Below the pieces are notes generated by a model. That model worked only from the letters and a program-made list of their open reading frames with translations, searched no databases and was not told the origin of the DNA. Positions 1 to 64,000 of a stretch of 64,000 bases of DNA are shown here, piece by piece. Numbering within the stretch: position 1 is the first letter of the stretch; each line of letters starts with the position of its first letter. A program made the position numbers and the translations under genes. Source of the stretch: Minisyncoccota bacterium. GTDB lineage: Bacteria; Patescibacteriota; Minisyncoccia; Phycocordibacterales; JAACPR01. The stretch covers positions 254,667 through 318,666 of the forward strand of contig JBAYWG010000001.1 of NCBI GenBank assembly GCA_041674225.1. The letters are read 5' to 3'.

Positions 1-1122
1 TTCGCATTACGTCTCTATGTGCAGCGCGAGCATATCTCCGCATACTCATTAAAATTCCAAGACCAGCAAAAGTCACGACCAGATGTGAACCTCCGTAACT
101 CATAAAAGGAATTGTTAGACCTGTCACTGGCATCAAACCAATATTCATTCCCACATGCACCACAAAGTGACTCATAAAAAGCACAGCTAAACCAATTCCA
201 AAAAGAGTTTCAAAGTTGGTGGCGCCACAAAGTGCATTGCTAATAATTCTCCAAATAACAATTCCAAATAGCAAAAATAAAATTAGCACTCCAACAAATC
301 CCCATTCTTCGGCAAATGCCGCAAAAATAAAGTCTGTTTGATATTCTGGCAAAAATGCTAAACGAGATTGAGTTCCATATCCAACTCCTTTTCCGATAAA
401 TTCTCCGGAACCCACAGCAATAGTTGATTGATATGCATTGTAACCAGTTCCTTGAACATCTTGCAAAGGATCTAGGAAAGTCATAATCCTAGCCTTCTGA
501 TATGGCTGAAGCATGCTAGTCCACATAAACATAAAAGCCAAAGCCCCTAACACAATCACAGCCAGCAAATGTTTTTTTGAAAGACCTGAAACCAAAATCA
601 TTCCAAACCAAATAAAAAATATAATCAAAGCAGAACCAAAATCTGGCTGAACCAAAACCAATACAAACAAAATAAAAGCGTAAGCTCCAGAAACAATAAT
701 ATGTTTTATATTTCTAATTTCTACATGTCTTCTGGAAAAATATTTTGCTAGGAGCAGAATTAAAACAAGCTTCACAACTTCTGCTGGCTGCACATTGAAC
801 AATCCGAAATTCAACCAACTTTGTGCACCTTTTGAAATTGTTCCGATAAAAAATAGCGAGCTCAAAACAACTAAAGATATACCAAAAATCCACACGATAA
901 CTTGTGTTCGTCTGAGAAATTTAAAATCAATCAAACTAAAAATAAAAAATATTCCAAAAGAAATAATCAACCACACTACTTGCCTATCAAAAAAAATACT
1001 ATTCCCGCCTAAAGATGACATCGTAACCAAACCTGCAAGTGAAAGCAAAAACATTGCAGAAACTAAAATCCAATCTATCCCACCGATTATTCTCTGAAAA
1101 ATATTAGTTACTGCTTCTGTCA
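1..1122 (-). CDS. SEDS-family peptidoglycan glycosyltransferase (FtsW/RodA), C-terminus beyond window start
   Basis: Reverse-strand translation from ATG at 1122 gives a multi-TM protein (MTEAVTNIFQRIIGGIDWILVSAM...) with FtsW/RodA-like loops (GSGEFIGKGVGYGTQSRLAFLPE, LTIPFMSYGGSHLV); runs off the window edge; absent from the ORF track because partial. Confidence 0.75.
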
Positions 1123-1895
1123 TAAACTGGTATCAATTCAAATCTTGAAAAATCTGATTCAAATGGTTTCGGCCAAACGAAAAATGCTTCTGTGTTAGTG
1201 TTTGGAAAAGATTCTTTAAACAAAGTACTAGAAGCTCCAATTGCGTTGTTTTGTGAATCGTAAACTATAGCAACAACTCTCAAATTTTTAATCACCTCCA
1301 CACCAGTGTTTCTTATAATGGCTCGAATCCTCGGACTATCTTCTAGTCTTGTGATTTGTTCATCTTGCACTGCCACCAGAGATTCTTCAGGAGTTTTTTT
1401 GTGCCAAACTAGTTCTTCAGAAAATTCAAAAGAAACTCTGTTCGCGTCTAGTTTTCCAACAGGTAAAGTATTTTCCAAAATCGGAATTATACTTTTAGGA
1501 GGAATTGAAGTAAACCCTCGTCTTTCTTGAAGTAAAACATTTTCATTATCAAAAACTTTAAACTTATACGAAATATTTCGCACTTCGGCATTTGGATTTG
1601 GATTTTCAACATATGCTAAAACATTATAAATTCCTGGTGCAACTTCGAAAACTCTAGTCCAACGAATGATGGGGCTTAGAACTTGTGATGAACACATCAA
1701 AGAACATGATCCTCCGCAATCGATGTTTACTTCATCACCATTCCATTTTTTATCAAAACAATTTGGCTGTTCATAAAGTGCATCAAAAAGTAAATATGCA
1801 ACAATAAGAAAAATTATTGAGAAGAAAGTAAAAACAATTGTATTTCTTCTGTGTGTTCCCCATGACATGAAATTTATTATAGCAAATAAAAACAA
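1104..1895 (-). CDS. hypothetical membrane-anchored protein
   Basis: 263-aa ORF with N-terminal TM helix; no recognisable family; overlaps the FtsW/RodA start by 19 bp. Confidence 0.5.
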   Translation of the reverse strand: MFLFAIINFMSWGTHRRNTIVFTFFSIIFLIVAYLLFDALYEQPNCFDKKWNGDEVNIDCGGSCSLMCSSQVLSPIIRWTRVFEVAPGIYNVLAYVENPNPNAEVRNISYKFKVFDNENVLLQERRGFTSIPPKSIIPILENTLPVGKLDANRVSFEFSEELVWHKKTPEESLVAVQDEQITRLEDSPRIRAIIRNTGVEVIKNLRVVAIVYDSQNNAIGASSTLFKESFPNTNTEAFFVWPKPFESDFSRFELIPVYDRSSN

Positions 1896-1927
1896 AAAGC
1901 CGCGGACAAAGTCCGCGGCTTTTTGTT
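1893..1927. terminator. rho-independent terminator hairpin, bidirectional (gccgcggac-aaa-gtccgcggc with A-run and T-run flanks)
   Basis: 9-bp GC-rich perfect stem flanked by A5 and T5; identical 21-nt hairpin recurs at 50427-50449. Confidence 0.6.
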
Positions 1928-1939
1928 TTGAATGTATAT

Positions 1940-2057
1940 CCTCTGAACTGGCGACTAGCTACTTTCCCCTTACGAGTATCATCGCCTCTACTGAGCTTAA
2001 CTGCCGTGTTCGGAATGAGAACGGGTGTGTCCCCAGCGACGAGTCACCAGATCAGAA
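1940..2057 (-). rRNA. rrf: 5S rRNA
   Basis: Reverse complement reads UCUGGUGACUCGUCGCUGGGGACACACCCGUUCUCAUUCCGAACACGGCAGUUAAGCUCAGUAGAGGCGAUGAUACUCGUAAGGGGAAAG...GUCGCCAG; helix I termini pair. Confidence 0.8.
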
Positions 2058-2461
2058 GATATACATCTTCTATTTTATTATATGACTATTGAAGAAAAAA
2101 TGTGTTTTTGTGGTAAAAATTTTATGCATTGCAACCAGTTTGAATGTATCAAAGCGACTTTCAGCATTCCGAACGGGAGTTTGAGCAATTAGTACACCTC
2201 AGCTGAACGTGTTGCCACGCTTATACTTGGTGCCTATCAACCTAATCATCTCTTAGGGCTCTCAAAAGATTTCTAATCTTGAGGTAGGCTTCCTGCTTAG
2301 ATGCTTTCAGCAGTTATCCCTTCCCGACATAGCTACCCGACGATGCCATTGGCATGACAGCCGGTACACCAGAGGTCAGTCCACTCCGGTCCTCTCGTAC
2401 TAGGAGCAGCTCCTCTCAAAAATCAACGCCTACAGCGGATAGAGAACCAACCTGTCTCACG

Positions 2462-2790
2462 CACCTTGCTCACCTATTACTAGGTGGATTGGACTATACT
2501 TTCTTCCCTAAGGAAGGCTGACATGTAGTCTCTACGGGTACATATTGATATGTTTCCCTCGGAATCGTCCTCGCTTAATAGCGATAGGATTTTCCCGATA
2601 TCAGTCAACTAATTCTTGTGTATCACTACACAAAACCGCCGTGATGTTGGTTCTATATTTTGGGACAGAAAGACAAAAATAATTCTTCTCGATAACCCTC
2701 GAAGGGATTCAGATTGATTCACACTTCAAGTTTTTTGTTTCTATATGTTTGACATCTTGGTCAGCACACATTCACACTCTTCAAGTGTGA
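2462..2790 (-). ncRNA. putative ORF-less group I intron in 23S at E. coli position L2593 (I-CreI homing site)
   Basis: 329-nt insertion exactly between ...GGGUUCAGACCGU and CGUGAGACAGGU; 5' exon ends in U and intron ends in G; contains R-like (GAGACUAca) and S-like (GUAUAGUCC) group I core elements. Confidence 0.55.
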
Positions 2791-3451
2791 ACGGTCTGAA
2801 CCCAGCTCGCGTATCTTTTTAATTGGCGAACAGCCAAACCCTTGGGACCTTCTTCAGCCCCAGGATAAGATGAGCCGACATCGAGGTGCCGAACACCGCC
2901 GTCGCTATGGACGCTTAGGCGGTACCAGCCTGTTATCCCCAGGGTAACTTTTATCCGTTGAGCTTCCTCCGCATCTAAAGCGAAAGGTCGGATCGCTATG
3001 CTCCACTTTCGTGTCTGCTCGGCATGTACGCCTTGCAGTTAAGCTCTCTTATGCCATTACACTATCGGCACGGTTTCCATTCGCGCCTAGAGAACCTTTA
3101 GGCCCCTCCGTTACAATTTAGGAGGGTAGCGCCCCACTAAAACTACCCACCAGATACTGTTCCCCGACGTTTTTGCCGTCGAGGTTAGACTATATATTCT
3201 CAAAGGATGGTATTTCACTGTCGACTCCATATCAACCGAAATCAATACTTCAAAGTCTCCCATCTATTCTGCGCAGAGAGAACATATACCCAATATCAAG
3301 CTGCAGTAAAGCTCCTGGGGTCTTTCTGTCCTGCTGTAGGTAGCCGGCATCTTCACCGGCATCGCATTTTCACCGAGCAAGTCCCCGAGACAGTTTCCCA
3401 GTCGTTACGCCATTCGTGCGCGTCTGAACTTACCAGACAAGGAATTTCGCT

Positions 3452-3752
3452 CTCTCGTGTTAACTCTATGTCGCCATAGAGGACGGACTCTATTTTACTT
3501 GATTTTACTCAAGCACTAGCATTTGGTCTCTGAGGATTCTAAAAATATTTTCATAAATTTAGTCTTTCCTGCTGATTGTCCGCACTCTAAAATTTTCACT
3601 GATTAAATAAATTTAATCTAGTATTTAAAGATACTCGGAGTTTCCAGCATATGGCTAGTTTTAAAAAGGCAGTTACTATTCTTTGTAACATGCTGTCTAT
3701 CACACCTTTATAACAGCCCCAATTCTTGGTAACACAATAAATTATGCTACCA
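3452..3752 (-). ncRNA. putative ORF-less group I intron in 23S at E. coli position L1931
   Basis: 301-nt insertion between ...GGUCCUAAGGU and AGCGAAAUUCC; 5' exon ends in U and intron ends in G; contains R-like (GGAAAGACUAAAU) and S-like (AUAGAGUCC) elements. Confidence 0.55.
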
Positions 3753-3787
<35 letters not shown>

Positions 3788-5226
3788 CGGGGCTTATATC
3801 GGTCAGCACTAAACACTCTACGCACGATTATGATTCAAAAATTTGAATCATGCGCACAGTGTTTAGCACCGCCAATATTTAACCTTCCGGCATTGGTCAG
3901 GCGTCACCCCCTATACATCCTCTTACGAGTTAGCAGGGAGCTGTGTTTTTGATAAACAGTCGCCAGGAATCTTTAGCTGCGGCCCACTTGCGTGGGCAGA
4001 CCTTATACCTAGGGTACGGTCGCTGTTTTGCCGAGTTCCTTGGGGACCCCTCACTCGTTCGCCTTGGTCTTCTCGACCTGACTACCTGTGTCGGTTTGCG
4101 GTACGGTCTCATTATGCTTAACCTTAGAAGCTTTTCTTGGAAGGCTCTTCGCTTAAGTTTGATGGCCTAAGCCACCATTCAGCCGACACCGAGTCTAACA
4201 TGAGCGGATTTGCCTACTCAATAACTCTAGTGCTAGCAACGTAAATCCAGTAATACGCTTAAACTTGTGTCCTCCGTCCCTCCATCGGAACATAATGAGG
4301 TGATGGAATATTAACCATCTGTCCATCGGATTCGACTTTCGTCATCTCCTTAGGCCCGACTAACCCTTCGCTGATTAACATTGCAAAGGAAACCTTAGTC
4401 TTTCGGCGTGCAGGAATCTCACCTGCATTGCGGTTACTTGTGCCAACATTCTTACTTCCACACGCTCCACGATGGGTCACCCCTTTCGCTTCAACGCAGA
4501 GTGGAATACTCTCCTACCAATCCACATGTGCGAACACACGTAAATTCCTCGTTTTCGGTAATACACTTAGCCCCGATCATTTGTGGCGCGTCATCTCTGA
4601 GCGAGTGAGCTGTTACGCTATCTTTAAAGGATGGCTGCTTCTAAGCCAACCTCCTCGGTGTCTCTGAAATGTCACAACCTTTCTTGCACTTAGTGTATAT
4701 TTTGGGACCTTAAACGGAGATCTGGGCTGTTTCCCTTTTGACCGACGGAGCTTAGCCCCCGTGGTCTAACTGCCATGCTCTTAATCTCTGGTATTCGGAG
4801 TTTGATAGGTCTAACGAGATTGCTCCCTGTTTAGACCTTCCAGTGCTCTACCCCCAGAAGGAACACATGACGCCAACCCAAAAGCTGTTTCGGAGAGAAC
4901 CAGCTATTACCAAGCTCGATTAGCTTTTCACTTCCTACCACAAGTCATCCGAAGGAGTTGAACTACCTACCGGTTCGGGCCTCCATTTATGTTTCCATAA
5001 ACTTCACCCTGCTCATAGCAAGCTCGCTTGGTTTCGGGTCTTATACGTACTACTAACGCGCTATTCACACTCGGTTTCCCTACAGCTCCAACCGACTAAG
5101 GTCTTAGCTTGCAGTACATATAAACTCGTTGGCTCATTCTTCAATAGGCACACCGTCACGGATCAAGTCCGCTCCGATTCCTTGTAGGCATATGGTTTCA
5201 GGTCTATTTCAACGCCCTTGTCGGGC

Positions 5227-5268
<42 letters not shown>

Positions 5269-5933
5269 TTCTAATATATTTAGCCTTGCCAGTTAGTTCT
5301 GGCGGATTCACCCGAGGTATTCGTGTCTCGGGCTACTCAAGAACAAACACAAGAGAGATTAAATTTTTTCGTATACGGGACCATTACCCTCTGGGGTACA
5401 ACTTTCCAGTTGTTTCTACTAAAATTTAATTTTGTAACTCTCCTCGTGAAGAAGTGTTTGTCTTACAACCCCAATCATACAAGTACGATTGGTTTGGGCT
5501 TTTCCCCTTTCGCTCGCCGCTATTGAGGGAATCAATATTTTTTTCTATTCCTCCAGGTACTGAGATGTTTCACTTCCCTGGGTAAGCATTACAAGTCAAG
5601 CTCGTAACGACCTATAAAAGGTCGGGTTTCCCCATTCAGAAATCTCCGGATCAAAGGTTGCTAGGCACCTCCCCGAAGCTTATCGCAGCTTTACCACGTC
5701 TTTCATCGCTATTAGAAGCCTAGGCATCCACCATACGCCCTTAGCACTCCCGTCAGGAATGCTAAAAACCGCTTTTTCTACATTTTTTGGTTCAATGCAA
5801 TTTCTACCTACATTTTTTCTTCAATTGTCGAAGATCTCATCGAACCCTCTTCCGGTTCGGCCTCACCATTCTGAACCGAAGTTCAAAATGACGAGGTCGA
5901 ATCACAAGTCACTTTTGTCTATATTTTATTTTT

Positions 5934-5956
5934 AAAAAAAGCCGCTTTTGGCGGCT
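5934..5956 (-). terminator. rho-independent terminator downstream of the GT2 gene
   Basis: gccgcc-aaaa-gcggc stem followed by a T7 run on the minus strand. Confidence 0.55.
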
Positions 5957-6030
5957 TGGGTGAGTGTCTGAAAAAACACTAACTAACCAAGCCGTTTGTT
6001 ACTTTTTTTACCTCTCAACATGTGAGCACG

Positions 6031-6059
6031 AGTATATAAAATTGCTTCAGATAAGTCAA
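6031..6059 (-). promoter_or_regulatory. candidate sigma70 promoter (TTGACT-17-TATACT) facing the 23S-5S genes
   Basis: Perfect spacing and near-consensus hexamers on the minus strand about 270 nt upstream of the 23S 5' end; caveat: the terminator-like hairpin at 5934-5956 lies between it and the rRNA. Confidence 0.3.
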
Positions 6060-6077
6060 CTAAATCTGGGGGTTGTT

Positions 6078-6845
6078 CTATATTATAGATTTGATTAATC
6101 GGAGCTTATTTTTAAGGCTCGCTTTTAGGGAGTGTGGATAGTGGTTTTTATGGTCATTTATTATCTGTCCGAGTGTTCTTACACCCTTTATTTTCCTCGT
6201 TTGAGAGATATTTGTGCCGTGTTTTTTATAAGCTGTGTAGATTTTAGGAAGGTTGGCAAATTTAAAGTTACGCCCTATATCTAACCACGCTGCAAGGTCT
6301 TCCCAAATGAAGTATTTCTCGTTATATGTGGGTAACGAATCTTTTCTAAATAAAACACTTGAGTGAGTAAACTGATTTTGTAGAAGAATTTTCTCGCGAA
6401 TTGATTCGTCTGTGGTTTCTGGTTTTAGTGTGCTTATTTCTTTATCTTCTGAATCAACTACTTTTGTAAAAGTCCCCACCAGCGCATAATCTGGATTTTG
6501 TTCTAGAAACTCTACTTGTTCAGTGAGCTTGTTTTCGTGTAGCCAGTAGTCATCACTGTCGAGCACTGCAATGTATTTACCCTGAGATTTTTGTAAGCCA
6601 AAGTTTCTGTTTTTTGTGATTCCTATGTTTCCCGCGTTTTTGTAATAAAAAATATTTGGATTTATAGCGGTGAAGTTTTTTACAATCTCTTCTGTATTGT
6701 CGGTAGAATTATCATCCACAATAATTATCTCGATGTTTAGATAATTCTGCGCAAGAGCTGATTCAATCGCCTTTGAAATCAATTTTGCACGATTAAAGGT
6801 ACAAATGTTTATACTAATTAGTGGTTTTTGGGCAATTGAATCCAT
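6078..6845 (-). CDS. family 2 glycosyltransferase (GT-A fold)
   Basis: ISINICTFNRAKLISKAIESALAQNY...IIIVDDNSTDNT...VLDSDDYW motifs; start moved to the internal Met (MDSIAQK). Confidence 0.8.
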   Translation of the reverse strand: MDSIAQKPLISINICTFNRAKLISKAIESALAQNYLNIEIIIVDDNSTDNTEEIVKNFTAINPNIFYYKNAGNIGITKNRNFGLQKSQGKYIAVLDSDDYWLHENKLTEQVEFLEQNPDYALVGTFTKVVDSEDKEISTLKPETTDESIREKILLQNQFTHSSVLFRKDSLPTYNEKYFIWEDLAAWLDIGRNFKFANLPKIYTAYKKHGTNISQTRKIKGVRTLGQIINDHKNHYPHSLKASLKNKLRLIKSII

Positions 6846-7711
6846 GTTTCTGGAATTATATTTTTGTGGGGGCTCGGCCATTGCTGTATCCAAGGAGTGG
6901 GAGCTATCACCAGCTTATCATGATTTTTATTTAGCCATGCTCCCCACCAAGAAAATGTTGAGTTGGATATTATGTTGTGTTTGCATGTGGACATTAGAAT
7001 TAATTCTTCTGGTGCAGATAGATTTTTATCTGAAATAATTTCAGAATTTTCGCTTAAATCAAAGTTTTCAGAAACCCATGCAGGATCGTCTGAGAAAAAG
7101 TAAAAGCTAGGATTTTCTACAGATTCTTTAATCGTGTTGATTGCGTTTTGATAATATTTTAATGAGCAAATTCCATGATATCTCCTAGCACCAGGATTTT
7201 GAACATAATCTCCACGTCGAACATGCACACTTACAGAATGACAATTCTGAATTTCAGTTTGCAAATCTTTAAAGGTTTCAGATTTAAATTCCTCTTTCAA
7301 TGAGAGTTCTTGAAGTAGTATCTCCCGAATTTCCAAAAAGTTCTTTTCACTTTGAAAATATCCTTCAACATATGCACTTTTATTTTTCTTTAATTTGTTC
7401 TCTATTTTTTTTAAAAAACTTGGATGGAAATCTATACGGTATTTAAAAAATATTTTTTGACTGATCTTTCGCATAATATCCGAAATTCTTCCGAATGGAT
7501 TTTTAATCTTTTGAATTTCTTCTATTGAGGCAGGTTTTGCTTGTATATTAAATTTAATTAAATCAAAATCTCGAGATATCTCTTTTTTATGACTAGGAAT
7601 CTGATTCGCATCCAAATATAGGTCGGCACCAGTTTTATAAGCCAAAAATCTTCCAGTCGCATACTCGAACATCTGATTTCCAAGCCCGCCTTTTATTTTG
7701 GTTATGATCAT
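6818..7711 (-). CDS. alpha-1,2-fucosyltransferase (GT11 family)
   Basis: N-terminal IITKIKGGLGNQMFEYATGRFLA motif and HVRRGDY motif, both diagnostic of GT11. Confidence 0.8.
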   Translation of the reverse strand: MIITKIKGGLGNQMFEYATGRFLAYKTGADLYLDANQIPSHKKEISRDFDLIKFNIQAKPASIEEIQKIKNPFGRISDIMRKISQKIFFKYRIDFHPSFLKKIENKLKKNKSAYVEGYFQSEKNFLEIREILLQELSLKEEFKSETFKDLQTEIQNCHSVSVHVRRGDYVQNPGARRYHGICSLKYYQNAINTIKESVENPSFYFFSDDPAWVSENFDLSENSEIISDKNLSAPEELILMSTCKHNIISNSTFSWWGAWLNKNHDKLVIAPTPWIQQWPSPHKNIIPETWIQLPKNH

Positions 7712-7718
7712 AAATTAA

Positions 7719-8447
7719 TTATTTTATAAAATGAAAACAGCCACATGCATATTTCTCTCCTAACAGTAAATTAATATCAGCGTTTCTAATTAGTCCACCA
7801 TCTTTAGAATCTTCAGGTATCAAAGAAAACTCTTTCAATCTCAATTCTGGAAACAGTTTTAAAACTTGATCATATGAATATATTCTGTGAGCGTTCCATT
7901 CTATTCTAGGTTCATCACTAATAGGCGTAACAAACAAAAGCGATCCATCTTTTTCTAAAACTCTAGATAATTCCTTGCAAGCATCAATATCTCCATCTGG
8001 ATTAATCGGGTCACCGTATCTTCCCAGTCCGATGTGTTCAATTGTATGCATACACGAAAGCGATTTAATACTTCCACTTTCAAAAGGTAGACTCATCAGG
8101 TTGCCCGACTTACTTTCTAAATTACTTAAAATCAAATCCGCGGGTCTTAAATCATAGAAATCCACCGGCACAAAAGCAGATACGATTCCAGAAAAATAAA
8201 GACTTGAAGATATATCAATATGTTTTTCCGGTTTGATTTCTGAAATAACTCTTGCAGCCCAAGACGTATGATACACATAATGCCTGTCAAAATTTGTTCC
8301 AATAGTTTTGTCTTTTATTTGAGGATAAAAATCTTTCAGCTTAATTGTAAATCTTTTTTCTTTATCAACTTTTAAAAATGAAAAATAATCTTTCAGAACA
8401 AAAGGAGTTAGTAATGTTTTGATAATTTTTTTTAAAAACTTTTTCAT
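7719..8447 (-). CDS. putative SAM-dependent methyltransferase (DUF268-like)
   Basis: 242-aa protein with a class I methyltransferase-like core (LSCMHTIEHIGLGRYGDPINPDGD); located in the glycan cluster. Confidence 0.45.
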   Translation of the reverse strand: MKKFLKKIIKTLLTPFVLKDYFSFLKVDKEKRFTIKLKDFYPQIKDKTIGTNFDRHYVYHTSWAARVISEIKPEKHIDISSSLYFSGIVSAFVPVDFYDLRPADLILSNLESKSGNLMSLPFESGSIKSLSCMHTIEHIGLGRYGDPINPDGDIDACKELSRVLEKDGSLLFVTPISDEPRIEWNAHRIYSYDQVLKLFPELRLKEFSLIPEDSKDGGLIRNADINLLLGEKYACGCFHFIK

Positions 8448-9172
8448 TGTTTAAATTTATTCAGAAGATTTTTTATATAAATCTTTGAAAATATTTTTCC
8501 GCCTCCGTGTCTTTTACTTATTAAAATCAATTCTTTGTCCATGTCACTCTTATTCTTTGAATTCGATTTTTGGTCTTCTCTGACCATAAAGTTTGATAGC
8601 ACCAAATCTATATATTTACTTGGTTTTTCTTTAATCAATTTAATATATAAATCATATTCCATCCAGTATTCCAAACTATCATCTAGGTATCCAACTTTTC
8701 TAACTAAGTCTAAATCATAAAAAGATGAAGGCTGATAAATTAGGTTACCTGAATTTATTAGTTTGTGAGATGATATGTTTTCAGGTGGTGTGTTAACAAG
8801 TGTACTGGTGTCACTCACAGAATTACATTTTCCATACAATATTGAAATCTCTCCTTTATTTTTTGAAAATTCTTCTGCCACTTTAGATAAAATATTTGGC
8901 TCATAATAATCATCGGCATTTATCCAAGCCACAACATCACCTGTAGCAATTTTAAAGCCTTTGTTTATTGCATCAGACTGACCTTTATCCTTTTCAGAAA
9001 TCCAAAATATTTTATCTCCGTAAGACTTTAATATATCAACAGTTTCATCTCTCGACCCGCCGTCAATTACAATCAACTCTTTGTTTTCGTAATCTTGATC
9101 AATAACGCTATCTATCGTTCTTTTAATATATCGGCCCAGATTATAGCTGGGAATTATTATTGATATTTTCAT
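8444..9172 (-). CDS. family 2 glycosyltransferase
   Basis: MKISIIIPSYNLGRYIKRTIDSVIDQDY...LIVIDGGSRDETV...WINADDYY. Confidence 0.8.
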   Translation of the reverse strand: MKISIIIPSYNLGRYIKRTIDSVIDQDYENKELIVIDGGSRDETVDILKSYGDKIFWISEKDKGQSDAINKGFKIATGDVVAWINADDYYEPNILSKVAEEFSKNKGEISILYGKCNSVSDTSTLVNTPPENISSHKLINSGNLIYQPSSFYDLDLVRKVGYLDDSLEYWMEYDLYIKLIKEKPSKYIDLVLSNFMVREDQKSNSKNKSDMDKELILISKRHGGGKIFSKIYIKNLLNKFKQ

Positions 9173-10251
9173 TATTTAAGTTTATCTAAAATTGCATCAA
9201 TTATTTTTCTTGATGCATCACCAACACCAAATGGATTCTCCCAGATTTTATTAAAATCGATCATTGTTTTAACAGAAGATAATATTTTCTCAGAATCAGC
9301 GCCGGCAAGTATATTTGCTCCAACCTCTATCGTTTCCGGCCTTTCTGTATTGTCCCTTAATGTTACGCAAGGCACCTTAAGAATACATGCCTCTTCTTGT
9401 ATTCCTCCAGAATCAGTCATGATTATTTTTGAATTTTTCTCTAACTGTATAAAATCAAGATAATCAACAGGTTCTATAATAATAATTTTTTCGCATGGTT
9501 TAATTTTAAATTGATCAATCATTTTGATTAATCTAGGGTGTCCTGGCAATAATATAGGCAACTTGGTAAATTCAGATACTTTTTCAAGTCCAACAAAAAT
9601 ACTTCTTAATCGTGATTCATTATCAACGTTTTCTTGTCGATGGATTGTAGATAAAATATATTCACCAGACTTCAGATTTACTCGCTTTAATATATCTGAA
9701 GTCTCTGAAATTTTTGAATGATCAATTAATGCATCTACAACAGTGTTTCCGGAAAGTAATATTTTATCTTCAGAAATTCCTTCATTTTTTAAATTATTAA
9801 TGGCATCAACTGTTGGTGCAAACAATAAACTCGATATGTGATCAACCATCACTCGATTAGTTTCTTCTGGCATTTGTGTGTCAAAAGATCTCAGTCCCGC
9901 TTCAATATGACCTACTGGAATATTTAACTTTACCGCAGCAAGAGCTCCTGCTAGTACACTGTTTGTGTCTCCTTGTACCAAAACAAAATCCGGTTTCTCT
10001 TCTATTAATTTTTCTTCTATGGAAATCAACATTCTTCCGGTTACCTGACCATGCGTTCCAGACCCAACATTTAAATTATGTTTTGGTTTTGGTAATTTCA
10101 AACAATCAAAAAATATCTCATCTAAGTTTTTTGAATAATGCTGATTTGTGTGAATTAGCACAAAATCAATTCCTCTAGACTCAAGTTCCTTGATTGTTGA
10201 AGAGAGTTTTATTATTTCCGGCCTGGTTCCAAATATTATGCAAATTTTCAT
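9172..10251 (-). CDS. wecB: UDP-N-acetylglucosamine 2-epimerase (non-hydrolysing)
   Basis: MKICIIFGTRPEIIKLS...HIEAGLRSFD...HRQENVDN; start placed at the internal Met, which abuts the upstream gene. Confidence 0.85.
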   Translation of the reverse strand: MKICIIFGTRPEIIKLSSTIKELESRGIDFVLIHTNQHYSKNLDEIFFDCLKLPKPKHNLNVGSGTHGQVTGRMLISIEEKLIEEKPDFVLVQGDTNSVLAGALAAVKLNIPVGHIEAGLRSFDTQMPEETNRVMVDHISSLLFAPTVDAINNLKNEGISEDKILLSGNTVVDALIDHSKISETSDILKRVNLKSGEYILSTIHRQENVDNESRLRSIFVGLEKVSEFTKLPILLPGHPRLIKMIDQFKIKPCEKIIIIEPVDYLDFIQLEKNSKIIMTDSGGIQEEACILKVPCVTLRDNTERPETIEVGANILAGADSEKILSSVKTMIDFNKIWENPFGVGDASRKIIDAILDKLK

Positions 10252-10256
10252 ATTTA

Positions 10257-11392
10257 TTATCTTAATTTTATTGTTTCTATTATATTTAAAAATGATTTTT
10301 CCCAAAGTTTGATATTAAAATTTTCCAGAACACTCCCCCTTTGCTCAGTAGAAAATTTATCAACATTATCCAAAACATCTGCTATAGACTTAGCGATTGA
10401 ACCGGGGTCTGGGTTTGTTTTGTATGCAGGAAGATCTTTTAAGCCCGCCACATCTGTAACAATTGTTGCCGTACCACAAGACATTGACTCCAATGCGCTC
10501 AAAGAGGTTCCCTCTTTGTCTAGTGTTGGAATTAAGGTGATTAATGAGGTGTTGTAATAATTAATCATCTCGTCTCTGTTGGCTTGACCTTTAAATATTA
10601 CCTTCTCATTTAAATCATATTTTGCAACCAGATCTATACAGTAATTATAATATTTACCAACACCACTCCCAACGATTAACATCTTAAAATCGGGATTAGT
10701 TTTTATAAATATATTGAATGACTCAATCGCAAGATGAATACCTCTGTCATAACTTATATTTCTTGGAACTAAAATTACTTTTTCTTTTTGAAATGTTTCC
10801 TTGGTCATTTTGAAAACTTCTGTATCTACACAATTTGGTACAAACCAAACATTTTTTTAACTTCCGAAAACATATTTTTTCCTGGCTCAACAGAGTAACC
10901 AATTTCTCTTAGAAAATTTGTGTCATTAGCCACAATAAAAACATCTTTGTTTTTTAGGTGTTTACTTATGTACTTATGATATATATCAAAAAAAACATTT
11001 TTTTTAGTATTACTCCATAAAACACCATGAGAAATTATGATGACTTTCTTGTGCCATTTCAATGGCGGATAATGAAATGGATAGTGACAAATTAGTATAT
11101 CTTGGTCTTTTAAGATTTTCTTAGAAAGAAATAAACCAATATTAAACGCAAACCAACCCGCGTTATATATAAATGGGTGTAATAAAAAATATCTCGGAAT
11201 TTGTGTAACAAAAAATATTTTTGTTCCGGTATTATTTTTTTGTTTTACTTTTCTTTGTAAAACACTAGCATCAAAATTATTTTCAACTAATATTTTATTT
11301 AGATTATCAATATAAACTTGTTGTCCGCCACTTATTGGCAAATAATGCATTGTAACCTGGCAAATCTTTGTTTTAGTTTTGTTTTCTTGCAT
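10257..11392 (-). pseudogene. GT4 glycosyltransferase split into N-terminal (10826-11392) and C-terminal (10257-10808) ORFs by a frameshift in an A7 tract
   Basis: The N-terminal ORF ends ...FSEVKKMFGLYQIV*; in the other frame the sequence continues VWFVPNCVDTEVF (the GT4 PNGVD motif), followed by a typical GT4 C-terminal domain; one extra A in the run at 10852-10858 restores a single reading frame. Confidence 0.6.
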
Positions 11393-12197
11393 GAATTATT
11401 TTCGTAAAATTTTGAGAATCTTCATCCCAAATATTTATTTTATAACCAAGTTTCTCAAGAAAATTAGACACATGAAACATCATTGGTATCGTGTGTATTT
11501 CAATAATCAATTCTGGACCATTTTGCTGTAATGTATTTATCCCACCTTCTAGTACCTTTAGCTCAGCTCCCTCAACATCAATTTTTATAAAATCTGGTAC
11601 TGATAATTTCTTTTGAGATATTAAATTATCTATAGTGTTTGATTCTACTTTAATTTTCTTGAAATCTTCGTAAGAATTTTCTTGCAAAGGAGGAGTCACA
11701 TCTTTTATATAACCACCAGATGAAGTAGCATCATCAGCATTTCCTACATTAAATTCCACTTCACCAACCTTGTTTGTGATTGCTTCTTTATTTATAAAAA
11801 TTCTTTTTGAATATGCTTCGTTAATATTTATATTTGACTCTAACCACTTTTGATTACTTGGGTTTGGTTCAAATGCATATACCAATGTTTCTTCACCGAA
11901 GGCTGATGAAAAAAATAATGATAAGTAACCAATGTGAGCTCCAATATCCCAAACAACTTTGTTTTTATTTGCGGCTAATTTTGATATCAAATCTATTTCA
12001 TAAGAGCCATCCAACATGCTCATATATGTTTCTGGAATTTCATTAGGCATAAGCAATGAAATATCTTTTTCCAAAACTTTTACGTTGTGAACATTCCAGG
12101 AATCCTTCTTTTTATCAAAATGTAAAAAATATTTTTTAAGTTTTTTAAACCAAGATTTCGGTGGGGAATTCCATATTTTCTTTAAGATTTTTTTCAT
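11373..12197 (-). CDS. FkbM-family methyltransferase
   Basis: VVWDIGAHIGYLSLFF...VYAFEPNPSN...FIKIDVEGAELKVLEGG. Confidence 0.75.
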   Translation of the reverse strand: MKKILKKIWNSPPKSWFKKLKKYFLHFDKKKDSWNVHNVKVLEKDISLLMPNEIPETYMSMLDGSYEIDLISKLAANKNKVVWDIGAHIGYLSLFFSSAFGEETLVYAFEPNPSNQKWLESNININEAYSKRIFINKEAITNKVGEVEFNVGNADDATSSGGYIKDVTPPLQENSYEDFKKIKVESNTIDNLISQKKLSVPDFIKIDVEGAELKVLEGGINTLQQNGPELIIEIHTIPMMFHVSNFLEKLGYKINIWDEDSQNFTKIIHARKQN

Positions 12198-13333
12198 ATA
12201 AGTATTTTTGACAATATCTCTTTAAAATTTTTATTAAATGATTCTAAACTATAATCTCTTAAAATATTTTCTACTATTCCAATCGAACGTCTTTTGAGCT
12301 CAATATTATCTAATGTTTGCGACAAATCCAATGAGTCTAATACTCCATCAGCACTTATTTCTCTTATCAAGATAGATAATTCATCTTGTTTAATAGATGC
12401 CTCATTAGTTAAAATTGGTATTAATCCCCCGTTAGCACAAACATTCACAACTGAAGTTGGCATAGCTTCGGAACAAGACGGTAAAATTACAAATGCACAC
12501 TTCGTTAATATTTTTTTAAAATTATCAGACTCAATTTTTACAAAGTCATATAAATGTATATTTTCACTTTTTAAATTTTCAGAAAATATTTTTACAAATC
12601 TTTTTTCATTCTGAAGTGGAGCACATACATGGAGATGGAGATCTTGTCTCTTTGAAAAAGCGTCCAATAAAACATCTAAACCCTTATGAATCATTCCTCC
12701 ACCACTAAAGAAAAGAAAATGTTTTTTTCCTTCAGAAAAATCTTTATCATTAATAATTTCCATTGGATTAAGTAATTCTATGAATGAAACGTTTAAATTA
12801 TAACAATCCGTATTTGTATATTTTTTATATGTATCAACCAGGTAATGGTCTCCTAGTAACACTAACGCATCGGAACCTATCGTCTGTATTGCATAATCTT
12901 TTTCTATAAATCTTAATGATTCTTTTAAAAGAACACCGCTTTTTTCGTAAACTTCAATACCCCGTTTTATTGTTGCCACATTGCTAAAATAAGGATGTCT
13001 TCCTGTACCATAGTAAATCCTTAATATTTTTTTAGAAGTAGAAAAACTTTTATCAAAAATATCCCCAAATCCAAATACAACATCATAATCTTCGTAAGCA
13101 ATTTTTTTAGTGCTGTTATAATCCACAACATCACAAATGAAACCTAGTTCATCAAATACTTTAGCAATTACCAAACTTTCTTGTATGTTGGTATGAGTTT
13201 TTAAGTTAGGTCTTTTAAAAGGAAAGGTAATGTAGGATATTAATACTTTCTTTTTGTGATTTCTGTTGAAAACATTACGGAGAATTAATTGCCTATTATA
13301 TATCGAGTATATTTTTCGTAGAATTTTTAACAT
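12194..13333 (-). CDS. glycosyltransferase, GT4-like (GT-B fold)
   Basis: C-terminal FLFFSGGGMIHKGLDVLLDAF...FVILPSCSEAMPTSVVNVCANGGLIP. Confidence 0.6.
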   Translation of the reverse strand: MLKILRKIYSIYNRQLILRNVFNRNHKKKVLISYITFPFKRPNLKTHTNIQESLVIAKVFDELGFICDVVDYNSTKKIAYEDYDVVFGFGDIFDKSFSTSKKILRIYYGTGRHPYFSNVATIKRGIEVYEKSGVLLKESLRFIEKDYAIQTIGSDALVLLGDHYLVDTYKKYTNTDCYNLNVSFIELLNPMEIINDKDFSEGKKHFLFFSGGGMIHKGLDVLLDAFSKRQDLHLHVCAPLQNEKRFVKIFSENLKSENIHLYDFVKIESDNFKKILTKCAFVILPSCSEAMPTSVVNVCANGGLIPILTNEASIKQDELSILIREISADGVLDSLDLSQTLDNIELKRRSIGIVENILRDYSLESFNKNFKEILSKILI

Positions 13334-13335
13334 AT

Positions 13336-14262
13336 CTAATTATTATTTAGTTTCCTCTTTAATAATCTTATTCGATATAATAAATTAGAATATAATCTTT
13401 CCAACATATTTGCCTTATAAAAATTATTGAATTGCACTCTATCAAGATAATGGTTTGCTTCTATTTTTTCAAGTAACATATCACTTAACTCTATTTCTTG
13501 GGTTTTTCGAAATAAATTCTGATCCTCAATTGTTTTTGTTGTTGTGTGTGTTCCTTGAACTCCAATATTCGTAACCAAATTATGTTTTGGTGTTATGCTT
13601 AATCCTTTATTTAATACACATGTATAATTCCATTGTATATCCCATGTATTTACTAGGTTGTGATAGGCGTGGTTAAATGAATCTTTGTAGTATTGGTATA
13701 TTTTTCTATCTTTATAAACATCTTCAAATGAACCTTCTTTAATAAGAATAGGCCACTCTTTCATTTCAATGTCATACAAATCCCAAGCTCTTTTCCATGT
13801 CGCCCATCCCCATATCTGAAAATGATTAGAGAAAAAATAATCATCATGAATTTCCAAATTTTTTAAGTGGTGTGTACCAGAAATCATCATAACTTGATTG
13901 TCATTTTTATATCTCAAAAGTAGTTTGGAACAGAAACTAAAAAAAGATTTATTCGGTAGACAGTCGTCTTCTAAAATAATTCCCATTTCTACATTATCGA
14001 AAAACCAAGTTATGGCTGAACTTATCGCCAATTTACAGCCTAAATTTTCTTCTCTAAATAATGTTTTCACTTCGCAGTCCCAATCAATATTTTTTACAAT
14101 TGATCTAACTTCCCCACATCTCAAACGATCATTATCGTTATTAATCCTCGGACCATCTGCGGCGATAAACAAATATTTAGGTTTTGCATTACGTATCTCA
14201 TCAAAAACCCTCTGAGTTGTATCAGGTCGATTAAAAACTAAAAATAAAATTGGTGTTTCCAT
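13336..14262 (-). CDS. GT-A fold glycosyltransferase (HlpA/GnT-I-like)
   Basis: METPILFLVFNRPDTTQRVFDEIRNAKPKYLFIAADGPR... resembles GT13-like bacterial transferases found in O-antigen-type clusters. Confidence 0.5.
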   Translation of the reverse strand: METPILFLVFNRPDTTQRVFDEIRNAKPKYLFIAADGPRINNDNDRLRCGEVRSIVKNIDWDCEVKTLFREENLGCKLAISSAITWFFDNVEMGIILEDDCLPNKSFFSFCSKLLLRYKNDNQVMMISGTHHLKNLEIHDDYFFSNHFQIWGWATWKRAWDLYDIEMKEWPILIKEGSFEDVYKDRKIYQYYKDSFNHAYHNLVNTWDIQWNYTCVLNKGLSITPKHNLVTNIGVQGTHTTTKTIEDQNLFRKTQEIELSDMLLEKIEANHYLDRVQFNNFYKANMLERLYSNLLYRIRLLKRKLNNN

Positions 14263-15584
14263 TATCTTTTGTAATTTAAATTAAAAATTGATTTTGTAAT
14301 CAGTAAAAAATGAGCTCGACTATCTTTAAACAAAACAATTGAAAAATTAACAACTAGATATGAAATTATGGTTGCATACGCCGCTCCTGCAATACCCATT
14401 TTTGGGATCAAGATAATATTTAAAACAATATTCAACAAGGCACCAATAATAGTTGTGTATAATGTTATTTTGGTTAAATTCTTTGCAATCAAATACTTTC
14501 CAATTACTATACCCAATGAAACTGCTACCAAAGACCAAATATAAACTTGTAGGACAGGAGTGGCTCCGATGTATTGTTCTCCAAAAAGTAATGTGATTAT
14601 TTTCTGAGCAAAAATTGAAACGACCGCTGAAAAAATTAAGGAAGACCAGAACATTACAAAATACAATTTGCTGAGCCTGCTTTCAAATTTTTCATTACTC
14701 ACACTTAATGAATTTATTATCGCTGGAAATATGGAAGCCCCTATGATGGTTGGTATGAGATACCAAATTTCTGAAAGTTTAACACTAATTGCATATATAC
14801 CCGTAGCTTCATTATTCAAAAAATGATTAATCATAATTTGATCAATTTTCATATAAACACCCACAGACAAGCCAGATAGAATCATGGGCCAAGAATCTCT
14901 TAACAAACTTAATGCAATTTTCTTATCAAATTTCCAATTCTTGAAGTGGTGACCACTTTTCAAAAACGCAACAATCAAAAATAGTGCAACTAAAGCTATT
15001 TCAACAACGTATATAAACAATAACCAGAAAATACCTTTATTTAATAATATAACTCCAAGTTTTAACACAGCTGAAATGATTCCAGACAATATTTGAGCTT
15101 TAACGATTTTTTTTGATAATACTTGTGATTGAAAATAAGTTTCTATAACATTAAAAGCCTGAGGCACGTAATGAAGTGAAAATAACCAAATAAGAATTAG
15201 AGTAAACATTTCGTCTGTAATGGCAAAAGATGCTAGAAAAATAAAAAATATAGCCAGTACGGATCCAGATATCTTTATAAAAAAAGCAGTTCCAATAATC
15301 TTATCTTTTATATTGTGATTTTTAACTATCTCTCTATTTACAATTTCATCAATACCTAAGGATGATAGGACACCAAAAATTCCTACAAAACTTATAGCAA
15401 AACTCATCAAACCATAATTCGATGGACCTAAATATCGAGCAACATATATCCCAACAAAAAACGAAATCGCTAAACTAAATATCCTACCTGCAAAAAGCCA
15501 ACCGGTGTTTTTGAAGTATTTTTGAAAGCCCTGATGCCTCCAAATTTCTGTTGTTTTACCCTTTATAGCCAGTAAGTTTTTCAT
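14262..15584 (-). CDS. wzx: Wzx-type oligosaccharide flippase (polysaccharide biosynthesis protein family)
   Basis: 440 aa with about 12 predicted TM helices and a Wzx-like N-terminus (ISFFVGIYVARYLGPSNYGLMSFAISFVG). Confidence 0.7.
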   Translation of the reverse strand: MKNLLAIKGKTTEIWRHQGFQKYFKNTGWLFAGRIFSLAISFFVGIYVARYLGPSNYGLMSFAISFVGIFGVLSSLGIDEIVNREIVKNHNIKDKIIGTAFFIKISGSVLAIFFIFLASFAITDEMFTLILIWLFSLHYVPQAFNVIETYFQSQVLSKKIVKAQILSGIISAVLKLGVILLNKGIFWLLFIYVVEIALVALFLIVAFLKSGHHFKNWKFDKKIALSLLRDSWPMILSGLSVGVYMKIDQIMINHFLNNEATGIYAISVKLSEIWYLIPTIIGASIFPAIINSLSVSNEKFESRLSKLYFVMFWSSLIFSAVVSIFAQKIITLLFGEQYIGATPVLQVYIWSLVAVSLGIVIGKYLIAKNLTKITLYTTIIGALLNIVLNIILIPKMGIAGAAYATIISYLVVNFSIVLFKDSRAHFLLITKSIFNLNYKR

Positions 15585-15667
15585 TTAATTAATTCCAAAT
15601 ATACCTTACTTTCAGGCTCTAAGCTAGAAAATCAACAAATACCTACACCGCATCTCATTTAATAGTA

Positions 15668-15697
15668 GTTGACATAATCATGTTTATGTGATAGTAT
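15668..15697 (+). promoter_or_regulatory. consensus sigma70 promoter TTGACA-17-TAGTAT
   Basis: ttgacataatcatgtttatgtgatagtat, about 14 nt upstream of the ATG at 15711. Confidence 0.5.
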
Positions 15698-15710
15698 CTT
15701 ATTTGAGTAT

Positions 15711-15992
15711 ATGAACCGTATCACCCACATCCTGACAGCTTTCCTGGCCATTTTCGGCCTTGGAAAGATCACTGAAAAGAACAACGAGCTTTCTACCGTC
15801 GAGCATGAAGTTCCGACAGAAGAAGTTCAGACACCCGGAGTCAACCGCGTCATCGCTGCTGGCGAAAAGAAAGTGCTCTACCGGTCTGGAAGGACCGGTA
15901 AACGCATCGTCGCCAAGATCGTCGACAGGAAAGGCACGGATTTCCGTGTCAGACAACTCGGTGGAAGGATCGAATTCACAGTCGTCGGCTAA
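15711..15992 (+). CDS. small hypothetical protein (93 aa) with strongly GC3-biased, foreign-looking codon usage
   Basis: ORF MNRITHILTAFLAIFGLGKITEK...; local GC about 50 percent versus about 33 percent in flanks; third codon positions mostly G/C; own promoter and terminator; no obvious SD. Confidence 0.45.
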   Translation: MNRITHILTAFLAIFGLGKITEKNNELSTVEHEVPTEEVQTPGVNRVIAAGEKKVLYRSGRTGKRIVAKIVDRKGTDFRVRQLGGRIEFTVVG

Positions 15993-16028
15993 GCCAACGC
16001 CTGATTCCGAACCGAACACCGAACAACG

Positions 16029-16061
16029 CGGCGCCCTTACCCAAGGGCGCCGTTTTTCTTT
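16029..16061 (+). terminator. rho-independent terminator (ggcgccc-ttacccaa-gggcgcc plus T-run)
   Basis: 7-bp GC stem and T5CT4, located 37 nt after the stop of the 15711-15992 ORF. Confidence 0.65.
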
Positions 16062-16070
16062 TATAAAACA

Positions 16071-16098
16071 AAAAGGCCTGAAATCTCAGGCCTTTTTG
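16071..16098. terminator. bidirectional terminator hairpin (aggcctgaaatctcaggcct)
   Basis: 8-bp stem with A5 upstream and T5 downstream; serves the minus-strand gene ending at 16120. Confidence 0.55.
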
Positions 16099-16119
16099 TT
16101 TGTATTTTATAAAAAAGAA

Positions 16120-16809
16120 TTAATCTTTTTTAATTTCATTCTTTATCTTCGCAATATAATCCCTAGCAGCATCTTGACCTCCTAGACCAAAAGCCAAACC
16201 TAAAGCGATAGCCAAAGCTACGATTAGACCAGTGAAAATTGTTTGGATAAATGTTGTTGCGATTTGCAACTCAATAAGAGCAGCCAAAATTGCTGAGATC
16301 CAAATTGCCCACTTAGCAACTGCACCAGCAAAATTTGCTGAAGCAACTCCAGCACCTTTTGCGCTTGCAACGATAACCTTTCTCAATGCTTCAGCAATAA
16401 CTGCAGCAATAATTAGAATTAATACAGCAGCAATAACTTTTGGAAGATACCCAATAGCAATATTAGCTAGAAAAGCTGTGATGTGATTCAATCCGATGAT
16501 ATCGAATGAAACAATCAAAACCACTACCACCAAATACCATCGTGCAATTTCTCCCAAGAATTTTCCTGAGTTTAATTTAACTCCCATTTTGTGCACCAAA
16601 TCATCTACGCCCGCTGTTTTTAGAAGTGTGTCCAATTTAATAGCTTTTACAATTTGTTCTACAACTCTAGAAACCAAACCTCCAATTAACCACCCTACAA
16701 CAAAAACAATTACTGCAACTAAAACAGAAGCAGCAACTGCTGTTAGACTACTTCCAACACCTTGTGCCGACATTGAAAGTGTACCTACAAGATCATTAAA
16801 ACTATTCAT
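16120..16809 (-). CDS. integral membrane protein with repeated conserved TM-helix segments
   Basis: Multiple TM helices and GVASANFAGAVAKW-type repeats; the start is uncertain (GTG at 16860 or ATG at 16809). Confidence 0.5.
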   Translation of the reverse strand: MNSFNDLVGTLSMSAQGVGSSLTAVAASVLVAVIVFVVGWLIGGLVSRVVEQIVKAIKLDTLLKTAGVDDLVHKMGVKLNSGKFLGEIARWYLVVVVLIVSFDIIGLNHITAFLANIAIGYLPKVIAAVLILIIAAVIAEALRKVIVASAKGAGVASANFAGAVAKWAIWISAILAALIELQIATTFIQTIFTGLIVALAIALGLAFGLGGQDAARDYIAKIKNEIKKD

Positions 16810-16871
16810 GTGATATTTAAAAATACTGATAATGGGTTCAAGATTTATTTTTAACCCCACTATTTATTGTA

Positions 16872-17444
16872 TCACCTAGCATATTCAATCCCCACTTTAT
16901 CCACAACAACTTTATGAGGAAATTCGAACACATCACGCACCAATCTATCGCATACACCTTGTCTATATTTAAAATCTGCAGTATCAAGTAAAGCAAATCT
17001 TAATTCTCGGCCAATTTCAGATTCCATATTACCAATAACAGTTTTCAGTCGGTTTGGACTCACATCATCCCCTACTACTAGAATATCTAAGCGACTTTCC
17101 GGGTTTTGGATAAACACACCAGATACAATTACAGCTTTAATTTTCCCGATTCCAGATAATCTCTTTGAGATTTCTTTATTTTGCATTGGAGCTGAGTGCA
17201 TCAAAAGAGTTTGAATTGGGTCTAGAAATGGAAAAGTTTTGTTTAAAAAGTATCCTTGGTTTTTTTTCTTTTTTAAAAGACCAGCTCTTGTAAGGAGATT
17301 TAATTCTTGCAAAGCGGCTTTTGAAGAAATTTTTGCTCTTTTTGAAACCTCCTTTCTTTCAAAAAAAGCTTCATCGTTGAATAGGAAAAGTTTCATCACT
17401 TTCACTCGTGCCAGACTTCCAAATAATTTTCCTAATGCTTCCAT
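16872..17444 (-). CDS. hypothetical protein: N-terminal winged-helix, C-terminal minimal nucleotidyltransferase-like domain
   Basis: N-terminal LGKLFGSLARVKVMKLF...AALQELNLLTRAGLL (wHTH-like); C-terminal VSGVFIQNPESRLDILVVGDD resembles the G[SG]x9-13Dh[DE] NTase motif. Confidence 0.4.
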   Translation of the reverse strand: MEALGKLFGSLARVKVMKLFLFNDEAFFERKEVSKRAKISSKAALQELNLLTRAGLLKKKKNQGYFLNKTFPFLDPIQTLLMHSAPMQNKEISKRLSGIGKIKAVIVSGVFIQNPESRLDILVVGDDVSPNRLKTVIGNMESEIGRELRFALLDTADFKYRQGVCDRLVRDVFEFPHKVVVDKVGIEYAR

Positions 17445-17537
17445 ATCAATTTTAATTATAAACAAAAACCATTAAAACAAAACTCAAAATAATAATAAAA
17501 ACAAAACCTAATATAAATCCGCTGCCTTTCATATATT

Positions 17538-18704
17538 TTACTCTAGTATTATAGCAGAAGTTTTCGTTGCTAAATCCCCAGTTGGAAAAAATAGATTCAA
17601 AGATTGATTTGCTCGGAAAAAATCCTCGGAATTATCACTGAACAGTGTCTCATCAAAAGTGATCTTTGCTTTAGGACTCAAAATAGTGTCTTGTGGAAAA
17701 GTAAAATCCGCCTTTTTATCTTCAGATTTTATTCGCCATAAACCTATGTTTATTTCATTTGAATCTTGATTTTCTATTTCAATTCCGTTTTCCTTTATAT
17801 TTAAAGCTAATTTGGGTTTTGCTACATAAACAATAGTCCTAGAGACTGCTTGCCTTATACCCGACACAGCATTTAAAACAACGTTATAAACACCTTCATT
17901 TTTGTAAAAATGCTCAATTTTCTTGCCTCTTTTTTCGTTTCCATCACCAAAATTCCAAAGATATTTGGCTCTGTGTAAACCTTTGTTTTCTCCTGTTTTG
18001 ACCTCAAAAATTATTGGTGATTTTATACTCGACAATCTTTCTCTGCCAATCGAAATCTCCAATTCTGTGACTTCTTTTGCTTTGACAGCAGAAGCGACTG
18101 AGGAATGTGAAGATATGTTTGTGATTGTAGTATTTTCGGTGGTGGTTGCGTTTGATTCTATTTGTTCTGGTGTTGATGCTTCTGTGGCATTTGGCAATCC
18201 TGGGGTTGGTTTTGCGCTAATTAGAAACTCTTCTTTAAACTGCAAAGAATTTCCATCTCCTTTTGCACCCAAAGTGTCCGAATAGCTAATTTCGTGTATT
18301 TTTTGGCCACTAGAATTTATCAAAACTAAAACTTCGCCAGTATTTGTAAGGCTAAAAACACTATCAAAAAGCGTACCGCTAAAATCTGGATTATCAATTA
18401 AAAACTTTTCATCGTTATCGGCAATAATTGCATAACCACCAGCCGGAATAACGGCATTTCCAAAGATTAATTTCACAGCATGATTGACCGAGCTTTCTAA
18501 TAATTTCCAGTTGGAGAAATCTATATCACTAGAAGTATTGTTGTACACCTCCACCCACTCCCTACCAGAATCAGTCCCAGAAACATCGTACATAATCTCG
18601 TTTATTTTCATTGCAAAAAGTGGGCTCGGAGAAATCAGGACCACCAGTATTAATAAAATATTTACTACTTTCGTTTTTATTTTTTGAATTTTTATAGGTT
18701 TCAT
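17538..18704 (-). CDS. lamin-tail-domain (LTD) containing secreted/membrane protein
   Basis: After the signal/TM (VVNILLILVVLISPSPLFA): INEIMYDVSGTDSGREWVEVYNNTSSDIDFSNWKL...GGYAII, typical LTD; the ORF-track N-terminus overlaps the terminator hairpin, so start at the internal Met. Confidence 0.6.
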   Translation of the reverse strand: MKPIKIQKIKTKVVNILLILVVLISPSPLFAMKINEIMYDVSGTDSGREWVEVYNNTSSDIDFSNWKLLESSVNHAVKLIFGNAVIPAGGYAIIADNDEKFLIDNPDFSGTLFDSVFSLTNTGEVLVLINSSGQKIHEISYSDTLGAKGDGNSLQFKEEFLISAKPTPGLPNATEASTPEQIESNATTTENTTITNISSHSSVASAVKAKEVTELEISIGRERLSSIKSPIIFEVKTGENKGLHRAKYLWNFGDGNEKRGKKIEHFYKNEGVYNVVLNAVSGIRQAVSRTIVYVAKPKLALNIKENGIEIENQDSNEINIGLWRIKSEDKKADFTFPQDTILSPKAKITFDETLFSDNSEDFFRANQSLNLFFPTGDLATKTSAIILE

Positions 18705-18773
18705 TGCGCAAAGAATATCAGAATGAACCTTAAATATATTTAAAGAAGTATTAAAAGTTAAAAAAGAAAAACA

Positions 18774-18802
18774 AAAAGCCGCCCTTGCGGGCGGCTTTTT
18801 GC
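18774..18802 (-). terminator. rho-independent terminator (gccgccc-ttgc-gggcggc) after the 18853-20838 gene
   Basis: GC stem with flanking A/T runs. Confidence 0.6.
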
Positions 18803-18852
18803 CTATCAATACTAGATTAGTTATGTGAAATTTAATTCACTATAAGTAATTA

Positions 18853-20838
18853 TTAGTTCTTGATTGTTTGTGTAGGAATTGAGTATTCACTTTCGTCCGG
18901 AACTGTGTAAGCAGCTTGTGTAGCTGTTGAAGTAGTTGCGAAGTTAATTGAATCTAGTTCAAGTCCGTATTGTCCTGTTGTTCCTGGGTCAAGTTCTACG
19001 ATGATTTCAAATGTTTCTGAAGTTCCTTCAGCAACTTTGTATCGGTCGTTTGTTTCAACATCAGCAGATGTATCTGAGATACGAGCTGAAGATGTTCCTG
19101 TAAATGTTGAACCTGTAACAGTAGCAACGAATCCTGCTGTTGATGAAGATGTTGTAGAAACGCTATCGTAAATCCAAGCATCTTCTTCTAGAGCTGTAAT
19201 TCTAATTTCGAATGTGTAAATACCTTCGTTATCTGTCAAAGTTGTGTCTACGTTCTCTCGTAGAGATGAACCTTCGCTCACACCTTCAACTACGATACCA
19301 GTTGTTCTTAGAGTATGTGTAGCACCTTCTTGTGTTCCAGATACTACTGAAGAGTCACCGTTTGCTGCTCCTTCTGCTGTTAGAGCATTTGTACCAAAGT
19401 CAGATCCGTTGATTTTACCAACTCCGAATTGTACTGATTCACCGTTATCAAAGTTAGCAAAAGAGCTTCCTGTTGAATTGAATTCAGCCATTACAACAAC
19501 TTCGATTCTTGAATCTTTTTCAAGTTCAATTTCGTCTCCATTGTCTTCAAAGTCGAATGTGTATTCTCCAACTCCAGCTGTAGTTGATGCAGTGTCGTAA
19601 TCAAATTCTTGACCATCGATTTCGATAGTAAGGTCAATTACAACGTCTTCTACATCGTCATCAGTTGTTGAAGCGATAATTGTAAGAGTATTTAGTAATA
19701 CATCTGCACTATCATCGTTATCAATTTCGAATCGGAATACTTCAAATGGTCCTGAGTTGTCGTCTGTATCTACAACCAAGATAGATGCGTCTAGATCATC
19801 ATCACTTGAACGAATTGTAACATCTCCAGCGTCAGCAGCTTCGATTTCGAATTCTGTTGATTCTGTGTTTGAACCTTCGTAGTGATCAATTCCTTTTCCA
19901 TCCACGGCTCGGATTCCATCTGTTGGGATCCAAATTTTCCATGATTGTGTTAGGTCACTATCATCAATGCTATCTGAAGTTGTAACTTCAACTTCGATTA
20001 GAGCGTCATCACCTTCTTCAACTACAGTATCCAATCCAGCGAATCTTACTTCGTAGGCTCGGCTAGTTGTAGGAGTTTCTGTGCTGTCTTCTCTTGACCA
20101 GTCATCTTCGCTATCTACATCCATTGAATCAACTTCGTCTCCGTTGATGAATAGAGCAATAGATTCGATTTGATTCCAAGGCTCATCTTCTAGAGTTTCT
20201 GTAACTGATTCAAGTCTGATGTCTACACGGTCGATTGAAACGTCTCCATCTTCAACTTCGAATTCAGCAGCAAAAACTTTTGCTGTTTCTCCTTCTTCAA
20301 GGTCTTCGTTAGAGTATGAGTTTTCTCGATCGTAACTACTTAGACGAGCTTCTTCTCCGTTAAGAGAACCGCTTGTTGTTGTAGTAGTTGTAGTTGTAGT
20401 TGTTGTACAGTCTCCTGCAACCTTAGCTCGTGTAACTGGGCCAAAGTATCCAGCAGCTGGTGAGATCATCACTGATGCTTGGTATTTAGCCAAAGCTGAT
20501 TGTGTAAGAGCTCCAAAGTATCCCTTTGAAGTTCCTGCAGGGATTGATAATGTTCCTTTAGCTTCTAGGAAAGATTGTAGTGAAACTACATCTGCTCCTG
20601 TTGAACCTAAAGTAAGGTCTCGTGTGTATGTACCACATGAAGCTGTGCTACTTGTTGAAGTAGTTGTGCTTAATGCAGCCATAGCTGCAGCAGCTTTGTC
20701 AGCTGGGATAACACCCATACTTACTAGAAGTTGGATATCAGCAGCTGTTAGGGCTGATGCTGTTGGAGCAACTACGATTGTAAGCGCAAACGCTACAACC
20801 ACAGCTGAACCAGCAATTTTTGAAAAAATGTTTTTCAT
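18853..20838 (-). CDS. secreted acidic cell-surface protein: N-terminal PG_binding_1-like domain, poly-Thr linker, D/E-rich beta-rich region
   Basis: Signal peptide MKNIFSKIAGSAVVVAFALTIVVAPTASA; DLTLGSTGADVVSLQSFLEAKG...GYFGALTQSALAKYQ...GYFGPVTRAKV; a T13 run; then about 480 aa of highly acidic sequence. Confidence 0.65.
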   Translation of the reverse strand: MKNIFSKIAGSAVVVAFALTIVVAPTASALTAADIQLLVSMGVIPADKAAAAMAALSTTTSTSSTASCGTYTRDLTLGSTGADVVSLQSFLEAKGTLSIPAGTSKGYFGALTQSALAKYQASVMISPAAGYFGPVTRAKVAGDCTTTTTTTTTTTSGSLNGEEARLSSYDRENSYSNEDLEEGETAKVFAAEFEVEDGDVSIDRVDIRLESVTETLEDEPWNQIESIALFINGDEVDSMDVDSEDDWSREDSTETPTTSRAYEVRFAGLDTVVEEGDDALIEVEVTTSDSIDDSDLTQSWKIWIPTDGIRAVDGKGIDHYEGSNTESTEFEIEAADAGDVTIRSSDDDLDASILVVDTDDNSGPFEVFRFEIDNDDSADVLLNTLTIIASTTDDDVEDVVIDLTIEIDGQEFDYDTASTTAGVGEYTFDFEDNGDEIELEKDSRIEVVVMAEFNSTGSSFANFDNGESVQFGVGKINGSDFGTNALTAEGAANGDSSVVSGTQEGATHTLRTTGIVVEGVSEGSSLRENVDTTLTDNEGIYTFEIRITALEEDAWIYDSVSTTSSSTAGFVATVTGSTFTGTSSARISDTSADVETNDRYKVAEGTSETFEIIVELDPGTTGQYGLELDSINFATTSTATQAAYTVPDESEYSIPTQTIKN

Positions 20839-20864
20839 TTGTTTTTTTATAAATTTTAAAAGTG

Positions 20865-20905
20865 CAACTACTAAATCGTTATTTTAAAAATGATTAGTAG
20901 TTGAA
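20865..20905. promoter_or_regulatory. imperfect 13-bp inverted repeat (GCAACTACTAAATC-N17-GATTAGTAGTTG) in the 5' leader of the surface-protein gene
   Basis: Seen directly; lies 27-67 bp upstream of the ATG at 20838. Confidence 0.3.
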
Positions 20906-21273
20906 CATTGGTAATTAATTACTAACGTTTTCGACTTCAATTTTAAATCGGAAGTCGAGCGATAAACACCATCTATTTATTTATAGTCGCCTACAAATAA
21001 ATAGGCTGGCTTCAATGTTTTAGTCTGAGTTTCTGACATACATCCATTACTGAATTTATCGTACGGGAAATACCTATTTGATGACGAATTTTTATTCAAT
21101 TATCAACGATCAATTCGTACCGTCTTACTCCTCCGTCTATAGGTACATTGCATATTGTATCGCACCCTAAGGCACTCGACACATAAACAAATGTGGATAA
21201 CTGAGTTTTTTAGGCTCAATCCACATCCCGACAGCATACAACAAAAAAGGTTAAAAATCAACAGGTTTGACCG

Positions 21274-21987
21274 CTATATAATAGAGTAAGTACTCCATCT
21301 TCTTTCACCTTCTTTTTTGATCAAATTCAAGGACACCATCTTTATCAACTCTCTCTGAATTGTCTTTTCTGAGCAGTTTTTTATTTTAGAAGAAATGTCT
21401 TTTATGGTGACTTTTTCATTGTCCTTTATAATTTTCATTATCTCTTCGTTTCTATTATTAAGCTCTACATTTTCTTTTTGTCCTTTATAAACATCTTCTG
21501 TATGTTTAATATCTTTAGGTTTATCAGTGTCTGAATCTTGTCCTTTATGTCCTTTATAAGAATCTGCTGGTTCTGGGAGTTTTTGTCTGGACTCCACTAC
21601 AAAAAAAGATTTCTTGAAGTCTGTGTCTCCGATAAAGTTGTCCTTGTGATTTTCGATTTCCTTATTTAGTCGAGAGATCTCATCTAGAATAATCTGCACA
21701 TTGTTTTGGTTCATCATATTAGAGCTAGCACCTAGCAATAGTAGTGTCTTTATCTCCAAAAAGTCTTGGGTTAGCTTTGATGAAACTCCTGAGTCAGAAT
21801 GTCCGCTATTAAATATAATAATGTCTTTTATTAAAACATCTGCGATAGATCTTATGTTTGTCTTTAAAGAAATCCTATCAGACAAATGGTTGGTAGATAG
21901 ATATAGCGCCAGGACAATCCTTTCAACCTTTTTAAATAAGAAAACTTTGAAGCTATTGTAGTTTTTAGGAAATACTTCTGTGTCCAT
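21274..21987 (-). CDS. hypothetical protein with C-terminal winged-helix DNA-binding domain
   Basis: C-terminal ...IMKIIKDNEKVTIKDISSKIKNCSEKTIQRELIKMVSLNLIKKEGERRWSTYSI resembles DeoR/MarR-type wHTH; divergent from ftsK. Confidence 0.45.
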   Translation of the reverse strand: MDTEVFPKNYNSFKVFLFKKVERIVLALYLSTNHLSDRISLKTNIRSIADVLIKDIIIFNSGHSDSGVSSKLTQDFLEIKTLLLLGASSNMMNQNNVQIILDEISRLNKEIENHKDNFIGDTDFKKSFFVVESRQKLPEPADSYKGHKGQDSDTDKPKDIKHTEDVYKGQKENVELNNRNEEIMKIIKDNEKVTIKDISSKIKNCSEKTIQRELIKMVSLNLIKKEGERRWSTYSII

Positions 21988-22141
21988 AAAGACATTCTAG
22001 ATAAATCTGAGACAGAATACAATTGTGGAGGTTGTTGAGGAGTGTTGTAATTGTGTCTTTTATATAATAATCCGACTAATATCAAATGTCTTTAATAAAT
22101 AAAATTTTAAATAGTTTTTCACATAGTGGCTAAAAATAAGC

Positions 22142-24400
22142 ATGTTATTATATAGAGACTTATTATCATCAATTAAACCAACAAAAGTGGCCAAGAAAAA
22201 AAACAGAAATAAAGATAGAAAGGATGTTGTGGAAGAGAGCGTTTCTTTTCTAAAAGAAGAAACCGTAGAAGCCATCATCGCTGTGGTATTTCTATTAGTT
22301 GGAGTGTTCCTGACTTTCGCAGCTTTTGGAAGTGCGGGATTTCTAGGAGACGCTGTCTATAGAGTATCTAATTTTCTTTTTGGAATTGGTTATTATTTAA
22401 TTCCTATAATTCTATTCGGATTAGGAATTTCTTTTTTAGCATCCCTGAAACACAACTTGGCAATCACAAAAATCGTTGGAGCTATCTTCATCTTCATCTC
22501 CGGATTAGGAATTGTTGATTTAGTTTTTGAAAAAGGAGGATTGATCGGAGACAAGCTGTCATTCGTACTTGAAAAACTTTTGGGATTTTGGGTGGCTTTG
22601 ATTTTCTTATTTTCGGTTTTACTAATTTCAGTTTTGGTAATATTCAACCTTTCACTAAAAGTAGATTTCAAAAAAATATTCGCTAAAAAAGAAAAATCTT
22701 TGACTGAGGAAGAGGATGCAATTTTGACAAAAGGAATTGAAAAAAATCTTCCACAAGAAAATCCAAATGATGATTATGATGACGAAGAGGATGCTCAGGT
22801 GCCGGTGATTTCTCCTACTCCAGCAGTAGCTCAATCTGCGAAACCAAGCGGATTGATTTTCTTTGCAAAAAGATCAGCACAACAAACTTTTACTCCCCCA
22901 CCACTTTCTCTTCTGCAAAAAGATTCTGGTAAACCAGAAGTAGGAGACGTGAAAGCAAACGCAAACATTATCAAAAGAACACTTTCAAATTTTGGTATTC
23001 AAGTAGAGATGGATGAAGTTTCAATTGGTCCGTCAATCACACGTTATGCTTTGAAACCTGCCGAAGGAGTAAAACTTTCTAGAATTGTTGCTTTGCAAAA
23101 CGACCTTTCTCTAGCACTTGCCGCCCACCCTCTCCGAGTCGAAGCTCCTATTCCTGGAAAGTCTCTAGTTGGTATCGAAATTCCAAACTCAATTAAAACT
23201 ACAGTTGGACTTGGTTCACTTATCAAAGATCCTACTTTTAATGATCCTTCAAAACCATTGAGTGTTTGTTTAGGAAAAGGGATCACAGGAAAAGCTACAA
23301 TTGCCAACTTTGCAAAAATGCCTCACGTACTTATCGCCGGAGCTACTGGTTCAGGAAAATCTGTAACAATTCACGCAGTTGTGACTTCTCTACTATATAA
23401 AAATCATCCAGACCAACTGAAATTCATTATGGTTGATCCAAAGAGAGTTGAGCTTACTCTTTATAATAAAATTCCTCACCTTCTAACTCCTGTTATCACA
23501 GATGCCAAAAAAGCTATTCTTGCTTTGAAATGGGCAGCAAAAGAAATGGATAGACGATACGATTTACTAGAAGAAAACGCAGTACGAGATATTCAGTCTT
23601 ATCATTCAAATATTTTGGAACCAGCTTTAAAGAAAGCAAAAGATAATCCTGAAGCTGAAGTACCAGAAAACATGCCTTATATAGTAGTAATCATCGATGA
23701 GTTGGCAGATATTATGCAGTCTTATCCTCGAGAACTTGAATCAGCGATTGTGCGCTTGGCTCAAATGAGTCGTGCGGTGGGTATTCACCTTTTGATTTCT
23801 ACACAAAGACCGAGTGTGAACGTTATTACTGGTTTGATTAAAGCCAACATCCCTACTCGTGTTGCATTGCAAGTGGCTTCACAAATCGATTCACGAACTA
23901 TTCTTGATATGCCTGGAGCTGAAAAACTTCTTGGAGCTGGAGATATGCTTTATCTTTCTGGAGAAATGTCACAACCGATTCGTCTTCAATCTGCTTTCAT
24001 TACAGAAAAGGAGGTGAAAGATGTTGTTGAATGGCTACAAAATCAATACAAAGATGAAATTGGTGTATCAAATATCGATCTTGGAGGAAATGCTAACAAT
24101 GATACAAATCCTATGGATGCAATCGCTGCTGCGGGGGGGTTTGATGAACCAGGAGACGACGATGATCTATATAACGAGGCGCGCCGGGTCGTGATTGAAG
24201 CAGGAAAAGCATCTACTTCATATATTCAAAGAAAATTGAGAGTTGGGTATTCTAGAGCGGCGCGCCTAATCGACCTATTAGAAGAAAGAGGTGTAGTTGG
24301 CCCTGCTGACGGCTCAAAACCTCGAGATGTAATAGGAGCTGGATCTTCTTCAGGAACACCACCTACAAACTACGATATAGACGAAGACGAACAATTCTAA
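22142..24400 (+). CDS. ftsK: DNA translocase FtsK/SpoIIIE
   Basis: N-terminal TM segments, Walker A GATGSGKSV, and a C-terminal gamma wHTH (YIQRKLRVGYSRAARLIDLLEERGVVGP). Confidence 0.9.
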   Translation: MLLYRDLLSSIKPTKVAKKKNRNKDRKDVVEESVSFLKEETVEAIIAVVFLLVGVFLTFAAFGSAGFLGDAVYRVSNFLFGIGYYLIPIILFGLGISFLASLKHNLAITKIVGAIFIFISGLGIVDLVFEKGGLIGDKLSFVLEKLLGFWVALIFLFSVLLISVLVIFNLSLKVDFKKIFAKKEKSLTEEEDAILTKGIEKNLPQENPNDDYDDEEDAQVPVISPTPAVAQSAKPSGLIFFAKRSAQQTFTPPPLSLLQKDSGKPEVGDVKANANIIKRTLSNFGIQVEMDEVSIGPSITRYALKPAEGVKLSRIVALQNDLSLALAAHPLRVEAPIPGKSLVGIEIPNSIKTTVGLGSLIKDPTFNDPSKPLSVCLGKGITGKATIANFAKMPHVLIAGATGSGKSVTIHAVVTSLLYKNHPDQLKFIMVDPKRVELTLYNKIPHLLTPVITDAKKAILALKWAAKEMDRRYDLLEENAVRDIQSYHSNILEPALKKAKDNPEAEVPENMPYIVVIIDELADIMQSYPRELESAIVRLAQMSRAVGIHLLISTQRPSVNVITGLIKANIPTRVALQVASQIDSRTILDMPGAEKLLGAGDMLYLSGEMSQPIRLQSAFITEKEVKDVVEWLQNQYKDEIGVSNIDLGGNANNDTNPMDAIAAAGGFDEPGDDDDLYNEARRVVIEAGKASTSYIQRKLRVGYSRAARLIDLLEERGVVGPADGSKPRDVIGAGSSSGTPPTNYDIDEDEQF

Positions 24401-24401
24401 G

Positions 24402-24833
24402 ATGAAATTTAGGAAAAAGTTAATTATATTTGGAACACTTACATTATTGATAATCATATTAATATACGCTTTTTTTAACGCTCGACTTCTGCTCGCTGGT
24501 CCTCAAATTATTATCAAAAGTCCAGAAAATGGTCTTACTTTTGATACACCTTTTATAGAATTAGTCGGAGAAGCTAGAAATACATCTTTCATAAGCATGA
24601 ACGGCAATACTATATATGTTAACGAAGAAGGAGAATTTCGAGAGCAATTGCTGTTACCTCCGGGGACAAGTATAATTAGAATCGACGCACGCGACAGATT
24701 TGAAAGATCAACAGAAGAGACTCTTTGGTACACATACAACGGCGAACGTTCTGAGATAGATATTTCAGAAATCGAAATCGCGACCAGCTCCCCTGCCACC
24801 TCGACCTCAACATCTTCACCGTCACTTGATTAG
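24402..24833 (+). CDS. hypothetical membrane-anchored protein
   Basis: 143 aa with N-terminal TM; start is adjacent to the ftsK stop (TAAgATG). Confidence 0.45.
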   Translation: MKFRKKLIIFGTLTLLIIILIYAFFNARLLLAGPQIIIKSPENGLTFDTPFIELVGEARNTSFISMNGNTIYVNEEGEFREQLLLPPGTSIIRIDARDRFERSTEETLWYTYNGERSEIDISEIEIATSSPATSTSTSSPSLD

Positions 24834-24875
24834 TTTTTTATAGGAATTTAATTACCAATAATTTAAAATACGAAC

Positions 24876-25928
24876 ATGGCAATAAAAAAGAAAGCAGCAA
24901 AAGAAAAAAAAGTAATTAAAGAATCAGATACTAGCGGTGAAAGAAATTCTTCAAAAAATATTGAAGACACAATTCGAGAAATAAAAACAAAATTTGGAGA
25001 CGACGCAATCATGAAGCTTGGTGAAAAACCAAAAGTTGGTGTCGATTCAATTCCAACAGGTTCAATTGGGCTAGATGAAGCTTTAGGAGTTGGAGGAGTT
25101 CCACGAGGAAGAATCATCGAAATCTTTGGTCCAGAATCTTCAGGAAAGACTACCCTTTCACTTCACATCGTCGCAGAAGCTCAAAAGAAACATGGTATTT
25201 GTGCATTCGTAGATGCTGAGCACGCTTTAGATCCTGAGTACGCAAAAAAGATTGGAGTAAATCTAGATGAACTTTTGATTTCACAACCAGACACAGGAGA
25301 ACAAGCTTTAGAAATTGTAGAGAGTCTTGTGCGTTCTGGAAAAATTGACGTTGTAGTGATCGACTCTGTCGCAGCACTTACACCAAAAGACGAAATCGAA
25401 GGAGACATGGGAGCGTACCACGTAGGTAAACAAGCGAGACTTATGTCTCAAGCTTTGAGAAAACTTACAGCGATTGTCGCAAAGTCAAAAACGGTAGTTA
25501 TCTTTATTAACCAAATCCGAATGCAAATTGGAGTTATGTTTGGAAACCCTGAGACAACTCCAGGAGGAAAAGCATTGAAATTCTATACATCTGTTCGCTT
25601 GGACATCAGAAGAATCGCTCAGATTAAAAAAGGTGAAGAAATCATGGGAGGAAGAGTGCGAGTGAAGGTTGTTAAAAACAAAGTAGCCGCACCTTTTCGT
25701 GTGACAGAGTTTGATCTTCTATACAATGAAGGTATTTCAATCGAAGGAGAAATGCTAGCTCTTGGAGAAAAATTTGAATTAATTCAAAAATCTGGCTCAT
25801 CTTATTCTTATGGTGAAGTAAAACTTGGACGAGGATACGATGCATCTAGAACTTTCTTGAAAGAAAACCCTGCTGTTTCAAAAGAAATCTTGAAGAAAAT
25901 CAAAGACAAAATTAAGGAAGAAATCTAA
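24876..25928 (+). CDS. recA: recombinase RecA
   Basis: [30 protein letters not shown], and a Lys-rich N-terminal extension of about 20 aa. Confidence 0.95.
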
Positions 25929-25963
25929 TTGCAGAGCCCTGCCCTGTTTGGTAGAATCCTGAA

Positions 25964-26543
25964 CATGCTAAATTACAACGAAGTTAAAGAAAGAGGTTTT
26001 ATTGTTATTGATGGTGACCCTTATGAAGTTATGGAATCGCAAGTTTCCAGAAAACAACAAAGAAAACCTGTTAACCAAACAAAACTAAGAAATTTAATTA
26101 CTGGCGGAACCCGTCAACAGACTTTTCACTATGCCGACACAGTTGAAGAAGCTTATCTTGAAAAGAAAGTTGTTAAATACTCTTTCAACAAATTCAACAG
26201 ACAAACAGGTACTACTGAATTTTGGTTCACAGATCCAAAAGATAAAAGTAAAAGATTTGAAGTAGCTGAATCTGTTTTGGCTGACAAAATCATGTACATG
26301 AAAGAAGATACCGAGTACGAAGTGCTTTATTTTGGGGAAAGAATTATTGGCATCTCCCTACCAATCAAAGTAGAACTAAAAGTTATTGAAGCTCCACCAA
26401 GTATCAAAGGAAGCACAGCTAGCGGTGGAGATAAAAAAGTTAAAGTAGAAACTGGAGCAATGATTACTACTCCGACTTTTGTGGAAGTTGGAGATGTGAT
26501 TCGGGTTAATACAGAAACTGGGCAATATACAGAACGAGTTTAA
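25964..26543 (+). CDS. efp: translation elongation factor P
   Basis: GFIVIDGDPYEV...TKLRNLITG...C-terminal GAMITTPTFVEVGDVIRVNTETGQYTERV; start moved to the ATG (MLNYNEV). Confidence 0.85.
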
Positions 26544-26570
26544 TTTATTAAATTCAGCATACTTAAAACA

Positions 26571-26633
26571 AAATAGTCATAATATATTTGCGGTCCTCGG
26601 TTCACATAACTTCGTTATGCTCCCTGCGGATGC
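26571..26633. repeat. structured intergenic repeat, copy C (inverted orientation)
   Basis: Reverse complement contains CATCCGCAGG-gagcataacgaagttatgtgaa-CCGAGGACC flanked by complementary atatatttgc/gcaaatatat. Confidence 0.6.
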
Positions 26634-26711
26634 AAATATATTGTGATTATTTTGTTTCTAATTTAATTATTTTTATAAACTCAACTCAATTACAATTACT
26701 GCATACAAAAG

Positions 26712-26740
26712 AAAAAAGAGGGGTTTGCACCCCTCTTTGA
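26712..26740 (-). terminator. rho-independent terminator (agaggggt-ttgc-acccctct)
   Basis: 8-bp stem with a T-run on the minus strand, just downstream of the 26744-27121 gene. Confidence 0.6.
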
Positions 26741-26743
26741 AGA

Positions 26744-27121
26744 TTAGAATATTCTACTACCCCAATCTTCATCGTCTTCTGTGAAATCACCAGGAAGGCG
26801 ATATTTCAGCATCACGATGTGGTCATCAGGTTTTGCATCCTCATACGGTCCGCCAACACCTAAAGTGCGGGCGGGTTGAGCATGACTAAAGTCTTCAAGA
26901 ATATCCTCTTGAAGATTCTTCCTACCCTCTCTTTCTGGATCTTCAAAAAGTTCTTGCATACAAGCAAAAGCTTCTTGAAGATTACTTGGTTTACCATCAG
27001 AAGAATCAACTTCATCAGACGGTTCAGAAGGTCCTGGCAGATGTGAATCATCACCCATACCCCAACACTCAAAAAAACTTCTTTGTATAATATTATCCAT
27101 AATAAATAAAGGTTCGTTCAT
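26744..27121 (-). CDS. hypothetical acidic protein (125 aa), GC-elevated
   Basis: ORF with its own terminator; no family recognised. Confidence 0.4.
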   Translation of the reverse strand: MNEPLFIMDNIIQRSFFECWGMGDDSHLPGPSEPSDEVDSSDGKPSNLQEAFACMQELFEDPEREGRKNLQEDILEDFSHAQPARTLGVGGPYEDAKPDDHIVMLKYRLPGDFTEDDEDWGSRIF

Positions 27122-27285
27122 TTATTAAAATACACCTTCCCCACTCAAAATAAAAGTTACCTTATCAACCTTTTAATGTCTTACTTAACCATTATTAATT
27201 TAGCCTTTTATACCTCATTGAGTAAAAACAAAACACACTGTGTGAGTACATTGCGGAGGCCGTTAAGGGCCGAGCATAGTGGCAA

Positions 27286-27318
27286 ACAAAAAAAGAGACA
27301 CAAGTGTCTCTTTTTTTT
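27286..27318 (-). terminator. rho-independent terminator of the rpsF-ssb-rpsR operon (agagacac-aagt-gtgtctct)
   Basis: 8-bp stem flanked by A7 and T8. Confidence 0.6.
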
Positions 27319-27358
27319 GTTTGAACACGTGTACGAATACAGTGTGTTTTGTTTTTAT

Positions 27359-27559
27359 TTATCGAGAAATAAAAGGCATCAACCCAATGAATCTAGCTCT
27401 CTTAATAGCACTCTCAACTTGTCTTTGGTGCTTAGCAGAAAGACCAGTTCTTTTTCGAGAAAGAAGTCGTCCGTTTGGATTAACAAAACGCTTCAAGTGC
27501 TCTAAATCCTTGTAATCGATTGTCTTTATATTTTTTTGATTAAAATAATCATTTGTCAT
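27359..27559 (-). CDS. rpsR: 30S ribosomal protein S18
   Basis: IDYKDLEHLKRFVNPNGRLLSRKRTGLSAKHQRQVESAIKRARFIGLMP. Confidence 0.85.
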   Translation of the reverse strand: MTNDYFNQKNIKTIDYKDLEHLKRFVNPNGRLLSRKRTGLSAKHQRQVESAIKRARFIGLMPFISR

Positions 27560-27604
27560 AGGTTCGAACACTATACACAAACTCTTTAAGTTGTGCAACT
27601 GGCT

Positions 27605-28066
27605 TTAAAAAGGAATATCTTCAGGGTTTATTTCGTCTTGTGGGTACTCGATTTGACCTCCATCATCTTGAGGCATTTCAGCCGAGTTTGATGCAGATGA
27701 ACCTGAGTCGGCTTTTGGAGAATAACCCTCTCCTGCACCTGCTTTTGGCCCAAATTGAACCCTATCTGCAACGATCTCTGTTCGATATTGCTTTTGTCCT
27801 GCTTGGTTGTCCCAACTTCTGGTTTGAATTCTTCCTTCTACCATTACGCTTTGTCCTTTTTTTAAATATTGAGCGGCTGTCTCAGCTGGTCGCCCAAAAA
27901 CTACGATATTATGATAATCTGTTGACTCCTGTTTTGCTCCACTTTGATCCTTCCACACACGATTTGTGGCCAATGAAAATTGGCATACAGAAGTACCATT
28001 TGGTAATGCTTTTTGTTCTGGGTCTCTGGTAAGGTTTCCTACTATTAATGCTTTATTTAAATACAT
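27605..28066 (-). CDS. ssb: single-stranded DNA-binding protein
   Basis: OB-fold MYLNKALIVGNLTRDPE...YHNIVVFGRPAETAAQYLKKGQSVMVEGRIQTRSW and the acidic C-terminal tail ending DIPF. Confidence 0.9.
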   Translation of the reverse strand: MYLNKALIVGNLTRDPEQKALPNGTSVCQFSLATNRVWKDQSGAKQESTDYHNIVVFGRPAETAAQYLKKGQSVMVEGRIQTRSWDNQAGQKQYRTEIVADRVQFGPKAGAGEGYSPKADSGSSASNSAEMPQDDGGQIEYPQDEINPEDIPF

Positions 28067-28142
28067 ACATCTAGTATGTTCGCAGAGTTGTAGGTAGTAG
28101 TCAATCTAGACCTTCATCTAGATTTTAGGTATTTTTTAGAAT

Positions 28143-28682
28143 TTATTTATCTTCTGCAACTAGAGCTTCTATAGCTTCGTCGATTTCTTCTTCAACAACT
28201 TCATCTTCTACAACTTCTTCTACAACATCAGCTTCTACTTCGTCATCTGTAGTTTTTCGTCTCTTTCTTTCATCTGGAGCCTCAGCTTTCTTTGATAGAG
28301 CTTCTGCAATAGTTTCCGCACTAGTGTTAGCGTCTTCTGTAGTTTTTAGAACAACATACCTTAAAATTTCAGCGTTTAAATCTAATTCTTCTTTAATCAA
28401 TTCGATTTGATCTGGAGTGATGTTGAATTTAACCCAACCGAATGAAGCGTTGTTGTATTTTAGGTTTCTAGAGTCAATATTTTTAACCATTGTGTACGCT
28501 AGTGGAATTGTTACAGGAGTAGATTCTGAAACGATTGCCCCACCGTGGTTTGTGATAACTTTTTTAACAGCATCGAAATCTGCTTGAATTTTGTCATCAA
28601 GAGTTGCGATAAGGTTAATACCAAGCTCATAAAGCCGTACTTCATCATTATTCATATTGTCTATTGTTGCGTTTTCTGACAT
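28143..28682 (-). CDS. rpsF: 30S ribosomal protein S6 with long acidic C-terminal extension
   Basis: Gene order rpsF-ssb-rpsR; S6-like core (VRLYELGINLI...FGWVKFNITPDQIELIKEELDLNAEILRYVVLK); the start is uncertain. Confidence 0.6.
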   Translation of the reverse strand: MSENATIDNMNNDEVRLYELGINLIATLDDKIQADFDAVKKVITNHGGAIVSESTPVTIPLAYTMVKNIDSRNLKYNNASFGWVKFNITPDQIELIKEELDLNAEILRYVVLKTTEDANTSAETIAEALSKKAEAPDERKRRKTTDDEVEADVVEEVVEDEVVEEEIDEAIEALVAEDK

Positions 28683-28723
28683 GAGCAAAAGATTAACATA
28701 AAGGCTTACCAGGCGCAAGATTT

Positions 28724-31700
28724 CTAAAGGCTATTTATAAAATTCCTAGTAATCGAACCAAAGTACCCCACCGCAGGAACAATCCCTACAGACATCTGGA
28801 AGTTGGATAGTGCAATCTGAGTTAATCTTCCAAAGAATGTAGTTTCTTGGCCGATTGATCCAGGACCTGATGTTGCAACTGTGAATCCTTGTGTATTTAG
28901 GAATTGTTGAAGTAGTTTCACTTCAGGGTCTTCATCGTTTAGTTCTAAGTCTTTAGTGAAAGTTGGAGTTTCTTCTGTGGTACTTGTATCACTAGAGAAC
29001 CAAGAATTAAATTCTTCTTTCATCTTTGAAATTAGATCTTGTATTTTTGAAGTGTTCTCTGGTTCAGATTGTATTGTTGATTTAAGTTCTGTTAGTAGTG
29101 AGTCTATTATGGTTGAAACAACTGAAGGTGTATCATCAGATGGAGTGTTGTTTGAAGATGAAGAAGAACCTCCTGATCTACTTCTAGATGATGGTGCTCT
29201 GTTTGTTGGTGTTTCTTCAACAGCTTCTTCTTCTTCGACAGTTTCTTCTGCGGCAGCAACCGTAGTGAAGTTCCATGTTGTTGAATCAGAGATTCCTTCA
29301 AAATAGTTTTCATAGTTATCAGAAACAGCAGTGTTTGGAATAATTATATAGTATGAAGTTCCATTAGATAAATCAGACTCTGGATTGATAGTGATTCTAT
29401 CTAGACCAGTTTGTGATATTTCATCTCCTTCAACATCAATTGTTAGAACTGTTGAGTCATCAGATGTTTTTTTGATAAGGATGTTTCCAGTTCCTACAGA
29501 TATAACTGAATTGAAAATCATGACTAGGTTAGAGTCTATTGCTACGTCTGTTGCGTTGTCTAAAGGTGAGAGGGTTTGAATTGGTGGAGGTGTTGTGTCT
29601 ATAAACAAATCTTTATTTGCAGCAAGGTTTGTAGCAGGTGTGAAGTTCACCATTGCATTACCTTCTTGATCAGCAATCGTTCCTGAGATTGAAGATACTG
29701 TCAAATCATCTGATTCATCACCTGCTTGTACAGTATAGTTACATGTTCCAGTGTCTGCGTTTGATACAGTGAATGTACATGTTCTATCTGTTGTTCCAGT
29801 TTCTAGAGTTACAGTTACGTTTCCAGTTGATGTGACAGCTTCAGAGAATGTTACGTCGATGTCGATCACTTCGCCCACTCCGTATGTACCGTCGGCTTTA
29901 GAAGAAGAAACTGAGGTAATTGTTGGTGCTGTGACGTCGTAGCCGAGGGTGGTGGTGTAGATGTATCCATTATAAGCAGGAGCAGCTAATTTGGATCCAT
30001 CATCAGATGAGGCAATATCGTACCAGTTTCTTAAACCTGCATCTGTTTGAGATATCCAAGTTTGACCCGAATCAGCAGAAACGTATAAATATCCATCATA
30101 TACACCGGCCGCAAGTTTAGTACCGTCTGATGATGATGTAATGCCGTACCAACCTCTTGAACCAGATGAGTTTGAGTTTGTAGTCCAAGTCACACCTGAG
30201 TCTGATGAAGTGTAGATGTATCCGTTGGTAACAGTAGCCGCGAGTTTTGTACCGTCTGATGATGATGTGATCCTCCTCCAATTTCTTGAACCAGATGAAT
30301 TTGAGTTTGTAGTCCATGTAGCACCTGAGTCTGATGAAGTGTAGATGTATCCAGGAGTCGAATCAACAGCAGCTAGTTTAGTTCCGTCTGATGATGATGT
30401 GATACCTTGCCAACCTCTTGAACCAGATGAATTTGAGTTTGTAGTCCATGTAGCACCTGAGTCTGATGAAGTGTAGATGTATCCGTTATATGCAGCAGCA
30501 GCGAGTTTTGTACCATCCTCAGATGAAGTGATACTTTGCCAATTTCTTGAACCAGACGAGTTTGATTGTGTACCCCACGTCGCTCCAGAGTCGGTTGAGG
30601 TGTATATGTATCCACTAGCAACAACTGCGGCAAGTTTAGTACCGTCTGATGAAGAAGTTATGCCAGACCAACCTCTTGAACCCGCATCGGTTCGCTCAGT
30701 CCATGTCGCTCCAGAGTCGGTTGAGGTGTATATGTATCCACCACTAACAGTTGCTGCGAGCTTAGTACCATCAGCAGATGAAGCCATTCTGGTCCACGCC
30801 TTATTACCAGAACTTACATGCTGTGTCCAAGTATTTTCACCCACAACAATATCCTTATTAGAAGAAAGATTTGTAAAACCTACAAAAACACTCATTTCGT
30901 TAAAGAAATTATCTGTAATTGTTCCTGATATTGAAGATACTGCTAAATCAGCAGAAACATCACCTTCTTGCACAGTATAATTACATGTTCCAGTTAATGA
31001 ATTTGCCACTGTAAATGTACATGTTCTGTCTGTTGTTCCAGTCTCTAGTGTGACAGTGACGTTTCCTGTTGAAGTTACAGCTTCAGAGAATGTGACATCA
31101 ATATCGATTACTTCTCCCACAGTATAAGTTCCATCAGCTTTATCTGAAGAGATTGAGGCGACTATTGGTTCTACAACATCTTCAAAAACAGAAACTGCTC
31201 CATAAGACATCGCTCCCACTATTTTTGTTCCAGCACCATCTATTGCTATATATGATAGTTGTTCCACATCTTGCATAACACTCCAAATTGAACCTCCATC
31301 TATAGATATATAAGGACTACTAGCATTACCTGCAGCAGCGACTATTCGACCTCCATCAGAAGACATATCAACATCAGTCCAATTTCTTGAACCTGCACCA
31401 GTTTGCTCAGTCCACGTCACTCCAGAGTTGGTTGAAGTGTAGATGTATCCATTACTTACAATAGCAGCAAGTTTTGTTCCATCATCAGATGATGTGATGC
31501 CAGACCAATTTCTTGAACCAGATGAATTTGAGTTTGTAGTCCACGTCTGTCCAGAGTCGGTTGAGGTGTATATGTATCCTCCATAAACAACAGCAGCGAG
31601 CTTAGTACCGTCTGATGATGATGTGATACCTTGCCAATTTCTTAATCCTGAAGAGTCTCCATTTGTATTCCACGACGCTCCTGAGTCTGATGAAGTGTAG

Positions 31701-32170
31701 ATGTATCCACTACCAGAGACTCCAGCGGCGAGCTTGGAACCATCTGCAGATGATGTGATGCTTGACCAATCTCTTGATCCCGAAGAGTCACCATTTGTTC
31801 TCCATGTTGAACCGGAGTCGTCTGATACATGAATCGGTCCACCCTCTATAACACCTGCCATTATATTACCGTCGTCTGAAACAACTACATCAGCCCATAT
31901 TTGTGAACCGGTTGAGATTTGAGTATGGAAAAAGCTATTATCTGTATCTGTATACCAAATTAAACCACTGACCCCATCATTTGAGTTACCAGAAGCAATA
32001 TAAATACGAGGCTCGTTATCTGCTACATCAACCGCAGACCAATATCCTGGATTTGACATATCTGTAACAGTCCAACTAGCTATCACCTTCTCAAATCCAA
32101 CCTTCAAACTAAAAGCCACTATTAAAAGAAAAAATATTGCTTCGATGATTCGTACTTTTTTATTTTGCAT
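28724..32170 (-). CDS. giant cell-surface protein: about 14 BNR/Asp-box repeat modules, two duplicated Ig-like domains, C-terminal PG_binding_1-like domain
   Basis: Signal/TM N-terminus; about 42-aa modules (SSGSRxWxxITSSxDGTKLAA...GYIYTSxDSGATWTTNSN, SxDxGxTW); the module ADGTYxVGEVIDIDVTFSEAVTSTGNVTVTLETGTTDRTCTFTV occurs twice; C-terminus LLQQFLNTQGF...FFGRLTQIALSNFQ...GYFGSITR. Confidence 0.7.
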   Translation of the reverse strand: MQNKKVRIIEAIFFLLIVAFSLKVGFEKVIASWTVTDMSNPGYWSAVDVADNEPRIYIASGNSNDGVSGLIWYTDTDNSFFHTQISTGSQIWADVVVSDDGNIMAGVIEGGPIHVSDDSGSTWRTNGDSSGSRDWSSITSSADGSKLAAGVSGSGYIYTSSDSGASWNTNGDSSGLRNWQGITSSSDGTKLAAVVYGGYIYTSTDSGQTWTTNSNSSGSRNWSGITSSDDGTKLAAIVSNGYIYTSTNSGVTWTEQTGAGSRNWTDVDMSSDGGRIVAAAGNASSPYISIDGGSIWSVMQDVEQLSYIAIDGAGTKIVGAMSYGAVSVFEDVVEPIVASISSDKADGTYTVGEVIDIDVTFSEAVTSTGNVTVTLETGTTDRTCTFTVANSLTGTCNYTVQEGDVSADLAVSSISGTITDNFFNEMSVFVGFTNLSSNKDIVVGENTWTQHVSSGNKAWTRMASSADGTKLAATVSGGYIYTSTDSGATWTERTDAGSRGWSGITSSSDGTKLAAVVASGYIYTSTDSGATWGTQSNSSGSRNWQSITSSEDGTKLAAAAYNGYIYTSSDSGATWTTNSNSSGSRGWQGITSSSDGTKLAAVDSTPGYIYTSSDSGATWTTNSNSSGSRNWRRITSSSDGTKLAATVTNGYIYTSSDSGVTWTTNSNSSGSRGWYGITSSSDGTKLAAGVYDGYLYVSADSGQTWISQTDAGLRNWYDIASSDDGSKLAAPAYNGYIYTTTLGYDVTAPTITSVSSSKADGTYGVGEVIDIDVTFSEAVTSTGNVTVTLETGTTDRTCTFTVSNADTGTCNYTVQAGDESDDLTVSSISGTIADQEGNAMVNFTPATNLAANKDLFIDTTPPPIQTLSPLDNATDVAIDSNLVMIFNSVISVGTGNILIKKTSDDSTVLTIDVEGDEISQTGLDRITINPESDLSNGTSYYIIIPNTAVSDNYENYFEGISDSTTWNFTTVAAAEETVEEEEAVEETPTNRAPSSRSRSGGSSSSSNNTPSDDTPSVVSTIIDSLLTELKSTIQSEPENTSKIQDLISKMKEEFNSWFSSDTSTTEETPTFTKDLELNDEDPEVKLLQQFLNTQGFTVATSGPGSIGQETTFFGRLTQIALSNFQMSVGIVPAVGYFGSITRNFINSL

Positions 32171-32194
32171 TATTTATAATTGTAATTGATTTTA

Positions 32195-33052
32195 TTACAA
32201 TAGTCTAAAAAGTTTTCCAGCATTTTTTACCAACTGGTCTTTTACCATACCTACATCCAACCCTTTAATTTCTGCAATTTTCCTTACCACCTCACAAACA
32301 TAAGCAGGCTCGTTTCTTTTTCCTCTATGAGGAGCAGGTGTGACATACGGACAATCTGTTTCTGAGAAAATACGGTCTAAAGGCGCCATTTTAACCAATT
32401 CTTCGTATTGCGATGCAAATGTAATGACACCTGTAAAAGAAAAATTAAAACCCAAATCTAAAATTTGTTGTGCATCTTCAAGGCTTCCAGCAAAGAAATG
32501 AAAATTACCTCGGAGTTTCTCTCCATGAATTTGTTTTTTGTCAGTTAAAATTTTTAAAACTTCTGGATACGCATCTCGGCAATGAATCATAAGAGGTTTG
32601 TCGTATTTCACAGCTAAATCAATTTGAGATTCAAAAGCTTTTGTTTGTTTTTCAATATAATTTTCTTTATCTCCTTCAATTCTAAAAAAATCTAAACCGC
32701 ATTCCCCCACTCCAACAACTTTTGGATGTGAAATTAATTTTTCAAATTCTTCTATGTTGAATTCTTCACCTTTTGAATTAAAAGGTTCACTCTCCTCTCC
32801 GATCTCTTCTTTGTCGTGAAATGAAACATTAGTGTGAATCGGATGAAGCCCAACTATTGCATAAACTCCTTCTGAATGTTTCTCTACCAACTCCACAGCA
32901 TCCCTCGAAGTCTTTAAATTCGTCCCTACATTTATCATCCATGTTTTGTTTTCTAAAGATCTTTTTATCACTTCGTCCCGATCTTCTGCGTAGGCATTAA
33001 ATTGCACATGAGCATGCACATCTACAAATTCTGGAAGATTATTTTTTTCCAT
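32195..33052 (-). CDS. tatD: TatD-family metal-dependent hydrolase (DNase)
   Basis: VDVHAHVQF...GLHPIH...GECGLDFF...LMIHCRDA motifs. Confidence 0.8.
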   Translation of the reverse strand: MEKNNLPEFVDVHAHVQFNAYAEDRDEVIKRSLENKTWMINVGTNLKTSRDAVELVEKHSEGVYAIVGLHPIHTNVSFHDKEEIGEESEPFNSKGEEFNIEEFEKLISHPKVVGVGECGLDFFRIEGDKENYIEKQTKAFESQIDLAVKYDKPLMIHCRDAYPEVLKILTDKKQIHGEKLRGNFHFFAGSLEDAQQILDLGFNFSFTGVITFASQYEELVKMAPLDRIFSETDCPYVTPAPHRGKRNEPAYVCEVVRKIAEIKGLDVGMVKDQLVKNAGKLFRLL

Positions 33053-33884
33053 TTTTAATTCTATTTAAAAGTTTTTCGTACACTTCAACAACTTTTTCAT
33101 CACCATTGTCTCGAATAAAGTAAGAGAATCCTGGTCGGACATTCAACTCCAAAACAACCCAACCACCATCAGCATCTCTGGCTATATCTAACCCTATCCA
33201 CGGAAAACTCTTCAGTATAGGACTTTTATCAACGATATCTGCAATATCTTTTTTAATAACTTCGTCAAGGATTATCACAGCTTTACCATCATCATTGTGA
33301 AGTGGGCTCAAATTTATATTTTTAATCTCTGAAACTTTTTCGTATAAAAGAATTATTTCACCATCTAACAAAATTACTCTGTACTCATTTTTAATATCAA
33401 TAAATTTTTGAGCTAGAACTGTTGAATCGTAATTTCTTTTCTTTTGGTTAAAAATAACTTTTACAGCTTTAGCCACTTTTCGTTTTGAATCGCATTTAAA
33501 AACATTTTTACCTTGAAGACCAGCACTCATTTTAACCATCACAGGGAAATCAAAATTTTTAACAATATCTTCTACAATTGCTTTCTGAGACTTAAATTGA
33601 GCATTGATACGAGTATGTTCTTCTTCAGAATTTGGATCATTGTAAGATCTTGTTTTAGGCATTGGAAGCTCATCCTTAAGCAACCGATATGTGTACGACT
33701 TAAAACTACAGATAAAAGAAACGGATTCATCGTTTATAGGAACACGAGCAATTGAAAAATAATACATCTGATCGTTAATCTTAATTTGCAACAGGTTTCC
33801 AATTTCATCCACCTTAGAAACTTCAATACCTAAATTTTCACAGGCCTTCACCAGAGCTTTCATGTTTGGTTTTGCGTTTTGCAT
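33039..33884 (-). CDS. ATP-grasp domain protein of unknown substrate
   Basis: FPVMVKMSAGLQGKNVF...EYRVILLDGEIILLYEK...GLDIARDADGGWVVLELNVRPGF. Confidence 0.55.
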   Translation of the reverse strand: MQNAKPNMKALVKACENLGIEVSKVDEIGNLLQIKINDQMYYFSIARVPINDESVSFICSFKSYTYRLLKDELPMPKTRSYNDPNSEEEHTRINAQFKSQKAIVEDIVKNFDFPVMVKMSAGLQGKNVFKCDSKRKVAKAVKVIFNQKKRNYDSTVLAQKFIDIKNEYRVILLDGEIILLYEKVSEIKNINLSPLHNDDGKAVIILDEVIKKDIADIVDKSPILKSFPWIGLDIARDADGGWVVLELNVRPGFSYFIRDNGDEKVVEVYEKLLNRIKNGKK

Positions 33885-33893
33885 AAAATAAAA

Positions 33894-35342
33894 TTAATCT
33901 TTTCTAAGAAATAATGCGCTCTCTGGTTTCTTGTTTTCTGAGATGGCAGAAATTATAGCATCTGAAGTAGCTGGTAATAAAGGTCTCAAAAGTTTTCCAA
34001 TATTAAATAATCTTTCCACTAATTCATGAATAATTTTCTTTGCCTCTTCTGGATTTTCTTTAATCACTTTGAAAGGTTGTTTATCTTGAATGATTTGATC
34101 CAGTTCAGAAATTTCTTTCCAAATAAAATCCATCACAGCTTGATAATTGAAACTCTCAAACGCGTTTAGATATTCTTGAGGTAAGTTTTCAAAAGAATTA
34201 TCAAAATTAAAGTTCCCTTCTAAATGATCTTCCGACATTTTCAAAATTCTATTCAACAAGTTTCCAAGGCCATTTGCCAAGTTGGCATTGTATGAATTTT
34301 TGATTTTTTCTAGTGTCACATCACTGTCTTCAAAAGGGCTTGTTTCCCTCAAAAGATAATAACGCAGCATATCTATACCATATTCATTCACAATATCAAT
34401 AGGTTCAATAATATTTCCAAGAGACTTAGACATCTTCTGTCCGTCTGAATTTATAAAACCATTTACAATGATGTGATTCGTCAGAGGAAGCCCTGCTGCC
34501 AAAAGCATCGCTTGCCACCGAAGTGCCTGGTGCTGAGTGTTGTCTTTTCCGCAAACTTGCACACGCACTGCATCCTCCCAATATTTTTTAAATTTAGATT
34601 CATCGTCTGGCCAACCCACAGCAGAAATATAATTAACCAGTGCATCAAACCACACATACATAACTTGTGTTTCATCATTTGGAATAGCCACACCCCAAGG
34701 CATTTTTTCTTTAATACGAGAAATACTAAAATCTTCTAGACCATTTTCGATCATTTGTTTCATTTCATTAAAACGAAAATTTGGAATCACGAAGTCTGGA
34801 TTTTTGTTATAGAAATCCATCAGCTGATCTCCGAATTTTGAGAAGGCGAAGAAATAATTTTCTTCAGTCAAAATAACTGGATCTTGAGTTGGATGATTTG
34901 GACATTTTCCATCAACTAAATCTTTTTCTTTTACAAACATCTCATCCCCTACACAATACAACCCTGAGTATTCTTTTTTATAAATAAATCCTGCGTCTAA
35001 ACATTTTTGCCAAAAACTTTGCGCGGCAGAAATATGATGAGCATCTGTTGTACGAATAAAATTATCATATGAAATATTTAAAACTTTTTTCAAATCTTTA
35101 AAAGATTCACACATTTCATCTACGTATTCTTGCGCAGTCTTTCCGTTTTCTTGTGCTTTCTCAAAAATCTTTACACCGTGCTCATCTGTTCCTGTATTGA
35201 AAAAAACATCAAAACCCATCTCCCTTTTAAAACGAGCAATCGTATCCGCACGAACAATTTCCATAGCAAAACCGATATGTGGTTTTGAATTCACATAAGG
35301 TAAAGTCGTAGTTATATAAAAAGATTTTCCTTTTTCTGACAT
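33894..35342 (-). CDS. metG: methionyl-tRNA synthetase
   Basis: TTTLPYVNSKPHIGFAMEIVRADTIAR (HIGH-like) and KMSKSLGN. Confidence 0.9.
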   Translation of the reverse strand: MSEKGKSFYITTTLPYVNSKPHIGFAMEIVRADTIARFKREMGFDVFFNTGTDEHGVKIFEKAQENGKTAQEYVDEMCESFKDLKKVLNISYDNFIRTTDAHHISAAQSFWQKCLDAGFIYKKEYSGLYCVGDEMFVKEKDLVDGKCPNHPTQDPVILTEENYFFAFSKFGDQLMDFYNKNPDFVIPNFRFNEMKQMIENGLEDFSISRIKEKMPWGVAIPNDETQVMYVWFDALVNYISAVGWPDDESKFKKYWEDAVRVQVCGKDNTQHQALRWQAMLLAAGLPLTNHIIVNGFINSDGQKMSKSLGNIIEPIDIVNEYGIDMLRYYLLRETSPFEDSDVTLEKIKNSYNANLANGLGNLLNRILKMSEDHLEGNFNFDNSFENLPQEYLNAFESFNYQAVMDFIWKEISELDQIIQDKQPFKVIKENPEEAKKIIHELVERLFNIGKLLRPLLPATSDAIISAISENKKPESALFLRKD

Positions 35343-35345
35343 AAA

Positions 35346-36416
35346 TTAGTCTTTAGAGTTGGCAGCGATTTTTGCTTTTTCCATATCACTCAAAAGTTCC
35401 ATCATAATTGCAGCAATCGGAACTGAAATCAAGATACCCAAGAATCCAGCAACCTTTGCTCCGATGATAATAGCAAAGATAGAAACCAAAACAGGAATAC
35501 CAACAATTTTTTTCACAACAAGAGGTTGGATCAATTGGCTTTCAAATTGTTGGATCACGATATAAATACAAAGAGTAATTGCTCCAAGTGTTACACCACC
35601 ACTCAAAAGTGCTAGAGCAATCGCAGGAATCGCCGCTAAAATCGGACCGAAAAGTGGAATCAATTCTAGAACCATCGCAATAAAAGCTAGAAGTGCGGCA
35701 TTTGGCACACCAACAATTGAAAGCAGAGTGAATGTAAGCACGCCAACAATCACAGCAAGCAGAAGTTGTCCTTGCATCCACAGACCAATTTTTCTTTGAC
35801 TTCTCTTCCACAGATCCAAAACATATTTTTCATGTTTTAAAGGAGTGACGATTCTCAAAAAATCTCTCACACCGTCTTCTTGTACTGCTAAATAAAAAGA
35901 AATAACAATGATAAGTAAGAAAGATAACGCACCTCCGAAGATTGCAGAAGCGGTTGTCAAAAATCCAAAAGTAGCACCAGAGAAAGTAGTTGTAACTTTA
36001 TTTAGAAATTCCTCTGTGATTTGCATTTCACTTACATAAGCAAAGAAAATATCTAATCCGGGGATGTTTGTTATTTTTTCACTACCCAGCTCGTCAATAT
36101 AAACTGGCAGTTGACTGAAAGTGGTTTTGATATCTGAAATAAAAGGAGGAAGAAATACCGAGAAAATACCTATGAAGAAAAGAATCGTTCCAGCATAAAT
36201 ACCTAGCACAGCCACCAAACGAGGTGCTTTTATTTTTTTAGTAATAAAATCTGAAATAGGTGTCACCGCTGAAGCAATGATAATTGAAGTAAGCAAAACC
36301 AAAATCAAATCTCGTATAACCCATAAAAACCAAAACAAAACAAAAACGACACCGGCTTTTATAATTGCACCAGTTGTGATGTTTATCGATATTTGGCGAT
36401 CAGTAGAGTCTCTCAT
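35346..36416 (-). CDS. AI-2E family transporter (PerM/UPF0118)
   Basis: Eight-TM topology and family-typical C-terminal region. Confidence 0.7.
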   Translation of the reverse strand: MRDSTDRQISINITTGAIIKAGVVFVLFWFLWVIRDLILVLLTSIIIASAVTPISDFITKKIKAPRLVAVLGIYAGTILFFIGIFSVFLPPFISDIKTTFSQLPVYIDELGSEKITNIPGLDIFFAYVSEMQITEEFLNKVTTTFSGATFGFLTTASAIFGGALSFLLIIVISFYLAVQEDGVRDFLRIVTPLKHEKYVLDLWKRSQRKIGLWMQGQLLLAVIVGVLTFTLLSIVGVPNAALLAFIAMVLELIPLFGPILAAIPAIALALLSGGVTLGAITLCIYIVIQQFESQLIQPLVVKKIVGIPVLVSIFAIIIGAKVAGFLGILISVPIAAIMMELLSDMEKAKIAANSKD

Positions 36417-36495
36417 TAATTAATATATTATCACTTCTTTTATTAAGAATAAAGTAAAGAAAAAAGCACCCCTGAGTTTAGGAGTGTTTTATAGA

Positions 36496-36948
36496 TTACA
36501 GGTCTTTATAATCTGCGAGTAACTTTGCAACACCTCGCACGACTGTGTATTCGGCAAGAAATATTGAGACGGTACAAATAAGCGAACCAATTATAATGTC
36601 TTGCTTACAAGAAAATCCTTCAGTTTTAGGTTTTTCAGCAAACAATTCATAGACGAGAAGCAGACCAAAGACTAGTAACCATATTAGAAAAATGACTAAA
36701 AAAATCAGTACGAAGTTTCTAATTAGGAAGTGATCATCGGGTTGAAGACTTGAAATGAGAAGAGAACAAATCATCCAACCACAAACTACTGTAACGAAGT
36801 TTTCTAGTAGTAAAAAACTGAAACAATATTTACGAAAAAAGGTCTCTGTAGGAGTTCCAAAAAAATAACCCTCATTGATTATTTTTAGTATTTTAGCCAC
36901 AGCCAAAAGCACCAACAATCCAAATAAACCAACGGCACCATTGTTCAT
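36496..36948 (-). CDS. hypothetical integral membrane protein
   Basis: 150 aa with 4-5 predicted TM helices. Confidence 0.45.
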   Translation of the reverse strand: MNNGAVGLFGLLVLLAVAKILKIINEGYFFGTPTETFFRKYCFSFLLLENFVTVVCGWMICSLLISSLQPDDHFLIRNFVLIFLVIFLIWLLVFGLLLVYELFAEKPKTEGFSCKQDIIIGSLICTVSIFLAEYTVVRGVAKLLADYKDL

Positions 36949-37020
36949 AATTTATTAAGTTCAAATTTATGTGAATATACAATGTTTCAACAAAAACTCA
37001 ACCAAAGAACCAGTCTTTTT

Positions 37021-38406
37021 TTAATTTAACTTAGATTTTAAATACTCCACCAAATCATCCTCAGAAATTCTTTCTTGTTCTCCTGAGTCTCTATCTCGCA
37101 CAGTCACACCAGTATTTTGTTCAAGAGTTTCGAAATCTACAGTGATGCAGAAAGGTGTTCCGATTTCATCTTGTCTTCGGTATCGCTTTCCTACTGTTCC
37201 ACTATCATCAAAAATTGTTTGTGGGATTTCTTTTTTAATTTTTTGGAAAATTTCTCGAGCCCTGTCTTGAAGTTCTGGACGATTTTTCAAAAGTGGAAAG
37301 ACTGCAACTTTTACCGGCGCAAGTTTTGGAGCAAGTTTTAGAACAACACGAGTTTCGCCATCCATTTCATCTTCATAATATGCATCAGAAAGTACAGCCA
37401 AAAATAAACGACCTAATCCTACTGATGTTTCTAAAATCCACGGAATATATTTCTCACCTCTCTCCTGATCAAAATAATTTAGATCTTCACCAGAAAATTT
37501 CATGTGCTGAGTCAAATCATAATCAGTACGATCATGGACGCCTTCTAACTCATCAAAACCAAGTGAAGGAAAATTGTATTCGATGTCCCACGCATCTTTT
37601 GCATAGAAAACTAAATTGTCGTGCTGTTTCCATCGCAAATTTTCTTCTTTAATACCAATTGATTTATACCAGTCCCAACGATCTTGTTTTATTTTTTCGT
37701 AAGCTTCTTTATTTTCATTTGGTCGAACAAAATATTGAGTGTCGGCTTGTTCAAGTTCTCGAGTTCGAAAAAGAAAGTTTCTTGGTGAAATTTCATTTCT
37801 AAAAGCTTTACCTATTTGAGACATACCAAAAGGAACTTTCGGTTGCAAAGTATCAACAACGTTTTTAAAATTTAAATAAATACCTTGGCAAGCTTCACCT
37901 GGTAAATAAACTGGCTCATTCCCTTCTGAAGTAAAATCACCTAAATTTGATTTAACTAACAAGTTAAATGCTTTTGCTGGAGTGAAATTTTTCTTTCCAC
38001 ATTTTGGGCAAGAAATTTTTTCTCTATTTTCATCAAACAATTTATTAATTTGTTCTTCAGACATTTTTTCATCTGCAACAACATCTATTTTTGCCAATTC
38101 TTTATCAACTCGAATACGAGTATTACAATCTCGACATTCAGCAAGAGGATCAGAGAAACCTTGAGTGTGTCCACTCGCCTCCCATACACGAGGATGTTTA
38201 AACATTCCAGAATCTATTCCAAAATAATTTTCTTTATCATAAACGTTGGCTTTCCACCAAGCTTGCTTAATATTATTCAAAAGCTCAACACCTCGCGGCC
38301 CAAAATCATAGACACCAGCCAAACCCCCATAAATCTCAGAACCTTGAAATACAAAACCACGGCGTTTTGCCAGTGAAACTATCTTCTCCATCTTGTCATT
38401 TATCAT
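37021..38406 (-). CDS. glyQS: glycyl-tRNA synthetase (dimeric class II type)
   Basis: RRGFVFQGSEIYGGLAGVYDFGPRGVEL...FKHPRVWEASGHTQGFSDPL. Confidence 0.9.
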   Translation of the reverse strand: MINDKMEKIVSLAKRRGFVFQGSEIYGGLAGVYDFGPRGVELLNNIKQAWWKANVYDKENYFGIDSGMFKHPRVWEASGHTQGFSDPLAECRDCNTRIRVDKELAKIDVVADEKMSEEQINKLFDENREKISCPKCGKKNFTPAKAFNLLVKSNLGDFTSEGNEPVYLPGEACQGIYLNFKNVVDTLQPKVPFGMSQIGKAFRNEISPRNFLFRTRELEQADTQYFVRPNENKEAYEKIKQDRWDWYKSIGIKEENLRWKQHDNLVFYAKDAWDIEYNFPSLGFDELEGVHDRTDYDLTQHMKFSGEDLNYFDQERGEKYIPWILETSVGLGRLFLAVLSDAYYEDEMDGETRVVLKLAPKLAPVKVAVFPLLKNRPELQDRAREIFQKIKKEIPQTIFDDSGTVGKRYRRQDEIGTPFCITVDFETLEQNTGVTVRDRDSGEQERISEDDLVEYLKSKLN

Positions 38407-38430
38407 AATCGAAATATTACACTACTTTTA

Positions 38431-40374
38431 TTACTGCACAACTTTTGAATTAGTTAGGTCTGAAAGTCTCTCCATATCGGTTGTTGGATTTTCTGATGTG
38501 TGAGTTGTAGAAGTTTGAGTAAAGGTATCAGTCCCAATGAAAGTTGGGCTCATTATCAAGGCTGGAGTTTGCCCAACCTGACTAGCTGAAGGAGTGAAAG
38601 TAAGTTGCATAGAAACAGATCTGCTCGGATCAATAAAACCAACATGCTCCCGAACATCACCCAAATCCCATTCGATAGTTCTAGAAGATGGTATATATGT
38701 TACTTTTTCATTACTTGGCGAAATCATATTATTCCACCGTACATAAGGAGGAATAACGGCTGTAACTTTTCCATTTTGAAGAAGGTTTGATGAGTTTGAA
38801 AGACTCAATGTGACAGTATAATTTGTATCATTTTCAACTTTCGGAGGGATTGGTCCACTGTTTTGGAAAGGTCCACCCGCGTATGATGTAACAGCACTCA
38901 ACACCACATCAGATTTTAATTTAATTCTTTTTGCAGCATCAACTTTTATTTCCTCAGGGACAGAGTCTTCTGAAATTCTTTTTCCAGTAATGCTTGCATT
39001 CACAATTACTTCCGGATTTTTAAAAACAGCTTGTCGAGTAGCTAAAGTTTTTGTTCTAAAATTAAAACTTAAAGTCTGTGTCTCATCCACAGCAATAGAG
39101 GTGAAAAATTCCGGGCTTGTAACTTTATTCCAAGTAATAGTATTGTCACTAGAATTAAAGAATCCGTCAGATACTTCCAGACTAGCATCATCTAAAACTT
39201 CTCCGTCGAGTTTTAAAATAATCTGAGGCTCTGTCACCACACTTCCAGTATTGTTTTTATAAGTTAATCGGCCACTAATTTGCTTTCCACCCTCTCTAAC
39301 CAAATCCACACCCAATTCCCCATCAATAGAAATATCCATAGCAAGGAAAGGTTTTATTAAAGAAATTGATTTTGGAAGTGTTGTAAATTTAACTTTAAAA
39401 TCTTCTGATTCACTATTTTCAGACAGACCAACATTCCATTTAAAAACTCTTTCTTCATTGTTTTGACCTATCAAAGATCCCCGCACTGTAAATGTTTTTG
39501 ATTCTTGTGGTGCAAGTTTTTCAAAATGCCAAACATTATTTCCCTGCGATGGAGACACTGTTGATTGAGAAAAGTTAAAACCAAAAGGATATTCAGCGGT
39601 TACTAAAATATTTTCTAAACTACTATTTGAATTTGAAGAAACTGTCACATCAAAAGCTAGAGCCTGACCAGATGTAATTTCTTTTACAGTATCCACCACA
39701 AGACGAATCGGTGAAGATTGCAAAGCCAGAGTGAAAGTTTTTTTAGTCTCAAATATTGCATTCGAGTTTGGCATTCTGTATTCTGCTCGCACTTCAATTT
39801 CTTTTTGATCACCCTCTTGTCCGAAAAGAGTTGCTGAATACGTCTTCTTAACAATTGAATTTGGCGGAATATCCCCCAAACCTTCTCTTATACGAGGAAG
39901 ATCTGTGGTTTGATCAACAGTTTTTGTACCGTCTGGAAATTCTAAAACAATATCAACTGTTTGAATCGCAAAAGGATTTCTGTTTTGAATAATAATATCT
40001 AGAGACATGTCTTCTCCTCCGCCCACAGCAACTGGACCAACAACAGAAACATCAACAGTACTTGAATATACTGCAGTGCCACTACCATTGAATTTATAAA
40101 AAGCAAAACCTAGTGCACCGATGAAAAAAATAAATGCGAAAATAAATATTTTTGTAAAAAAAGACATTTTGTTTGATTTAACTGTTTTCGAAAAACTATC
40201 TTGTTCAAGATCCCCCCAAGAATCTGGTACGTCTTTCACTTCTCTTTTTAAATTTTGCCTTGTACGAATTTGGAATTGAGTATTAGGAGAATAAAGCTTT
40301 TCTTGAAGCTTTGTTACACGACTTTTGACGTTTTTATCATTATTTAAATTAGACAAATCTAATGGCTCGTTCAT
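38431..40374 (-). CDS. hypothetical large single-pass membrane / extracellular protein
   Basis: 647 aa with one TM after about 75 cytoplasmic residues, then a beta-rich ectodomain; no family recognised. Confidence 0.5.
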   Translation of the reverse strand: MNEPLDLSNLNNDKNVKSRVTKLQEKLYSPNTQFQIRTRQNLKREVKDVPDSWGDLEQDSFSKTVKSNKMSFFTKIFIFAFIFFIGALGFAFYKFNGSGTAVYSSTVDVSVVGPVAVGGGEDMSLDIIIQNRNPFAIQTVDIVLEFPDGTKTVDQTTDLPRIREGLGDIPPNSIVKKTYSATLFGQEGDQKEIEVRAEYRMPNSNAIFETKKTFTLALQSSPIRLVVDTVKEITSGQALAFDVTVSSNSNSSLENILVTAEYPFGFNFSQSTVSPSQGNNVWHFEKLAPQESKTFTVRGSLIGQNNEERVFKWNVGLSENSESEDFKVKFTTLPKSISLIKPFLAMDISIDGELGVDLVREGGKQISGRLTYKNNTGSVVTEPQIILKLDGEVLDDASLEVSDGFFNSSDNTITWNKVTSPEFFTSIAVDETQTLSFNFRTKTLATRQAVFKNPEVIVNASITGKRISEDSVPEEIKVDAAKRIKLKSDVVLSAVTSYAGGPFQNSGPIPPKVENDTNYTVTLSLSNSSNLLQNGKVTAVIPPYVRWNNMISPSNEKVTYIPSSRTIEWDLGDVREHVGFIDPSRSVSMQLTFTPSASQVGQTPALIMSPTFIGTDTFTQTSTTHTSENPTTDMERLSDLTNSKVVQ

Positions 40375-40430
40375 GATAAAAATTATAACATGCGGGTTTT
40401 ATATTTGATAAAAGAAAAAGTCGCAGGTTT

Positions 40431-40823
40431 TTATTCAAAACCTGCGACTACTTTAAGGAAGAGTTTTTGCAAACCCCTTCTTCCATCCGGAAGCCAACAA
40501 TCGCTGACATAACAAATGGATTTAGAGGCCGATGTAACACTAAACGGAGTATACCCACAACCTTTGGGTATAAAAACCCCAAAACCACGGATAAAAGATT
40601 CTTGAAATAGAGTCAATAAATGAAAAGTCGATATGGGAAAATCATTATTCCCTGAAATAAGATGGTCTGCCAGAATTAAATCAGCAATCGGATTTTCTTC
40701 AGTTGATAACAAAAGAATATCTCTCAATGCCTCATATCCGTGAACAAACAAAACCTTATGACCTTCAAACTCTTTTTCAATATTTGTTCCGTTGTCGTCC
40801 AAACAAGAGTATATGATGTTCAT
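40431..40823 (-). CDS. hypothetical protein (130 aa)
   Basis: ORF only. Confidence 0.4.
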   Translation of the reverse strand: MNIIYSCLDDNGTNIEKEFEGHKVLFVHGYEALRDILLLSTEENPIADLILADHLISGNNDFPISTFHLLTLFQESFIRGFGVFIPKGCGYTPFSVTSASKSICYVSDCWLPDGRRGLQKLFLKVVAGFE

Positions 40824-40861
40824 TTGTTTATGAACTTACTTTTTTGAAACAAAATTGTCAA

Positions 40862-41458
40862 CTACAACTGACTTTCGCGGATTCCTGAGTTTATAACCTT
40901 CAAAGCATCTCTTCGCTCAGCTTTCATTTTTTCTACGACTTCCCCATCCCATGTATCATTCAAAATATAAAAATTAATATTTTCATTTGAACCTATGTAT
41001 CCTAGTCGATTTAAAATTCTTAAAACAATCACTGCTTCGATATCCAAAATTAATTCTTTACTAAAATTTTCTACATCTTGATTTTGTTTTAAGAAAATAA
41101 TTCCAGAATGAATTATTTCAAATAATTTTTCATCTCCCGTTTCACCAGCCACGAGTCTTTCAAGTAATTTAAAAATTCTTGCAATCACAGAAACTATTTC
41201 TGTTTTTGATTTAAGGAAATTACTTTCCAATGGAGCAGCGTTTGTGAGCCTCCAAACTCCTTTTCCGCGCACAAGCGACACATGACACATAGATAGAGTC
41301 TGTGTCCCGAAACGCAGTTTTGATTTTTCATATCTTATTCCTTGCGCCACAGCACGAATCAAACCAAGTTCTTCGGTAAAAAGAGTTAGCATTGCATCGG
41401 CTTCTCCGTGTGGAGTATTTTTTAATACAAAAGCATTTGTTTCGTAAATATGATGCAT
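40862..41458 (-). CDS. recO: DNA repair protein RecO
   Basis: N-terminal OB-fold pattern (ETNAFVLKNTPHGEADAMLTLFTEELGLIRAVAQGIRYEKSKLRF). Confidence 0.65.
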   Translation of the reverse strand: MHHIYETNAFVLKNTPHGEADAMLTLFTEELGLIRAVAQGIRYEKSKLRFGTQTLSMCHVSLVRGKGVWRLTNAAPLESNFLKSKTEIVSVIARIFKLLERLVAGETGDEKLFEIIHSGIIFLKQNQDVENFSKELILDIEAVIVLRILNRLGYIGSNENINFYILNDTWDGEVVEKMKAERRDALKVINSGIRESQL

Positions 41459-41459
41459 T

Positions 41460-44400
41460 TTATGAAACCTTTTTAATTTTTACAGCAATATCAATATCGC
41501 CCACTTTCACAGTTTCTCCGTCATTATCTTCAAACTTAATTTCTTTTGCACGAACTGATTTTTGAATTTCATTAACAAAATCCCCTACTTCTATTTTTGC
41601 AGAAGCCGAAACAATCATTGATATTTCATCATTTGGTTTGTAGCCAGATGTTTTTCGAAGTTGTTGAATAAATCTAATTAGCTCTCGAGCATTTCCTTCG
41701 AGTCGTAATTCTTCGGTAAGGTTTGTATCAAGAGACACTTCTGAGTCTTGATTTATATTAAACAAAACATCCTTAACATTTAATTCGTCTTTCAAAATTT
41801 CCAACAAATCATTTTTGTTTTTCAATTCTTCTTTTTTAAGAGTCACTGAAGCAAGTGGTTGTCGAACCTTGATTCCAACTTTTGTTCTTTCGTCTAGAGC
41901 TCGTGTCACTGTGTCTCGCAAAACTTGCATGCTAGAAATAATTTTCTCGTCTGACTTTTTAAGTTGTGGCCAAGAATCTAAATGGACACTTTCAAAATCA
42001 TTTTTTTCTCTCACTTTTTGATAAATATCTTCAGCAATAAAAGGTGTAAACGGAGCAATAAGTTTTGATAAGTTCTTCAAAACAAATTTTGTTGTTTGAG
42101 CTGCAAAAACAGCGTCTTCATTTTCTTCATCGAAGTTTTTAAATCTGTCTCGTGAACGACGAATATACCAAGTTGATAAATCATCCACAAAATCCATAAA
42201 CGGCCGAGTAGCTCTGTCTATTTCATAATTATCCAAACTCACTGTGACTTGATTTTGTAACTCAGAAAGCCGAGATAGAATCCATTGATCCAAAATGTTT
42301 GTACTTTCTTTTGCAACTTCAGAATTTTTAGAAAAATCTTTATACATCTCATAGAATGAAACTACATTATCTAATCTTGAAATCAGTTTGCTAGCGATTT
42401 CGGCAACTCCCTTTTCTGAAAAAGCCACGTCATCAGATTTCACTGCAGGTGAAGACATCAAGAAATATCTCAAAGAATCTGCGCCAGTTTTATTTAAAAC
42501 AGTGGATATATCAGGAAAATTATTTAGACTCTTCGACATTTTTTTACCATCTTCCGCCAACACAAGACCATTTACAACAACATTTTTATACGGCGCTCGT
42601 CCAAATAAAGCAGTATTCAAAACTAGCAATGAATAAAACCAACCACGAGTTTGATCTAAACCTTCAGCAATAAAATCCGCAGGATAATTTTTTGACTTTT
42701 TAAACAAACCAGAATCCGGACTAAATCTTTCTTTATTTGCAGGGTAATAATTTGAAGCATATGGAACAGAACCAGAATCCACCCAGGTATCAAAAACATC
42801 TGGAATTCTTTTCATCAATTTTCCGTTTTGCATGAAAGTCACATCATCAATATAAGGACGATGTAAATCAATTTCAAAATTATCATTTAGCGGCAATCTT
42901 GTTGGGATTAATTCCAAAGTTTTTCCTGTTGCAATAAAATCTTCTTTATCTTCTTTTATCGCGATTGTTTCTTCTTTATTTAAACCTCCGTTTGATGCAA
43001 CTAGCGCCCAAGTTGGATACTCATGAGTTACAATTATAATTCTTTTATTTTCATTTTGAGAATCAATTTCTTTTAGAAAATTCCCTACTCTTTTTTTCAA
43101 ATCTAAAACAGTTTCTGCACCATCGGCACATTTTTCAAATCTATCTTGTAGAGTTGGAAGATAATCTCGGTACTCAGAAATCGGTCGACCGTCAAAACCA
43201 GTTTGAATTTCTTTCAGTCTTTCATCAACAATAATTTTTTCTATCGGATATCCGATTTTTTCAGCAACAATTTCTGCTGTTTCTTTTGTCCGGAAAAGCG
43301 GAGAGCAATAAATCTCATCAAATTTTTCATCTGCAAATTTCTCCCCCACTCTCGCCACATCATCCTTTCCTTTTTGAGTTAAATGACTCGGAGAATTATT
43401 ACTGTCAGAAGTTCTGTTTTCCAAATTGTGATCTGCTTCACCATGACGCATTACCACAAATGTGTTTGTGCTTTTTGTTTTTTCTTTTAGATCATCTATT
43501 GAACCAATCACAGCAATCTCATTTCCATCTTCAGATTTCCATATTGGAATCGGTGTTCCCCAAAATCGTGCACGAGAAACAGACCAATCTTTCGCATCTT
43601 TCAACCAATTTCCAAAACGATTTTTTCCAACAAAATCCGGAGTCCAATTTACTTTTTCATTTTCTTTAACAATTTTATCTTTTATAGACGTCACCTTTAT
43701 GTACCAAGAAGACATCGCGTAATTTAAAAGTGGCGCATCTGTTCTCCAACAATGAGGATACGAGTGAGTATATTTTTTCTTATCAAACAAGAATCCGTTG
43801 TGTGCTAAATATTTCACAAACTCAATATCTGTTTGCATTGGATCTTCTTTTGGTTTTGCTTGAAGGCCAGCAAATTCTTTTACTTCTGGCTTTATAGTTC
43901 CATCAATTTTTACATGTTGTACAAAAGGTAGATTGTTTTCTTTCCCGAGGTTCAAATCGTCTTCACCAAATGCAGGAGCAATATGAACCACACCAGTTCC
44001 GTCTGTTGTTGTGACAAAATCACCATGATAAATTTTCCAACCATTTTCACGATTTTCTAAAGTTGCATCGTCAATATAACAATTGAAAGGTGGTGTGTAT
44101 TTCTTCCCTAACAATTCTTCTGCAGAAATTTCTGAAACCACTTCATGCTCTTTTCCTACAAAAACTTTTTCAACTAAATCTTTTGCTGCAATATAAATCG
44201 CATTTTCAAACTTAACTTTCACATATGAAAGATTTTTATTTATCGCAAGAGCGACATTTCCAGGAAGTGTCCACGGAGTTGTTGTCCAAGCCAAAACAAA
44301 AGTTCCCTTCTCTTCTGCCAATTCAAATTTCACTGTCGCAGATAAATCTGTGATGTCTTTGTATGCTTGATTTACTTCGAAGTTTGAAAGTGCGGTCTCA

Positions 44401-44960
44401 AGTAAAGGAGAAATGTGCATTGATTTGAAACCTTCATATGCCAAACCTTTTTGATGCAAGGTCTTCCACATCCACCAAACAGATTCCATATATTTTGAAT
44501 CCATTGTGATGTAGTTATCTTCAAAATCAACCCAACGACCAGTTCGTGGAATTATTTTTTTCCATTCATCAAGATATCGAAACACACTTGCTCGAGCAGC
44601 TTCGTTAAAATTTTTAACTCCAAAATTTTCTACATCTTGTTTTGTTTTAAGATTATTTTCTTTTTGAATTAAATTTTCAATCGGCAAACCATGTGTATCC
44701 CAACCCCATCGACGAGAAACTTTATAACCCGTCATTGTTTTGTATCTTGGGATTATATCTTTGATTGTTCCAGGTAGAATGTGTCCGTAGTGTGGCAACC
44801 CTGTTGCAAAAGGAGGACCATCATAAAAAACAAAATCACCTTTTGTGGATTCTCTTTCGATAGTCTTTTTGAAAATATTATTTTCTTCCCAAAAATTAAG
44901 GATTTTCTCTTCCCTTTGAGCTATTTGACTTTTATTAGTTTCGTCAGCTTCATTTGTCAT
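41460..44960 (-). CDS. ileS: isoleucyl-tRNA synthetase with an inserted histidine-phosphatase-like domain
   Basis: PPFATGLPHYGHIL (HIGH), KMSKSLNN, and editing/anticodon-binding regions; an extra segment of about 180 aa (residues about 500-680) carries RHGEADHN and VTHEY motifs. Confidence 0.9.
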   Translation of the reverse strand: MTNEADETNKSQIAQREEKILNFWEENNIFKKTIERESTKGDFVFYDGPPFATGLPHYGHILPGTIKDIIPRYKTMTGYKVSRRWGWDTHGLPIENLIQKENNLKTKQDVENFGVKNFNEAARASVFRYLDEWKKIIPRTGRWVDFEDNYITMDSKYMESVWWMWKTLHQKGLAYEGFKSMHISPLLETALSNFEVNQAYKDITDLSATVKFELAEEKGTFVLAWTTTPWTLPGNVALAINKNLSYVKVKFENAIYIAAKDLVEKVFVGKEHEVVSEISAEELLGKKYTPPFNCYIDDATLENRENGWKIYHGDFVTTTDGTGVVHIAPAFGEDDLNLGKENNLPFVQHVKIDGTIKPEVKEFAGLQAKPKEDPMQTDIEFVKYLAHNGFLFDKKKYTHSYPHCWRTDAPLLNYAMSSWYIKVTSIKDKIVKENEKVNWTPDFVGKNRFGNWLKDAKDWSVSRARFWGTPIPIWKSEDGNEIAVIGSIDDLKEKTKSTNTFVVMRHGEADHNLENRTSDSNNSPSHLTQKGKDDVARVGEKFADEKFDEIYCSPLFRTKETAEIVAEKIGYPIEKIIVDERLKEIQTGFDGRPISEYRDYLPTLQDRFEKCADGAETVLDLKKRVGNFLKEIDSQNENKRIIIVTHEYPTWALVASNGGLNKEETIAIKEDKEDFIATGKTLELIPTRLPLNDNFEIDLHRPYIDDVTFMQNGKLMKRIPDVFDTWVDSGSVPYASNYYPANKERFSPDSGLFKKSKNYPADFIAEGLDQTRGWFYSLLVLNTALFGRAPYKNVVVNGLVLAEDGKKMSKSLNNFPDISTVLNKTGADSLRYFLMSSPAVKSDDVAFSEKGVAEIASKLISRLDNVVSFYEMYKDFSKNSEVAKESTNILDQWILSRLSELQNQVTVSLDNYEIDRATRPFMDFVDDLSTWYIRRSRDRFKNFDEENEDAVFAAQTTKFVLKNLSKLIAPFTPFIAEDIYQKVREKNDFESVHLDSWPQLKKSDEKIISSMQVLRDTVTRALDERTKVGIKVRQPLASVTLKKEELKNKNDLLEILKDELNVKDVLFNINQDSEVSLDTNLTEELRLEGNARELIRFIQQLRKTSGYKPNDEISMIVSASAKIEVGDFVNEIQKSVRAKEIKFEDNDGETVKVGDIDIAVKIKKVS

Positions 44961-45016
44961 AAATTACAGCATACGATATTTAAGGCTTTGTTTCAATTGT
45001 GAGGGTAAAAGAAAAA

Positions 45017-45041
45017 AGCGCATCCCTATCAGGGATGCGCT
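45017..45041 (-). terminator. rho-independent terminator (agcgcatccct-atc-agggatgcgct)
   Basis: 11-bp stem with a T-run on the minus strand. Confidence 0.65.
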
Positions 45042-45050
45042 TTAAAGACT

Positions 45051-45404
45051 TTAGGCACAAAACCTCTCCGAATCTTCCATAGGAAACCCGTGTTCAGAAA
45101 GAATCTGAGCAGCCTCCTCAAACTGAGGAAGAACATCGGTTCCATAGTTTTGAAGAGCCTTCGAAATATGGAGAAAGATACTTGTGGCAAATTGATGTGG
45201 TGATCGCCGAAAAAAACTTCTCGGCTCTAAACCATCAGGTTGATAGGTTCGAGGGAGTTCAGAAATAACAGTTCTTTTAATTGGCTCAAAAGTAACCTCA
45301 ACTTTAACCCAATCTTTATTGGGAAGTTGTGCTTCACAAATCAGTTCGTGAATCATTTCATTTTTACAAACAGAAATGAATAATTTTTCTAGTTCTTGTG
45401 CCAT
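45051..45404 (-). CDS. hypothetical protein (117 aa), monocistronic
   Basis: ORF with its own terminator; GC-elevated. Confidence 0.45.
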   Translation of the reverse strand: MAQELEKLFISVCKNEMIHELICEAQLPNKDWVKVEVTFEPIKRTVISELPRTYQPDGLEPRSFFRRSPHQFATSIFLHISKALQNYGTDVLPQFEEAAQILSEHGFPMEDSERFCA

Positions 45405-45497
45405 AATTTTTTAAGGGGTTCAATTCAAATACAAAATTACAACTAAAAACAATTGCAGTCAACACAGAACTGAAATGATTTTGAAAACATAAGAGAA

Positions 45498-45520
45498 AAG
45501 ACCGACACGGAGTGTCGGTC
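45498..45520 (-). terminator. rho-independent terminator (agaccgacac-gga-gtgtcggtct)
   Basis: 10-bp stem with a T-run on the minus strand. Confidence 0.65.
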
Positions 45521-45536
45521 TTTTATTTTGGACTTA

Positions 45537-45956
45537 TCAGAACTTCTCGCAAATAGCGTAATCTTCATCACGAAACGCATACGCAATCCTGCGAATTCCT
45601 TTGATCCAACGACCATCTCGCTTGTATATACAAACAACATAATCATCACCATCTGTCTCGCGGGACAGACAGAACCTGGTTCCCCAGAAAAAATTAAAAC
45701 CATTTTCCCATTCTGAAGGAATCAGCTCCTGATTACTCATAAAAAAATCAGCAACACAGGCATTCAAAGGTTTCTTATTAATCACCTCATCGTAGAGTTT
45801 TGCCCCTTTGATGTGAAAGGTTTTTTGCACATCAGATCTCCATCGATCAATTTTTTCAGGGCACAAATCCACAATACCTCCCCGGTCATGAGCGGAGATT
45901 ATCATTCCACCAGGAATGATTGGTGTAGGATCACAATCAATAGTAATTGTTTTCAT
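45537..45956 (-). CDS. hypothetical protein (139 aa), monocistronic
   Basis: ORF with its own terminator; GC-elevated. Confidence 0.45.
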   Translation of the reverse strand: MKTITIDCDPTPIIPGGMIISAHDRGGIVDLCPEKIDRWRSDVQKTFHIKGAKLYDEVINKKPLNACVADFFMSNQELIPSEWENGFNFFWGTRFCLSRETDGDDYVVCIYKRDGRWIKGIRRIAYAFRDEDYAICEKF

Positions 45957-46034
45957 GTTTATTTTAATTTTGTTTGATTTTAAAGATCTCTAACACTTTT
46001 CAAAATCTATAACAAAACCATCTTTAGTCAACAC

Positions 46035-47750
46035 CTACATCCTCTCCGGCAATCCAATTCCCAAAATTTCCAAACCGTTTTGCAAAACAGTCAGAGTAGC
46101 TTGTGTGATCCCAACTTTGTACGAAGTCCCGATATTTTGTTTATCAATAATTTGTTCAGAAGAATAGAAAGAATTAAATTCACTAGATAATTCTGTGAGG
46201 TATGTGATTAATTTTTGCGGAGCTAGTTCATCATAAGCTTCGGCAACAACTTCTGGAAAACGATTTAATATTTTTTCAATATTTTTCACTTGCCAATCTT
46301 CTGGTTGAGTTCCCCCCACTAAACCAAGTCCTTCATTTTCTGCTTTTCTCAAAATAGATGAAGCTCGCATTGCGGTGTATTGAAGATACGGTCCAGAATC
46401 GCCTTCGAAAGAAAGTGATTTATCAAAATCAAAGATGATATCTTTTCCAATTGATTGTTTTAAAATTGAATATTTTAAAGAACCAAGGGCAACTTTTTCT
46501 AGGACTTGCTCTTTAATTTCCTCTTCATATTCTCTGTCTGCATTTTTTTCAGAAACTTTTGTTCGCACATCCTCAATCAAACTTTCAGCAGAAATTACAT
46601 TACCTGTACGAGAACTCATTTTTCCTGAAGGTAATTTCAACATTCCGTGAGAAATATGTGTTGTCTTCGCTTCTAACTCTGGAAAAATTTCTTGCATCGC
46701 TTTCAAGACCACTTTGAAATAATGCTCTTGCTCATTTGCGGTGATCACAATCGAACGATCGTATGCATAGGTTTCAGCTTTAATTTTTGCCAAACCAAGT
46801 TCTTTTGCTTCGTATGTCGGAAGTCCCATTGAGTTTATGAAAACACGCGTGTGCAGTCCGTGCTTTTCACCTTTATAAACCACAGCTCCATCCCCCATTT
46901 CAAAAATTCCTGTTGGAATATTTTTTTGCACAACATCTTTTCCAAACCCAGCAGTTTCACTTTCAAGAAAATATAAATCAAATTTAGTTCCCAATCTTTT
47001 GTAAACAATTTCAAAAGCCTCCAAGCTCCACTTTCTTCCTTTTTCATAATAAATATTTAACTCATGATTTGATTTTTCAAAAATCATTTTATTAGTCACT
47101 TCAATTTCTTTTTTTGCAGATTCATCCACTTCATATTCATGAGAACCAAAAGAATACGCATTTGAAAGAAAACGTACTTTTATATCTAAAGGATCATCAT
47201 CGTGCGGAAAGCCTGCGCGATTTTGAATCATTCCCCACACAGCCATTGCCACATGCAGACCCACATCACCTTGATAAACAGCTCTCTTCACTTCCGCGCC
47301 GTTCCATTCGGATATTTTGCAAATTGTTTCGCCAATAAAATTACTCATCATGTGTCCAATATGAAGAATCTTAAAAGGATTTGGATCTGTGAATTCGATA
47401 ATAGTTTTTTGATTATTTAAACGATTGTTTCGTCCGTAGTTTTTTCCCTGATTGATTACATCGTGTACTACTTCTTCAAAAAATTTGTCAGACAAATGAA
47501 AATTGATAAACCCAGGTCCAGCCACCTCAACTTTTTTTACTTCAAAATCAAAACTTGCTTCTAGACCTCTCTGCATTTCATTCGCAACTTCAACTGGATT
47601 CTTTCCAAGACTTTTTCCCAGAATCATCGCCACGTTCGTAGAATAATCACCATTTGCCAAATCCGCAGGATGCTCCACTACAAAATCAACCTCAGGCAAC
47701 CCAAGCCCTGTGATTATTTCTTTTATTACGCCCTTTATTTTCTCTTGCAT
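46035..47750 (-). CDS. argS: arginyl-tRNA synthetase
   Basis: ArgRS N-terminal domain (PADLANGDYSTNVAMILGKSLGKNPVEVANEM), class I core, and DALR-type C-terminus. Confidence 0.85.
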   Translation of the reverse strand: MQEKIKGVIKEIITGLGLPEVDFVVEHPADLANGDYSTNVAMILGKSLGKNPVEVANEMQRGLEASFDFEVKKVEVAGPGFINFHLSDKFFEEVVHDVINQGKNYGRNNRLNNQKTIIEFTDPNPFKILHIGHMMSNFIGETICKISEWNGAEVKRAVYQGDVGLHVAMAVWGMIQNRAGFPHDDDPLDIKVRFLSNAYSFGSHEYEVDESAKKEIEVTNKMIFEKSNHELNIYYEKGRKWSLEAFEIVYKRLGTKFDLYFLESETAGFGKDVVQKNIPTGIFEMGDGAVVYKGEKHGLHTRVFINSMGLPTYEAKELGLAKIKAETYAYDRSIVITANEQEHYFKVVLKAMQEIFPELEAKTTHISHGMLKLPSGKMSSRTGNVISAESLIEDVRTKVSEKNADREYEEEIKEQVLEKVALGSLKYSILKQSIGKDIIFDFDKSLSFEGDSGPYLQYTAMRASSILRKAENEGLGLVGGTQPEDWQVKNIEKILNRFPEVVAEAYDELAPQKLITYLTELSSEFNSFYSSEQIIDKQNIGTSYKVGITQATLTVLQNGLEILGIGLPERM

Positions 47751-47773
47751 GATTTTGTTAGTTTAACAGCATT

Positions 47774-48469
47774 TTAGTTTCTATCAATCAGATCATTTAC
47801 CGAATCCAAAACTATTTTATGAATTTCTTCTCGTGTCATCATCTCCCCATCCGGAGCACAAACTACTGTTTTCCAATTAAATTTATCTGCAACATATTTA
47901 TAAGCTTCCGAAGCATTTTTTAAATGATCTAAATCCGCCTCATGAATATCTCTCTTTTCACCTTTTGTATATTCTCTAGAAGATTTCTGATCAACAAGTT
48001 TTTGACCAACTTCTGGAGGAACATAAAGAAATATAACTTCATCTGGTTTTGGTATACCACAGATTTCATATTCGAGTTCATGAAGCCAATCCAAAAATTT
48101 ATCTCGCTCTTCTTGATCTCTTATCTTCCCAGTCTGATGACCCATACTCGCAGAAACATATCTGTTACTCACAATACAAACACCTTCCTCAAGCCATTTA
48201 TACATTTGAGTAGAAACATCAAATCTATCGAGTGCATAAAAAAGTGAAGCTCGTTTTGCACCAACCTCATCTGCTGTTCCATATTCTCCTCTCAAATATT
48301 TTTCAACAAAATGAGATGATGGATTTCCATATTGAGGAAAATCTGTAACAACAACTTGAACTCCTTGAGATTTCAATGCTTCCACAAGTAATTCAGTTTG
48401 AGTTCCTTTTCCAGAACCATCTGTTCCATCAATCACAATAAATTTTCCTTTTTTATTTTTTGTTTCCAT
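47774..48469 (-). CDS. tmk: thymidylate kinase
   Basis: P-loop GKFIVIDGTDGSGKGTQTELL. Confidence 0.85.
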   Translation of the reverse strand: METKNKKGKFIVIDGTDGSGKGTQTELLVEALKSQGVQVVVTDFPQYGNPSSHFVEKYLRGEYGTADEVGAKRASLFYALDRFDVSTQMYKWLEEGVCIVSNRYVSASMGHQTGKIRDQEERDKFLDWLHELEYEICGIPKPDEVIFLYVPPEVGQKLVDQKSSREYTKGEKRDIHEADLDHLKNASEAYKYVADKFNWKTVVCAPDGEMMTREEIHKIVLDSVNDLIDRN

Positions 48470-48472
48470 TTT

Positions 48473-48895
48473 TTATTTCCCAGTACTTCCAAATCCACCC
48501 TCTCCCCGCGTAGTGTCAGAAAGCTCAGCTGATTCTATCAAATTCACTTGTTCAACTTTTTGAATCAGCATTTGTGCGATTTTGTGTCCTGCTTCAAAGT
48601 GATATGTTTCGTCGCTCAAATTTATCATTCCAACTTTTATTTCTCCGCGGTATTCAGAGTCGACCACACCACCAACAGTTTTCAATCCGGACTTATGAGA
48701 CAATCCGCTTTTATCCCAAATCAAACCAACACAGCCTTCAGGAATTTCCATTGCAATACCAGTTGATATTTGAACTCTCTGGTTTGGCTCCACTGAAATA
48801 TTTTCTAAACAAAATAAATCCATACCTGCATCAAATGAATGTGCGTATTGTGGAGCAACAGCATTTTCATTTAATTTTTTAAATTTAATTTGCAT
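48473..48895 (-). CDS. dut: dUTP diphosphatase
   Basis: dUTPase motifs (GLIWDKSGLSHKSGL, VVDSEYRGEI, RGEGGFGSTG). Confidence 0.85.
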   Translation of the reverse strand: MQIKFKKLNENAVAPQYAHSFDAGMDLFCLENISVEPNQRVQISTGIAMEIPEGCVGLIWDKSGLSHKSGLKTVGGVVDSEYRGEIKVGMINLSDETYHFEAGHKIAQMLIQKVEQVNLIESAELSDTTRGEGGFGSTGK

Positions 48896-48907
48896 TTTCT
48901 ATTAAAT

Positions 48908-50080
48908 TTAATTTCGCAAAATTTCGTCAATTCTTTGTGCGATTTCTTCAAAATCTTTTTCTGTTTTTCCGTTTGTAGTTTCAGCCGGAGTTCCAATACG
49001 AATTCCAGATGGATCAGAAGGACTTCTAGTATCATTTGGAATTGTGTTTTTGTTCACAATAATCCCCTCTTTTTCCAATCTATCGCTCGCCTCTTTTCCT
49101 GAAATTCCTTTTCCATCCATCCAAGTATCAACTAAAACTAAATGTGAGTCAGTTCCACCAGAAACAATTCGCCAACCCAAACCGCTCAAAGTATCTGCTA
49201 GAGTCTTCGCATTTTTCACTACTTGCTCTGCGTATTTTTTGAAATCACCTGATTGAGCTTCTTTTAAAGCCACCGCCACACCAGCGATTTGATTCATATG
49301 CGGACCACCTTGAAGCCCTGGGAAAACAGCTTTGTTAATTTTTTCATTTAATTTTCTGTCGTCTTTTTTCGCAAAAATTAAAGCGCTTCGTGGACCTCGT
49401 AGAGTTTTGTGAGTTGTTGTTGTGACAATGTCAGCATACGGAAACGGAGATGAATAAACTCCACCCGCCACAAGCCCTGAAATGTGTGACATATCCACCA
49501 TTAAATACGCACCAACTTTATCTGCAATCTCTCGGAACTTTGCCCAATCAATATTTCTCGGGTACGCAGTGAACCCTGCAACAATAATTTCTGGTTTCGC
49601 ATCAACTGCAATTTTTTCTATTTCTTCAAAATTTAAAAGTTCAGTTTCTTTATCAACTCCGTATTGAATTGATTCATAAAAACTTCCTGTCGCAGAAACT
49701 TTGTGCCCGTGAGTTAAGTGCCCTCCGTGATCAAGTCGCATTCCCATAATTTTTCCTCCTTTTGAAACTAGAGCAAAGTACACAGCCAAGTTTGCAGGTG
49801 AACCAGAAAGAGCTTGAACATTTACTGCCCAATCATTTTCATTTAAACCAAAAGTTTTTAGTGCACGACTTTGTGTTAAAAGTTCTACTTCATCCACGAC
49901 TTCATTTCCTCCGTAGTATCTCGCATTCGGATATCCTTCTGCATATTTGTTATTAAATTTTGAACCCAAAGCTTCTAGAACATCTTCTGAAACATAATTC
50001 TCTGACGCAATTAGATTTATTACACTTCCCTGACGTTCGTTTTCTCTTTTTATTAAATCTGCAATTTCAATATCTTTCAT
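48908..50080 (-). CDS. glyA: serine hydroxymethyltransferase
   Basis: LIASENYVSEDVLEALGS...YAEGYPNARYYGG...TTTHKTLRGPR. Confidence 0.95.
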   Translation of the reverse strand: MKDIEIADLIKRENERQGSVINLIASENYVSEDVLEALGSKFNNKYAEGYPNARYYGGNEVVDEVELLTQSRALKTFGLNENDWAVNVQALSGSPANLAVYFALVSKGGKIMGMRLDHGGHLTHGHKVSATGSFYESIQYGVDKETELLNFEEIEKIAVDAKPEIIVAGFTAYPRNIDWAKFREIADKVGAYLMVDMSHISGLVAGGVYSSPFPYADIVTTTTHKTLRGPRSALIFAKKDDRKLNEKINKAVFPGLQGGPHMNQIAGVAVALKEAQSGDFKKYAEQVVKNAKTLADTLSGLGWRIVSGGTDSHLVLVDTWMDGKGISGKEASDRLEKEGIIVNKNTIPNDTRSPSDPSGIRIGTPAETTNGKTEKDFEEIAQRIDEILRN

Positions 50081-50179
50081 AAAAGTAGTGTTAGTTAAAT
50101 AATTTGGCTGTCGCAGAGTTAAATCATGGTAGTTAATTTATAAATACATTTTAGCAAAAAATGCTATTATGGCTAATAG

Positions 50180-50398
50180 ATGAAGGAGCGTAAATATCAA
50201 TCAGATAGTTCTGTTTTCCCGACATCGGATACAGGGATTCAGAAAGAACCCGAAGTAGAAATCTTAATCTTTTCAGAAAACTCAAGAGAACTAGAGACAT
50301 TTCCATGGTTTTGGTTCAAAGGGTGGGCCTTAATCTCCGATGAATTTATAGTCGAGGAATACAAAGGTATTTCTCATGGAAACGGTCTTCCGAGATGA
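50180..50398 (+). CDS. possible small hypothetical protein (72 aa)
   Basis: ORF only, opposite to its neighbours; followed by the terminator at 50421-50453. Confidence 0.25.
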   Translation: MKERKYQSDSSVFPTSDTGIQKEPEVEILIFSENSRELETFPWFWFKGWALISDEFIVEEYKGISHGNGLPR

Positions 50399-50420
50399 AA
50401 TATTTGGAATTATTTAAAGA

Positions 50421-50453
50421 AAATCAGCCGCGGACAAAGTCCGCGGCTTTTAA
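50421..50453. terminator. terminator hairpin, second copy of the gccgcggac-aaa-gtccgcggc motif
   Basis: Identical 21-nt hairpin to the one at 1899-1919. Confidence 0.6.
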
Positions 50454-50465
50454 CTTTCCATTGAT

Positions 50466-50960
50466 CTATTTAAATTGCTTTCCGACAATATTATCCGGAT
50501 GATTTTTATCGAAAAGAATTTCACTTCCCTCCAACAAATACACATCACGAATACCAGCCGAAATCATTGCATCCCAACAAGGTTCACAGCACCACCAATG
50601 ACCCCATAGATAAATGTCCGCACCTTGAGTGTTTACACCCTTTGCTATGGCATCTTTAATAGCAGACTGCTCTCCATGATTTTTTGGATGACAACCTTCG
50701 CAAAGCTCATAGCCTTGCCCGGTCGGAATACCTTGCTTAATTCGCTCACACTCATTGTTTTCATGAAATGTGCTTCCATTAGCTCCCATCGCGACGACAG
50801 CTCTGTCACGCACAATTACGCTCGCATTAGGCATAACTTTGTCCAAGGAATGATTCTGAGCAAACTCCCGAGCCATTTTAATGAACGGATTATCAGCTGG
50901 AACATACTTGATTTCTCGCCCTTCTGGCAGAAACGGATATTTTATTTCTTTCTTTTCCAT
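50466..50960 (-). CDS. dCMP deaminase / CMP-dCMP-type zinc deaminase
   Basis: HGEQSAI...CCEPCWDAMISAG, the zinc-binding H-x-E and PC-x-x-C motifs. Confidence 0.75.
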   Translation of the reverse strand: MEKKEIKYPFLPEGREIKYVPADNPFIKMAREFAQNHSLDKVMPNASVIVRDRAVVAMGANGSTFHENNECERIKQGIPTGQGYELCEGCHPKNHGEQSAIKDAIAKGVNTQGADIYLWGHWWCCEPCWDAMISAGIRDVYLLEGSEILFDKNHPDNIVGKQFK

Positions 50961-51021
50961 ATATTTCTTAAAGTGTCTATAATGCAGATTATCTTTTAGC
51001 CATTATAATGTAAATACTACC

Positions 51022-51858
51022 ATGACCAAATTCGATCAAATCTATCAAAACCTTTTAAAAGATATTCTTGAAAATGGATACAAAGAATTCTCACAAAGAA
51101 CCGGTCTAGAAACATCAGCAATTCCAGGAATGCATTTCAAAATCAATCCAGAAGAAGATGGCTTCCCTCTTTTAACACTTCGAAAAATTCCAATACGCGG
51201 ACCAGTGGTGGAACAAATTTGGTTTTTATCTGGCGCAAGAAAACCTGCAGACTTTTTAAGAAACCACACAAAGATCTGGGACGCTTTCACAAACCCAAAT
51301 GATGTTGTGACTGTGGCCTATGGATATCGTTGGCGAAAACATTTTGGACGAGATCAAATAAAACTTTTAGTTGAACTTTTAGAAAAAGAACCAAGCTCAA
51401 GACATGGAGTGGTAATAGCTTGGGATCCTGCACAAGACGGACTTTCACTTGTAAAAAAAGCCAACGTTCCCTGCCCTTATACATTTACGATAAATATTAT
51501 CGCAGGCAAACTTCACATGCATAATATTGTGCGTTCAAACGATATGATTCTCGGCGCTCCTTTTGATATTGCAGGATTTTGTTTTCTTCAATACATTCTT
51601 GCTCAAAGACTTGGCGTAAAAGTCGGCACATATTCTCACTCAATTTCAAACGCACATATTTATGAAAATCATTATGACGCAGCGAGAGAAATAATTTCTA
51701 GAACAAATGACCATCCTCTAATTAAATTAACTTTACCTGAAAATTCTTTTGAACGTTCGGAACAAAAAGATGAAACTCTTTTGGAAGAAGTTGTTGCTCA
51801 ACTGGAATCACAATACAATCCAATGCCTGCGATTAAAGGATTAAAAATCGCACTCTAA
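51022..51858 (+). CDS. thyA: thymidylate synthase (ThyA family)
   Basis: GFPLLTLRKIP...EQIWFLSG; YGYRWRKHFG; catalytic Cys in VPCPYTFT (PCH replaced by PCP); SNDMILGAPFDIAGF; HIYENH. Confidence 0.8.
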   Translation: MTKFDQIYQNLLKDILENGYKEFSQRTGLETSAIPGMHFKINPEEDGFPLLTLRKIPIRGPVVEQIWFLSGARKPADFLRNHTKIWDAFTNPNDVVTVAYGYRWRKHFGRDQIKLLVELLEKEPSSRHGVVIAWDPAQDGLSLVKKANVPCPYTFTINIIAGKLHMHNIVRSNDMILGAPFDIAGFCFLQYILAQRLGVKVGTYSHSISNAHIYENHYDAAREIISRTNDHPLIKLTLPENSFERSEQKDETLLEEVVAQLESQYNPMPAIKGLKIAL

Positions 51859-51863
51859 ATAAT

Positions 51864-52361
51864 ATGAAAGTTTTTCTAATAGCAGCCGAAACAAAGGATG
51901 AATTTATTGCAAAATCTGATTCTCAAAATTCTATGGATTGGACAAGCGCAGAAGACAAGAAATTTTTTGTCGAAAAAACAAAATCGGCAGGAACTGTAAT
52001 AATGGGAAGAAAGACTTTTGAAACTTTTGGAAGACCACTTAAAGACCGTCGAAACATTGTGATGAGTCGCCAAGAGATTGAAATCCCAGGAGTCGAAGTA
52101 ACTAAAGAATCACCCGAAGAAATCGTAGCTAGATTAAATTTAGAAGGAGTACAAGAATTAGCAGTATGTGGTGGTGCTGAAATTTATAAGATATTTATGG
52201 AAAAAGGTTTAGTTGATGAAGTATTTGTAACTCAAGAAGATGTCGAATTCGGTGAAGGTGTTCCCTTTTTGAACCCTGAATTGCGTCAAAAAATGAAACT
52301 TGTTTCAAGTACAAACTTGTCGGTAAATACGTTATTATTGGAATATAAAGTTGAAAAATAA
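51864..52361 (+). CDS. folA: dihydrofolate reductase
   Basis: MKVFLIAAETKDEFIA...MDWTSAEDKKFF...TVIMGRKTFE. Confidence 0.8.
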   Translation: MKVFLIAAETKDEFIAKSDSQNSMDWTSAEDKKFFVEKTKSAGTVIMGRKTFETFGRPLKDRRNIVMSRQEIEIPGVEVTKESPEEIVARLNLEGVQELAVCGGAEIYKIFMEKGLVDEVFVTQEDVEFGEGVPFLNPELRQKMKLVSSTNLSVNTLLLEYKVEK

Positions 52362-53013
52362 AATGTCTATCATCACCAAAAAACAAATACTAGAAAAAAT
52401 TAATGCCGGAGAAATTATTTTTGAACCAAGTCTTGATGAATTTCAACTTCAAGCTCACGCAATCGACTTGAGACTTGGTTACACTTTTCTTTTACCAAAG
52501 AGATGGCACCTTACAGAAAAAGGGCGTGAGGCATTAAACATTGATCACTTGAGCGACCAACGCCCTGATTATTTTGATGTAATTGAATTAGAAAAAACTC
52601 AGACTTTTGATTTACTTCCCGGAGAATATGTTCTGGCTTCTACTCTTGAAACAATTGGAATTCCAGATGATTTGATGGCAATCCTCTACCCTCGATCTTC
52701 TACAAACAGAAAAGGTCTTTCTGTAGATCTTACTGGGATTGTAGATTCTGGATACAAAGGACAATTAGCGATTCCTATTCGAAACAATACAGAATCACAA
52801 ATTATTAAACTCTATCCAGGAGAAAGGTTCTGCCAAATTGTTTTCCAAAAATTAGATGAAAAAGCTGAGATTAAAGAAAGTCGTTATCACCAAAAAGATA
52901 TAATCGAAGGATTCATAAAACAAAACTTCAAAAACGCAGACAAAGACCGGACTGAAGCAAATCTTGTTAAGGAAGGAAAAATCCCAGAACTTAAATCTGA
53001 ACATAAAGTTTAG
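52351..53013 (+). CDS. dcd: dCTP deaminase (dUTPase superfamily)
   Basis: Dcd-like pattern with a dUTPase beta-barrel (IGIPDDLMAILYPRSSTNRKGLSVDLTGIVDSGYKGQLAIPI). Confidence 0.75.
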   Translation: MKNKMSIITKKQILEKINAGEIIFEPSLDEFQLQAHAIDLRLGYTFLLPKRWHLTEKGREALNIDHLSDQRPDYFDVIELEKTQTFDLLPGEYVLASTLETIGIPDDLMAILYPRSSTNRKGLSVDLTGIVDSGYKGQLAIPIRNNTESQIIKLYPGERFCQIVFQKLDEKAEIKESRYHQKDIIEGFIKQNFKNADKDRTEANLVKEGKIPELKSEHKV

Positions 53014-53023
53014 AAGAGATTTA

Positions 53024-53108
53024 AATAGATAAAACAAAAAACTGCTTTTGAGAACATCCGCAGGACTGTGTAGCGAAGCTACATTGTCCGAGGACCGTTC
53101 GAAAAAAG
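53024..53108. repeat. structured intergenic repeat, copy A (extended hairpin, bidirectional terminator between dcd and rplK)
   Basis: aaaaactgctttt-GAGAACATCCGCAGG-actgtgtagcgaagctacattgt-CCGAGGACCGTTCG-aaaagcagtttttt; outer and inner stems are self-complementary. Confidence 0.65.
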
Positions 53109-53120
53109 CAGTTTTTTGTT

Positions 53121-53543
53121 TTATTTTATTTCTACACCCATTGAACGAGCAGAACCCTCAATGATTTTCATCGCAGCTTCTACATCATTCGCACTTAGAT
53201 CTTCCATTTTCTCTTCTGCAATTGCTCGCAGTTGGTCTTTTGTAATTGATCCAACTTTCTTTGTAAGATTATTTCCAGAACCACCTTTAAGTCCAGCAGC
53301 TTTCATAACTAGAAAACTTGCTGGTGGTTTTTTGTATTCTAAATCAAAGCTTCGATCTTCGTACACTGTAACAACTGTTGGTACAATGTCTCCCATTCGA
53401 CTTTGTGTATCTGCGTTGAACCGATTGATAAATTCACTGATATTAATACCAGCTTGCCCTAGAGAAGGTCCAAGTGGAGGAGCTGGAACAGCCTTCCCTG
53501 CCGGTACTTGAAGCTTCAATTGTTTCATTATTTTCTTAGCCAT
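53121..53543 (-). CDS. rplK: 50S ribosomal protein L11
   Basis: [21 protein letters not shown]...[14 protein letters not shown]. Confidence 0.9.
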
Positions 53544-53561
53544 AGGTTTATAGAGATTAGC

Positions 53562-54107
53562 TTAAATTTTCTTAACCTGCAAGAAGTCTAGTTCTACAGG
53601 AGTTTCTCGACCAAACATTGATACAAGAACTTTGATTTTTCCACGTTCTTCATCAACTTCTTCAATTTTCCCTTCAAGCTCTTTGAAAGGTCCATCGATG
53701 ACCATAATCATGTCATCAACATCTAGATTCATTGAGTGTTTTGCAGTATCTTTTTGCATTCTACCAAACAACTCATCAACTTCTTTTTGTTCTAGTGGCA
53801 CAGGGTAAACTCCTGAACCAACGAAACCTGTAACACGAGGTGTGTTTCGAACTACAAACCAAGAATCATCCGTTACAATCATATCCACCAAAACATATCC
53901 AGGATAAATTTTTTCTTCTACTTCAACTCTCTTCCCTGCTTTGATTTTAATTTTCTTTTCAGTAGGAACTATCACATTGAAAATCTTTTCTTCCATTCCC
54001 AATGATTCAGTTCGTTGTTTTAAATTTTTAAGAACAGCGTTTTCGTATCCAGCGTAAGTATGAATTGCATACCAGTTTCGGTCTCTAGAAGGTTGTTGTT
54101 TTGCCAT
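53562..54107 (-). CDS. nusG: transcription termination/antitermination factor NusG
   Basis: NGN domain (NWYAIHTYAGYENAV) and a C-terminal KOW domain. Confidence 0.85.
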   Translation of the reverse strand: MAKQQPSRDRNWYAIHTYAGYENAVLKNLKQRTESLGMEEKIFNVIVPTEKKIKIKAGKRVEVEEKIYPGYVLVDMIVTDDSWFVVRNTPRVTGFVGSGVYPVPLEQKEVDELFGRMQKDTAKHSMNLDVDDMIMVIDGPFKELEGKIEEVDEERGKIKVLVSMFGRETPVELDFLQVKKI

Positions 54108-54120
54108 ATGAAATTAATTA

Positions 54121-54324
54121 TTAGACGAATAATTTAACGAAGCTAGTAAACAACCAGTCAAATAGACCTAGGTAAGCAGCTACAAAAAGTGAAATAACAA
54201 TAATCAAACTTGTGTAAACTAAAGTTTGTTTTTTTGTAGGCCAAACAACGTGTTTTAGCTCAGCTGATGTTTCTTTTATATAACGAATGATTCCCATATT
54301 TTTATGTAATTTAAAACGCCCCAA
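54121..54324 (-). CDS. secE: preprotein translocase subunit SecE
   Basis: 67 aa with KETSAELKHVVWPTKKQTLVYTSLIIVISLFVAAYLGLFDWL, a single TM. Confidence 0.8.
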   Translation of the reverse strand: MGRFKLHKNMGIIRYIKETSAELKHVVWPTKKQTLVYTSLIIVISLFVAAYLGLFDWLFTSFVKLFV

Positions 54325-54350
54325 AGGGGCGAACTCCTAGATAATACCGT

Positions 54351-54369
54351 ATTCGGTGGTTGGAGTCAA
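54351..54369 (-). promoter_or_regulatory. candidate sigma70 promoter (TTGACT-17-TATTAT) for secE-nusG-rplK
   Basis: Read on the minus strand, about 30-50 nt upstream of the secE ATG. Confidence 0.4.
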
Positions 54370-54427
54370 ATAAAAAAGAGTGCCGAGTTTTTGGCTCGAC
54401 ACTCTTGTAAGCGAGGGTTTTTAGGAA

Positions 54428-55138
54428 TCACTCGTCAAAGAAACCTATAATGCAAGCACTGGAGTCAGAAGTGTTTTCGAACAGATCTAGACCGAGTCCG
54501 AATACAGCACTCGATTTAGAACCAATACATGGAACTCTATGGAACTCCGCAGCATCTTTCCAAAGTCGATTTTTTTCATCAAGCGACAAGTACCGCGGAC
54601 CGTCCGGCAACATATCCCGTTTTTGTTCGAAGACAAGCGACGCACCTTGCGCACCGGCAAAGAAGGCGTTTTGACTTGCCAAGAATGCTAAGCGTTCTTC
54701 ATTCGTGGTTATACCATCAACAACCTGCTTGAACACACGAACATGAATTTTGTCTCCAGACTTGAGGATCCTTGATGGGTTCGGGAAGTTCCCGTCAATA
54801 ATATTTTCATTGAAATAGAATTTGCTACGGTTCTGCATACCAAATCTTCCGAGTTGAGTTGCGTGTTTATAGTCGAAAGGAACAATGATAATTCCTAGAT
54901 CTACAATCAGTGTAAATCTTTCAATTGGATTGGTAATTACATTTCTAAACTTCTCCAGAAAATCTGGTAGTCGCTTAAATTTGCCACCACCAAACATTTT
55001 CTCCCTATCATTAAATGAGAGCTTGTTAAACCTCTCCAAATGTTCGAGTGTTATCTGCCCATTCCTGAGCTTCTGTAGCATGTCAATTTGCAAACCAGCC
55101 AATTTGGCCGCGTCTGCGCCGATGTGTTTTGTACTCAT
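54428..55138 (-). CDS. hypothetical protein (236 aa)
   Basis: ORF with GC-elevated composition; terminator hairpin at 54375-54402; no family recognised. Confidence 0.5.
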   Translation of the reverse strand: MSTKHIGADAAKLAGLQIDMLQKLRNGQITLEHLERFNKLSFNDREKMFGGGKFKRLPDFLEKFRNVITNPIERFTLIVDLGIIIVPFDYKHATQLGRFGMQNRSKFYFNENIIDGNFPNPSRILKSGDKIHVRVFKQVVDGITTNEERLAFLASQNAFFAGAQGASLVFEQKRDMLPDGPRYLSLDEKNRLWKDAAEFHRVPCIGSKSSAVFGLGLDLFENTSDSSACIIGFFDE

Positions 55139-55257
55139 CGTTTTCCTTTCGTTTTTAGTTTATTTCTTGCACCCATATCAAAGTGCTTTGTCTAAAAACT
55201 ACAACACAAAGAGTTCTTTGTCAATCTGAGATTAAACAACATATAAACCTTAAAAAC

Positions 55258-55342
55258 AAAAAATCTCTGAATTTGAGAACATCCGCAGGGAGCATAACGC
55301 AGTTATGTGAACCGAGGACCGTTCGATAATTCAGAGTTTTTT
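55258..55342. repeat. structured intergenic repeat, copy B
   Basis: aaaaatctctgaattt-GAGAACATCCGCAGG-gagcataacgcagttatgtgaa-CCGAGGACCGTTCG-ataattcagagtttttt; the outer stem is complementary but differs in sequence from copy A. Confidence 0.65.
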
Positions 55343-55360
55343 GTTTTAGAGACTTAAACT

Positions 55361-56167
55361 TTATCTAATCTCGTATGTCACATAAACTCTACTTGTAACC
55401 TTCTCCTCCCCTGCAGGCAATTGCGGCGCCACAGAAGACTTAGCCATCATTTCAGCACCACCCATTGCGTCGTATCCATAGTAAGGTGATGGACTTGATT
55501 CTTCATTAAAACTCACAACACCCTTCAATTTTACACCCAAACCTTCTGCCAAAGTTTCAGCTTGTGCTTTTGCTTTTTCAATAGCAATCAAACGAGCTTC
55601 TGCTTTAAACTTTTCAGTATCATCTACTTTAAATGAAATTCCTGAAATGTTTGAAACACCAACAGAACCCACCCCTGAAAGTAGTTCTCCAGCTTTTGAA
55701 GTATCTCGTACAGTTACAGAAATTGTTTGACTCACTTCATAACCAACCAGTCTTTGTTCATTTACACAAACATAATCTCGACAAGTTGAATATTCGTATT
55801 GAGGGTACGCATTGTATCCTGTTGTTTCGATATCTTTTTCTTCAATTCCTCTTCCTTTTAGAAAATCAATTGCTGCATTCATTTTTCCTGAAGCAATATC
55901 TTGTGCATCTTCCACTGAAGGACCTCTTTCATTTACAGAAAATGAAAACTCGGCCACATCTGGTACAGCCACCACTTCCCCCTCTCCTGTTACAGAAATA
56001 ACGTTTGAAGGATATGTTGTGTCTCCATCTGCCCAAGCAATCACTTCTGTTACAATTTTTACAAAAAGAAATGTTGCCAATAAACACAAAACTATCACAC
56101 CCATATAAATTGCCTTGCCGACAGCATAAGATCTATCTGAGACAAAACGACTTGAATCTAAACTCAT
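55361..56167 (-). CDS. SIMPL-domain (DUF541) periplasmic/secreted protein
   Basis: N-terminal TM/signal; VSQTISVTVRDTSKAGELLS...FKAEARLIAIEKAKAQAETLAEGLGVKLKGVVSFNEE. Confidence 0.65.
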   Translation of the reverse strand: MSLDSSRFVSDRSYAVGKAIYMGVIVLCLLATFLFVKIVTEVIAWADGDTTYPSNVISVTGEGEVVAVPDVAEFSFSVNERGPSVEDAQDIASGKMNAAIDFLKGRGIEEKDIETTGYNAYPQYEYSTCRDYVCVNEQRLVGYEVSQTISVTVRDTSKAGELLSGVGSVGVSNISGISFKVDDTEKFKAEARLIAIEKAKAQAETLAEGLGVKLKGVVSFNEESSPSPYYGYDAMGGAEMMAKSSVAPQLPAGEEKVTSRVYVTYEIR

Positions 56168-56202
56168 AAATAATTATTAAATGATAATAACTAATTATAC
56201 TC

Positions 56203-57030
56203 CTATTTTTTGCTAATCAAAAGAAGGTTCTCAAATAAATAAAATACGTTCAAAGGCCCAATTCCACCGGGTACCGGAGTGATTGCAGACACAAGACCCT
56301 TCACAGCTTCAAAATCCACATCCCCTGCCACCTTTCCATCATCAAGCCGACTAATCCCTACATCTATAACTACTTGATCTTTTCCAATATGAAAACTATT
56401 TATTAGGTTTTGCTTGCCCACTGCCACAATCAAGATATCTGCTTGTTTTGTAAAATCCGCCAAGTCACGAGTTTTGTCATGACAAATTGTTACTGTCGCA
56501 TCCCTGTTTAAAAAATGAATCGCCATCGGTTTTCCGACAAGAATTGAATCCCCTACAATCACAACATGCTTCCCAGAAACTTCGATGCTGTATTCTTTCA
56601 AAAGCAAATCCACCGCACCCGCAGTCGCAGGAATAATTCCCGAACCATCATTCATTAATTTCCAAAGATTTTTCGCAGTCAGACCATCAACATCTTTTTC
56701 AGAATCAATCGCGTTGATAATTTTCTCTTTATCAAAATTTGCAGGAAGAGGAAGTTGTACAATAATTCCTTTTACCAATTTGTTTTCATTTCCACTTTTT
56801 ATTTTAGAAATAATTTCTTCTTCGCTCGCAGTTTCTGGCAAATGAGCCACTTCTACATTCACACCAACCTTTTCACCAAACTCAACCTTTTTTGAAACAT
56901 AAACATCAGAAGCCTTATCTTCCCCAACACGCACTATCAAAAGAGTAGATTTATAATCCAATTTTTCAAACTCGTTTTTTAAACCCTCCGATTTTTCGTC
57001 GGCGATTTTCTTTCCTTCTAATAAAATCAT
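56203..57030 (-). CDS. folD: bifunctional methylenetetrahydrofolate dehydrogenase/cyclohydrolase
   Basis: KASDVYVSKKVEF...GIIVQLPLP...VDGL...GKHVVIVGDSILVGKPMA...TPVPGGIGPLNV. Confidence 0.85.
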   Translation of the reverse strand: MILLEGKKIADEKSEGLKNEFEKLDYKSTLLIVRVGEDKASDVYVSKKVEFGEKVGVNVEVAHLPETASEEEIISKIKSGNENKLVKGIIVQLPLPANFDKEKIINAIDSEKDVDGLTAKNLWKLMNDGSGIIPATAGAVDLLLKEYSIEVSGKHVVIVGDSILVGKPMAIHFLNRDATVTICHDKTRDLADFTKQADILIVAVGKQNLINSFHIGKDQVVIDVGISRLDDGKVAGDVDFEAVKGLVSAITPVPGGIGPLNVFYLFENLLLISKK

Positions 57031-57167
57031 TTTTAAAGAATTACAACTGTGATCAAAATCAAAACAAGTAAAACCATCAACATCACACTTGTGACTCTTG
57101 TTTCTTGATTTGAGGTTATCATTAAATCCAACTCTTTATCAAGCTCCACTCCGTTTAAATCTTTTTT

Positions 57168-57333
57168 ATTCTTCATTATCTGTTTTTTCCATTTCTGCAA
57201 TTTGTCTCTTTACATCGTTTCTAAAATCACAATCTTCGCATCGTCCAATTTTAGGACCCTCTGCACAAAGACATTGTTCATCTTCAATTGCAGTTTTTGC
57301 AAAACCTAATTCTCTTTCAGAAAATTCTTGCAT
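57168..57333 (-). CDS. small Cys-rich protein (54 aa) immediately downstream of nrdB
   Basis: Reverse translation MQEFSERELGFAKTAIEDEQCLCAEGPKIGRCEDCDFRNDVKRQIAEMEKTDNEE; four Cys arranged C-x-C...C-x-x-C; below the ORF-track length cutoff. Confidence 0.4.
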
Positions 57334-57344
57334 AATATTTTTAA

Positions 57345-58319
57345 TTAAGCTTTTGAATTAACTTCGTAGTTTGTGTTTTGTTGTTCGAAAAAGTTCACTA
57401 ATTCCAGAACATCTGTTGATGTCGCCATCCATTTTGCTGGATTTTGTACATTGTAGAATGTTTCGAATCCAAGTTCTTCCAATCTTCTGTCAGCAACGTA
57501 TTTAACATATTGATTTACATAATCAGCGTTCAATCCAAGAATTCCATTTGGGAAAAGCTCTTGGTTGTATGCGATTTCAATCTCAACACCTTTGATTACC
57601 ATGTCTCGAATTTCAGTAGCAAATTCTTCTGTTACAAGATCAGAGTTTTCTTCAAGAATTGTTAGAAGCAATGTCATTCCAAATTTCAAGTGAAGACTTT
57701 CATCTCGTACAATCCAGTTGATCAAAGATCCGAAGTTTCGAAGTTTGTTTCTTTGTCGGAAAGAAAGCATCACCATAAATCCAGAGTAAAACCACACACC
57801 TTCCATGATCACGTTTGTTGCAACAAGGTTTCGAATGAAATCTTTCTTCCCTTCTGGAGATTCGATATCGATTTTGTCTTCTGTCATTCTCTTTGTGAAG
57901 GTTTGCACAAAATTTTCTTTTTCAATCATTGCTGGAACAACTAAATGTTTTCCATAAATTTCTTCTCTGTCCCACGGGAAAGTTTCTAGCATGTATTCGA
58001 AAGTCATACAGTGGTTTGCTTCTTCATACATCCATTTTGCCAAAAATAAGTGGCACTCAGCAGATTTGATATAAGGATAAATTCCAAGTGCAATTGATCG
58101 GTTTACCACAAGCTCAGCAGGGTTCATAAAAGACATGATGAATTTAACAGCATCCACCTCGTCTTCAGTCATTGATTGCAAATCGTCCAAATCCTCTTTC
58201 AAAGGAACCTCTTTTGGAAACCAAGTGTTTGCAACAGCTTGCTCAAACAATTCTCTGGCCCATCCGTATGTTGATGGATAAATGTTGTAATCTTTTTCTT
58301 CTGCTTTTCCAATTAACAT
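57345..58319 (-). CDS. nrdB: ribonucleotide reductase small subunit (class I R2)
   Basis: Ferritin-like di-iron ligands (EANHCMTFEYMLE, EGVWFYSGF...RDESLH). Confidence 0.8.
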   Translation of the reverse strand: MLIGKAEEKDYNIYPSTYGWARELFEQAVANTWFPKEVPLKEDLDDLQSMTEDEVDAVKFIMSFMNPAELVVNRSIALGIYPYIKSAECHLFLAKWMYEEANHCMTFEYMLETFPWDREEIYGKHLVVPAMIEKENFVQTFTKRMTEDKIDIESPEGKKDFIRNLVATNVIMEGVWFYSGFMVMLSFRQRNKLRNFGSLINWIVRDESLHLKFGMTLLLTILEENSDLVTEEFATEIRDMVIKGVEIEIAYNQELFPNGILGLNADYVNQYVKYVADRRLEELGFETFYNVQNPAKWMATSTDVLELVNFFEQQNTNYEVNSKA

Positions 58320-58364
58320 AATATTTTCAATTAATAACTTGATTAATAAACCCTACTTATAATT

Positions 58365-60908
58365 CTACTGACAACTATCACAAACAAATCTTTCTTGTGG
58401 ATCTACTGGACCGTCATTCTTTTTTGCGATTACTGGTTCATGTGTTTTTACCTCAGTCGATGAAGGCACAGCTTCTGCTGTCACTTCTTCTGGTACAAAA
58501 GATGTTGCGGCCATTTTTGCTTTCATTGCTCCGAATCCTGTCTTTCCCATTGTCACAGCTTTGTTCACTTTCACCGTAGATTGCTCTGCAGTGTGTCGAG
58601 GTTCCATGTGTAGGTAGTATGTTGTCTTCACACCCTTATCCCAAGCTGTTGAATAAATTTTCATAATCTCTTCATTGTCTCGTGTTCGAAGATACATGTT
58701 TCTAGAAAGTGCTTGATCTACCCATTTTTGTGCACGCGCTGCGATTTCGATAAATGCATAAGGAGAAGTTGTGAAAGATGTTTTGTAAATATCTTTTAGG
58801 TCTTGTGGCATTTCCTCGATTTTTTCTATATCTCCTTGAGTTTCAAAAATACGAGTTCGTAGTTTGTCCCAAAGTCCTCTTTCTTTAAGTGCATTCACCA
58901 AGTTCACGTTGATGTCCAAATATTTTCCTGAGATTTTATTTCGTGAAAACACTTGTGCGAATCTTGGGTCGATTCCAGGAACTGTTCCTCCGATAAGACC
59001 GATGTTTGCGTTTGGAGCAATTGCCATCAGTGTTGCGTTTCTCATTCCCTTCTTAACTTTCTCTCGAAGAATATTCCAATCCAATCCCCCATGCTTTGAA
59101 GATTTATCTACTGTCAAAGGAACTCCTCTTTCTTTTTCCAATTTTTCTAAAGTATCGATTGGCACTTTTCCTTTTGACCATTCAGATCCAGCGAAGTTCG
59201 CATAGCTTCCTCTAACTTGCGCAAGGTTGGCACTTTCATCTATCGCCATGTAGCTCACAAATTCAAATAGACTATCTGTAAAATCATAAGCTTCTTTGTG
59301 TTCATATGACCATCCCATTTTTTCAAACACATCTGCTAACCCCATCACCCCAAGTCCTACAGCTCTGTTGCTTCTGTCTGAATTTGTAGCTTCTTGCACT
59401 GGAAGTTGGTTGATATCAATCAAGTTGTCTAAATGTCTAATTGCAACTCGCACTGTGTTTTCTAGTTTTTGCCAATCAATTTCTTTTCCTTTGATGTGTT
59501 GAGAAATATTTAAAGAAGCCAAGTTACATACAGCGATATTGTCTTTGTCTTGTGGCAAACAAATTTCTGTACACAGGTTCGACATGTGAATTGTTCCAGT
59601 GTTGTTGTTTAGAGCCCGTAGGTTGATTGGGTCTTTGAAAGTAATCCAAGGGTGAGAAGTAGAAACAAGACTTGATGTGATTTGTCGAAATTGTTCTCGA
59701 GCAGGAACTTTTCTGTACATTCGCATTTTTCCAGATTCCGCCATAGCAATATATTCGTTGTATCTTCGTGAAAATGCTTCTCCATAAAGTTCATTCAAAT
59801 CAGGAACTTCTTTTGGATCAAATAAATACCATTGTTCCCCGTTTCTCACTCGCTTCATAAATTCATCAGAAATAAATGCAGCGGTGTCGGCTGTTCTAAA
59901 TCTCAAGTGATCATCTCCGTTGTTGAATCGTGCTTCAACGAATTCAGGAAAATCTAAGTGCCAGTTCTCCATATAAAAAGCTAATGCTCCCTTTTTCTTT
60001 CCTCCTCTTTGAATTGCGCGAATAGCAACATCGATAATTTTCAAAAATGGAATTGGACCTGATGAAACTGTGTTTGAAGAAGTTAGAGGAGAACCAGATG
60101 CTCGAAGTTTTGTAACAGATGCTCCGATACCAGCAGAACCTTTTGAAAGCATCATGATATCTGAAACAGATTTTGCAATGTGATCCATTGAATCGTGAAT
60201 TTCCAAAAGAATACAGTTTGAAAGTGCAGGCATTGATGTTCCTGAGTTTAAGTTTGTTGAACCTCCTGGAAGATACTCTAGTTTTGAAAGTTTTTCATAA
60301 AACTTTTTCGCTTGTTCGTTTGGATTTTCTTCATTGTATGAAAGTCCCATCGCAACTCGCATGAAAGTAAATTGTGGAGTCTCGATTGCTTTTTGGTTTT
60401 CTCCTTTCAAAGCGTATCGGTTTAATAATCCAGAAAGTCCAGCGTAGTTGAAAAGCTCATCTCGAGAAATATCTAAAGCTGTTGCCAAATCTGGTAGATC
60501 AAATTTCTCGATCATTCTTTTATCTAGAAGACCTCGGTCAGTCCATTGCTTTATGTGTTCAGGAAATCTTTTTTGATGAAGAATTTGTGGAGCTTCGTTG
60601 TCTAGTTTGTCGTAATCCCCTAGTACTCGAGCATAAATAGTTTTTAGGAGAATTCTTTTTGCAACAATATCGTAATTAGGGTCTTCTTGAATGTTTTGTA
60701 GAGCAGCATTGATGACAGCTTCGTCCAACTCATCCTCTGTAACACCATCGTACAAAGTAAGAGAAGTCTCTGTAGCCACTTGCATCACCATCTCCGTAGC
60801 ATTCGGTAAATCAGCACAAACTCTTTCAATCGCACGGTTAATTCTATCTGCGTTGAATGTGGCTTTTGTACCGTCGCGCTTTGTGACAGTGATCTCAAGT
60901 GGTGTCAT
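58365..60908 (-). CDS. nrdA: ribonucleotide reductase large subunit (class I R1) with N-terminal ATP-cone
   Basis: ATP-cone (VTKRDGTKATFNADRINRAIERV), active-site SNLCTEI, C-terminal Cys pair CDSC. Confidence 0.9.
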   Translation of the reverse strand: MTPLEITVTKRDGTKATFNADRINRAIERVCADLPNATEMVMQVATETSLTLYDGVTEDELDEAVINAALQNIQEDPNYDIVAKRILLKTIYARVLGDYDKLDNEAPQILHQKRFPEHIKQWTDRGLLDKRMIEKFDLPDLATALDISRDELFNYAGLSGLLNRYALKGENQKAIETPQFTFMRVAMGLSYNEENPNEQAKKFYEKLSKLEYLPGGSTNLNSGTSMPALSNCILLEIHDSMDHIAKSVSDIMMLSKGSAGIGASVTKLRASGSPLTSSNTVSSGPIPFLKIIDVAIRAIQRGGKKKGALAFYMENWHLDFPEFVEARFNNGDDHLRFRTADTAAFISDEFMKRVRNGEQWYLFDPKEVPDLNELYGEAFSRRYNEYIAMAESGKMRMYRKVPAREQFRQITSSLVSTSHPWITFKDPINLRALNNNTGTIHMSNLCTEICLPQDKDNIAVCNLASLNISQHIKGKEIDWQKLENTVRVAIRHLDNLIDINQLPVQEATNSDRSNRAVGLGVMGLADVFEKMGWSYEHKEAYDFTDSLFEFVSYMAIDESANLAQVRGSYANFAGSEWSKGKVPIDTLEKLEKERGVPLTVDKSSKHGGLDWNILREKVKKGMRNATLMAIAPNANIGLIGGTVPGIDPRFAQVFSRNKISGKYLDINVNLVNALKERGLWDKLRTRIFETQGDIEKIEEMPQDLKDIYKTSFTTSPYAFIEIAARAQKWVDQALSRNMYLRTRDNEEIMKIYSTAWDKGVKTTYYLHMEPRHTAEQSTVKVNKAVTMGKTGFGAMKAKMAATSFVPEEVTAEAVPSSTEVKTHEPVIAKKNDGPVDPQERFVCDSCQ

Positions 60909-61098
60909 ATTTTTATAAAATTATTTTCTATTAAAGTTAAAGACATTATAGCTTGTTTAAGAGAAAAAAACCTAACTAAAATTTTCCTAAAAATATAATA
61001 GACTGTGGATAATAAAAATAAGAAAATTGACACAGTAAATTGACAAGAGCATTGCAAGACTTGGGTAAGTATGATAAAAATGACTAACTAGAAAAAAC

Positions 61099-61215
61099 GC
61101 AAAAAACCATGAAAGTTAAGTCATCAATCAAAAAAGAAAAGCCAGGAGATCAATTGGTTCGACGCCGAGGGCGACTTTATAGAATCAATAAGCTAAATCC
61201 TCGTCGAAAAGCGCG
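61099..61215 (+). CDS. rpmJ: 50S ribosomal protein L36, zinc-independent (YkgO-like) type
   Basis: 38-aa [41 protein letters not shown]; Cys-less L36 paralog pattern; below the ORF-track cutoff. Confidence 0.7.
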
Positions 61216-61345
61216 TCAGCGATAATCCTTTCGCTTTATACCCTCCTCGAAAGGTTAGTTAAATAGAGCCAATATACCTAAAAAAGCGAGTACCGTGATT
61301 ATTATTCTTGTTCTTGATGACATATTTTTATTTTAAATTAGAATC

Positions 61346-61903
61346 TTAAATTCCAGGACATTTAGCGAATTCGCAATTTGGACCTTGTCTTCCGACATAA
61401 GTCACACCATCAGGACACATCATTGCTTCCATTGTACAGGCTACAGGAGATATAGGAGGATTTGATGGAGTAGTCGGAGTGGGTTGAGTAGGAGTTGAGG
61501 GTGTCACAACAAAACCATCATTAAGCCAGTTTTGCATCATTTTTATTTCTGAAGTTTGAGCGTCAATAATATCTTGAGCGAGATTAATCAATTTAGCTTC
61601 TTTTGATTGAACCAAAACCATTCGTGCCATTTCCACAGCTCCTTCGTGGTGAATAATCATTTGTTCTAAAAATTCCCTATCGAATTCTGCACCCATCTTT
61701 CCTTCAAGAGAAGCTGTCATACTGTGCATCATTTCATCCATGTTTGAAGCTCCAGATTTGTGATCATTGTGCATCATTGTGCCGTCTGGCATTTGATGCA
61801 TTTTTGAATTACTTTTGAAATCACCTCCCCCGATAAAATGACCAACAAAAATACCCACCACTAATCCTGTAATTAAAAATACTACTTTTTGATTTTTTTC
61901 CAT
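61346..61903 (-). CDS. DUF305 (ferritin-like, copper-tolerance associated) protein with Cys-rich C-terminal tail
   Basis: FDREFLEQMIIHHEGAVEMARMVL (DUF305 HH motif); N-terminal TM; C-terminal CTMEAMMCPDG...CEFAKCPG; start moved to MEKNQK because the promoter TTGGAA-17-TGcTATAAT lies inside the longer ORF. Confidence 0.7.
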   Translation of the reverse strand: MEKNQKVVFLITGLVVGIFVGHFIGGGDFKSNSKMHQMPDGTMMHNDHKSGASNMDEMMHSMTASLEGKMGAEFDREFLEQMIIHHEGAVEMARMVLVQSKEAKLINLAQDIIDAQTSEIKMMQNWLNDGFVVTPSTPTQPTPTTPSNPPISPVACTMEAMMCPDGVTYVGRQGPNCEFAKCPGI

Positions 61904-61996
61904 TAACCTATTATAGCAAAAATCTCCTATTTCATATTCCAAAGTTTGGTAGCAAAAAATATTGTTTTTGCTATGATGCGATAAAAGTCCTTAATT

Positions 61997-62263
61997 ATGA
62001 ATAAACTGCAAAAAATAAAACTTGGTTGGTGGTTTTTTTGGTTCGACTTGAAATGCGGAACGGCAAACATCAGACGCAGAATTTGGAATAAAAGAATTCT
62101 GCTCTGGTGGTACCGGCTGTGGATCAGGAAAGATGAATTTCATAAATCTCTAAGTAGTGATTTTTCGGCCAAACTGGTCATGACTGAAGAAGAACGTGAT
62201 GAATACGACAAGGATCTATGTCGTCGCAGAAGAATCGCACACGACCGAGACAACCAAAGATGA
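61997..62263 (+). CDS. hypothetical Trp/Arg-rich small protein (88 aa)
   Basis: ORF followed by the terminator at 62272-62300. Confidence 0.35.
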   Translation: MNKLQKIKLGWWFFWFDLKCGTANIRRRIWNKRILLWWYRLWIRKDEFHKSLSSDFSAKLVMTEEERDEYDKDLCRRRRIAHDRDNQR

Positions 62264-62271
62264 GATAAATA

Positions 62272-62300
62272 AAATCACCCCTAACATAAGGGGTGATTTT
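62272..62300 (+). terminator. rho-independent terminator (tcacccct-aacataa-ggggtga plus T-run)
   Basis: 8-bp stem with T6. Confidence 0.6.
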
Positions 62301-62317
62301 TTCTTTCACAAATTTTG

Positions 62318-62389
62318 GGCGCCCAGAGGGAATTGAACCCTCGTAACCAGATCCACAGACTGGGGCTTTACCACTAAGCTATGAGCGCC
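62318..62389 (-). tRNA. tRNA-His (anticodon GUG) with genome-encoded G-1
   Basis: Reverse-complement cloverleaf: G-1, acceptor GCGCUCA/UGGGCGC, D-arm GCUU-AGUGGUA-AAGC, anticodon loop CUGUGGA, T-arm GAGGG-UUCAAUU-CCCUC, discriminator C; CCA not encoded. Confidence 0.85.
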
Positions 62390-62419
62390 ATGAGTGCTAC
62401 AAAATTATAGCAGAATAAT

Positions 62420-62953
62420 TTAGTTTTCTTCCTTCTTGTCTTCGGCAACCTCTTCTGAAACTTCCTCTACTGTCTCCTCAGGAGTTTCAGAAACCTCTTC
62501 ATTCATCTCAGCTTCAGCTAATTTGATTTCTTCTGGAGTTAGTTCTTCGTTCTCAGGTATTTCTGGCATATCTAGATCTTCTCCTTTTGCAGAGTCATCA
62601 ATATTAACAAACATCATTTTCATTCTCTTAGAAATTTGTTTAATAGCTTTTCTTCGGATGTAATAAAGTTTGCTTCGTCGTACTTTTGATCTCTTTACTA
62701 TTTCGATTTTATCAATCATTGGAGAGTATAGTGGGAAGATTTTTTCTACTCCGTATCCACCTGTTGAGCGACGTACTGTAAAAGTAGCGCCTGCTGTTGT
62801 ACCGTGCTTTCGAGCTAGAACTAAACCTTCAAAAATCTGGATTCGAGTCTTTCCTTTTTCTTCAATTTTTTGAGAAACGCGAACAGTATCTCCGGCTCTT
62901 AAGTCCAAAGTTCGTCGTGCTTCTATGTTTACTGGTGATATTACTCTATTCAT
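62420..62953 (-). CDS. rplS: 50S ribosomal protein L19 with acidic C-terminal extension
   Basis: [44 protein letters not shown]...[21 protein letters not shown]. Confidence 0.9.
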
Positions 62954-62989
62954 ATGTCGGGGTACTTTAACACAAAGGTTTTATACGAG

Positions 62990-63040
62990 CAAGATGTTTG
63001 AAAAGAAAAAGAGCCTAGCGAACATTGTCCGCCAGGCTCC
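62990..63040. terminator. terminator-like hairpin with flanking A/T runs (gagcct...aggctc)
   Basis: aaaaagagcctagcgaacattgtccgccaggctcccgtttttt. Confidence 0.4.
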
Positions 63041-63359
63041 CGTTTTTTGGCCCGCACAAGGTAGCCGAATGCTAGGGCGATTAACCCTAACACCTGTCAC
63101 CACACACAACTGGATGCGAGTGACATAATAATTTGGATCACTCTCCTTTCTACCAGCTCTTCGCTGATGGTTCAAAATCGACACAGAATCGATTTCGAGA
63201 TTATTTCAGCCTCGATTACTCTTCGAGACAAAACCACGGACAGCCTGCAATCTTGCAAAGAGAACGTCTCTTCTAGGATAACAATGTCCCCAGACCCTAA
63301 ATTTTCTTATTCTGATTGATCAACCTCCTTTCCGACTTTCAATTTACCAATTTTAAATA

Positions 63360-64000
63360 TTAATGTAAACACTTTAAAGCATTCTCGAAATCTTCCGGAA
63401 AGTCGGCTGTAATAGTTTTTCTTTCACCATCGCAATCATAAAAAGAAATCTCGCGCGCGTGCAGAGCAAGTCGATTAAAACCTAAAAGACAATCACGATT
63501 CGGAGCATACAAAGAATCACAAACGATTGGTTTTTCAATTGCTTTTAGATGCACGCGGATTTGATGTGTTCTACCAGTTTTGGGTTCGGCTTCAATGTAT
63601 GTAAAAATTTCACCTTTATAATTTCCGCGATTTAAAACTCGAACCAAAGTCAGAGCATCACGCATCTGCCCTCTAGAATCACGGAGAGATGTCCATTTTC
63701 TAATATCTTTTGAAGATCTCCCTATCGGCTTGTCTATAATAGTTATTTCTTCTTTTATATTTCCATAAATAAAAGCGTGATAATTTTTTTGAATAATTCT
63801 GTCTTGAAATTGTTGTTTCAGGTTTTCAAATCCTTTTGTTGTGCGAGCAATCAACATCACTCCTGAAGTGTCTTTATCCAAACGATGAACAATTCCAGGT
63901 CTCAATATATTTATTTTTTCAGAAACAATCGGCTCCCCTACATCTTTCGCTTCTGGATATTTTTCCAAAATCCAATCAACCAAAGTTCTGTTGTCATTTT
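63360..64000 (-). CDS. RluA-family pseudouridine synthase, N-terminus beyond window end
   Basis: HRLDKDTSGVMLIARTTKGFENLKQQF (HRLD-DTSG catalytic motif); the reading frame stays open to the window edge. Confidence 0.75.
   Translation of the reverse strand, partial: NDNRTLVDWILEKYPEAKDVGEPIVSEKINILRPGIVHRLDKDTSGVMLIARTTKGFENLKQQFQDRIIQKNYHAFIYGNIKEEITIIDKPIGRSSKDIRKWTSLRDSRGQMRDALTLVRVLNRGNYKGEIFTYIEAEPKTGRTHQIRVHLKAIEKPIVCDSLYAPNRDCLLGFNRLALHAREISFYDCDGERKTITADFPEDFENALKCLH

Follow-up and report, generated by a model that had tools for sequence, protein, structure and literature searches.

In the excerpts of Tsurumaki et al. 2024 (PMC11270868) on which we draw, 348 CPR 23S genes are described, with insertions in 82% of them, and 433 group I introns are counted in CPR 23S rRNA, of which 222 have no ORF. 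The recurrent sites are 1917, 1931, 1952, 2593, 2604 and 2657, and in the same excerpts the ORF-less and ORF-bearing forms at any one site are highly similar outside the ORF, while short IVS-like insertions sit at other sites. Outside the CPR, the bacterial introns at 1931 and 2593 surveyed by Haugen et al. 2007 all carry LAGLIDADG genes (PMC1995217). It has also been suggested that the rRNA introns of CPR bacteria assist or police ribosome assembly (PMC12641178). What does a further CPR 23S gene, interrupted at both of these sites, have in common with the described introns, and where does it depart from them? The gene considered here lies in a 64-kb stretch of DNA, referred to below as the window, and our reading, to which we give a probability of about 90%, is that its two insertions are intact introns of the group I ribozyme type, which carry no endonuclease gene and occupy two classic homing sites of 23S rRNA.

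The 23S gene and its two insertions

A full-length 23S rRNA gene occupies positions 2170-5754 on the minus strand of the window, where the Rfam LSU model (RF02541) matches with 2384 bits, and a 5S rRNA match follows at 1946-2051. The 23S match spans 3585 nt against 2925 model positions, and two insertions together make up 630 of the 660 extra bases, so that there is no third large insertion in the gene. The first, at 3452-3752 (301 nt), appears as a 302-nt insertion in the alignment to the LSU model itself; the second lies at 2462-2790 (329 nt). Read on the minus strand, the 5' exon at the first site ends in ...GGUCCUAAGGU, the intron begins with UGGUAGC and ends in CACGAGAG, and the 3' exon begins with AGCGAAAUUCC, the corresponding sequences at the second site being ...GGGUUCAGACCGU, UCACACUU, GCAAGGUG and CGUGAGACAG. 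An exon U precedes each insertion and the last intron base is a G in each (G3452 and G2462). The boundaries cannot be shifted, because at both sites the intron and the 3' exon begin with different bases. Two landmarks, which we take to be m5U1939 and A2602, put the insertions after E. coli U1931 and U2593, respectively. A sequence-only reading that preceded this work had described a 23S gene of about 3.58 kb with insertions of 329 and 301 nt that follow the rule of an exon U and an intron-terminal G. Its coordinates and lengths are correct and the rule holds at both sites when the boundaries are read from the sequence, although the 5' exon that it gave for site 2593, AACGU, actually reads GACCGU. 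A separate observation concerns a long 23S hairpin, ggugcuaaacacugugcgcaug...cgugcguagaguguuuagugcug, at about 3800-3885 (minus strand) just upstream of helix 69, which looks longer than its E. coli equivalent and may hold most of the remaining 30 extra bases.

The intron-free middle exon of the 23S gene shares 83-85% identity with named 23S genes of Patescibacteria (UBA2100, Yonathbacteria, Nomurabacteria) and 70-76% with loci of Acidimicrobiaceae, Chloroflexota, cyanobacteria and others, which places the host in the Patescibacteria; the GC content is about 35%. With Rfam models no 16S rRNA gene is found in the 64-kb window, which includes 58 kb upstream of the 23S gene. The 23S-5S pair is thus unlinked from a 16S gene in this stretch, and the adjacent genes are glycosyltransferases. 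Elsewhere in the window, at 41460-44960 on the minus strand, an isoleucyl-tRNA synthetase-like ORF of 1166 aa has a His_Phos_1 domain (Pfam, residues 502-664) between the synthetase core and the anticodon-binding domain.

Since rRNA genes are, as a matter of general knowledge, a trouble spot for metagenome assemblers, the insertions might be thought to reflect chimeric joins between intron-containing and intron-less rRNA of different organisms. We regard this as extremely improbable, for the exon junctions are exact to the base, the exon identity is continuous on both sides, and the flanking gene is on record on three contigs, one of them of 234 kb; the contig itself is on record as ENA ERZ27247358 k141_245379 (234 kb). 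Moreover, the closest relative among the matches listed, L164 (Ga0222671_1000020), with 93% exon identity, carries homologous introns at both sites, one of 349 nt at 1931 and one of 638 nt at 2593 that is also ORF-less. The extra length of the latter is spread over the 5' module and the loops of P5, P8 and P9, and intron size in the lineage of L164 and the window varies twofold without coding capacity.

Group I cores without endonuclease genes

The assignment of both insertions to group I, as the sequence-only reading had proposed, is supported by covariance-model matches, by splice-site features, by the pairing of guides with exons and by family-wide covariation in the core. Against RF00028 the 1931 insertion scores 48.1 bits (E 8e-11) and the 2593 insertion 37.4 bits (E 1.2e-7), with alignments that span P3 through P9 in both. 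These matches are seen in E-value mode, and no intron is reported by Rfam at the gathering threshold, the gathering score of the model being 50 bits. That score is a curated cut-off and not a biological feature, and the long 5' modules of these introns lower the match because P1 is misaligned. The guide sequence lies 83 nt (1931) or 147 nt (2593) from the 5' splice site, as a result of which the Rfam alignment misplaces P1: it pairs internal look-alikes in both introns, an assignment that is wrong and that was replaced through comparison with relatives. Down to E 0.05, RF00028 finds no further group I intron elsewhere in the 64-kb window. For annotation this means that the 23S genes of the CPR group need intron-aware models, the Rfam default threshold missing both of these introns.

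Both introns of the window have all their core helices intact, and P7 has the canonical arrangement of bulged A and G:C pair. The guanosine-binding G:C pair beside the bulged A, found within G(A)GACUA/UAGUCC at 2593 and G(A)GAC/GUCC at 1931, is invariant in relatives. In the 2593 intron J6/7 and the 5' strand of P7, which form the R element with the bulged A and the G-binding pair, read GUAGAGACUA (2526-2535, minus strand, as for all intron features below) and are invariant in 40 relatives, while the 3' strand of P7, the S element, reads UAUAGUCC (2491-2498) and is placed by alignment, covariation and the window copy. In the 1931 intron J6/7 and the 5' strand of P7, with the R element, are UCAGAGACCA (3524-3533) and the 3' strand, with the S element, is AUAGAGUCC (3485-3493), both placed by RF00028, alignment and covariation. 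The earlier proposal of R-like and S-like elements that could form P7 stands for both introns, except that the R element at 1931 is CAGAGACCA (3524-3533) and the literal AGACUA lies in P6.

The relatives used for covariation were drawn from more than 200 genome and metagenome loci. In GTDB species genomes at least 120 loci match a pattern in which the 3' strand of P7 leads on to the intron-terminal G and the 3' exon of site 2593, and an equivalent site-1931 scan of metagenome contigs supplied the listed 1931 relatives. For the 2593 family 40 sequences were aligned, from the guide sequence through the 3' exon, on a group I structure drawn by hand, with the P3/P7 pseudoknot, P9.0 and P10 among its pairings. 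Pairing is found in 94.6% of the cells of this alignment, as compared with 34-43% once partners are shifted by 1-3 columns, and the observed pairing values are reached by 0 of 500 shuffles. Compensatory changes occur in 34 of the 50 pairs, including P3 (6/6), P9.0 (3/3) and all pairs of P2, P5, P8 and P9; P4, P7 and P10 are largely invariant and hence uninformative on covariation. For the 1931 family, where ORF-containing loops were removed by script from 37 sequences, the paired fraction of cells is 94%, that of slid controls 31-50%, and compensatory changes are seen in 23 of 33 pairs. Covariation thus supports the group I core, including the P3/P7 pseudoknot. The two checks that had been suggested along with the original claim, an RF00028 scan and a P1-P9 folding in which the guide pairs with the end of the 5' exon, both come out in its favour: the matches are significant, if under the gathering score, the core helices are intact, P7 is formed and the guides pair with the exons.

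Neither insertion has an ORF of 63 aa or more wholly inside it. The 63-aa ORF at 3596-3787 has its start in exon sequence and does not count as a gene of the intron, which bears out the earlier statement that no homing-endonuclease ORF is present, and neither intron encodes the homing endonuclease by which a mobile intron is recognised. In relatives that have such a gene its position is in P6. For the 2593 intron P6 is a 23-nt hairpin (2536-2558), recognised as the ORF position of its I-CreI-family relatives from the spacing and from the match of one of them, L035. The distance from the 3' strand of P4 to the 5' strand of P7 is 28 nt here versus 440-460 nt in the ORF-bearing relatives. The L035 protein matches I-CreI and I-MsoI over its full length (E 1e-20 to 1e-33), and the identification of 2593 as the I-CreI homing site made in the sequence-only reading is confirmed by such relatives, which encode I-CreI-family proteins. 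For the 1931 intron P6 lies at 3534-3569, where, on the evidence of the alignment and of the ORF's own matches, the LAGLIDADG ORF of L143 is found. This 756-nt intron at site 1931 aligns end to end with the window intron, save for the LAGLIDADG gene in its P6 loop, and the encoded protein matches I-OnuI/I-SmaMI-type structures. Both window introns are ORF-less forms of LAGLIDADG-type homing introns from which the gene is wholly gone; remnants of a degenerate endonuclease gene, considered for each, are found in neither, and the P6 loops are minimal. They would descend from LAGLIDADG-bearing mobile introns of the same families, the P6-loop gene having been lost or never gained, and with no gene in that loop they would now be inherited vertically or moved only with outside help. 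Among the matches listed, an ORF of at least 140 aa is present in 11 of 82 distinct 2593 introns, most being without one, and of the 82 introns at site 1931 for which both ends were located, 42 are no longer than 350 nt.

Splice-site guides and the 5' module

The guide of the 2593 intron (2633-2644; alignment, covariation and window copy) reads UCACG followed by GCGGUUU. The GCGGUUU part pairs with 5' exon AGACCGU to form P1, with a G.U pair at the splice site, and UCACG pairs with 3' exon CGUGA in a P10 of 5 bp that is kept in relatives; CACGGCGG of this guide is near-invariant in the 40 relatives. At 1931 the guide is GCCUU (3666-3670), homologous to the GCCUUAG of ORF-bearing relatives, and pairs with exon AAGGU in a 5-bp P1 with G opposite the splice-site U. 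A P10 of this intron would come to only about 2 bp in the window copy, and no firm assignment could be made for it or for a P9.0. A different arrangement is seen in very small introns at site 1931 (197-260 nt) from metagenome loci such as L022, L029, L123, L141 and L175, and also L162, where a guide containing GCUACCU sets A, and not the near-universal G, opposite the splice-site U. By a rough count this is so in about 30 of 39 such introns among the matches listed, unlike the window 1931 intron, which retains the canonical G.

From these features we infer that both introns would splice out of the 23S RNA. In the transcript each would fold into its P3-P9 core, the guide would pair with the last 3-7 exon bases (P1), and free guanosine would attack on the 3' side of the exon U. 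The intron-terminal G would then swap into the P7 pocket and the exons would be joined, restoring helix 93 at one site and the helix 69/70 junction at the other. A rival view is that the insertions are derived from group I introns and no longer splice, being either kept as expansion segments or cut out by nucleases without ligation to leave a fragmented 23S rRNA. Some observations point that way: both Rfam scores are under the threshold, the 1931 intron has a weak P10, bacteria are known to show fragmentation of the IVS type, and the bacterial intron at site 1931 of Simkania, described in 1999 by Everett and co-workers, reportedly remains unspliced. Yet both window copies preserve the core helices, the G-binding pair, the G.U splice-site pair and the terminal G intact, and the compensatory mode of change in the families implies that the ribozyme fold is under selection. 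The features of RNase III-type IVS are lacking, in that the sites are the intron sites 1931 and 2593 and the folds are group I cores. A retained insert of 300 nt in helix 93, by the peptidyl-transferase centre, or by helix 69 should also be harmful, and CPR rRNA insertions are reported to be removed from transcripts (Brown et al., as cited in the excerpts of PMC11270868). Loss of splicing is accordingly judged very unlikely, and the account preferred here is that of two introns that would still be removed with ligation of the exons.

What, then, occupies the stretch between the 5' splice site and so distant a guide? In both introns it is a 5' module, with a hairpin that starts from intron base 1 and is followed within a few bases by an exon-complementary element of 9-14 nt, the target of which lies upstream of the P1 exon strand and which is conserved in the relatives of both introns. 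In the 2593 intron this element, termed E (UCUGAAUCC, 2705-2713), pairs with 5' exon strand GGGUUCAGA (2795-2803, E. coli about 2581-2589), which is a strand in the central loop of the peptidyl-transferase centre; exon covariation, the MFE fold and a run-length test support both strands. The element of the 1931 intron, E' (UUGGGGCUGUUAUA, 3709-3722), is placed by 14 contiguous pairs, the MFE fold and its conservation in 37 relatives, and its partner, placed by the MFE fold and the run-length test, is 5' exon strand UAUAACGGUCCUAA (3756-3769, E. coli about 1915-1928), which covers the loop of helix 69 and its 3' strand.

The element of the 2593 family, GUCUGAAUCC, pairs with GGGUUCAGAC and tracks the variants of the exon, CAGAC occurring with GUCUG in 46 introns, CAAAC with GUUUG (17/17) and UAGAC with UCUAA (4/4), with four exceptions that are spurious pattern matches. 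There are thus two independent compensatory changes between exon and intron in this family. In the 1931 family the exon is invariant and covariation with E' is uninformative; here the element, UAGGACUGUUAUA, has a median of 13 contiguous exon pairs versus 6 in two controls. Of 77 distinct 1931 introns among the matches listed, 37 have the element, 28 have a 7-bp guide and none has both. An alternative partner for E' is the GUCC of the S element (4 bp), over which the exon is favoured on account of the 13-14-bp complementarity and of this mutual exclusivity with the 7-bp guide. MFE folds of the window sequences yield the same long exon-intron hairpins, with z = -3.3 (2593) and -5.3 (1931); in them the splice site falls within an internal loop or next to one. 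Along the RNA the upstream exon comes first, followed by the P1 exon strand, the element and the guide, such that the two pairings cross and form a pseudoknot, and they compete for 2-3 exon bases.

Two further points concern the 2593 module. The first 130 nt of the intron were at one stage read as a foreign nested insertion, BLAST homology being found only from nucleotide 130 onward. This was dropped, as relatives share the 5' architecture in a multiple alignment and the guide is distant throughout the family, 57-248 nt downstream of the 5' splice site. Separately, a 17-nt direct repeat, ACUUGAAG(A)GUGUGAAU, at 2770-2786 and 2716-2731, lies in the first hairpin and flanks about 38 nt. It is shared with the nearest relative, L164, and allows intron bases 1-8 to pair with either of two 3' partners. 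By its appearance it would go back to an old duplication or insertion within the intron.

The function of the 5' module is probably to tether the 5' exon, offsetting a short P1, or to prevent the exon from folding prematurely. It is plausible that, with a P1 of no more than 3-5 bp, the tether would hold the 5' exon once the first step is over, and the elements may in this way explain how the 5' exon is retained in introns with so short a P1. Other plausible roles would be to prevent the target strands from entering rRNA structure, native or not, before splicing, which would amount to a built-in check on rRNA folding or assembly order where ribosome-biogenesis factors are few, or to serve as a long guide for the site-specific reverse splicing of ORF-less introns. 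As a generalisation, which we put forward tentatively and hold to be doubtful, CPR-type rRNA introns may use a two-part, pseudoknotted exon-binding site, made of a guide of 3-7 bp and an upstream-exon element of 9-14 nt, that holds strands of the functional centres until splicing. An upstream-exon-binding element is not described in the literature found by a limited, non-exhaustive search, nor in the excerpts of Tsurumaki et al. 2024 (PMC11270868). If it is real and undescribed, the two-part site would add a structural variant to the group I introns now known. The elements give a testable handle, at the level of sequence, on the assembly role suggested in PMC12641178.

Relation to described introns

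The window introns share their host group and both of their sites with the ORF-less 23S introns of CPR bacteria (Brown et al. 2015; PMC11270868, excerpts), and their families show the same split between forms with a LAGLIDADG_1 ORF and shorter ORF-less forms. Set beside the introns described in those excerpts they differ in nothing of substance and are another instance of the kind. The sequence-only reading had thought ORF-less introns at these sites worth documenting, but the excerpts catalogue them in bulk for CPR bacteria, and among the matches listed the ORF-less state is that of the majority at 2593. The window introns are therefore correctly identified and real, of an already catalogued kind and ordinary for the CPR. 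By itself the finding matters little, as one more example among the hundreds counted, and of all its parts it is the upstream-exon-binding module alone that might merit closer study.

Comparison with introns outside the CPR brings out more differences. The 2593 intron shares its site with Cr.LSU of the Chlamydomonas reinhardtii chloroplast 23S rRNA, the host of I-CreI, and with the cyanobacterial 2593 introns of Synechococcus and Thermosynechococcus (Haugen et al. 2007, PMC1995217). Its ORF-bearing relatives encode single-motif LAGLIDADG proteins of the I-CreI family, as Cr.LSU does, whereas the window intron has no ORF. It also has no P7.1/P7.2, with only 3 nt between P7 and P3' where an extension of about 65 nt is present in the cyanobacterial introns, and its guide lies behind a 5' module, which the introns of Acidimicrobiaceae and cyanobacterial type among the matches listed do not have. 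The 1931 intron has the same site as those of Thermotoga, Simkania and Synechococcus (Haugen et al. 2007), and shares with site-1931 introns the core signature CAGAGACY ... AGAUAGAGUCC and a complex P5 region. Those three carry a LAGLIDADG gene and the window intron carries none. Similar ORF-bearing 1931 relatives from metagenomes have a 7-bp guide, GCCUUAG, close to the splice site, in place of which the window intron has a 5-bp P1 and an 80-nt 5' module with its 14-nt exon-complementary element.

For the exon-binding element itself, analogies are offered by the EBS2-IBS2 pairing of group II introns and by the P(-1) exon hairpin and the P1 extension of the Tetrahymena intron. All share a second duplex, beyond the short guide pairing, that involves sequence beside the 5' splice site. 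The source for the Tetrahymena analogy is Guo and Cech 2002, as cited in an excerpt of PMC3984707. EBS2, however, belongs to a different class of ribozyme, P(-1) is a pairing of exon with exon, and the Tetrahymena P1 extension is a pairing of intron bases immediately downstream of the splice site. In the window introns it is an intron element that pairs with the exon upstream of P1, in the pseudoknotted order exon a, exon b, E and guide.

Follow-up and report, generated by a model that had tools for sequence, protein, structure and literature searches.

Which surface glycan is assembled by an operon that combines a Wzx flippase with a GT11 fucosyltransferase, and which enzyme takes over the flipped unit? 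The question is raised by a stretch of 64,000 nucleotides (the window) from a member of Candidatus Paceibacterota (CPR/Patescibacteria; ENA contig k141_245379, 234 kb), in which a previous sequence-only reading had described a co-directional glycan-assembly operon with Wzx, GT11 and two methyltransferases. This gene content was confirmed by ORF and profile scans: ten genes (eleven ORFs), all on the minus strand, were found at the same coordinates and every family call was reproduced. The operon runs from 15584 to 6078, with neighbouring genes overlapping or separated by at most 17 nt, in the order Wzx, GnT-I-like GT-A, GT4, FkbM, split GT4, WecB, GT2, DUF268, GT11 and GT2; gene families and packing are direct observations. 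The GC content of the cluster is 0.28-0.33 compared to about 0.36 in the flanks, which is usual for exchangeable glycan loci. A terminator-like hairpin followed by a T run was located by consensus scan at 5939..5957 (minus strand), between the last gene and the 5′-end of the 23S rRNA gene (5754), as a pattern match only; such sites are not above shuffled expectation in the region. The operon is quite likely a strain-variable surface-glycan locus (O-antigen, capsule or S-layer-glycan type) that depends on Wzx and by which a heteroglycan is built on polyprenyl-phosphate.

The first gene (14262..15584) encodes a Wzx-type MOP flippase of 440 aa with about 9+ TM segments (PF01943 6.7e-29; PF13440 6.5e-21; far weaker match to MurJ, 9e-8), homologues of which stand at the head of related loci with 37-58% identity. 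It is followed by a 308-aa GT-A glycosyltransferase (13336..14262) that carries an EDD motif and whose predicted fold resembles that of GnT-I (GT13). No sequence match of this protein to Pfam (GNT-I included), NCBIfam or PDB was obtained, and it belongs to a very large family without Pfam model, whose members number at least 8000 and are about 50% identical to it. At the level of the predicted fold, the GnT-I likeness was nevertheless borne out: for the AF2 model (pLDDT 91) the best Foldseek match was GnT-I (1FOA/1FO8; E 5e-11, TM about 0.55), then POMGnT1 and GnT-II. Thus, GnT-I/POMGnT1 (CAZy GT13) and GnT-II (GT16) are the folds best matched by the model (E 5e-11 to 1e-6), and E98-D99-D100, invariant among the homologues, sits where GT-A enzymes bind metal and nucleotide. 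In contrast to these enzymes, to which identity is 12-14% with a TM of only about 0.5, the family is prokaryotic and the protein has no stem or transmembrane region.

The next genes code for a GT4-like (GT-B) glycosyltransferase of 379 aa (12194..13333; weak PF00534 3.6e-9, residues 196-310) and an FkbM-family SAM methyltransferase (11373..12197; PF05050 2.4e-27; TIGR01444 111.9 bits, cut-off 37.7). The second GT4 is split into an N-terminal half of 188 aa (10826..11392; weak PF13439 1e-4) and a C-terminal half of 183 aa from the first ATG (10257..10808, frame open from 10856; PF00534 3.9e-23, PF13692 8.6e-17). Both halves lie in different frames, and the break was read from the sequence at an A7 homopolymer (10852..10858), where one additional A yields a continuous 378-aa GT4 reading ...EVKKNVWFVPNCVDTEVFK.... 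The previously noticed frameshift is therefore real in the sequence as a 1-nt event, and the truncated N-half product is called identically in all four assemblies holding the locus, and the glycan may therefore fall short of the length implied by the gene content. Due to the fact that A/T runs of at least 7 nt are common in the window (64), the A7 is no sign of phase variation. WecB, a non-hydrolysing UDP-GlcNAc 2-epimerase of 359 aa with the product UDP-ManNAc (PF02350 1.3e-113), is encoded at 9172..10251 when the ATG of the ENA gene call is used (ORF 9172-10305) and was assigned with 421 bits to the TIGR00236 equivalog (cut-off 210), as against only 95 bits for NeuC. Since WecB is a sugar-nucleotide gene, the description of the island as one without such genes was wrong as written; what is absent from the locus is GDP-fucose synthesis. 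The following GT2 (8444..9172, 242 aa; PF00535 1.2e-31) has an orthologue of 82-83% identity in two related loci (L006/L007).

The last three genes form a conserved end module. It starts with a putative SAM methyltransferase of the DUF268 family (7719..8447; PF03269 1.2e-10, 41.9 bits, cut-off 25) that also matches Methyltransf_11 weakly (0.004) and class-I methyltransferases in the PDB, all weakly. Pfam DUF268 comprises Caenorhabditis proteins of unknown function; the window protein scores above the Pfam cut-off, and the Caenorhabditis genes, like the window gene, lie among glycosylation genes including GT11 homologues, although the profile is matched by the central 60 residues only (positions 68-126 of 176). 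The second gene (6818..7711) encodes a predicted GDP-L-fucose alpha-1,2-fucosyltransferase, already named alpha-1,2-fucosyltransferase by NCBI, for which the GT11 call was upheld by Pfam search (PF01531 1.2e-39). The protein carries the motifs IITKIKGGLGNQMFEY and HVRRGDY, and the HxRRGD residues H163, R165, G167 and D168 are invariant in 30 homologues. The module ends with a GT2 of 255 aa (6078..6845 with the start ATG of the gene call, ORF 6078-6893; PF00535 2.1e-36), orthologues of which (40-79% identical, present also in L091/L092) overlap the end of GT11 or start within about 85 nt of it in nine loci. Among the 80 best species-representative loci, 22 GT11 loci are from Patescibacteria, sometimes with gmd/fcl beside the gene; loci in which both adjoin GT11 include two from CPR (L042, L079) and one from a metagenome (L133), so that fucose is the sugar to be expected for this GT11 clade. 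In L006/L007, GT11 is neighboured by GalE. For GDP-fucose synthesis itself, no gmd, fcl, manB or manC was found by tblastn in 84 kb (the window and 10 kb on each side).

The absence of an initiating transferase, as previously stated, holds for the island and the window and does not hold for the contig. A full-length Bac_transf/EPS_sugtrans-type phosphoglycosyl transferase of 450 aa with five TM segments (PF02397 2e-53; TIGR03025 287 bits) was observed just outside the window at contig positions 5136-6488 (about -5728 to -7080 in window numbering), on the same strand and 11.8 kb past the GT2 end of the operon. It is neighboured by a GT4 and an SDR gene and separated from the operon by 23S and 5S rRNA genes, a 254-aa protein, FtsW and three secreted proteins. 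In a compact version of the locus (L118: GT4, Wzx, methyltransferase, GnT-I-like with 42% identity, GT2, DUF268, GT11, GT2, phosphoglycosyl transferase) the enzyme abuts the same end. By this analogy, proximity and shared strand, we infer that it serves the operon.

Wzy, Wzz/PCP, gmd and fcl were missing from the window and 10 kb on either side in Pfam scans of all larger ORFs; across the same 84 kb, tblastn with E. coli Gmd, Fcl, ManB, ManC, WzzB, Wzc, WbbH and WcaD gave no match, and a hydropathy scan for polytopic proteins revealed no Wzy or Wzz/PCP. In these points the sequence-only reading was correct. Its deduction of a short oligosaccharide from the missing Wzy was not supported: in four related loci (L008, L015, L091, L092) a Wzy_C+TPR gene of roughly 730 aa, annotated as O-antigen ligase family, lies divergently beside Wzx, so that a Wzy_C-family enzyme is the usual partner. 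These loci were observed to keep a frame of [Wzy_C+TPR] divergent from [Wzx, variable genes, DUF268 or FkbM, GT11, GT2], the variable middles containing pyruvyl transferase, sulfotransferases, WecB and a second GT11. A gene of the Wzy_C family was not detected in the 84 kb, nor does any protein of this contig rank among the top 120 homologues of the Wzy_C+TPR protein from the relatives; by analogy, the enzyme may simply be unlinked in this genome.

Tentatively, and much as in the sequence-only reading, the unit may stay a short lipid-linked oligosaccharide that is never polymerised and is transferred en bloc to surface or S-layer proteins; this would be general protein O-glycosylation of the kind found in Bacteroidota or Neisseria. 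Possible acceptors are the Thr-rich PG_binding_1 proteins detected by Pfam scan in the window (18853-20838 and 28724-32170), and the poly-Thr linkers of the 661-aa protein would suit it, as would the lack of Wzy and Wzz/PCP in the 84 kb, the lack of PCP/Wzz in the related loci (a single weak Wzc match, in a Bacteroidota locus) and the fusion of the relatives' Wzy_C partner to TPR repeats, which serve in protein binding. O-glycan loci of Bacteroides (lfg) and Tannerella consist of Wzx, glycosyltransferases and methyltransferases and are not known to include a phosphoglycosyl transferase or an oligosaccharyltransferase, which agrees with such a system. Bacteroides fragilis lfg, Tannerella forsythia and Neisseria pgl/PglL furthermore share WecB-type genes, a fucose-containing, methylated short glycan (predicted here) and the placement of phosphoglycosyl transferase and oligosaccharyltransferase outside the locus. 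However, Wzy_C (PF04932) covers polymerases and ligases alike, neither an oligosaccharyltransferase in the 84 kb nor an acceptor motif was found, and Wzx reached only 26 bits on the NCBIfam O-glycosylation Wzx model (cut-off 720).

It is also possible, with similar reserve, that an ordinary Wzx/Wzy polysaccharide (capsule or secondary cell-wall polymer) is made, for which the polymerase and perhaps an LCP ligase would be encoded at other sites; the incomplete look of the locus would then stem only from the scattering of such genes in CPR genomes. In this genome the phosphoglycosyl transferase already stands 11.8 kb away, and of 22 CPR loci only 1 has such an enzyme within 10 kb of GT11, so scattering is normal; moreover, Wzy_C genes adjoin Wzx in relatives, and WecB/UDP-ManNAc is typical of linkage units of cell-wall glycopolymers. 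Against this stand the absence of Wzz/PCP, tyrosine kinase and LCP genes near the related loci inspected with Pfam tables and the absence of GT26 (TagA/WecG-like ManNAc transferase) from the operon by Pfam. GT11-bearing Wzx/Wzy O-antigen loci are known from E. coli O86 (WbwK), O128 (WbsJ) and O126 (WbgL). With the E. coli K-12 rfb/colanic acid region as reference, the Gram-negative O-antigen and capsule loci likewise hold Wzx, several GT2/GT4 and GT11 in one low-GC operon, variable genes between conserved ends and an often unlinked initiating transferase (E. coli WecA). They differ in that here Wzy, Wzz, gmd and fcl are missing from the 84 kb, the operon includes two methyltransferases and a GnT-I-like GT-A enzyme, the organism belongs to the CPR and shows no hint of LPS, and the Wzy_C+TPR fusion is the usual partner among relatives. 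The slg (S-layer glycan) clusters of Geobacillus/Paenibacillus comprise a WsaP/WsfP phosphoglycosyl transferase, a WsaB/WsfB Wzy_C oligosaccharyltransferase and a methyl-capped glycan; a monoderm-type envelope, a WbaP-like Bac_transf initiator, a Wzy_C-family transferase and O-methyl capping (here predicted) are common features, whereas no S-layer or Wzy_C gene was identified in the window and Geobacillus uses an ABC transporter instead of Wzx.

Decay of the locus, with frameshift, distant phosphoglycosyl transferase and missing adjacent Wzy_C marking glycan loss in the lineage, is unlikely. The GT4 frameshift is fixed in all four assemblies and the Wzy_C neighbour of four relatives is missing here, but the other nine genes are intact and tightly packed with the catalytic motifs HxRRGD (GT11) and EDD (GT-A) kept, the single frameshift, in an A7 at 30% GC, could have arisen recently or at the level of assembly, and L006/L007 are intact without an adjacent Wzy_C gene. 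Mimicry of H-antigen-type glycans of a host or partner is very improbable: it is suggested by the family name alone, GT11 enzymes making Fuc-alpha1,2-Gal, the H-type epitope, whereas the clade is spread over many environmental Patescibacteria (Gracili-, Kaiser-, Taylor-, Sacchari-, Falkow-, Berkel-, Campbell-, Magasanik- and Paceibacteria) and other lineages (Bacteroidota, Proteobacteria, Cyanobacteria, Myxococcota, an archaeon), and the conserved methyltransferase partner suggests a methylated fucose or neighbouring sugar, which would not be the H epitope.

For the Wzx-dependent surface-glycan locus we infer the following course, from the sugars serving as donors and acceptors and the sequence of the steps to the target of methylation and the final acceptor. 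The unit would be started by the Bac_transf phosphoglycosyl transferase, in which the neighbouring GT4 may join, and extended by five intact glycosyltransferases (two GT2, one GT4, the GnT-I-like GT-A and GT11), the sixth (GT4) being split by the frameshift; ManNAc from the WecB product would be among the sugars. The GT2 of the end module probably makes the acceptor to which GT11 would attach a 6-deoxyhexose in alpha-1,2 linkage, most likely L-fucose, with GDP-fucose supplied from elsewhere; DUF268 and/or FkbM would O-methylate the unit. After assembly on polyprenyl-phosphate at the inner membrane face, the unit would be flipped outward by Wzx and passed to a Wzy_C-family enzyme, beside Wzx in relatives and presumably unlinked here, which would polymerise it or ligate it to a protein or cell-wall acceptor.

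The locus is thus real but ordinary, the same kind being carried by related bacteria, and its surface sugar unit is probably lipid-linked, fucose-containing and methylated. The most interesting by-product of the analysis is the reciprocal, cross-phylum pairing of DUF268, GT11 and GT2, which suggests that the putative methyltransferase DUF268 is a fucose-associated glycan O-methyltransferase.

The glycan operon comprises 11 ORFs on the minus strand between 15584 and 6078, which overlap or are separated by gaps of at most 17 nt, and all family names that the sequence-only reading had given to its genes were recovered with Pfam and NCBIfam. In the direction of transcription the operon encodes Wzx (14262-15584; PF01943, 6.7e-29; about nine TM segments), a 308-aa protein matching no family (13336-14262), a weak GT4 (12194-13333; PF00534, 4e-9), an FkbM methyltransferase (11373-12197; 2e-27), a second GT4 in two pieces with a frameshift between them (10826-11392 and 10257-10808), WecB (9172-10251; PF02350, 1e-113), a GT2 (8444-9172; PF00535, 1e-31), a DUF268 protein with a weak Methyltransf_11 assignment (7719-8447; 41.9 bits, cut-off 25), a GT11 (6818-7711; PF01531, 1e-39) and, as the last gene, another GT2 (6078-6845; PF00535, 2e-36). 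The GC content was 0.28-0.33 inside the cluster versus about 0.36 in its surroundings, and a promoter scan returned 47 sites versus 49 expected. The epimerase reached 421 bits with the TIGR00236 equivalog (cut-off 210) and 95 bits with the NeuC model (cut-off 236), and is thus predicted to be a non-hydrolysing UDP-GlcNAc 2-epimerase of the WecB type, told apart from the hydrolysing NeuC.

A terminator-like hairpin (5957-5939, minus strand) was located between the last operon gene and the 23S rRNA gene starting at 5754. The 23S rRNA gene (2170-5754, minus strand) has a length of 3585 nt against 2925 nt of the model and contains two insertions resembling group I introns (3464-3721, 48 bits; 2470-2658, 37 bits), each just below the Rfam gathering score of 50. 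Upstream of it there is no 16S gene; the glycan operon stops 324 nt short of the 23S 5′ end, and the rRNA genes are therefore unlinked. The remaining window is occupied by housekeeping genes (FtsK, RecA, EF-P, SSB, aminoacyl-tRNA synthetases, ribonucleotide reductase and thymidylate-cycle genes), and the isoleucyl-tRNA synthetase (41460-44960, minus strand, 1166 aa) has its class I catalytic domain interrupted by a histidine-phosphatase domain (His_Phos_1, residues 502-664, E 1.6e-31).

For the GT11 protein the search with PF01531 passed the threshold over most of the domain (136.7 bits, cut-off 23.9; residues 4-274 aligned to profile positions 35-279 of 298), and both expected motifs were present, the nucleotide-sugar-binding HxRRxD as HVRRGDY at residues 163-169 and the C-terminal NSTFSWW(G/A)AWL as NSTFSWWGAWL at residues 250-260. 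Residues H163, R165, G167, D168, N250, S251, F253, W255 and W256 were unchanged across 30 homologues, and PDB searches with the single sequence and with a profile gave no match. The earlier GT11 call is thus upheld, and the protein is assigned by its sequence to CAZy GT11 / PF01531. By analogy, the alpha-1,2-linked 6-deoxyhexose that it would add is most likely fucose; NCBI includes the same proteins under a 'Candidatus Paceibacterota bacterium' MAG, with this GT11 already named alpha-1,2-fucosyltransferase.

For the 308-aa protein at least 8000 homologues (about 50% identity) were found, all lacking a Pfam domain, and the protein itself gave no match to Pfam at E ≤0.01 or to PDB sequences, neither as single sequence nor as profile. 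An AlphaFold model based on 36 homologues reached a pLDDT of 91, and its top three Foldseek matches were the rabbit GnT-I structures 1FOA, 1FO8 and 1FO9 (E 5e-11 to 1e-10, TM about 0.5), followed in the PDB by POMGnT1 and then GnT-II; moreover, E98-D99-D100, the EDD metal and nucleotide motif, is invariant among the homologues. Since the predicted fold is closest to GnT-I and the EDD motif is invariant, the earlier term 'GnT-I-like GT-A' is right as a description of the modelled fold, while the Pfam and PDB sequence searches do not place the protein in CAZy GT13.

In order to read beyond the window, ENA contig ERZ27247358:k141_245379, which includes it (233,933 bp; contig coordinate = window + 12,216), was used to add 10 kb past each window end, giving 84 kb in total. 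An exact-match scan of metagenome contigs gave no match by which this contig could be lengthened. Past the window start, in the direction of transcription, the gene order is 23S and 5S rRNA, a 254-aa protein, FtsW/RodA, three secreted or anchored proteins, a GT4 (374 aa, opposite strand), a 450-aa phosphoglycosyl transferase, an SDR (354 aa) and SecDF. The phosphoglycosyl transferase (contig 5136-6488; PF02397, 2e-53; TIGR03025, 287 bits; five TM segments) is encoded on the operon's strand, 11.8 kb past its GT2 end and outside the window. The statement that an initiating transferase is missing therefore holds for the island and the window and fails for the contig. By analogy this Bac_transf enzyme probably serves the operon. 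Among 22 patescibacterial GT11 loci a phosphoglycosyl transferase lay within 10 kb of GT11 in only one, so that an unlinked initiator is the norm. Two SDR proteins were rejected as Gmd or Fcl: the 354-aa SDR beside the phosphoglycosyl transferase gave generic SDR matches of at most 49 bits and no match to the gmd and fcl models, and the 337-aa SDR beside GT11 in the related loci L006 and L007 is GalE (430 bits). On the contig just outside the window start (L002 11948-16371), three proteins with practically no Pfam match separate FtsW from the GT4/phosphoglycosyl transferase module. Two are secreted paralogues (495 and 485 aa), and the third (473 aa) combines a signal peptide with an anchor at the C-terminus. 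All three were discarded as Wzy or oligosaccharyltransferase candidates, since they show nothing more than a signal peptide or one anchor at the C-terminus.

The 84 kb were additionally searched for the other pathway parts by tblastn, by Pfam scans of all larger ORFs and by a hydropathy scan. No match was obtained by tblastn with E. coli Gmd, Fcl, ManB, ManC, WzzB, Wzc, WbbH and WcaD or with a protein from CPR bacteria (Patescibacteria) combining a Wzy_C domain with TPR repeats, and the only proteins with at least eight TM segments were Wzx, FtsW and an AI-2E transporter. A Wzy polymerase was thus not found in the 84 kb by Pfam, tblastn or TM scan, and a Wzz/PCP chain-length regulator was found neither there nor in the locus of any CPR relative, so that the earlier observation of no Wzy or Wzz near the operon extends to the whole 84 kb. 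Of the Wzx/Wzy pathway, the DNA read contains Wzx and, at contig level, a phosphoglycosyl transferase, and lacks Wzy and Wzz; gmd, fcl and a Wzy_C-domain oligosaccharyltransferase were not found in the 84 kb. As the operon has no Wzy_C oligosaccharyltransferase in the DNA read, it is not classifiable as a PglL-type system either. Two outcomes for the glycan were considered, and we rate them as about equally probable: transfer of a single unit to protein, as proposed in the sequence-only reading, and a polymer made by an unlinked polymerase. As acceptors, two typical CPR surface proteins encoded 2-5 kb upstream of Wzx are possible candidates, a lamin-tail-domain and PKD protein (17538-18809, minus strand) and a 661-aa PG_binding_1 protein (18853-20838, minus strand) that has linkers of poly-Thr and a highly acidic, repeat-like body; Thr-rich PG_binding_1 proteins are thus present as putative acceptors.

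The frame of the split GT4 breaks inside an A7 run at 10852-10858, and addition of one A restores an unbroken 378-aa GT4 that reads through the usual hinge motif (...NVWFVPNCVDTEVF...). The frameshift is reproducible, because the 188-aa truncated product was found in all four assemblies holding the locus, though these may share reads. Phase variation at the A7 run was not supported, since A/T runs of at least 7 nt are common (64 in the window, with none of at least 9 nt) and all assemblies contain the same truncated product. A locus in decay was considered improbable, because nine genes are intact and have kept their catalytic motifs.

For the comparison of genomic contexts, the closest GT11 homologues, Wzy_C+TPR homologues, 80 species-representative genomes and 80 metagenome contigs were examined with tblastn and Pfam. 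Of the 80 best GTDB species-representative GT11 loci 22 belong to Patescibacteria (Gracili-, Kaiser-, Taylor-, Sacchari-, Parcu-, Falkow-, Berkel-, Campbell-, Magasanik- and Paceibacteria), and GT11 in tiny genomes is therefore not unusual; the earlier proposal that it produces an H-antigen mimic of host or partner glycans found no support. Within 10 kb of GT11, gmd was present in four and fcl in two of these 22 loci, and from such gene content CPR bacteria do appear to make GDP-fucose, with the GT11 clade travelling with its synthesis.

A common frame was recognized in four related loci, L008, L091, L092 and L015 (Saccharibacteria), in which a Wzy_C+TPR gene of the 'O-antigen ligase family' (about 730 aa; L008 662-2899, L091 10001-12232, L092 10001-12181, L015 899-2968) is divergent from Wzx, followed by a variable middle (pyruvyl transferase, sulfotransferases, WecB, a second GT11, methyltransferases) and a conserved end of a methyltransferase (DUF268 or FkbM), GT11 and a GT2 of about 255 aa. 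The Wzy_C+TPR family is widespread among Patescibacteria, and the contig studied here was absent among the 120 best homologues of the L008 protein. The compact counterpart L118 encodes GT4, Wzx, a methyltransferase, a GnT-I-like protein (42% identical), GT2, DUF268, GT11 and GT2, and continues past the GT2 end with a Bro-N protein and then a phosphoglycosyl transferase, on the same side as on the window's contig. L006 and L007, the two closest relatives with long contigs, resemble the window in having no adjoining Wzy_C gene, and GalE is located beside GT11. Their Wzx homologues (L006 198-2171, L007 206-2179) measure 657 aa and not about 440 aa, with a C-terminal extension giving a faint methyltransferase match. 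At the GT2 end of L008 (11650-13707), L091 (1-956) and L092 (1-1764) a gene resembling TrwB/type IV secretion coupling proteins was observed, in L008 followed by a PemK toxin gene, and these flanks hint at mobile-element neighbourhoods in the three relatives. The arrangement [Wzy_C+TPR][Wzx ... GT11-GT2] may represent a widespread surface-glycosylation system of Patescibacteria, in which the TPR-bearing Wzy_C enzyme may target proteins.

DUF268 and GT11 were found together from either starting point. Starting from GT11, a DUF268 gene was present in 22 of 83 loci, in 17 of them on the same strand and no more than 1.7 kb upstream; starting from DUF268, 50 metagenome loci extended at least 1.2 kb downstream, and in 34 of them a GT11 began within 2 kb downstream on the same strand, while GT11 was present in 20 of the 22 DUF268 loci having at least 3 kb on both sides. 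In the DUF268-side loci the GT11 partners are 30-46% and the DUF268 proteins 53-66% identical to those of the window. Many loci of several phyla (L006-L008, L015, L091-L172) share the order DUF268, none or one gene, GT11 and GT2 on a single strand, and in loci without DUF268 its position is often filled by an FkbM methyltransferase (L010, L011, L071, L089, L091). The DUF268 match itself passed the gathering score with only positions 68-126 of the 176 in PF03269 aligned (60 residues), the L118 homologue scoring 53 bits. A single-sequence structure prediction had a pLDDT of 34, and a profile search of the PDB gave weak class-I methyltransferase matches (E about 0.7).

In Pfam, DUF268 is a Caenorhabditis family, whose C. 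elegans members occur in glycogene clusters with GT11 (fut-2) homologues (PMC6422873; PMC7614267, Fig. S15 legend). C. elegans N-glycans carry O-methylated alpha-1,2-fucose, and the enzyme that methylates this fucose 'remains to be identified' (PMC7614267; PMC6422873). The reciprocal pairing with GT11 and the C. elegans glycogene context suggest, from gene neighbourhood alone, that DUF268 proteins are fucose-associated glycan O-methyltransferases. In a tentative reading, which as a whole, including its cassette, nematode and Wzy_C+TPR parts, is less likely than not, DUF268 would O-methylate the alpha-1,2-fucose added by GT11 or an adjoining sugar. This would make DUF268-GT11-GT2 a portable 'methyl-fucose cap' cassette for use in CPR and other phyla, and by extension the Caenorhabditis DUF268 genes may be the nematodes' fucose-modifying glycan methyltransferases.

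Taken together, the operon is likely a Wzx-dependent, strain-variable surface-glycan locus. Its gene families, tight packing, nearby phosphoglycosyl transferase and conserved frame are observed, and from these we infer the sugars, methylation target, acceptor and order of steps as follows. A polyprenyl phosphate would be primed by a Bac_transf enzyme, probably the one encoded 11.8 kb away, and a unit of about five to seven sugars would be built on it by the GT2, GT4, GT-A and GT11 enzymes, with ManNAc derived from the WecB product and an alpha-1,2-linked 6-deoxyhexose, most likely fucose, at its end or in a side chain. O-methyl groups would be supplied by DUF268 and FkbM, the unit would be flipped by Wzx, and a Wzy_C-family enzyme encoded elsewhere would polymerise it or ligate it to a protein or wall acceptor. 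We take the locus to work like O-antigen or capsule unit loci containing GT11, and presumably also like the loci for protein O-glycosylation in Bacteroidota and Neisseria that pair a flippase with glycosyltransferases. The observations of the sequence-only reading thus stood, and its interpretation did so in part.

CPR genomes are rich in glycosyltransferases, with polysaccharides, glycoproteins or a glycosylated S-layer as proposed products (PMC5220378), and a literature search for a fucosyltransferase, flippase or Wzx in CPR/Patescibacteria returned nothing relevant. The locus by itself adds little, this wealth of glycosyltransferases and the NCBI name of the GT11 being already known. It illustrates that steps 'missing' from a 64-kb window can sit just beyond it, and that this type of locus has a conserved frame in Patescibacteria, the Wzy_C+TPR partner included. 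Interest could be raised by two leads: the pairing of DUF268 with GT11 provides a testable function for a DUF with animal members in C. elegans glycogene clusters, and the Wzy_C+TPR protein is a concrete candidate for placing glycans on the surface by which epibionts meet their hosts.

Follow-up and report, generated by a model that had tools for sequence, protein, structure and literature searches.

What has happened to a surface-glycan glycosyltransferase gene that loses its reading frame at a run of seven adenines? The window (the whole 64,000-nucleotide stretch of DNA analysed here) contains such a gene, and a sequence-only reading of it had offered three answers, namely a phase-variation switch, a pseudogene or a sequencing error, while leaning towards the first. 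The evidence gathered here favours a pseudogene or null allele, leaves phase variation unsupported and makes a sequencing error unlikely. The guess that the locus belongs to a minimal genome was right, as the DNA derives from a Candidatus Paceibacterota MAG. The gene is made up of the following parts.

10257 to 11392, minus strand: the whole frameshifted GT4 gene, 378 aa after addition of one A, 62-65% identical to intact orthologs of 369-375 aa in syntenic islands.
10826 to 11392, minus strand: N-terminal ORF of 188 aa, comprising the GT-B N-domain up to K180, then the out-of-frame octapeptide MFGLYQIV; the stop is a TAG at 10828-10826.
10852 to 10858, minus strand: the A7 homopolymer, where the frame is lost; A8 gives ...EVKKNVWFVPNCVD...
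10809 to 10853, minus strand: 45 nt translated by neither ORF; the downstream frame reads NVWFVPNCVDTEVFK, which covers the last N-domain beta-strand and the inter-domain linker (PNxVD motif).
10257 to 10808, minus strand: C-terminal ORF of 183 aa; it holds the whole C-terminal Rossmann domain, including the E-x7-E motif (E294...E302).

The interruption of a GT4 reading frame at the A7 run was borne out, together with the limits of both ORFs (11392-10826 and 10808-10257). The run appears as T7 on the plus strand; on the coding strand its surroundings are GTT AAAAAAA TG, within the minus-strand context ...TTT TCG GAA GTT AAA AAA ATG TTT GGT TTG TAC CAA ATT GTG TAG... Two details called for revision. 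The stop had been placed five codons past the run; the TAG in fact lies 23 nt past it, and the two AAA codons are followed by eight more that encode M F G L Y Q I V. The peptide VWFVPNCVDTEVF, ascribed to the second ORF, does share the frame of that ORF but lies upstream of its ATG and is encoded by neither ORF. The downstream frame opens at a TAA at 10859-10857 (from GT-TAA-AAA) and reads KNVWFVPNCVDTEVFK ahead of its first ATG at 10808, which follows the TAG by 17 nt.

The TAA at 10859-10857 and the TAG at 10828-10826 bound the shift to about 30 nt, and, judging from the alignment with homologs, the frameshift is placed within K179-N181, inside the A7 run. A one-unit change in tract length toggles the frame: A7 gives two ORFs, whereas one additional A at the run gives an uninterrupted protein of 378 aa (the earlier estimate was about 375 aa). 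Removing two bases also restores the frame, yielding 377 aa. The spacing after addition of one A equals the homolog consensus EVxxNVWF[IV]PNCVDT without a gap, and no second lesion besides the frameshift was found in the GT4 gene. In NCBI, the N-terminal ORF is recorded as MFA7193547.1, "hypothetical protein", and the C-terminal ORF as MFA7193546.1, "glycosyltransferase"; the locus tags in that MAG are WC087_01370/01375.

The repaired 378-aa protein is a predicted GT4/GT-B glycosyltransferase, an assignment on which Pfam, AF2 and Foldseek agreed. Residues 199-342 matched the Pfam family Glycos_transf_1 (PF00534) at 83 bits (E 2.3e-23; cut-off 26.4), while the N-terminal match to Glyco_transf_4 was weak and below its cut-off (22.1 vs 28.5 bits). 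Among NCBIfam equivalogs, none scored above cut-off for the repaired protein. The AF2 model, built from a 36-sequence alignment, showed a complete GT-B fold (pLDDT 94.4, pTM 0.92), and the best structures retrieved by Foldseek were SPS 6KIH, BshA 6D9T, PimA 2GEJ and MshA 3C4Q (E 1e-15 to 1e-17), with PglA also found, all of them GT4; by sequence, the closest solved relatives are GT4 enzymes of the BshA type. The catalytic or nucleotide-sugar E-x7-E motif was identified as E294-GTSLSAL-E302, and both glutamates are invariant among the 36 aligned homologs. Across the same 36 sequences, P186 and N187 are also invariant, and W183, C188 and F194 are at least 90% conserved. In the model, the predicted strand E182-184 is the last of the N-domain and is followed by the linker to C-beta-1 (E204-209).

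Is the broken frame an inherited arrangement or an event peculiar to this genome? The answer comes from the surroundings of the gene and from its orthologs.

6078 to 15584, minus strand: ten-gene low-GC (28-31%) glycan-synthesis island holding the broken gene; every other gene is full length.
Gene order within the island, from 6078 up: GT2, GT11, DUF268 methyltransferase, GT2, WecB UDP-GlcNAc 2-epimerase, GT4 (split).
Gene order within the island, continued past the split GT4: FkbM methyltransferase, GT4-like, a 308-aa unknown, Wzx-type flippase.

The island, whose GC content of 28-31% compares with about 36%, adjoins the 23S-5S rRNA genes. All of the roughly 120 best homologs of the repaired protein are single polypeptides of 353-391 aa and none is split. 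Three orthologous islands carry an intact GT4 gene in the same FkbM-GT4-WecB order. For example, the island of L007 (GCA_036681025.1) is collinear with all ten genes at 43-65% amino acid identity, and only the GT4 of the window is broken; at 62% identity to L007, the repaired GT4 is the second most conserved gene of the island. At the site of the tract the orthologs read CAAAGAAAT (L006) and TTTAAAAAT (L007 and L008), with no tract there, and their own A7, A8 and T8 runs are located elsewhere, in frame. Since the roughly 120 homologs, including those of the three syntenic islands, carry one intact gene, the GT4 split is derived and specific to this genome. The sequence-only reading had named split orthologs, together with reads uniformly A7, as what would refute it in favour of a stable pseudogene or two-ORF arrangement; the orthologs proved intact. 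A GTDB genome scan with the repaired protein returned no relative and hence no sister genome, and a protein-guided metagenome scan returned only glycosyltransferases at 23-25% identity.

A frame break at a homopolymer raises the suspicion of an artefact, in which consensus calling dropped one A from a true A8 and so disrupted a gene that is intact in the organism. Indel errors classically occur at homopolymers, the GT4 gene is free of any other defect, and the public copies may all stem from one read set. Still, we hold this explanation to be improbable. A separate short-read contig from ENA, k141_245379 (ERZ27247358, 234 kb, MEGAHIT naming), carries the same A7 and agrees base for base across the site; over 16.5 kb it departs from the window at a single position, a substitution within the 23S gene, and there are no gaps. 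Records of the two split ORFs exist in NCBI, JGI, Logan and ENA, and the Logan assembly has the same truncated protein. Moreover, the 47 other genic A/T runs of at least seven in the 64-kb window, eight of which are 8-mers, are all in frame, which indicates that homopolymer errors are not a general problem of this assembly. Given the same A7 in the MEGAHIT contig and these 47 runs, a sequencing error is unlikely, bearing in mind that the assemblies may share reads.

Scanning the window for frame breaks at homopolymers produced four candidates, and only the A7 of the GT4 gene was genuine. The other three junctions (33042, 12188 and 6868) were rejected as homopolymer frameshifts, being ordinary boundaries between different complete genes. 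The interruption of the GT4 frame is significant: it is the sole homopolymer-linked frame break in the window, in a gene whose roughly 120 homologs are single-chain.

Could the two ORFs together still form an enzyme? Alg13/Alg14 is a naturally split GT-B enzyme, and in a similar manner the N- and C-domains could be made apart, with re-initiation at the ATG at 10808, and assemble non-covalently. The gap of 17 nt between TAG and ATG and the tight coupling of the island genes would suit such an arrangement. No SD-like motif precedes the ATG at 10808, and this is uninformative because only 3 of the 47 genes have one; SD motifs are hardly used in this organism, and their lack is no obstacle. In L003 (Ga0480384_0157895), too, the C-terminal half stands alone, starting with CVDTEVF. 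L003 is the closest relative (86% amino acid identity), and its homology stops about 25 nt downstream of the site, beyond which lies unrelated DNA with no match in the window, reflecting either a chimera or a real truncation. As evidence for a split it is weakened by its nature, a 978-bp contig joined to unrelated DNA that may be chimeric. More directly, the 15 residues N181-K195 (10853-10809) are in neither polypeptide, among them the invariant P186 and N187 and the near-invariant W183, C188 and F194. In the structural model these missing residues make up the final strand of the N-domain together with the linker, the N-terminal fragment ends in an eight-residue out-of-frame tail, and 0 of the roughly 120 homologs are split. 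With 15 conserved residues, P186 and N187 among them, left out of both ORFs, a functional two-ORF enzyme is unlikely on sequence and model grounds, and for assembly in the manner of Alg13/Alg14 the probability appears very small indeed.

Surface-glycan transferases are the class of genes most often phase-variable, and the LOS genes of Neisseria and Haemophilus undergo phase variation driven by SSRs. If the GT4 gene were a contingency locus, slipped-strand mispairing at a hypermutable A7/A8 repeat would flip the glycosyltransferase between OFF (A7) and ON (A8), and the surface glycan would vary. A one-base change of the tract does toggle the frame, in a gene that is otherwise pristine, under strong purifying selection, with an intact peptide in the bridging 45 nt, and this surface-glycan gene sits in a variable low-GC island. 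There is also a precedent in a minimal genome, where a 7-base poly(A) tract switches p78 of Mycoplasma fermentans (Theiss and Wise 1997, as cited in PMC2831843 and PMC3711429). Some CPR lack MutS and MutL, Saccharibacteria being at least one such phylum (PMC8406219).

The properties of the tract, however, make a contingency locus unlikely. Whether as A7 or, in the ON state, as A8, it falls far short of the poly-A/T cut-off of 10 or more, which PhasomeIt derives from experimental precedent (PMC6321876), and a comparable tract, the A6/A7 of Listeria inlA, changes at a mutation rate of only about 1e-7 (PMC2831843). The longest A/T run in the window is 8, with none of at least 9. The homologous site of the orthologs (CAAAGAAAT, TTTAAAAAT) has no tract, and the A8 and T8 runs of the GT4 gene itself, like the runs of its orthologs, are stably in frame. 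Nor are such runs enriched. The 64 kb contain 64 A/T runs of at least seven, and an A7 by itself is not unusual; compared with codon shuffling, 48 such runs were observed across 47 genes against 57.5 expected, and four against 2.4 in the GT4 gene (p=0.22). Runs of this length are compositional background.

The intact allele was sought as well. In an exact look-up among about 15 billion proteins, the A8 and -2 proteins were both absent, while the split ORFs and both neighbours were present; exact look-up was chosen since a homolog search had missed the window's own two ORFs despite their presence. An exact-pattern scan of JGI metagenomes for junction variants from A6 to A10 gave 0 matches, and tract length showed no polymorphism between public assemblies, all of which have the A7 products. 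Tract length, tract conservation, run enrichment and the ON allele all count against the earlier lean towards phase variation, with the A7 of p78 as a counter-precedent. There is little probability that this CPR bacterium has a working switch whose short poly(A) is hypermutable because mismatch repair is weak or lacking, as it is in Mollicutes, and that the assemblies caught it in the OFF phase. If such an A7/A8 switch is real, it would give the Candidate Phyla Radiation its first described contingency locus, a surface-glycan gene made phase-variable by an SSR.

The frame could also be recovered during expression rather than in the DNA. A -1 slip of tRNA-Lys on A AAA AAA, or stuttering of RNA polymerase that adds an A, would then still yield a useful amount of full-length enzyme. 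The required shift, -1 (equal to +1 A in the mRNA), falls on Lys codons, in principle the most slippage-prone context (PMC5009743, PMC3017870), and A7 would permit a -1 slip of the P-site tRNA-Lys. Across the bridging 45 nt the conserved peptide has been preserved, the GT4 shows no accelerated evolution, and in Buchnera and Blochmannia slippage has been proposed to compensate for frameshifts in poly(A) runs (PMC3017870). Nevertheless, a transcriptome-wide study of Buchnera found no frame restored by slippage (PMC5574713), and A7 falls below the length usually needed for appreciable transcriptional slippage, put at 8 nt or more (PMC3711429) or at 9 nt or more (PMC3017870). The heptamer read in phase, U AAA AAA, does not fit X XXY YYZ, no stimulatory RNA structure was found (the fold of 10780-10875 has z = -0.51), SD-like elements hardly serve this organism (3 of 47 genes), and the frameshift is absent from all orthologs. 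Recoding that supplies useful amounts of enzyme thus appears quite improbable; rescue at trace level by slippage on A7 may occur. A downstream hairpin, UUUGGU/ACCAAA, was considered as a stimulator and rejected, being no better than shuffles and a by-product of the conserved VWFVPN codons.

The sequence also bears on the age of the break. Between the C-terminal half and its 86%-identical counterpart in L003, dN/dS is 0.064 at dS of about 1.3. Signs of secondary decay (further stops, indels, relaxed dN/dS) were not found in the gene, and there is no excess divergence. Given this dN/dS, the lack of a second lesion and the unexceptional divergence (62% identity to L007), the sequence comparisons indicate that the break is recent and, if the gene is a pseudogene, that it is a very young one. 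An intact bridging peptide and a lack of further decay are equally expected of a reversible switch or of a gene rescued by slippage.

Overall, we consider that a frameshift has probably produced a young null allele of the GT4 gene, which is on its way to becoming a pseudogene; the gene belongs to a variable surface-glycan island carried by a Candidatus Paceibacterota population. The frame is interrupted relative to intact syntenic orthologs, and the lesion is reproduced in the MEGAHIT contig, whose reads may be shared. In reduced genomes rich in AT, gene erosion typically begins with poly(A)-tract indels (PMC3017870). The presumed event is a single-base deletion within codons 179-181, which could have taken either of two routes: replication slippage may have shortened an AAA AAA AAT (A8) tract, or a G may have been lost from a sequence like AAA AGA AAT (compare CAA AGA AAT in L006), which would leave exactly the A7 of today. 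The ancestral state need not be A8.

Translation from the normal start ends eight codons past the run at the TAG and gives an N-domain fragment that lacks the last beta-strand and the linker. The C-terminal domain, which binds the nucleotide sugar, is in the other frame, and its first ATG lies past 15 conserved residues. For a null allele of this kind, no complete enzyme would be made, save for a trace from -1 ribosomal or transcriptional slippage on A7, so that one sugar-transfer step of the island glycan would be missing or strongly reduced in the dominant genotype. Alongside it a minority A8 subpopulation may exist, and assemblies built from the same reads may share a systematic consensus error. 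Reversion from A7 to A8 would be possible in principle, at the ordinary mutation rate of homopolymers and not through a specialised switch.

These results document, in an uncultivated CPR bacterium, the fresh inactivation of a gene within its surface-glycan island. Their value is modest. The phenomenon is ordinary, the lineage is poorly studied, and the case shows such islands diversifying by the knock-out of a single gene. They also provide a useful annotation correction, since NCBI lists the halves as separate proteins and not as one disrupted gene. A7-A8 runs are found roughly once per kb in small AT-rich genomes, and a frameshift at such a run is therefore no evidence of phase variation without length polymorphism at the level of reads or of multiple strains. 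An A8 or AAAAGAAAT, if intact in sister strains, would date the lesion.

We compared the gene with several known systems. The retaining GT-B enzymes of family GT4 (BshA 5D00/6D9T, PimA 2GEJ, MshA 3C4Q and PglA 8DQD) have, like the gene here, two Rossmann-like domains and the E-x7-E motif, and they have in common with the repaired protein the PNxVD linker and a C-terminal helix that returns to the N-domain. However, the repaired protein is only 12-20% identical to any solved enzyme, and the gene here is interrupted. In a split of the Alg13/Alg14 type, each polypeptide contains one whole domain and relatives share the split, neither of which holds for the GT4 gene.

Among switches, the poly-G tracts of Campylobacter LOS and capsule genes (PMC6321876) resemble the GT4 gene in that the length of an intragenic homopolymer sets the frame of a glycan transferase. 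Known SSR switches, though, use tracts that are atypical of their genome (poly-G of at least 8 in AT-rich genomes), conserved between strains and visibly polymorphic, whereas the A7 of the GT4 gene is of the background type, is missing from the orthologs and has the same length in the assemblies compared. A counterpart in tract length is p78 of M. fermentans (PMC2831843, PMC3711429), in which a one-base change in a short, 7-base coding poly(A) tract likewise abolishes the product. There, however, A7 is the in-frame state, the tract lies near the 5' end, and reversible switching at high frequency was demonstrated with clonal lineages.

The erosion of genes in Buchnera and Blochmannia (PMC3017870, citing Moran 2009 and Tamas 2008) offers a further parallel. 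As here, the genome is small and AT-rich with many genic poly(A) and poly(T) runs, and a one-base poly(A) indel frameshifts an otherwise intact gene with no further lesions. Where slippage rescue was shown in these endosymbionts, the tracts measure 9-12 nt, against 7 nt here. Finally, Buchnera and Blochmannia are insect endosymbionts, whereas the host here is a free-living or episymbiotic CPR bacterium, and the gene affected belongs to an accessory glycan island and not to the core.

The split GT4 glycosyltransferase gene, whose frame is broken at an A7 run, also carries longer homopolymers. An A8 and a T8 run, separated by 2 nt (10988-11005), lie inside the minus-strand N-terminal ORF (10826-11392); on the coding strand the pair reads ...CTAAAAAAAATGTTTTTTTTGAT.... 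Both runs are in frame and undisturbed, although they are longer than the A7 tract at which the frameshift occurs. In NCBI, the region 10257-11392 is represented by two separate proteins rather than one disrupted gene, MFA7193547.1 (“hypothetical protein”) and MFA7193546.1 (“glycosyltransferase”).

The closest relative of this gene resides on a 978-bp metagenomic contig (JGI 3300042959, Ga0480384_0157895), with 86% amino acid and 82% nucleotide identity. This homologue comprises the C-terminal half alone, beginning with the residues CVDTEVF. At about position 285 the contig passes into unrelated DNA (GC content 39% vs 30%); relative to the site that corresponds to the A7 run, this junction lies ~25 nt further downstream. 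Either the short contig is chimeric, or the same gene has been disrupted a second time, independently, near the domain boundary.

Poly-G/C tracts are usually considered for phase variation from a length of at least 7. The sole G/C run of this length in the window is a G7 at 24133-24139 on the plus strand, in frame within an intact FtsK/SpoIIIE gene (22142-24400). In formal terms, this cut-off makes the G7 a stronger candidate for phase variation than the A7 run; its host gene, however, is of an essential type, and the G7 is probably incidental.

The split gene belongs to a glycan island of ten genes (6078-15584), whose GC content is 28-31%, compared with about 36% in the flanking DNA. A metagenomic contig of GCA_036681025.1 retains the same gene order at an amino acid identity of only 43-65%. 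This combination of collinearity and low identity suggests that the island is a conserved cassette that is either fast-diverging or exchanged. The 23S-5S rRNA genes directly adjoin the island, and two inserts were found in the 23S rRNA gene:

2170-5754, minus strand: 23S rRNA gene, 3585 nt compared with a 2925-nt model
About 3464-3721 and 2470-2658: inserts in the 23S rRNA gene that match group I introns

The inserts scored 48 and 37 bits, near the threshold of the group I intron model (gathering score 50). The only ORF of at least 90 aa in the 23S region lies on the strand opposite to the rRNA gene. The inserts look like group I introns without an ORF. Such ORF-less introns are frequently reported in 23S genes of CPR bacteria.

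Shine-Dalgarno-like motifs were detected within 22 nt upstream of the start in only 3 of the 47 genes window-wide, these upstream regions being simply A/T-rich. Translation initiation in the bacterium appears to be largely SD-independent.

The window also encodes what is probably a large surface protein:

28724-32170, minus strand: 1148-aa protein, mostly repeated units of ~35 aa

Its repeat unit, ...GYIYTS[ST]DSGxTW...SGSRxWxxITSSxDGTKLAA..., resembles the BNR/Asp-box repeats of beta-propellers.

Follow-up and report, generated by a model that had tools for sequence, protein, structure and literature searches.

A GC-rich mini-gene in an AT-rich Paceibacterota genome probably encodes a small exported basic protein of a fast-evolving family

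Islands of high GC in AT-rich genomes are usually the mark of structured RNAs, such as rRNA, tRNA, RNase P RNA and similar molecules. Small proteins may in addition be encoded by transcripts that also act as RNAs, and SgrS/SgrT and RNAIII/hld are such dual-function RNAs. The locus described here, a mini-gene in a genome of the CPR, is similar to the latter in that a short, independently transcribed and strongly terminated RNA encodes a small protein and folds above expectation. It differs from them in that neither a seed region nor a conserved RNA structure could be detected, and in that the ORF fills nearly the whole transcript. The explanation that we consider probable is that the locus is a monocistronic gene for a small exported basic protein, belonging to a fast-evolving family with a syntenic location.

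The window, i.e., the whole 64-kb stretch of DNA that was analysed, contains the following features at and around the mini-gene.

15669 to 15697, forward strand: sigma-70-type promoter, with -35 box TTGACA at 15669-15674, a 17-nt spacer, TG at 15689-15690 and -10 box TAGTAT at 15692-15697 (10/12 matches).
15698 to 15710, forward strand: leader without Shine-Dalgarno motif; the distance to the -10 box puts the likely transcription start at about 15704-15706, which gives a 5' UTR of 5-7 nt.
15711 to 15992, forward strand: ORF of 93 aa plus stop, NCBI hypothetical protein WC087_01400 (Candidatus Paceibacterota MAG).
15711 to 15767, forward strand: N-terminal hydrophobic segment, aa 1-19 (MNRITHILTAFLAIFGLGK), a putative signal peptide or N-in membrane anchor.
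15768 to 15839, forward strand: variable linker, aa 20-43, acidic in the window protein, with 2-7 of 17-25 residues identical, dN close to dS and AF2 pLDDT <50.
15840 to 15989, forward strand: basic C-terminal domain, aa 44-93, with the motif R-I/V-V..G-H/E-K-K-L/V-x-Y-R-S-x-R-x-G-K...K-I-V-x-R...F-x-V-R-R...G...F.
15993 to 16027, forward strand: 3' UTR, C/A-rich, with CCGAAC repeated and apparently unstructured, as read from the sequence.
16028 to 16063, forward strand: intrinsic terminator, with an 11-bp stem (8 GC pairs) at 16028-16053 and a 4-nt loop, followed by TTTTTCTTTT.
16066 to 16101, no single strand: second, bidirectional terminator hairpin, common to the convergent PF05552 gene (16120-16809, reverse strand), with sub-threshold terminator-like matches only in Rfam.
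15699 to 16019, reverse strand: overlapping ORF of 106 aa, from the ORF list.
15760 to 16185, forward strand: overlapping ORF of 141 aa, from the ORF list.

That the segment is a GC-rich island, as the original prediction for this DNA had it, is evident from 200-nt windows, where GC is 0.50-0.55 at 15700-16099 as compared with 0.26-0.34 upstream, and drops again past the island. Among all 360-nt windows outside rRNA, the one at 15694-16053 ranks first, with a GC of 0.531 against a background mean of 0.355 (sd 0.042; z 4.1). The background had been put at one-third GC, which has to be corrected to 36% for the window overall. GC at codon positions 1/2/3 of the 93-codon ORF is 0.56/0.39/0.61, with a C3 of 0.43. 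Elsewhere in the window, GC3 of ORFs outside rRNA is 0.16-0.42, plus 0.46 in one doubtful 109-codon ORF at 27176-27505; the genes for ribosomal protein L11 and RecA have values of 0.23 and 0.25, and L11, NusG, SSB and RecA together lie at 0.23-0.25. To call the third positions overwhelmingly G/C is therefore too strong, as GC3 is only 0.61, but the value is far above those of the other ORFs in the window, so that both by GC and by GC3 the mini-gene is atypical of its surroundings. The element has no similarity to the adjacent rRNA, and no second copy of it was found in the window. A structured GC-rich intergenic region was also observed upstream of rplS.

An abrupt jump in composition of about 20 GC points is what would be seen if the mini-gene were an assembly chimera or a contaminant insert, and a chimeric assembly had indeed been feared from the beginning. 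The 451-nt element is found, however, with 100% identity in two assemblies, one from ENA (234-kb contig) and one made by Logan from SRR6484325; one SNP in 14 kb is all that separates the two, and the sequence is thus the same in assemblies of different pipelines and sources. The 93-aa protein also sits on a 476-kb contig at NCBI, the host-type promoter, terminator and flanks are contiguous, and homologous units occupy the same junction in other metagenomes. From the identity of the element in independent assemblies and from the homologous units at this junction follows that an artefact is excluded for all practical purposes. No polymorphism was found inside the mini-genes among near-identical contigs.

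These homologous units are few. An exhaustive phmmer search of 1.84 billion protein representatives returned one true relative, P0002 (101 aa, E 2.7e-6). A 1266-aa repeat protein, P0003 (phmmer E 6.7e-5), is not a relative, as its profile comparison probability is 0.2%. P0002 is encoded at L004, a 904-bp JGI contig which is syntenic with the window. There, the mini-gene is also GC-rich, the -35 box and the extended -10 box are laid out alike, and the convergent PF05552 membrane-protein gene lies downstream as in the window, with 71 of 74 residues identical. Further loci were found via this flanking membrane protein, by inspection of the contigs of its relatives at the syntenic site, and this retrieval added two homologues, at L009 (4977-5294, 106 aa) and L012 (4884-5171, 96 aa). 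When the four members (window, L004, L009 and L012) are aligned in pairs, the scores are 16-27 sd above those of shuffled sequences. At 32-35% amino acid identity, the three homologues are all encoded at the syntenic spot in other Paceibacterota contigs, in convergent orientation to the PF05552 gene.

Wider searches gave little more. The family members are singletons in a 15-billion-protein collection, a two-sequence profile run against an index of 5.8 billion protein clusters returned only its two inputs, and no relatives were found in viral contigs, phage records or plasmid records. Scans of genome and metagenome contigs with the terminator pattern yielded L005-L008, which were rejected as chance hairpins from genomes of high GC (0.585-0.67), where the similarity ends at the hairpin. 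Initially no family had been recognised for the product, and in agreement with this, searches of Pfam, PHROGs, NCBIfam, PADLOC and PDB sequences with the mini-gene family gave sub-threshold noise only (Pep1_7, L35Ae, GroES, DitB and UshA); the sub-threshold match to L35Ae in NCBIfam (E 0.056) was discounted as evidence. A search of the literature on such genes in CPR found nothing. Judged by these alignments, the mini-gene is a member of a tiny, fast-evolving family, which so far is confined to a small number of Paceibacterota lineages.

In the relatives, the mini-gene has the membrane-protein gene on one side and, on the other, the promoter of a stand-alone 23S rRNA gene, from which it is divergently oriented. 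In the window, an inserted 9.5-kb glycosyltransferase/flippase island (6078-15584) separates the mini-gene from the 23S promoter region (window 5671-6065), and the latter is 93% identical to that of L009. The stand-alone 23S gene contains group I intron insertions; group I introns in 23S genes are already known for CPR (PMC11270868). Among the sampled lineages, four carry the family and five are empty at the site (L010/L011, L016, L021, L024 and L027). At L014 and L017, the equivalent site is taken by other GC-rich units of like architecture. In these, a TTGACA promoter and a short leader precede an ORF of 88-97 codons, a strong terminator follows it, and the ORF products have no hydrophobic segment and are very basic (net charges of +18 and +22). 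No significant homology between these two units and the family was detected by HMM, pairwise shuffling, nhmmer or blastn, and their mini-ORFs are therefore treated as unrelated occupants of the site. No gene has been called for them on the retrieved contigs; the 88-aa ORF of L017 is a called protein elsewhere.

When both strands of the 64-kb window are scanned for TTGACA-N14-TGnTAnnnT, there is one site only, and this is the promoter at 15669-15697. The TTGACA-17-TAGTAT promoter of the original prediction is thus present, but it begins at 15669 and not, as then given, at 15668. A TTGACA -35 box with a TAnnnT -10 box about 17 nt downstream also precedes the mini-ORFs of L004, L009, L012, L014 and L017, and a TG extension can be read upstream of those in L004, L009 and L017. 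In all six loci, including the window, the distance between the -10 box and the ATG is 5-13 nt, and from this follows that the mRNAs would be leaderless or have very short leaders. An evident Shine-Dalgarno motif is missing in front of all 20 neighbouring genes that were examined, so its absence is no argument against translation of the mini-gene. The first 96 nt of the transcript are not unusually structured (z -0.44 in relation to shuffled sequences). At the other end, the stem and the tract that follows it bear out the strong terminator that had been proposed. The terminators of the homologues are likewise preceded by C/A-rich 3' UTRs, and that of L004 differs from the window's by one loop position in the printed alignment, although the proteins are only about 32-35% identical. 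In place of the window's hairpin at 16066-16101 the relatives have a longer, "decorated" hairpin. A "decorated terminator" motif was also observed as multi-copy; its core is conserved, and its inner hairpin shows covariation. Promoter, ORF and terminator together support the predicted self-contained transcription unit.

Does this unit serve to make a protein or an RNA? To answer, consider first the conservation between the window and L004. When the two are compared by independent local alignments in six frames, the frame of the ORF scores 127 and the other five at most 61 (52-61 or less). The three overlapping ORFs named in the original prediction all exist as described, and this frame-specific conservation supports its choice of the plus-strand 93-codon ORF as the one with a real product. 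The codon periodicity points the same way, as in each of the six pairs of family members the third codon position has a lower nucleotide identity than the first and the second (e.g., 0.47/0.58/0.24 for positions 1/2/3). In the same six pairs dN is 0.52-0.84, while dS is at least 1.5, saturated or not computable; with four members and saturated dS, such selection tests have little power, and the codon alignment used for dN/dS and for one frame-score test was derived from the protein alignment, which favours frame 0. In the C-terminal half, 10 of the 23 residues conserved between the window and L004 are encoded by different codons, and an in-frame TGA at 16002-16004, three codons past the TAA of the window, aligns with the stop codon of L004. 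The antisense frame is also open in the four members, which follows from the absence of TTA, CTA and TCA codons from the ORF, and its scores are far lower than those of the ORF frame. Purifying selection is thus indicated by an open frame that is kept, by greater conservation of positions 1 and 2 than of 3, by a dN smaller than dS and by amino acid similarity specific to one frame.

The competing explanation is that the transcript is a structured ncRNA or a dual-function mRNA, so that a role at the RNA level accounts for the high GC content and the ORF is incidental or secondary. A structured RNA had been suggested from the start, and the usual meaning of GC-rich islands in AT-rich genomes speaks for it. 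So does the folding of the whole transcript, which is better than that of shuffled sequences (z -5.6), as well as that of the ORF alone, with z values of -2.3 in the window and -1.5, -5.4 and -3.6 in the other three members. Most of the value of -5.6 comes, however, from the terminator and a few local palindromes, and the opposite strand folds about equally well (z -4.6), as expected for local palindromes in the DNA. From the codon alignment of the four members RNAalifold obtains no shared structure, but a consensus worth no more than -6.2 kcal/mol, in which short helices are scattered at non-equivalent registers. With Rfam 15, no match at the mini-gene was found when the whole window was searched at gathering thresholds; when 15550-16150 was searched at E up to 10, there were only sub-threshold terminator-like matches at 16002-16150, with nothing notable over the ORF, so that at neither setting was a known ncRNA found. 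ARAGORN reports no tRNA or tmRNA at the mini-gene, and the only gene it finds in the window is a tRNA-His at 62317-62388. In favour of an RNA are, further, the persistence of a GC3 of about 0.6 at saturated synonymous sites, the almost identical terminators of the window and L004, which are far more conserved than the ORF, and the unrelated units of L014 and L017, with the same architecture and no called gene on the retrieved contigs. Against the last point stands the called protein for the L017 ORF, and against the explanation as a whole that the substitutions follow the codon frame and that no consensus structure is conserved. An RNA with an incidental or secondary ORF is therefore, in our judgement, improbable. 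On the evidence of sequence, the 93-codon ORF lies between an extended -10 promoter close to consensus and a strong terminator, and it is under purifying selection at the protein level.

The encoded protein begins with a hydrophobic segment, for which the Kyte-Doolittle maximum over 15 residues is 1.9-2.3 at residues 4-19 in all four members. The hydrophobic stretch is short (11-15 residues), but it has the character of an h-region, with K or R before it and mostly acidic residues after it in the four members, and from this distribution of charges an N-in/C-out orientation is predicted. In this segment the second codon position is the most conserved, and AF2 models it as a helix. A signal-peptidase I site is plausible in the window protein (G-L-G↓K), while the corresponding L-F-G-F-D/N of the homologues does not fit. 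In the linker, the net charge is -5 in the window protein and -7, -3 and +1 in the homologues, i.e., it is acidic in three of the four members, and its sequence is essentially unconstrained. The C-terminal domain has a net charge of +9 to +11 in the family. The first AF2 model was unusable (pLDDT 47.7) and the second, with P0002 first, was usable for the C-terminal domain only; the overall pLDDT values of 48 and 57 correspond to low to moderate confidence. In the second, which is a two-sequence model, the domain is predicted as a five-stranded SH3-like small beta-barrel, whose matches to known folds are weak (Z at most 3.4, 5-20% identity, Foldseek E at least 0.2).

A signal-like N-terminus followed by a basic region, as originally described, is thus supported, with the qualifications that the segment may also be an anchor and that the basic part is C-terminal. 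The proposal of a small secreted protein is made plausible by the hydrophobic N-terminus, and export is what we infer from it. From the architecture we infer, further, a small exported or membrane-anchored protein that would present a basic beta-barrel.

A small protein that combines a hydrophobic helix at its N-terminus with a basic tail, and that is encoded by a lone gene with a strong promoter and a GC-rich, locally structured mRNA, could also be a membrane-active protein of the kind found in type I toxin systems, where an antisense RNA controls a highly structured and stable mRNA. At 93-106 aa and with a folded domain of 50 residues the family members are, however, larger than typical type I toxins (under about 60 aa), no convincing antisense promoter was found inside the ORF or just downstream of it, and no toxin was matched in PADLOC or Pfam. 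In addition, the 5' region is unstructured, from which follows that the start codon is not sequestered. A toxin of this type is accordingly a very remote alternative to an exported basic protein.

We now turn to the composition of the family and its tempo of evolution. All four members have a GC of 0.50-0.53 and a GC3 of 0.60-0.68, and their choice of codons is alike: ATC is far above ATT and ATA, GTC, TTC and AAC are preferred, Arg is encoded by CGN, and TTA is not used. At the same time, the identity at position 3 among the members is 0.24-0.47, which means that synonymous sites are saturated. Since the bias is shared in spite of this saturation, it must have been maintained in each lineage and is not the remnant of a recent transfer. 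Translational selection was rejected as the cause of the codon bias, as L11, NusG, SSB and RecA show nothing of the kind.

How the mini-gene evolves in relation to its flanks can be illustrated by the window and L009. Their flanking proteins are 91% identical, with an identity at position 3 of 0.65, and their 23S leaders are 93% identical, whereas in the mini-gene 33% of the residues are identical and the identity at position 3 is 0.33. The mini-gene is hence more diverged than both its flanks, and its divergence also exceeds that of neutral sites in the neighbouring genes. Among the mini-genes, those of L009 and L012 are most similar to each other, yet the two loci belong to different clades of the flanking gene. 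Such a pattern is compatible with an accelerated evolution of the gene, and equally with alleles being exchanged when conserved flanks recombine.

The original prediction had taken the mini-gene as recently acquired, and a recent horizontal import from a genome with about 50% GC would account for its atypical codon usage. It would also agree with the patchy presence of the family, absent from L010, L016, L021, L024 and L027, with the incongruence between mini-gene and flanking-gene similarities for L009 and L012, and with a divergence above the neutral sites of the neighbours, which fits replacement of alleles by recombination. A recent transfer should be recognised by an empty orthologous site in relatives, by a donor or by a mobile context, but L004, L009 and L012 have the gene at the site. 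Site, promoter layout and architecture are alike in at least four Paceibacterota lineages, which come from two clades of the flanking gene, and every copy keeps the same bias although the synonymous sites are mutually saturated. On the donor side, no relative was found outside these loci in the 1.84 billion representatives, the viral contigs or the phage and plasmid records, and near the mini-gene neither mobility genes nor flanking repeats were seen. Recent import is for these reasons an unlikely origin, and the claim of recent acquisition is not upheld.

Somewhat less unlikely, but still well behind the exported protein of a syntenic family, is an extended reading in which the spot beside the stand-alone 23S rRNA promoter is a hypervariable cassette site in this Paceibacterota clade. 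Strongly expressed genes for very basic small proteins, namely the four-member family and the unrelated units of L014 and L017, would there be swapped through recombination of the conserved flanks, and their GC-rich, C-ending codons would actively be kept against AT pressure. Possible causes of the kept GC would then be a second function at the RNA level, extreme selection for mRNA stability, or biased gene conversion linked to recombination.

For the preferred explanation, a monocistronic gene for a small exported basic protein, the following scheme is proposed. Transcription would start 5-7 nt before the AUG, and translation would initiate without a Shine-Dalgarno interaction, as is apparently usual in the source genome. 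The hydrophobic N-terminus would insert into the membrane or cross it in an N-in/C-out orientation, and the flexible linker would present the strongly basic SH3-like beta-barrel outside the cell. There, the exposed domain may bind a partner of negative charge, for instance nucleic acid, the surface of a host cell or polymers of the envelope. The gene evolves much faster than its neighbours, and sister lineages have lost it or carry a replacement, which is what would be expected if a surface or interaction protein came under diversifying pressure or was exchanged as conserved flanks recombined. The GC-rich, NNC-biased codon usage is an old property of the family, which has been maintained.

Two consequences may be drawn. 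The family is small and unnamed, and what defines it is the succession of hydrophobic N-terminus, variable linker and basic domain, the last modelled as SH3-like. Its rapid evolution in comparison with the neighbouring genes and its possible exposure at the surface make it a candidate for interaction with host or environment in uncultured episymbiotic bacteria. Secondly, a GC3 of about 0.6, as compared with 0.16-0.42 elsewhere and in spite of saturated synonymous sites, makes it a compact case in which selection on nucleotide composition may be tested, since the absence of such bias from L11 and RecA means that neither mutation bias nor ordinary translational selection explains it.

Returning to the known systems, the mini-gene has the compositional signature of the GC islands that mark ncRNAs in AT-rich genomes, but here the island is protein-coding and is therefore a false positive for the heuristic by which such islands are taken as ncRNAs. 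For genome scans this is a caution, as an island with promoter and terminator in an AT-rich CPR genome may look like an ncRNA and be a protein gene. From the SH3-like barrels (Tudor, KOW, the retroviral integrase CTD and Sso7d-like proteins) the modelled domain differs in that there is no relation at the level of sequence and in that Z is at most 3.4. The closest likeness is to the lineage-specific small secreted or anchored hypothetical proteins of CPR/Patescibacteria, with which the product shares a length below 110 aa, an N-terminal hydrophobic segment, the lack of a relative in Pfam, NCBIfam or PDB, a narrow taxonomic range and quick divergence. It differs from these in that it occupies a fixed position and is equipped with a terminator and a near-consensus promoter of its own, and in that its GC3 is about 35 points above the rest of the genome and has been kept there over a long divergence. 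A lineage-specific small exported protein is, as such, an ordinary kind of object; the unusual part is the maintained compositional anomaly together with the variable occupancy of the site.

In two relatives, L014 and L017, the site of the mini-gene (the GC-rich 93-codon ORF at window 15711-15992, plus strand) is occupied by GC-rich units, with a GC content of 0.54-0.59, that are unrelated to it:

L014, about 4110-4470, minus strand: GC-rich unit with a 97-codon putative ORF, net charge +22
L017, about 3750-4160, minus strand: GC-rich unit with an 88-codon putative ORF, net charge +18

In each unit a TTGACA promoter and a short leader precede the putative ORF, and a strong terminator follows it; the putative products are extremely basic and probably disordered. 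No gene is called at these positions in the retrieved L014 and L017 contigs; the 88-aa sequence of L017 is on record in a protein collection, from a different contig. A second small ORF, richer in AT, adjoins the L014 unit.

Among relatives that carry homologues of the mini-gene at the same site, the terminator in L004 (514-551) is almost identical to that of the window (16028-16063); as printed, the alignment shows a single difference, in the loop. Between these two contigs the ORF products share only about 32-35% of their residues, and identity at flanking synonymous sites is about 50%. The near-identity of the terminators points either to a specific sequence constraint or to a recombination breakpoint at this position. 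The terminator stems of L009 and L012, two further relatives, are entirely different.

A second type of hairpin, here called the decorated terminator, occurs both in the window and in the relatives:

window 53029-53124, core 53053-53099, minus strand: copy 1
window about 55255-55345, core 55278-55323, minus strand: copy 2
L012 4736-4783, plus strand: a further copy
L004 575-675, L014 about 3715-3800 and L009 about 4770-4850: variant form

Here a conserved core, which reads (U)CGAACGGUCCUCGG, then a variable, covarying hairpin, then CCUGCGGAUGUUCUC, is enclosed in a long perfect outer stem, with a U-run 3' of the stem. The motif is located at the 3' ends of genes, e.g., downstream of rplK, and in relatives it lies between the mini-gene terminator and the convergent membrane-protein gene. 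The pattern matches the window twice, against an expectation of zero by chance, and an Rfam search assigned it to no family; perhaps it represents an RNA motif that has yet to be described, or a small mobile element of palindromic sequence.

Another candidate lies upstream of rplS:

window 62985-63330, minus strand: GC-rich intergenic stretch, flanked by rplS (L19) and a pseudouridine-synthase-like gene

This stretch has a folding z of -5.0, and at its end (about 62997-63045) a hairpin resembling a terminator is accompanied by a U-run. Rfam returned only noise at E up to 1, and the stretch is a possible structured RNA or leader that has escaped annotation.

Next to the mini-gene, the window holds an insertion:

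window 6078-15584, all genes on the minus strand: 9.5-kb island that separates the mini-gene from the 23S promoter region

The island encodes glycosyltransferases, a methyltransferase, an epimerase and a Wzx-like flippase. The corresponding interval, from the 23S promoter region to the mini-gene site, is about 100-200 nt in L009, L012, L014 and L017.

Among the 20 called genes in window 6078-25928, none shows an evident Shine-Dalgarno-like motif in the 30 nt that precede it, and several have a -10-like TATAAT box no more than about 10 nt away from the ATG. Taken together, these sequence features suggest that leaderless or SD-independent initiation is widespread in this organism.

The rRNA genes form a 23S-5S unit with its own promoter and with no adjoining 16S in the window:

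window 2170-5754, minus strand: 23S rRNA gene
window 1946-2051: second segment of the 23S-5S unit

The 23S gene is 3585 nt long, compared with 2925 positions in the model. About 300 inserted nt (roughly 3452-3752) correspond to a group I intron that Rfam finds in the 23S gene of L009, a copy 97% identical to that of the window. Downstream of this insertion the gene contains one or more others. Insertions in rRNA are already known from CPR bacteria (PMC11270868).
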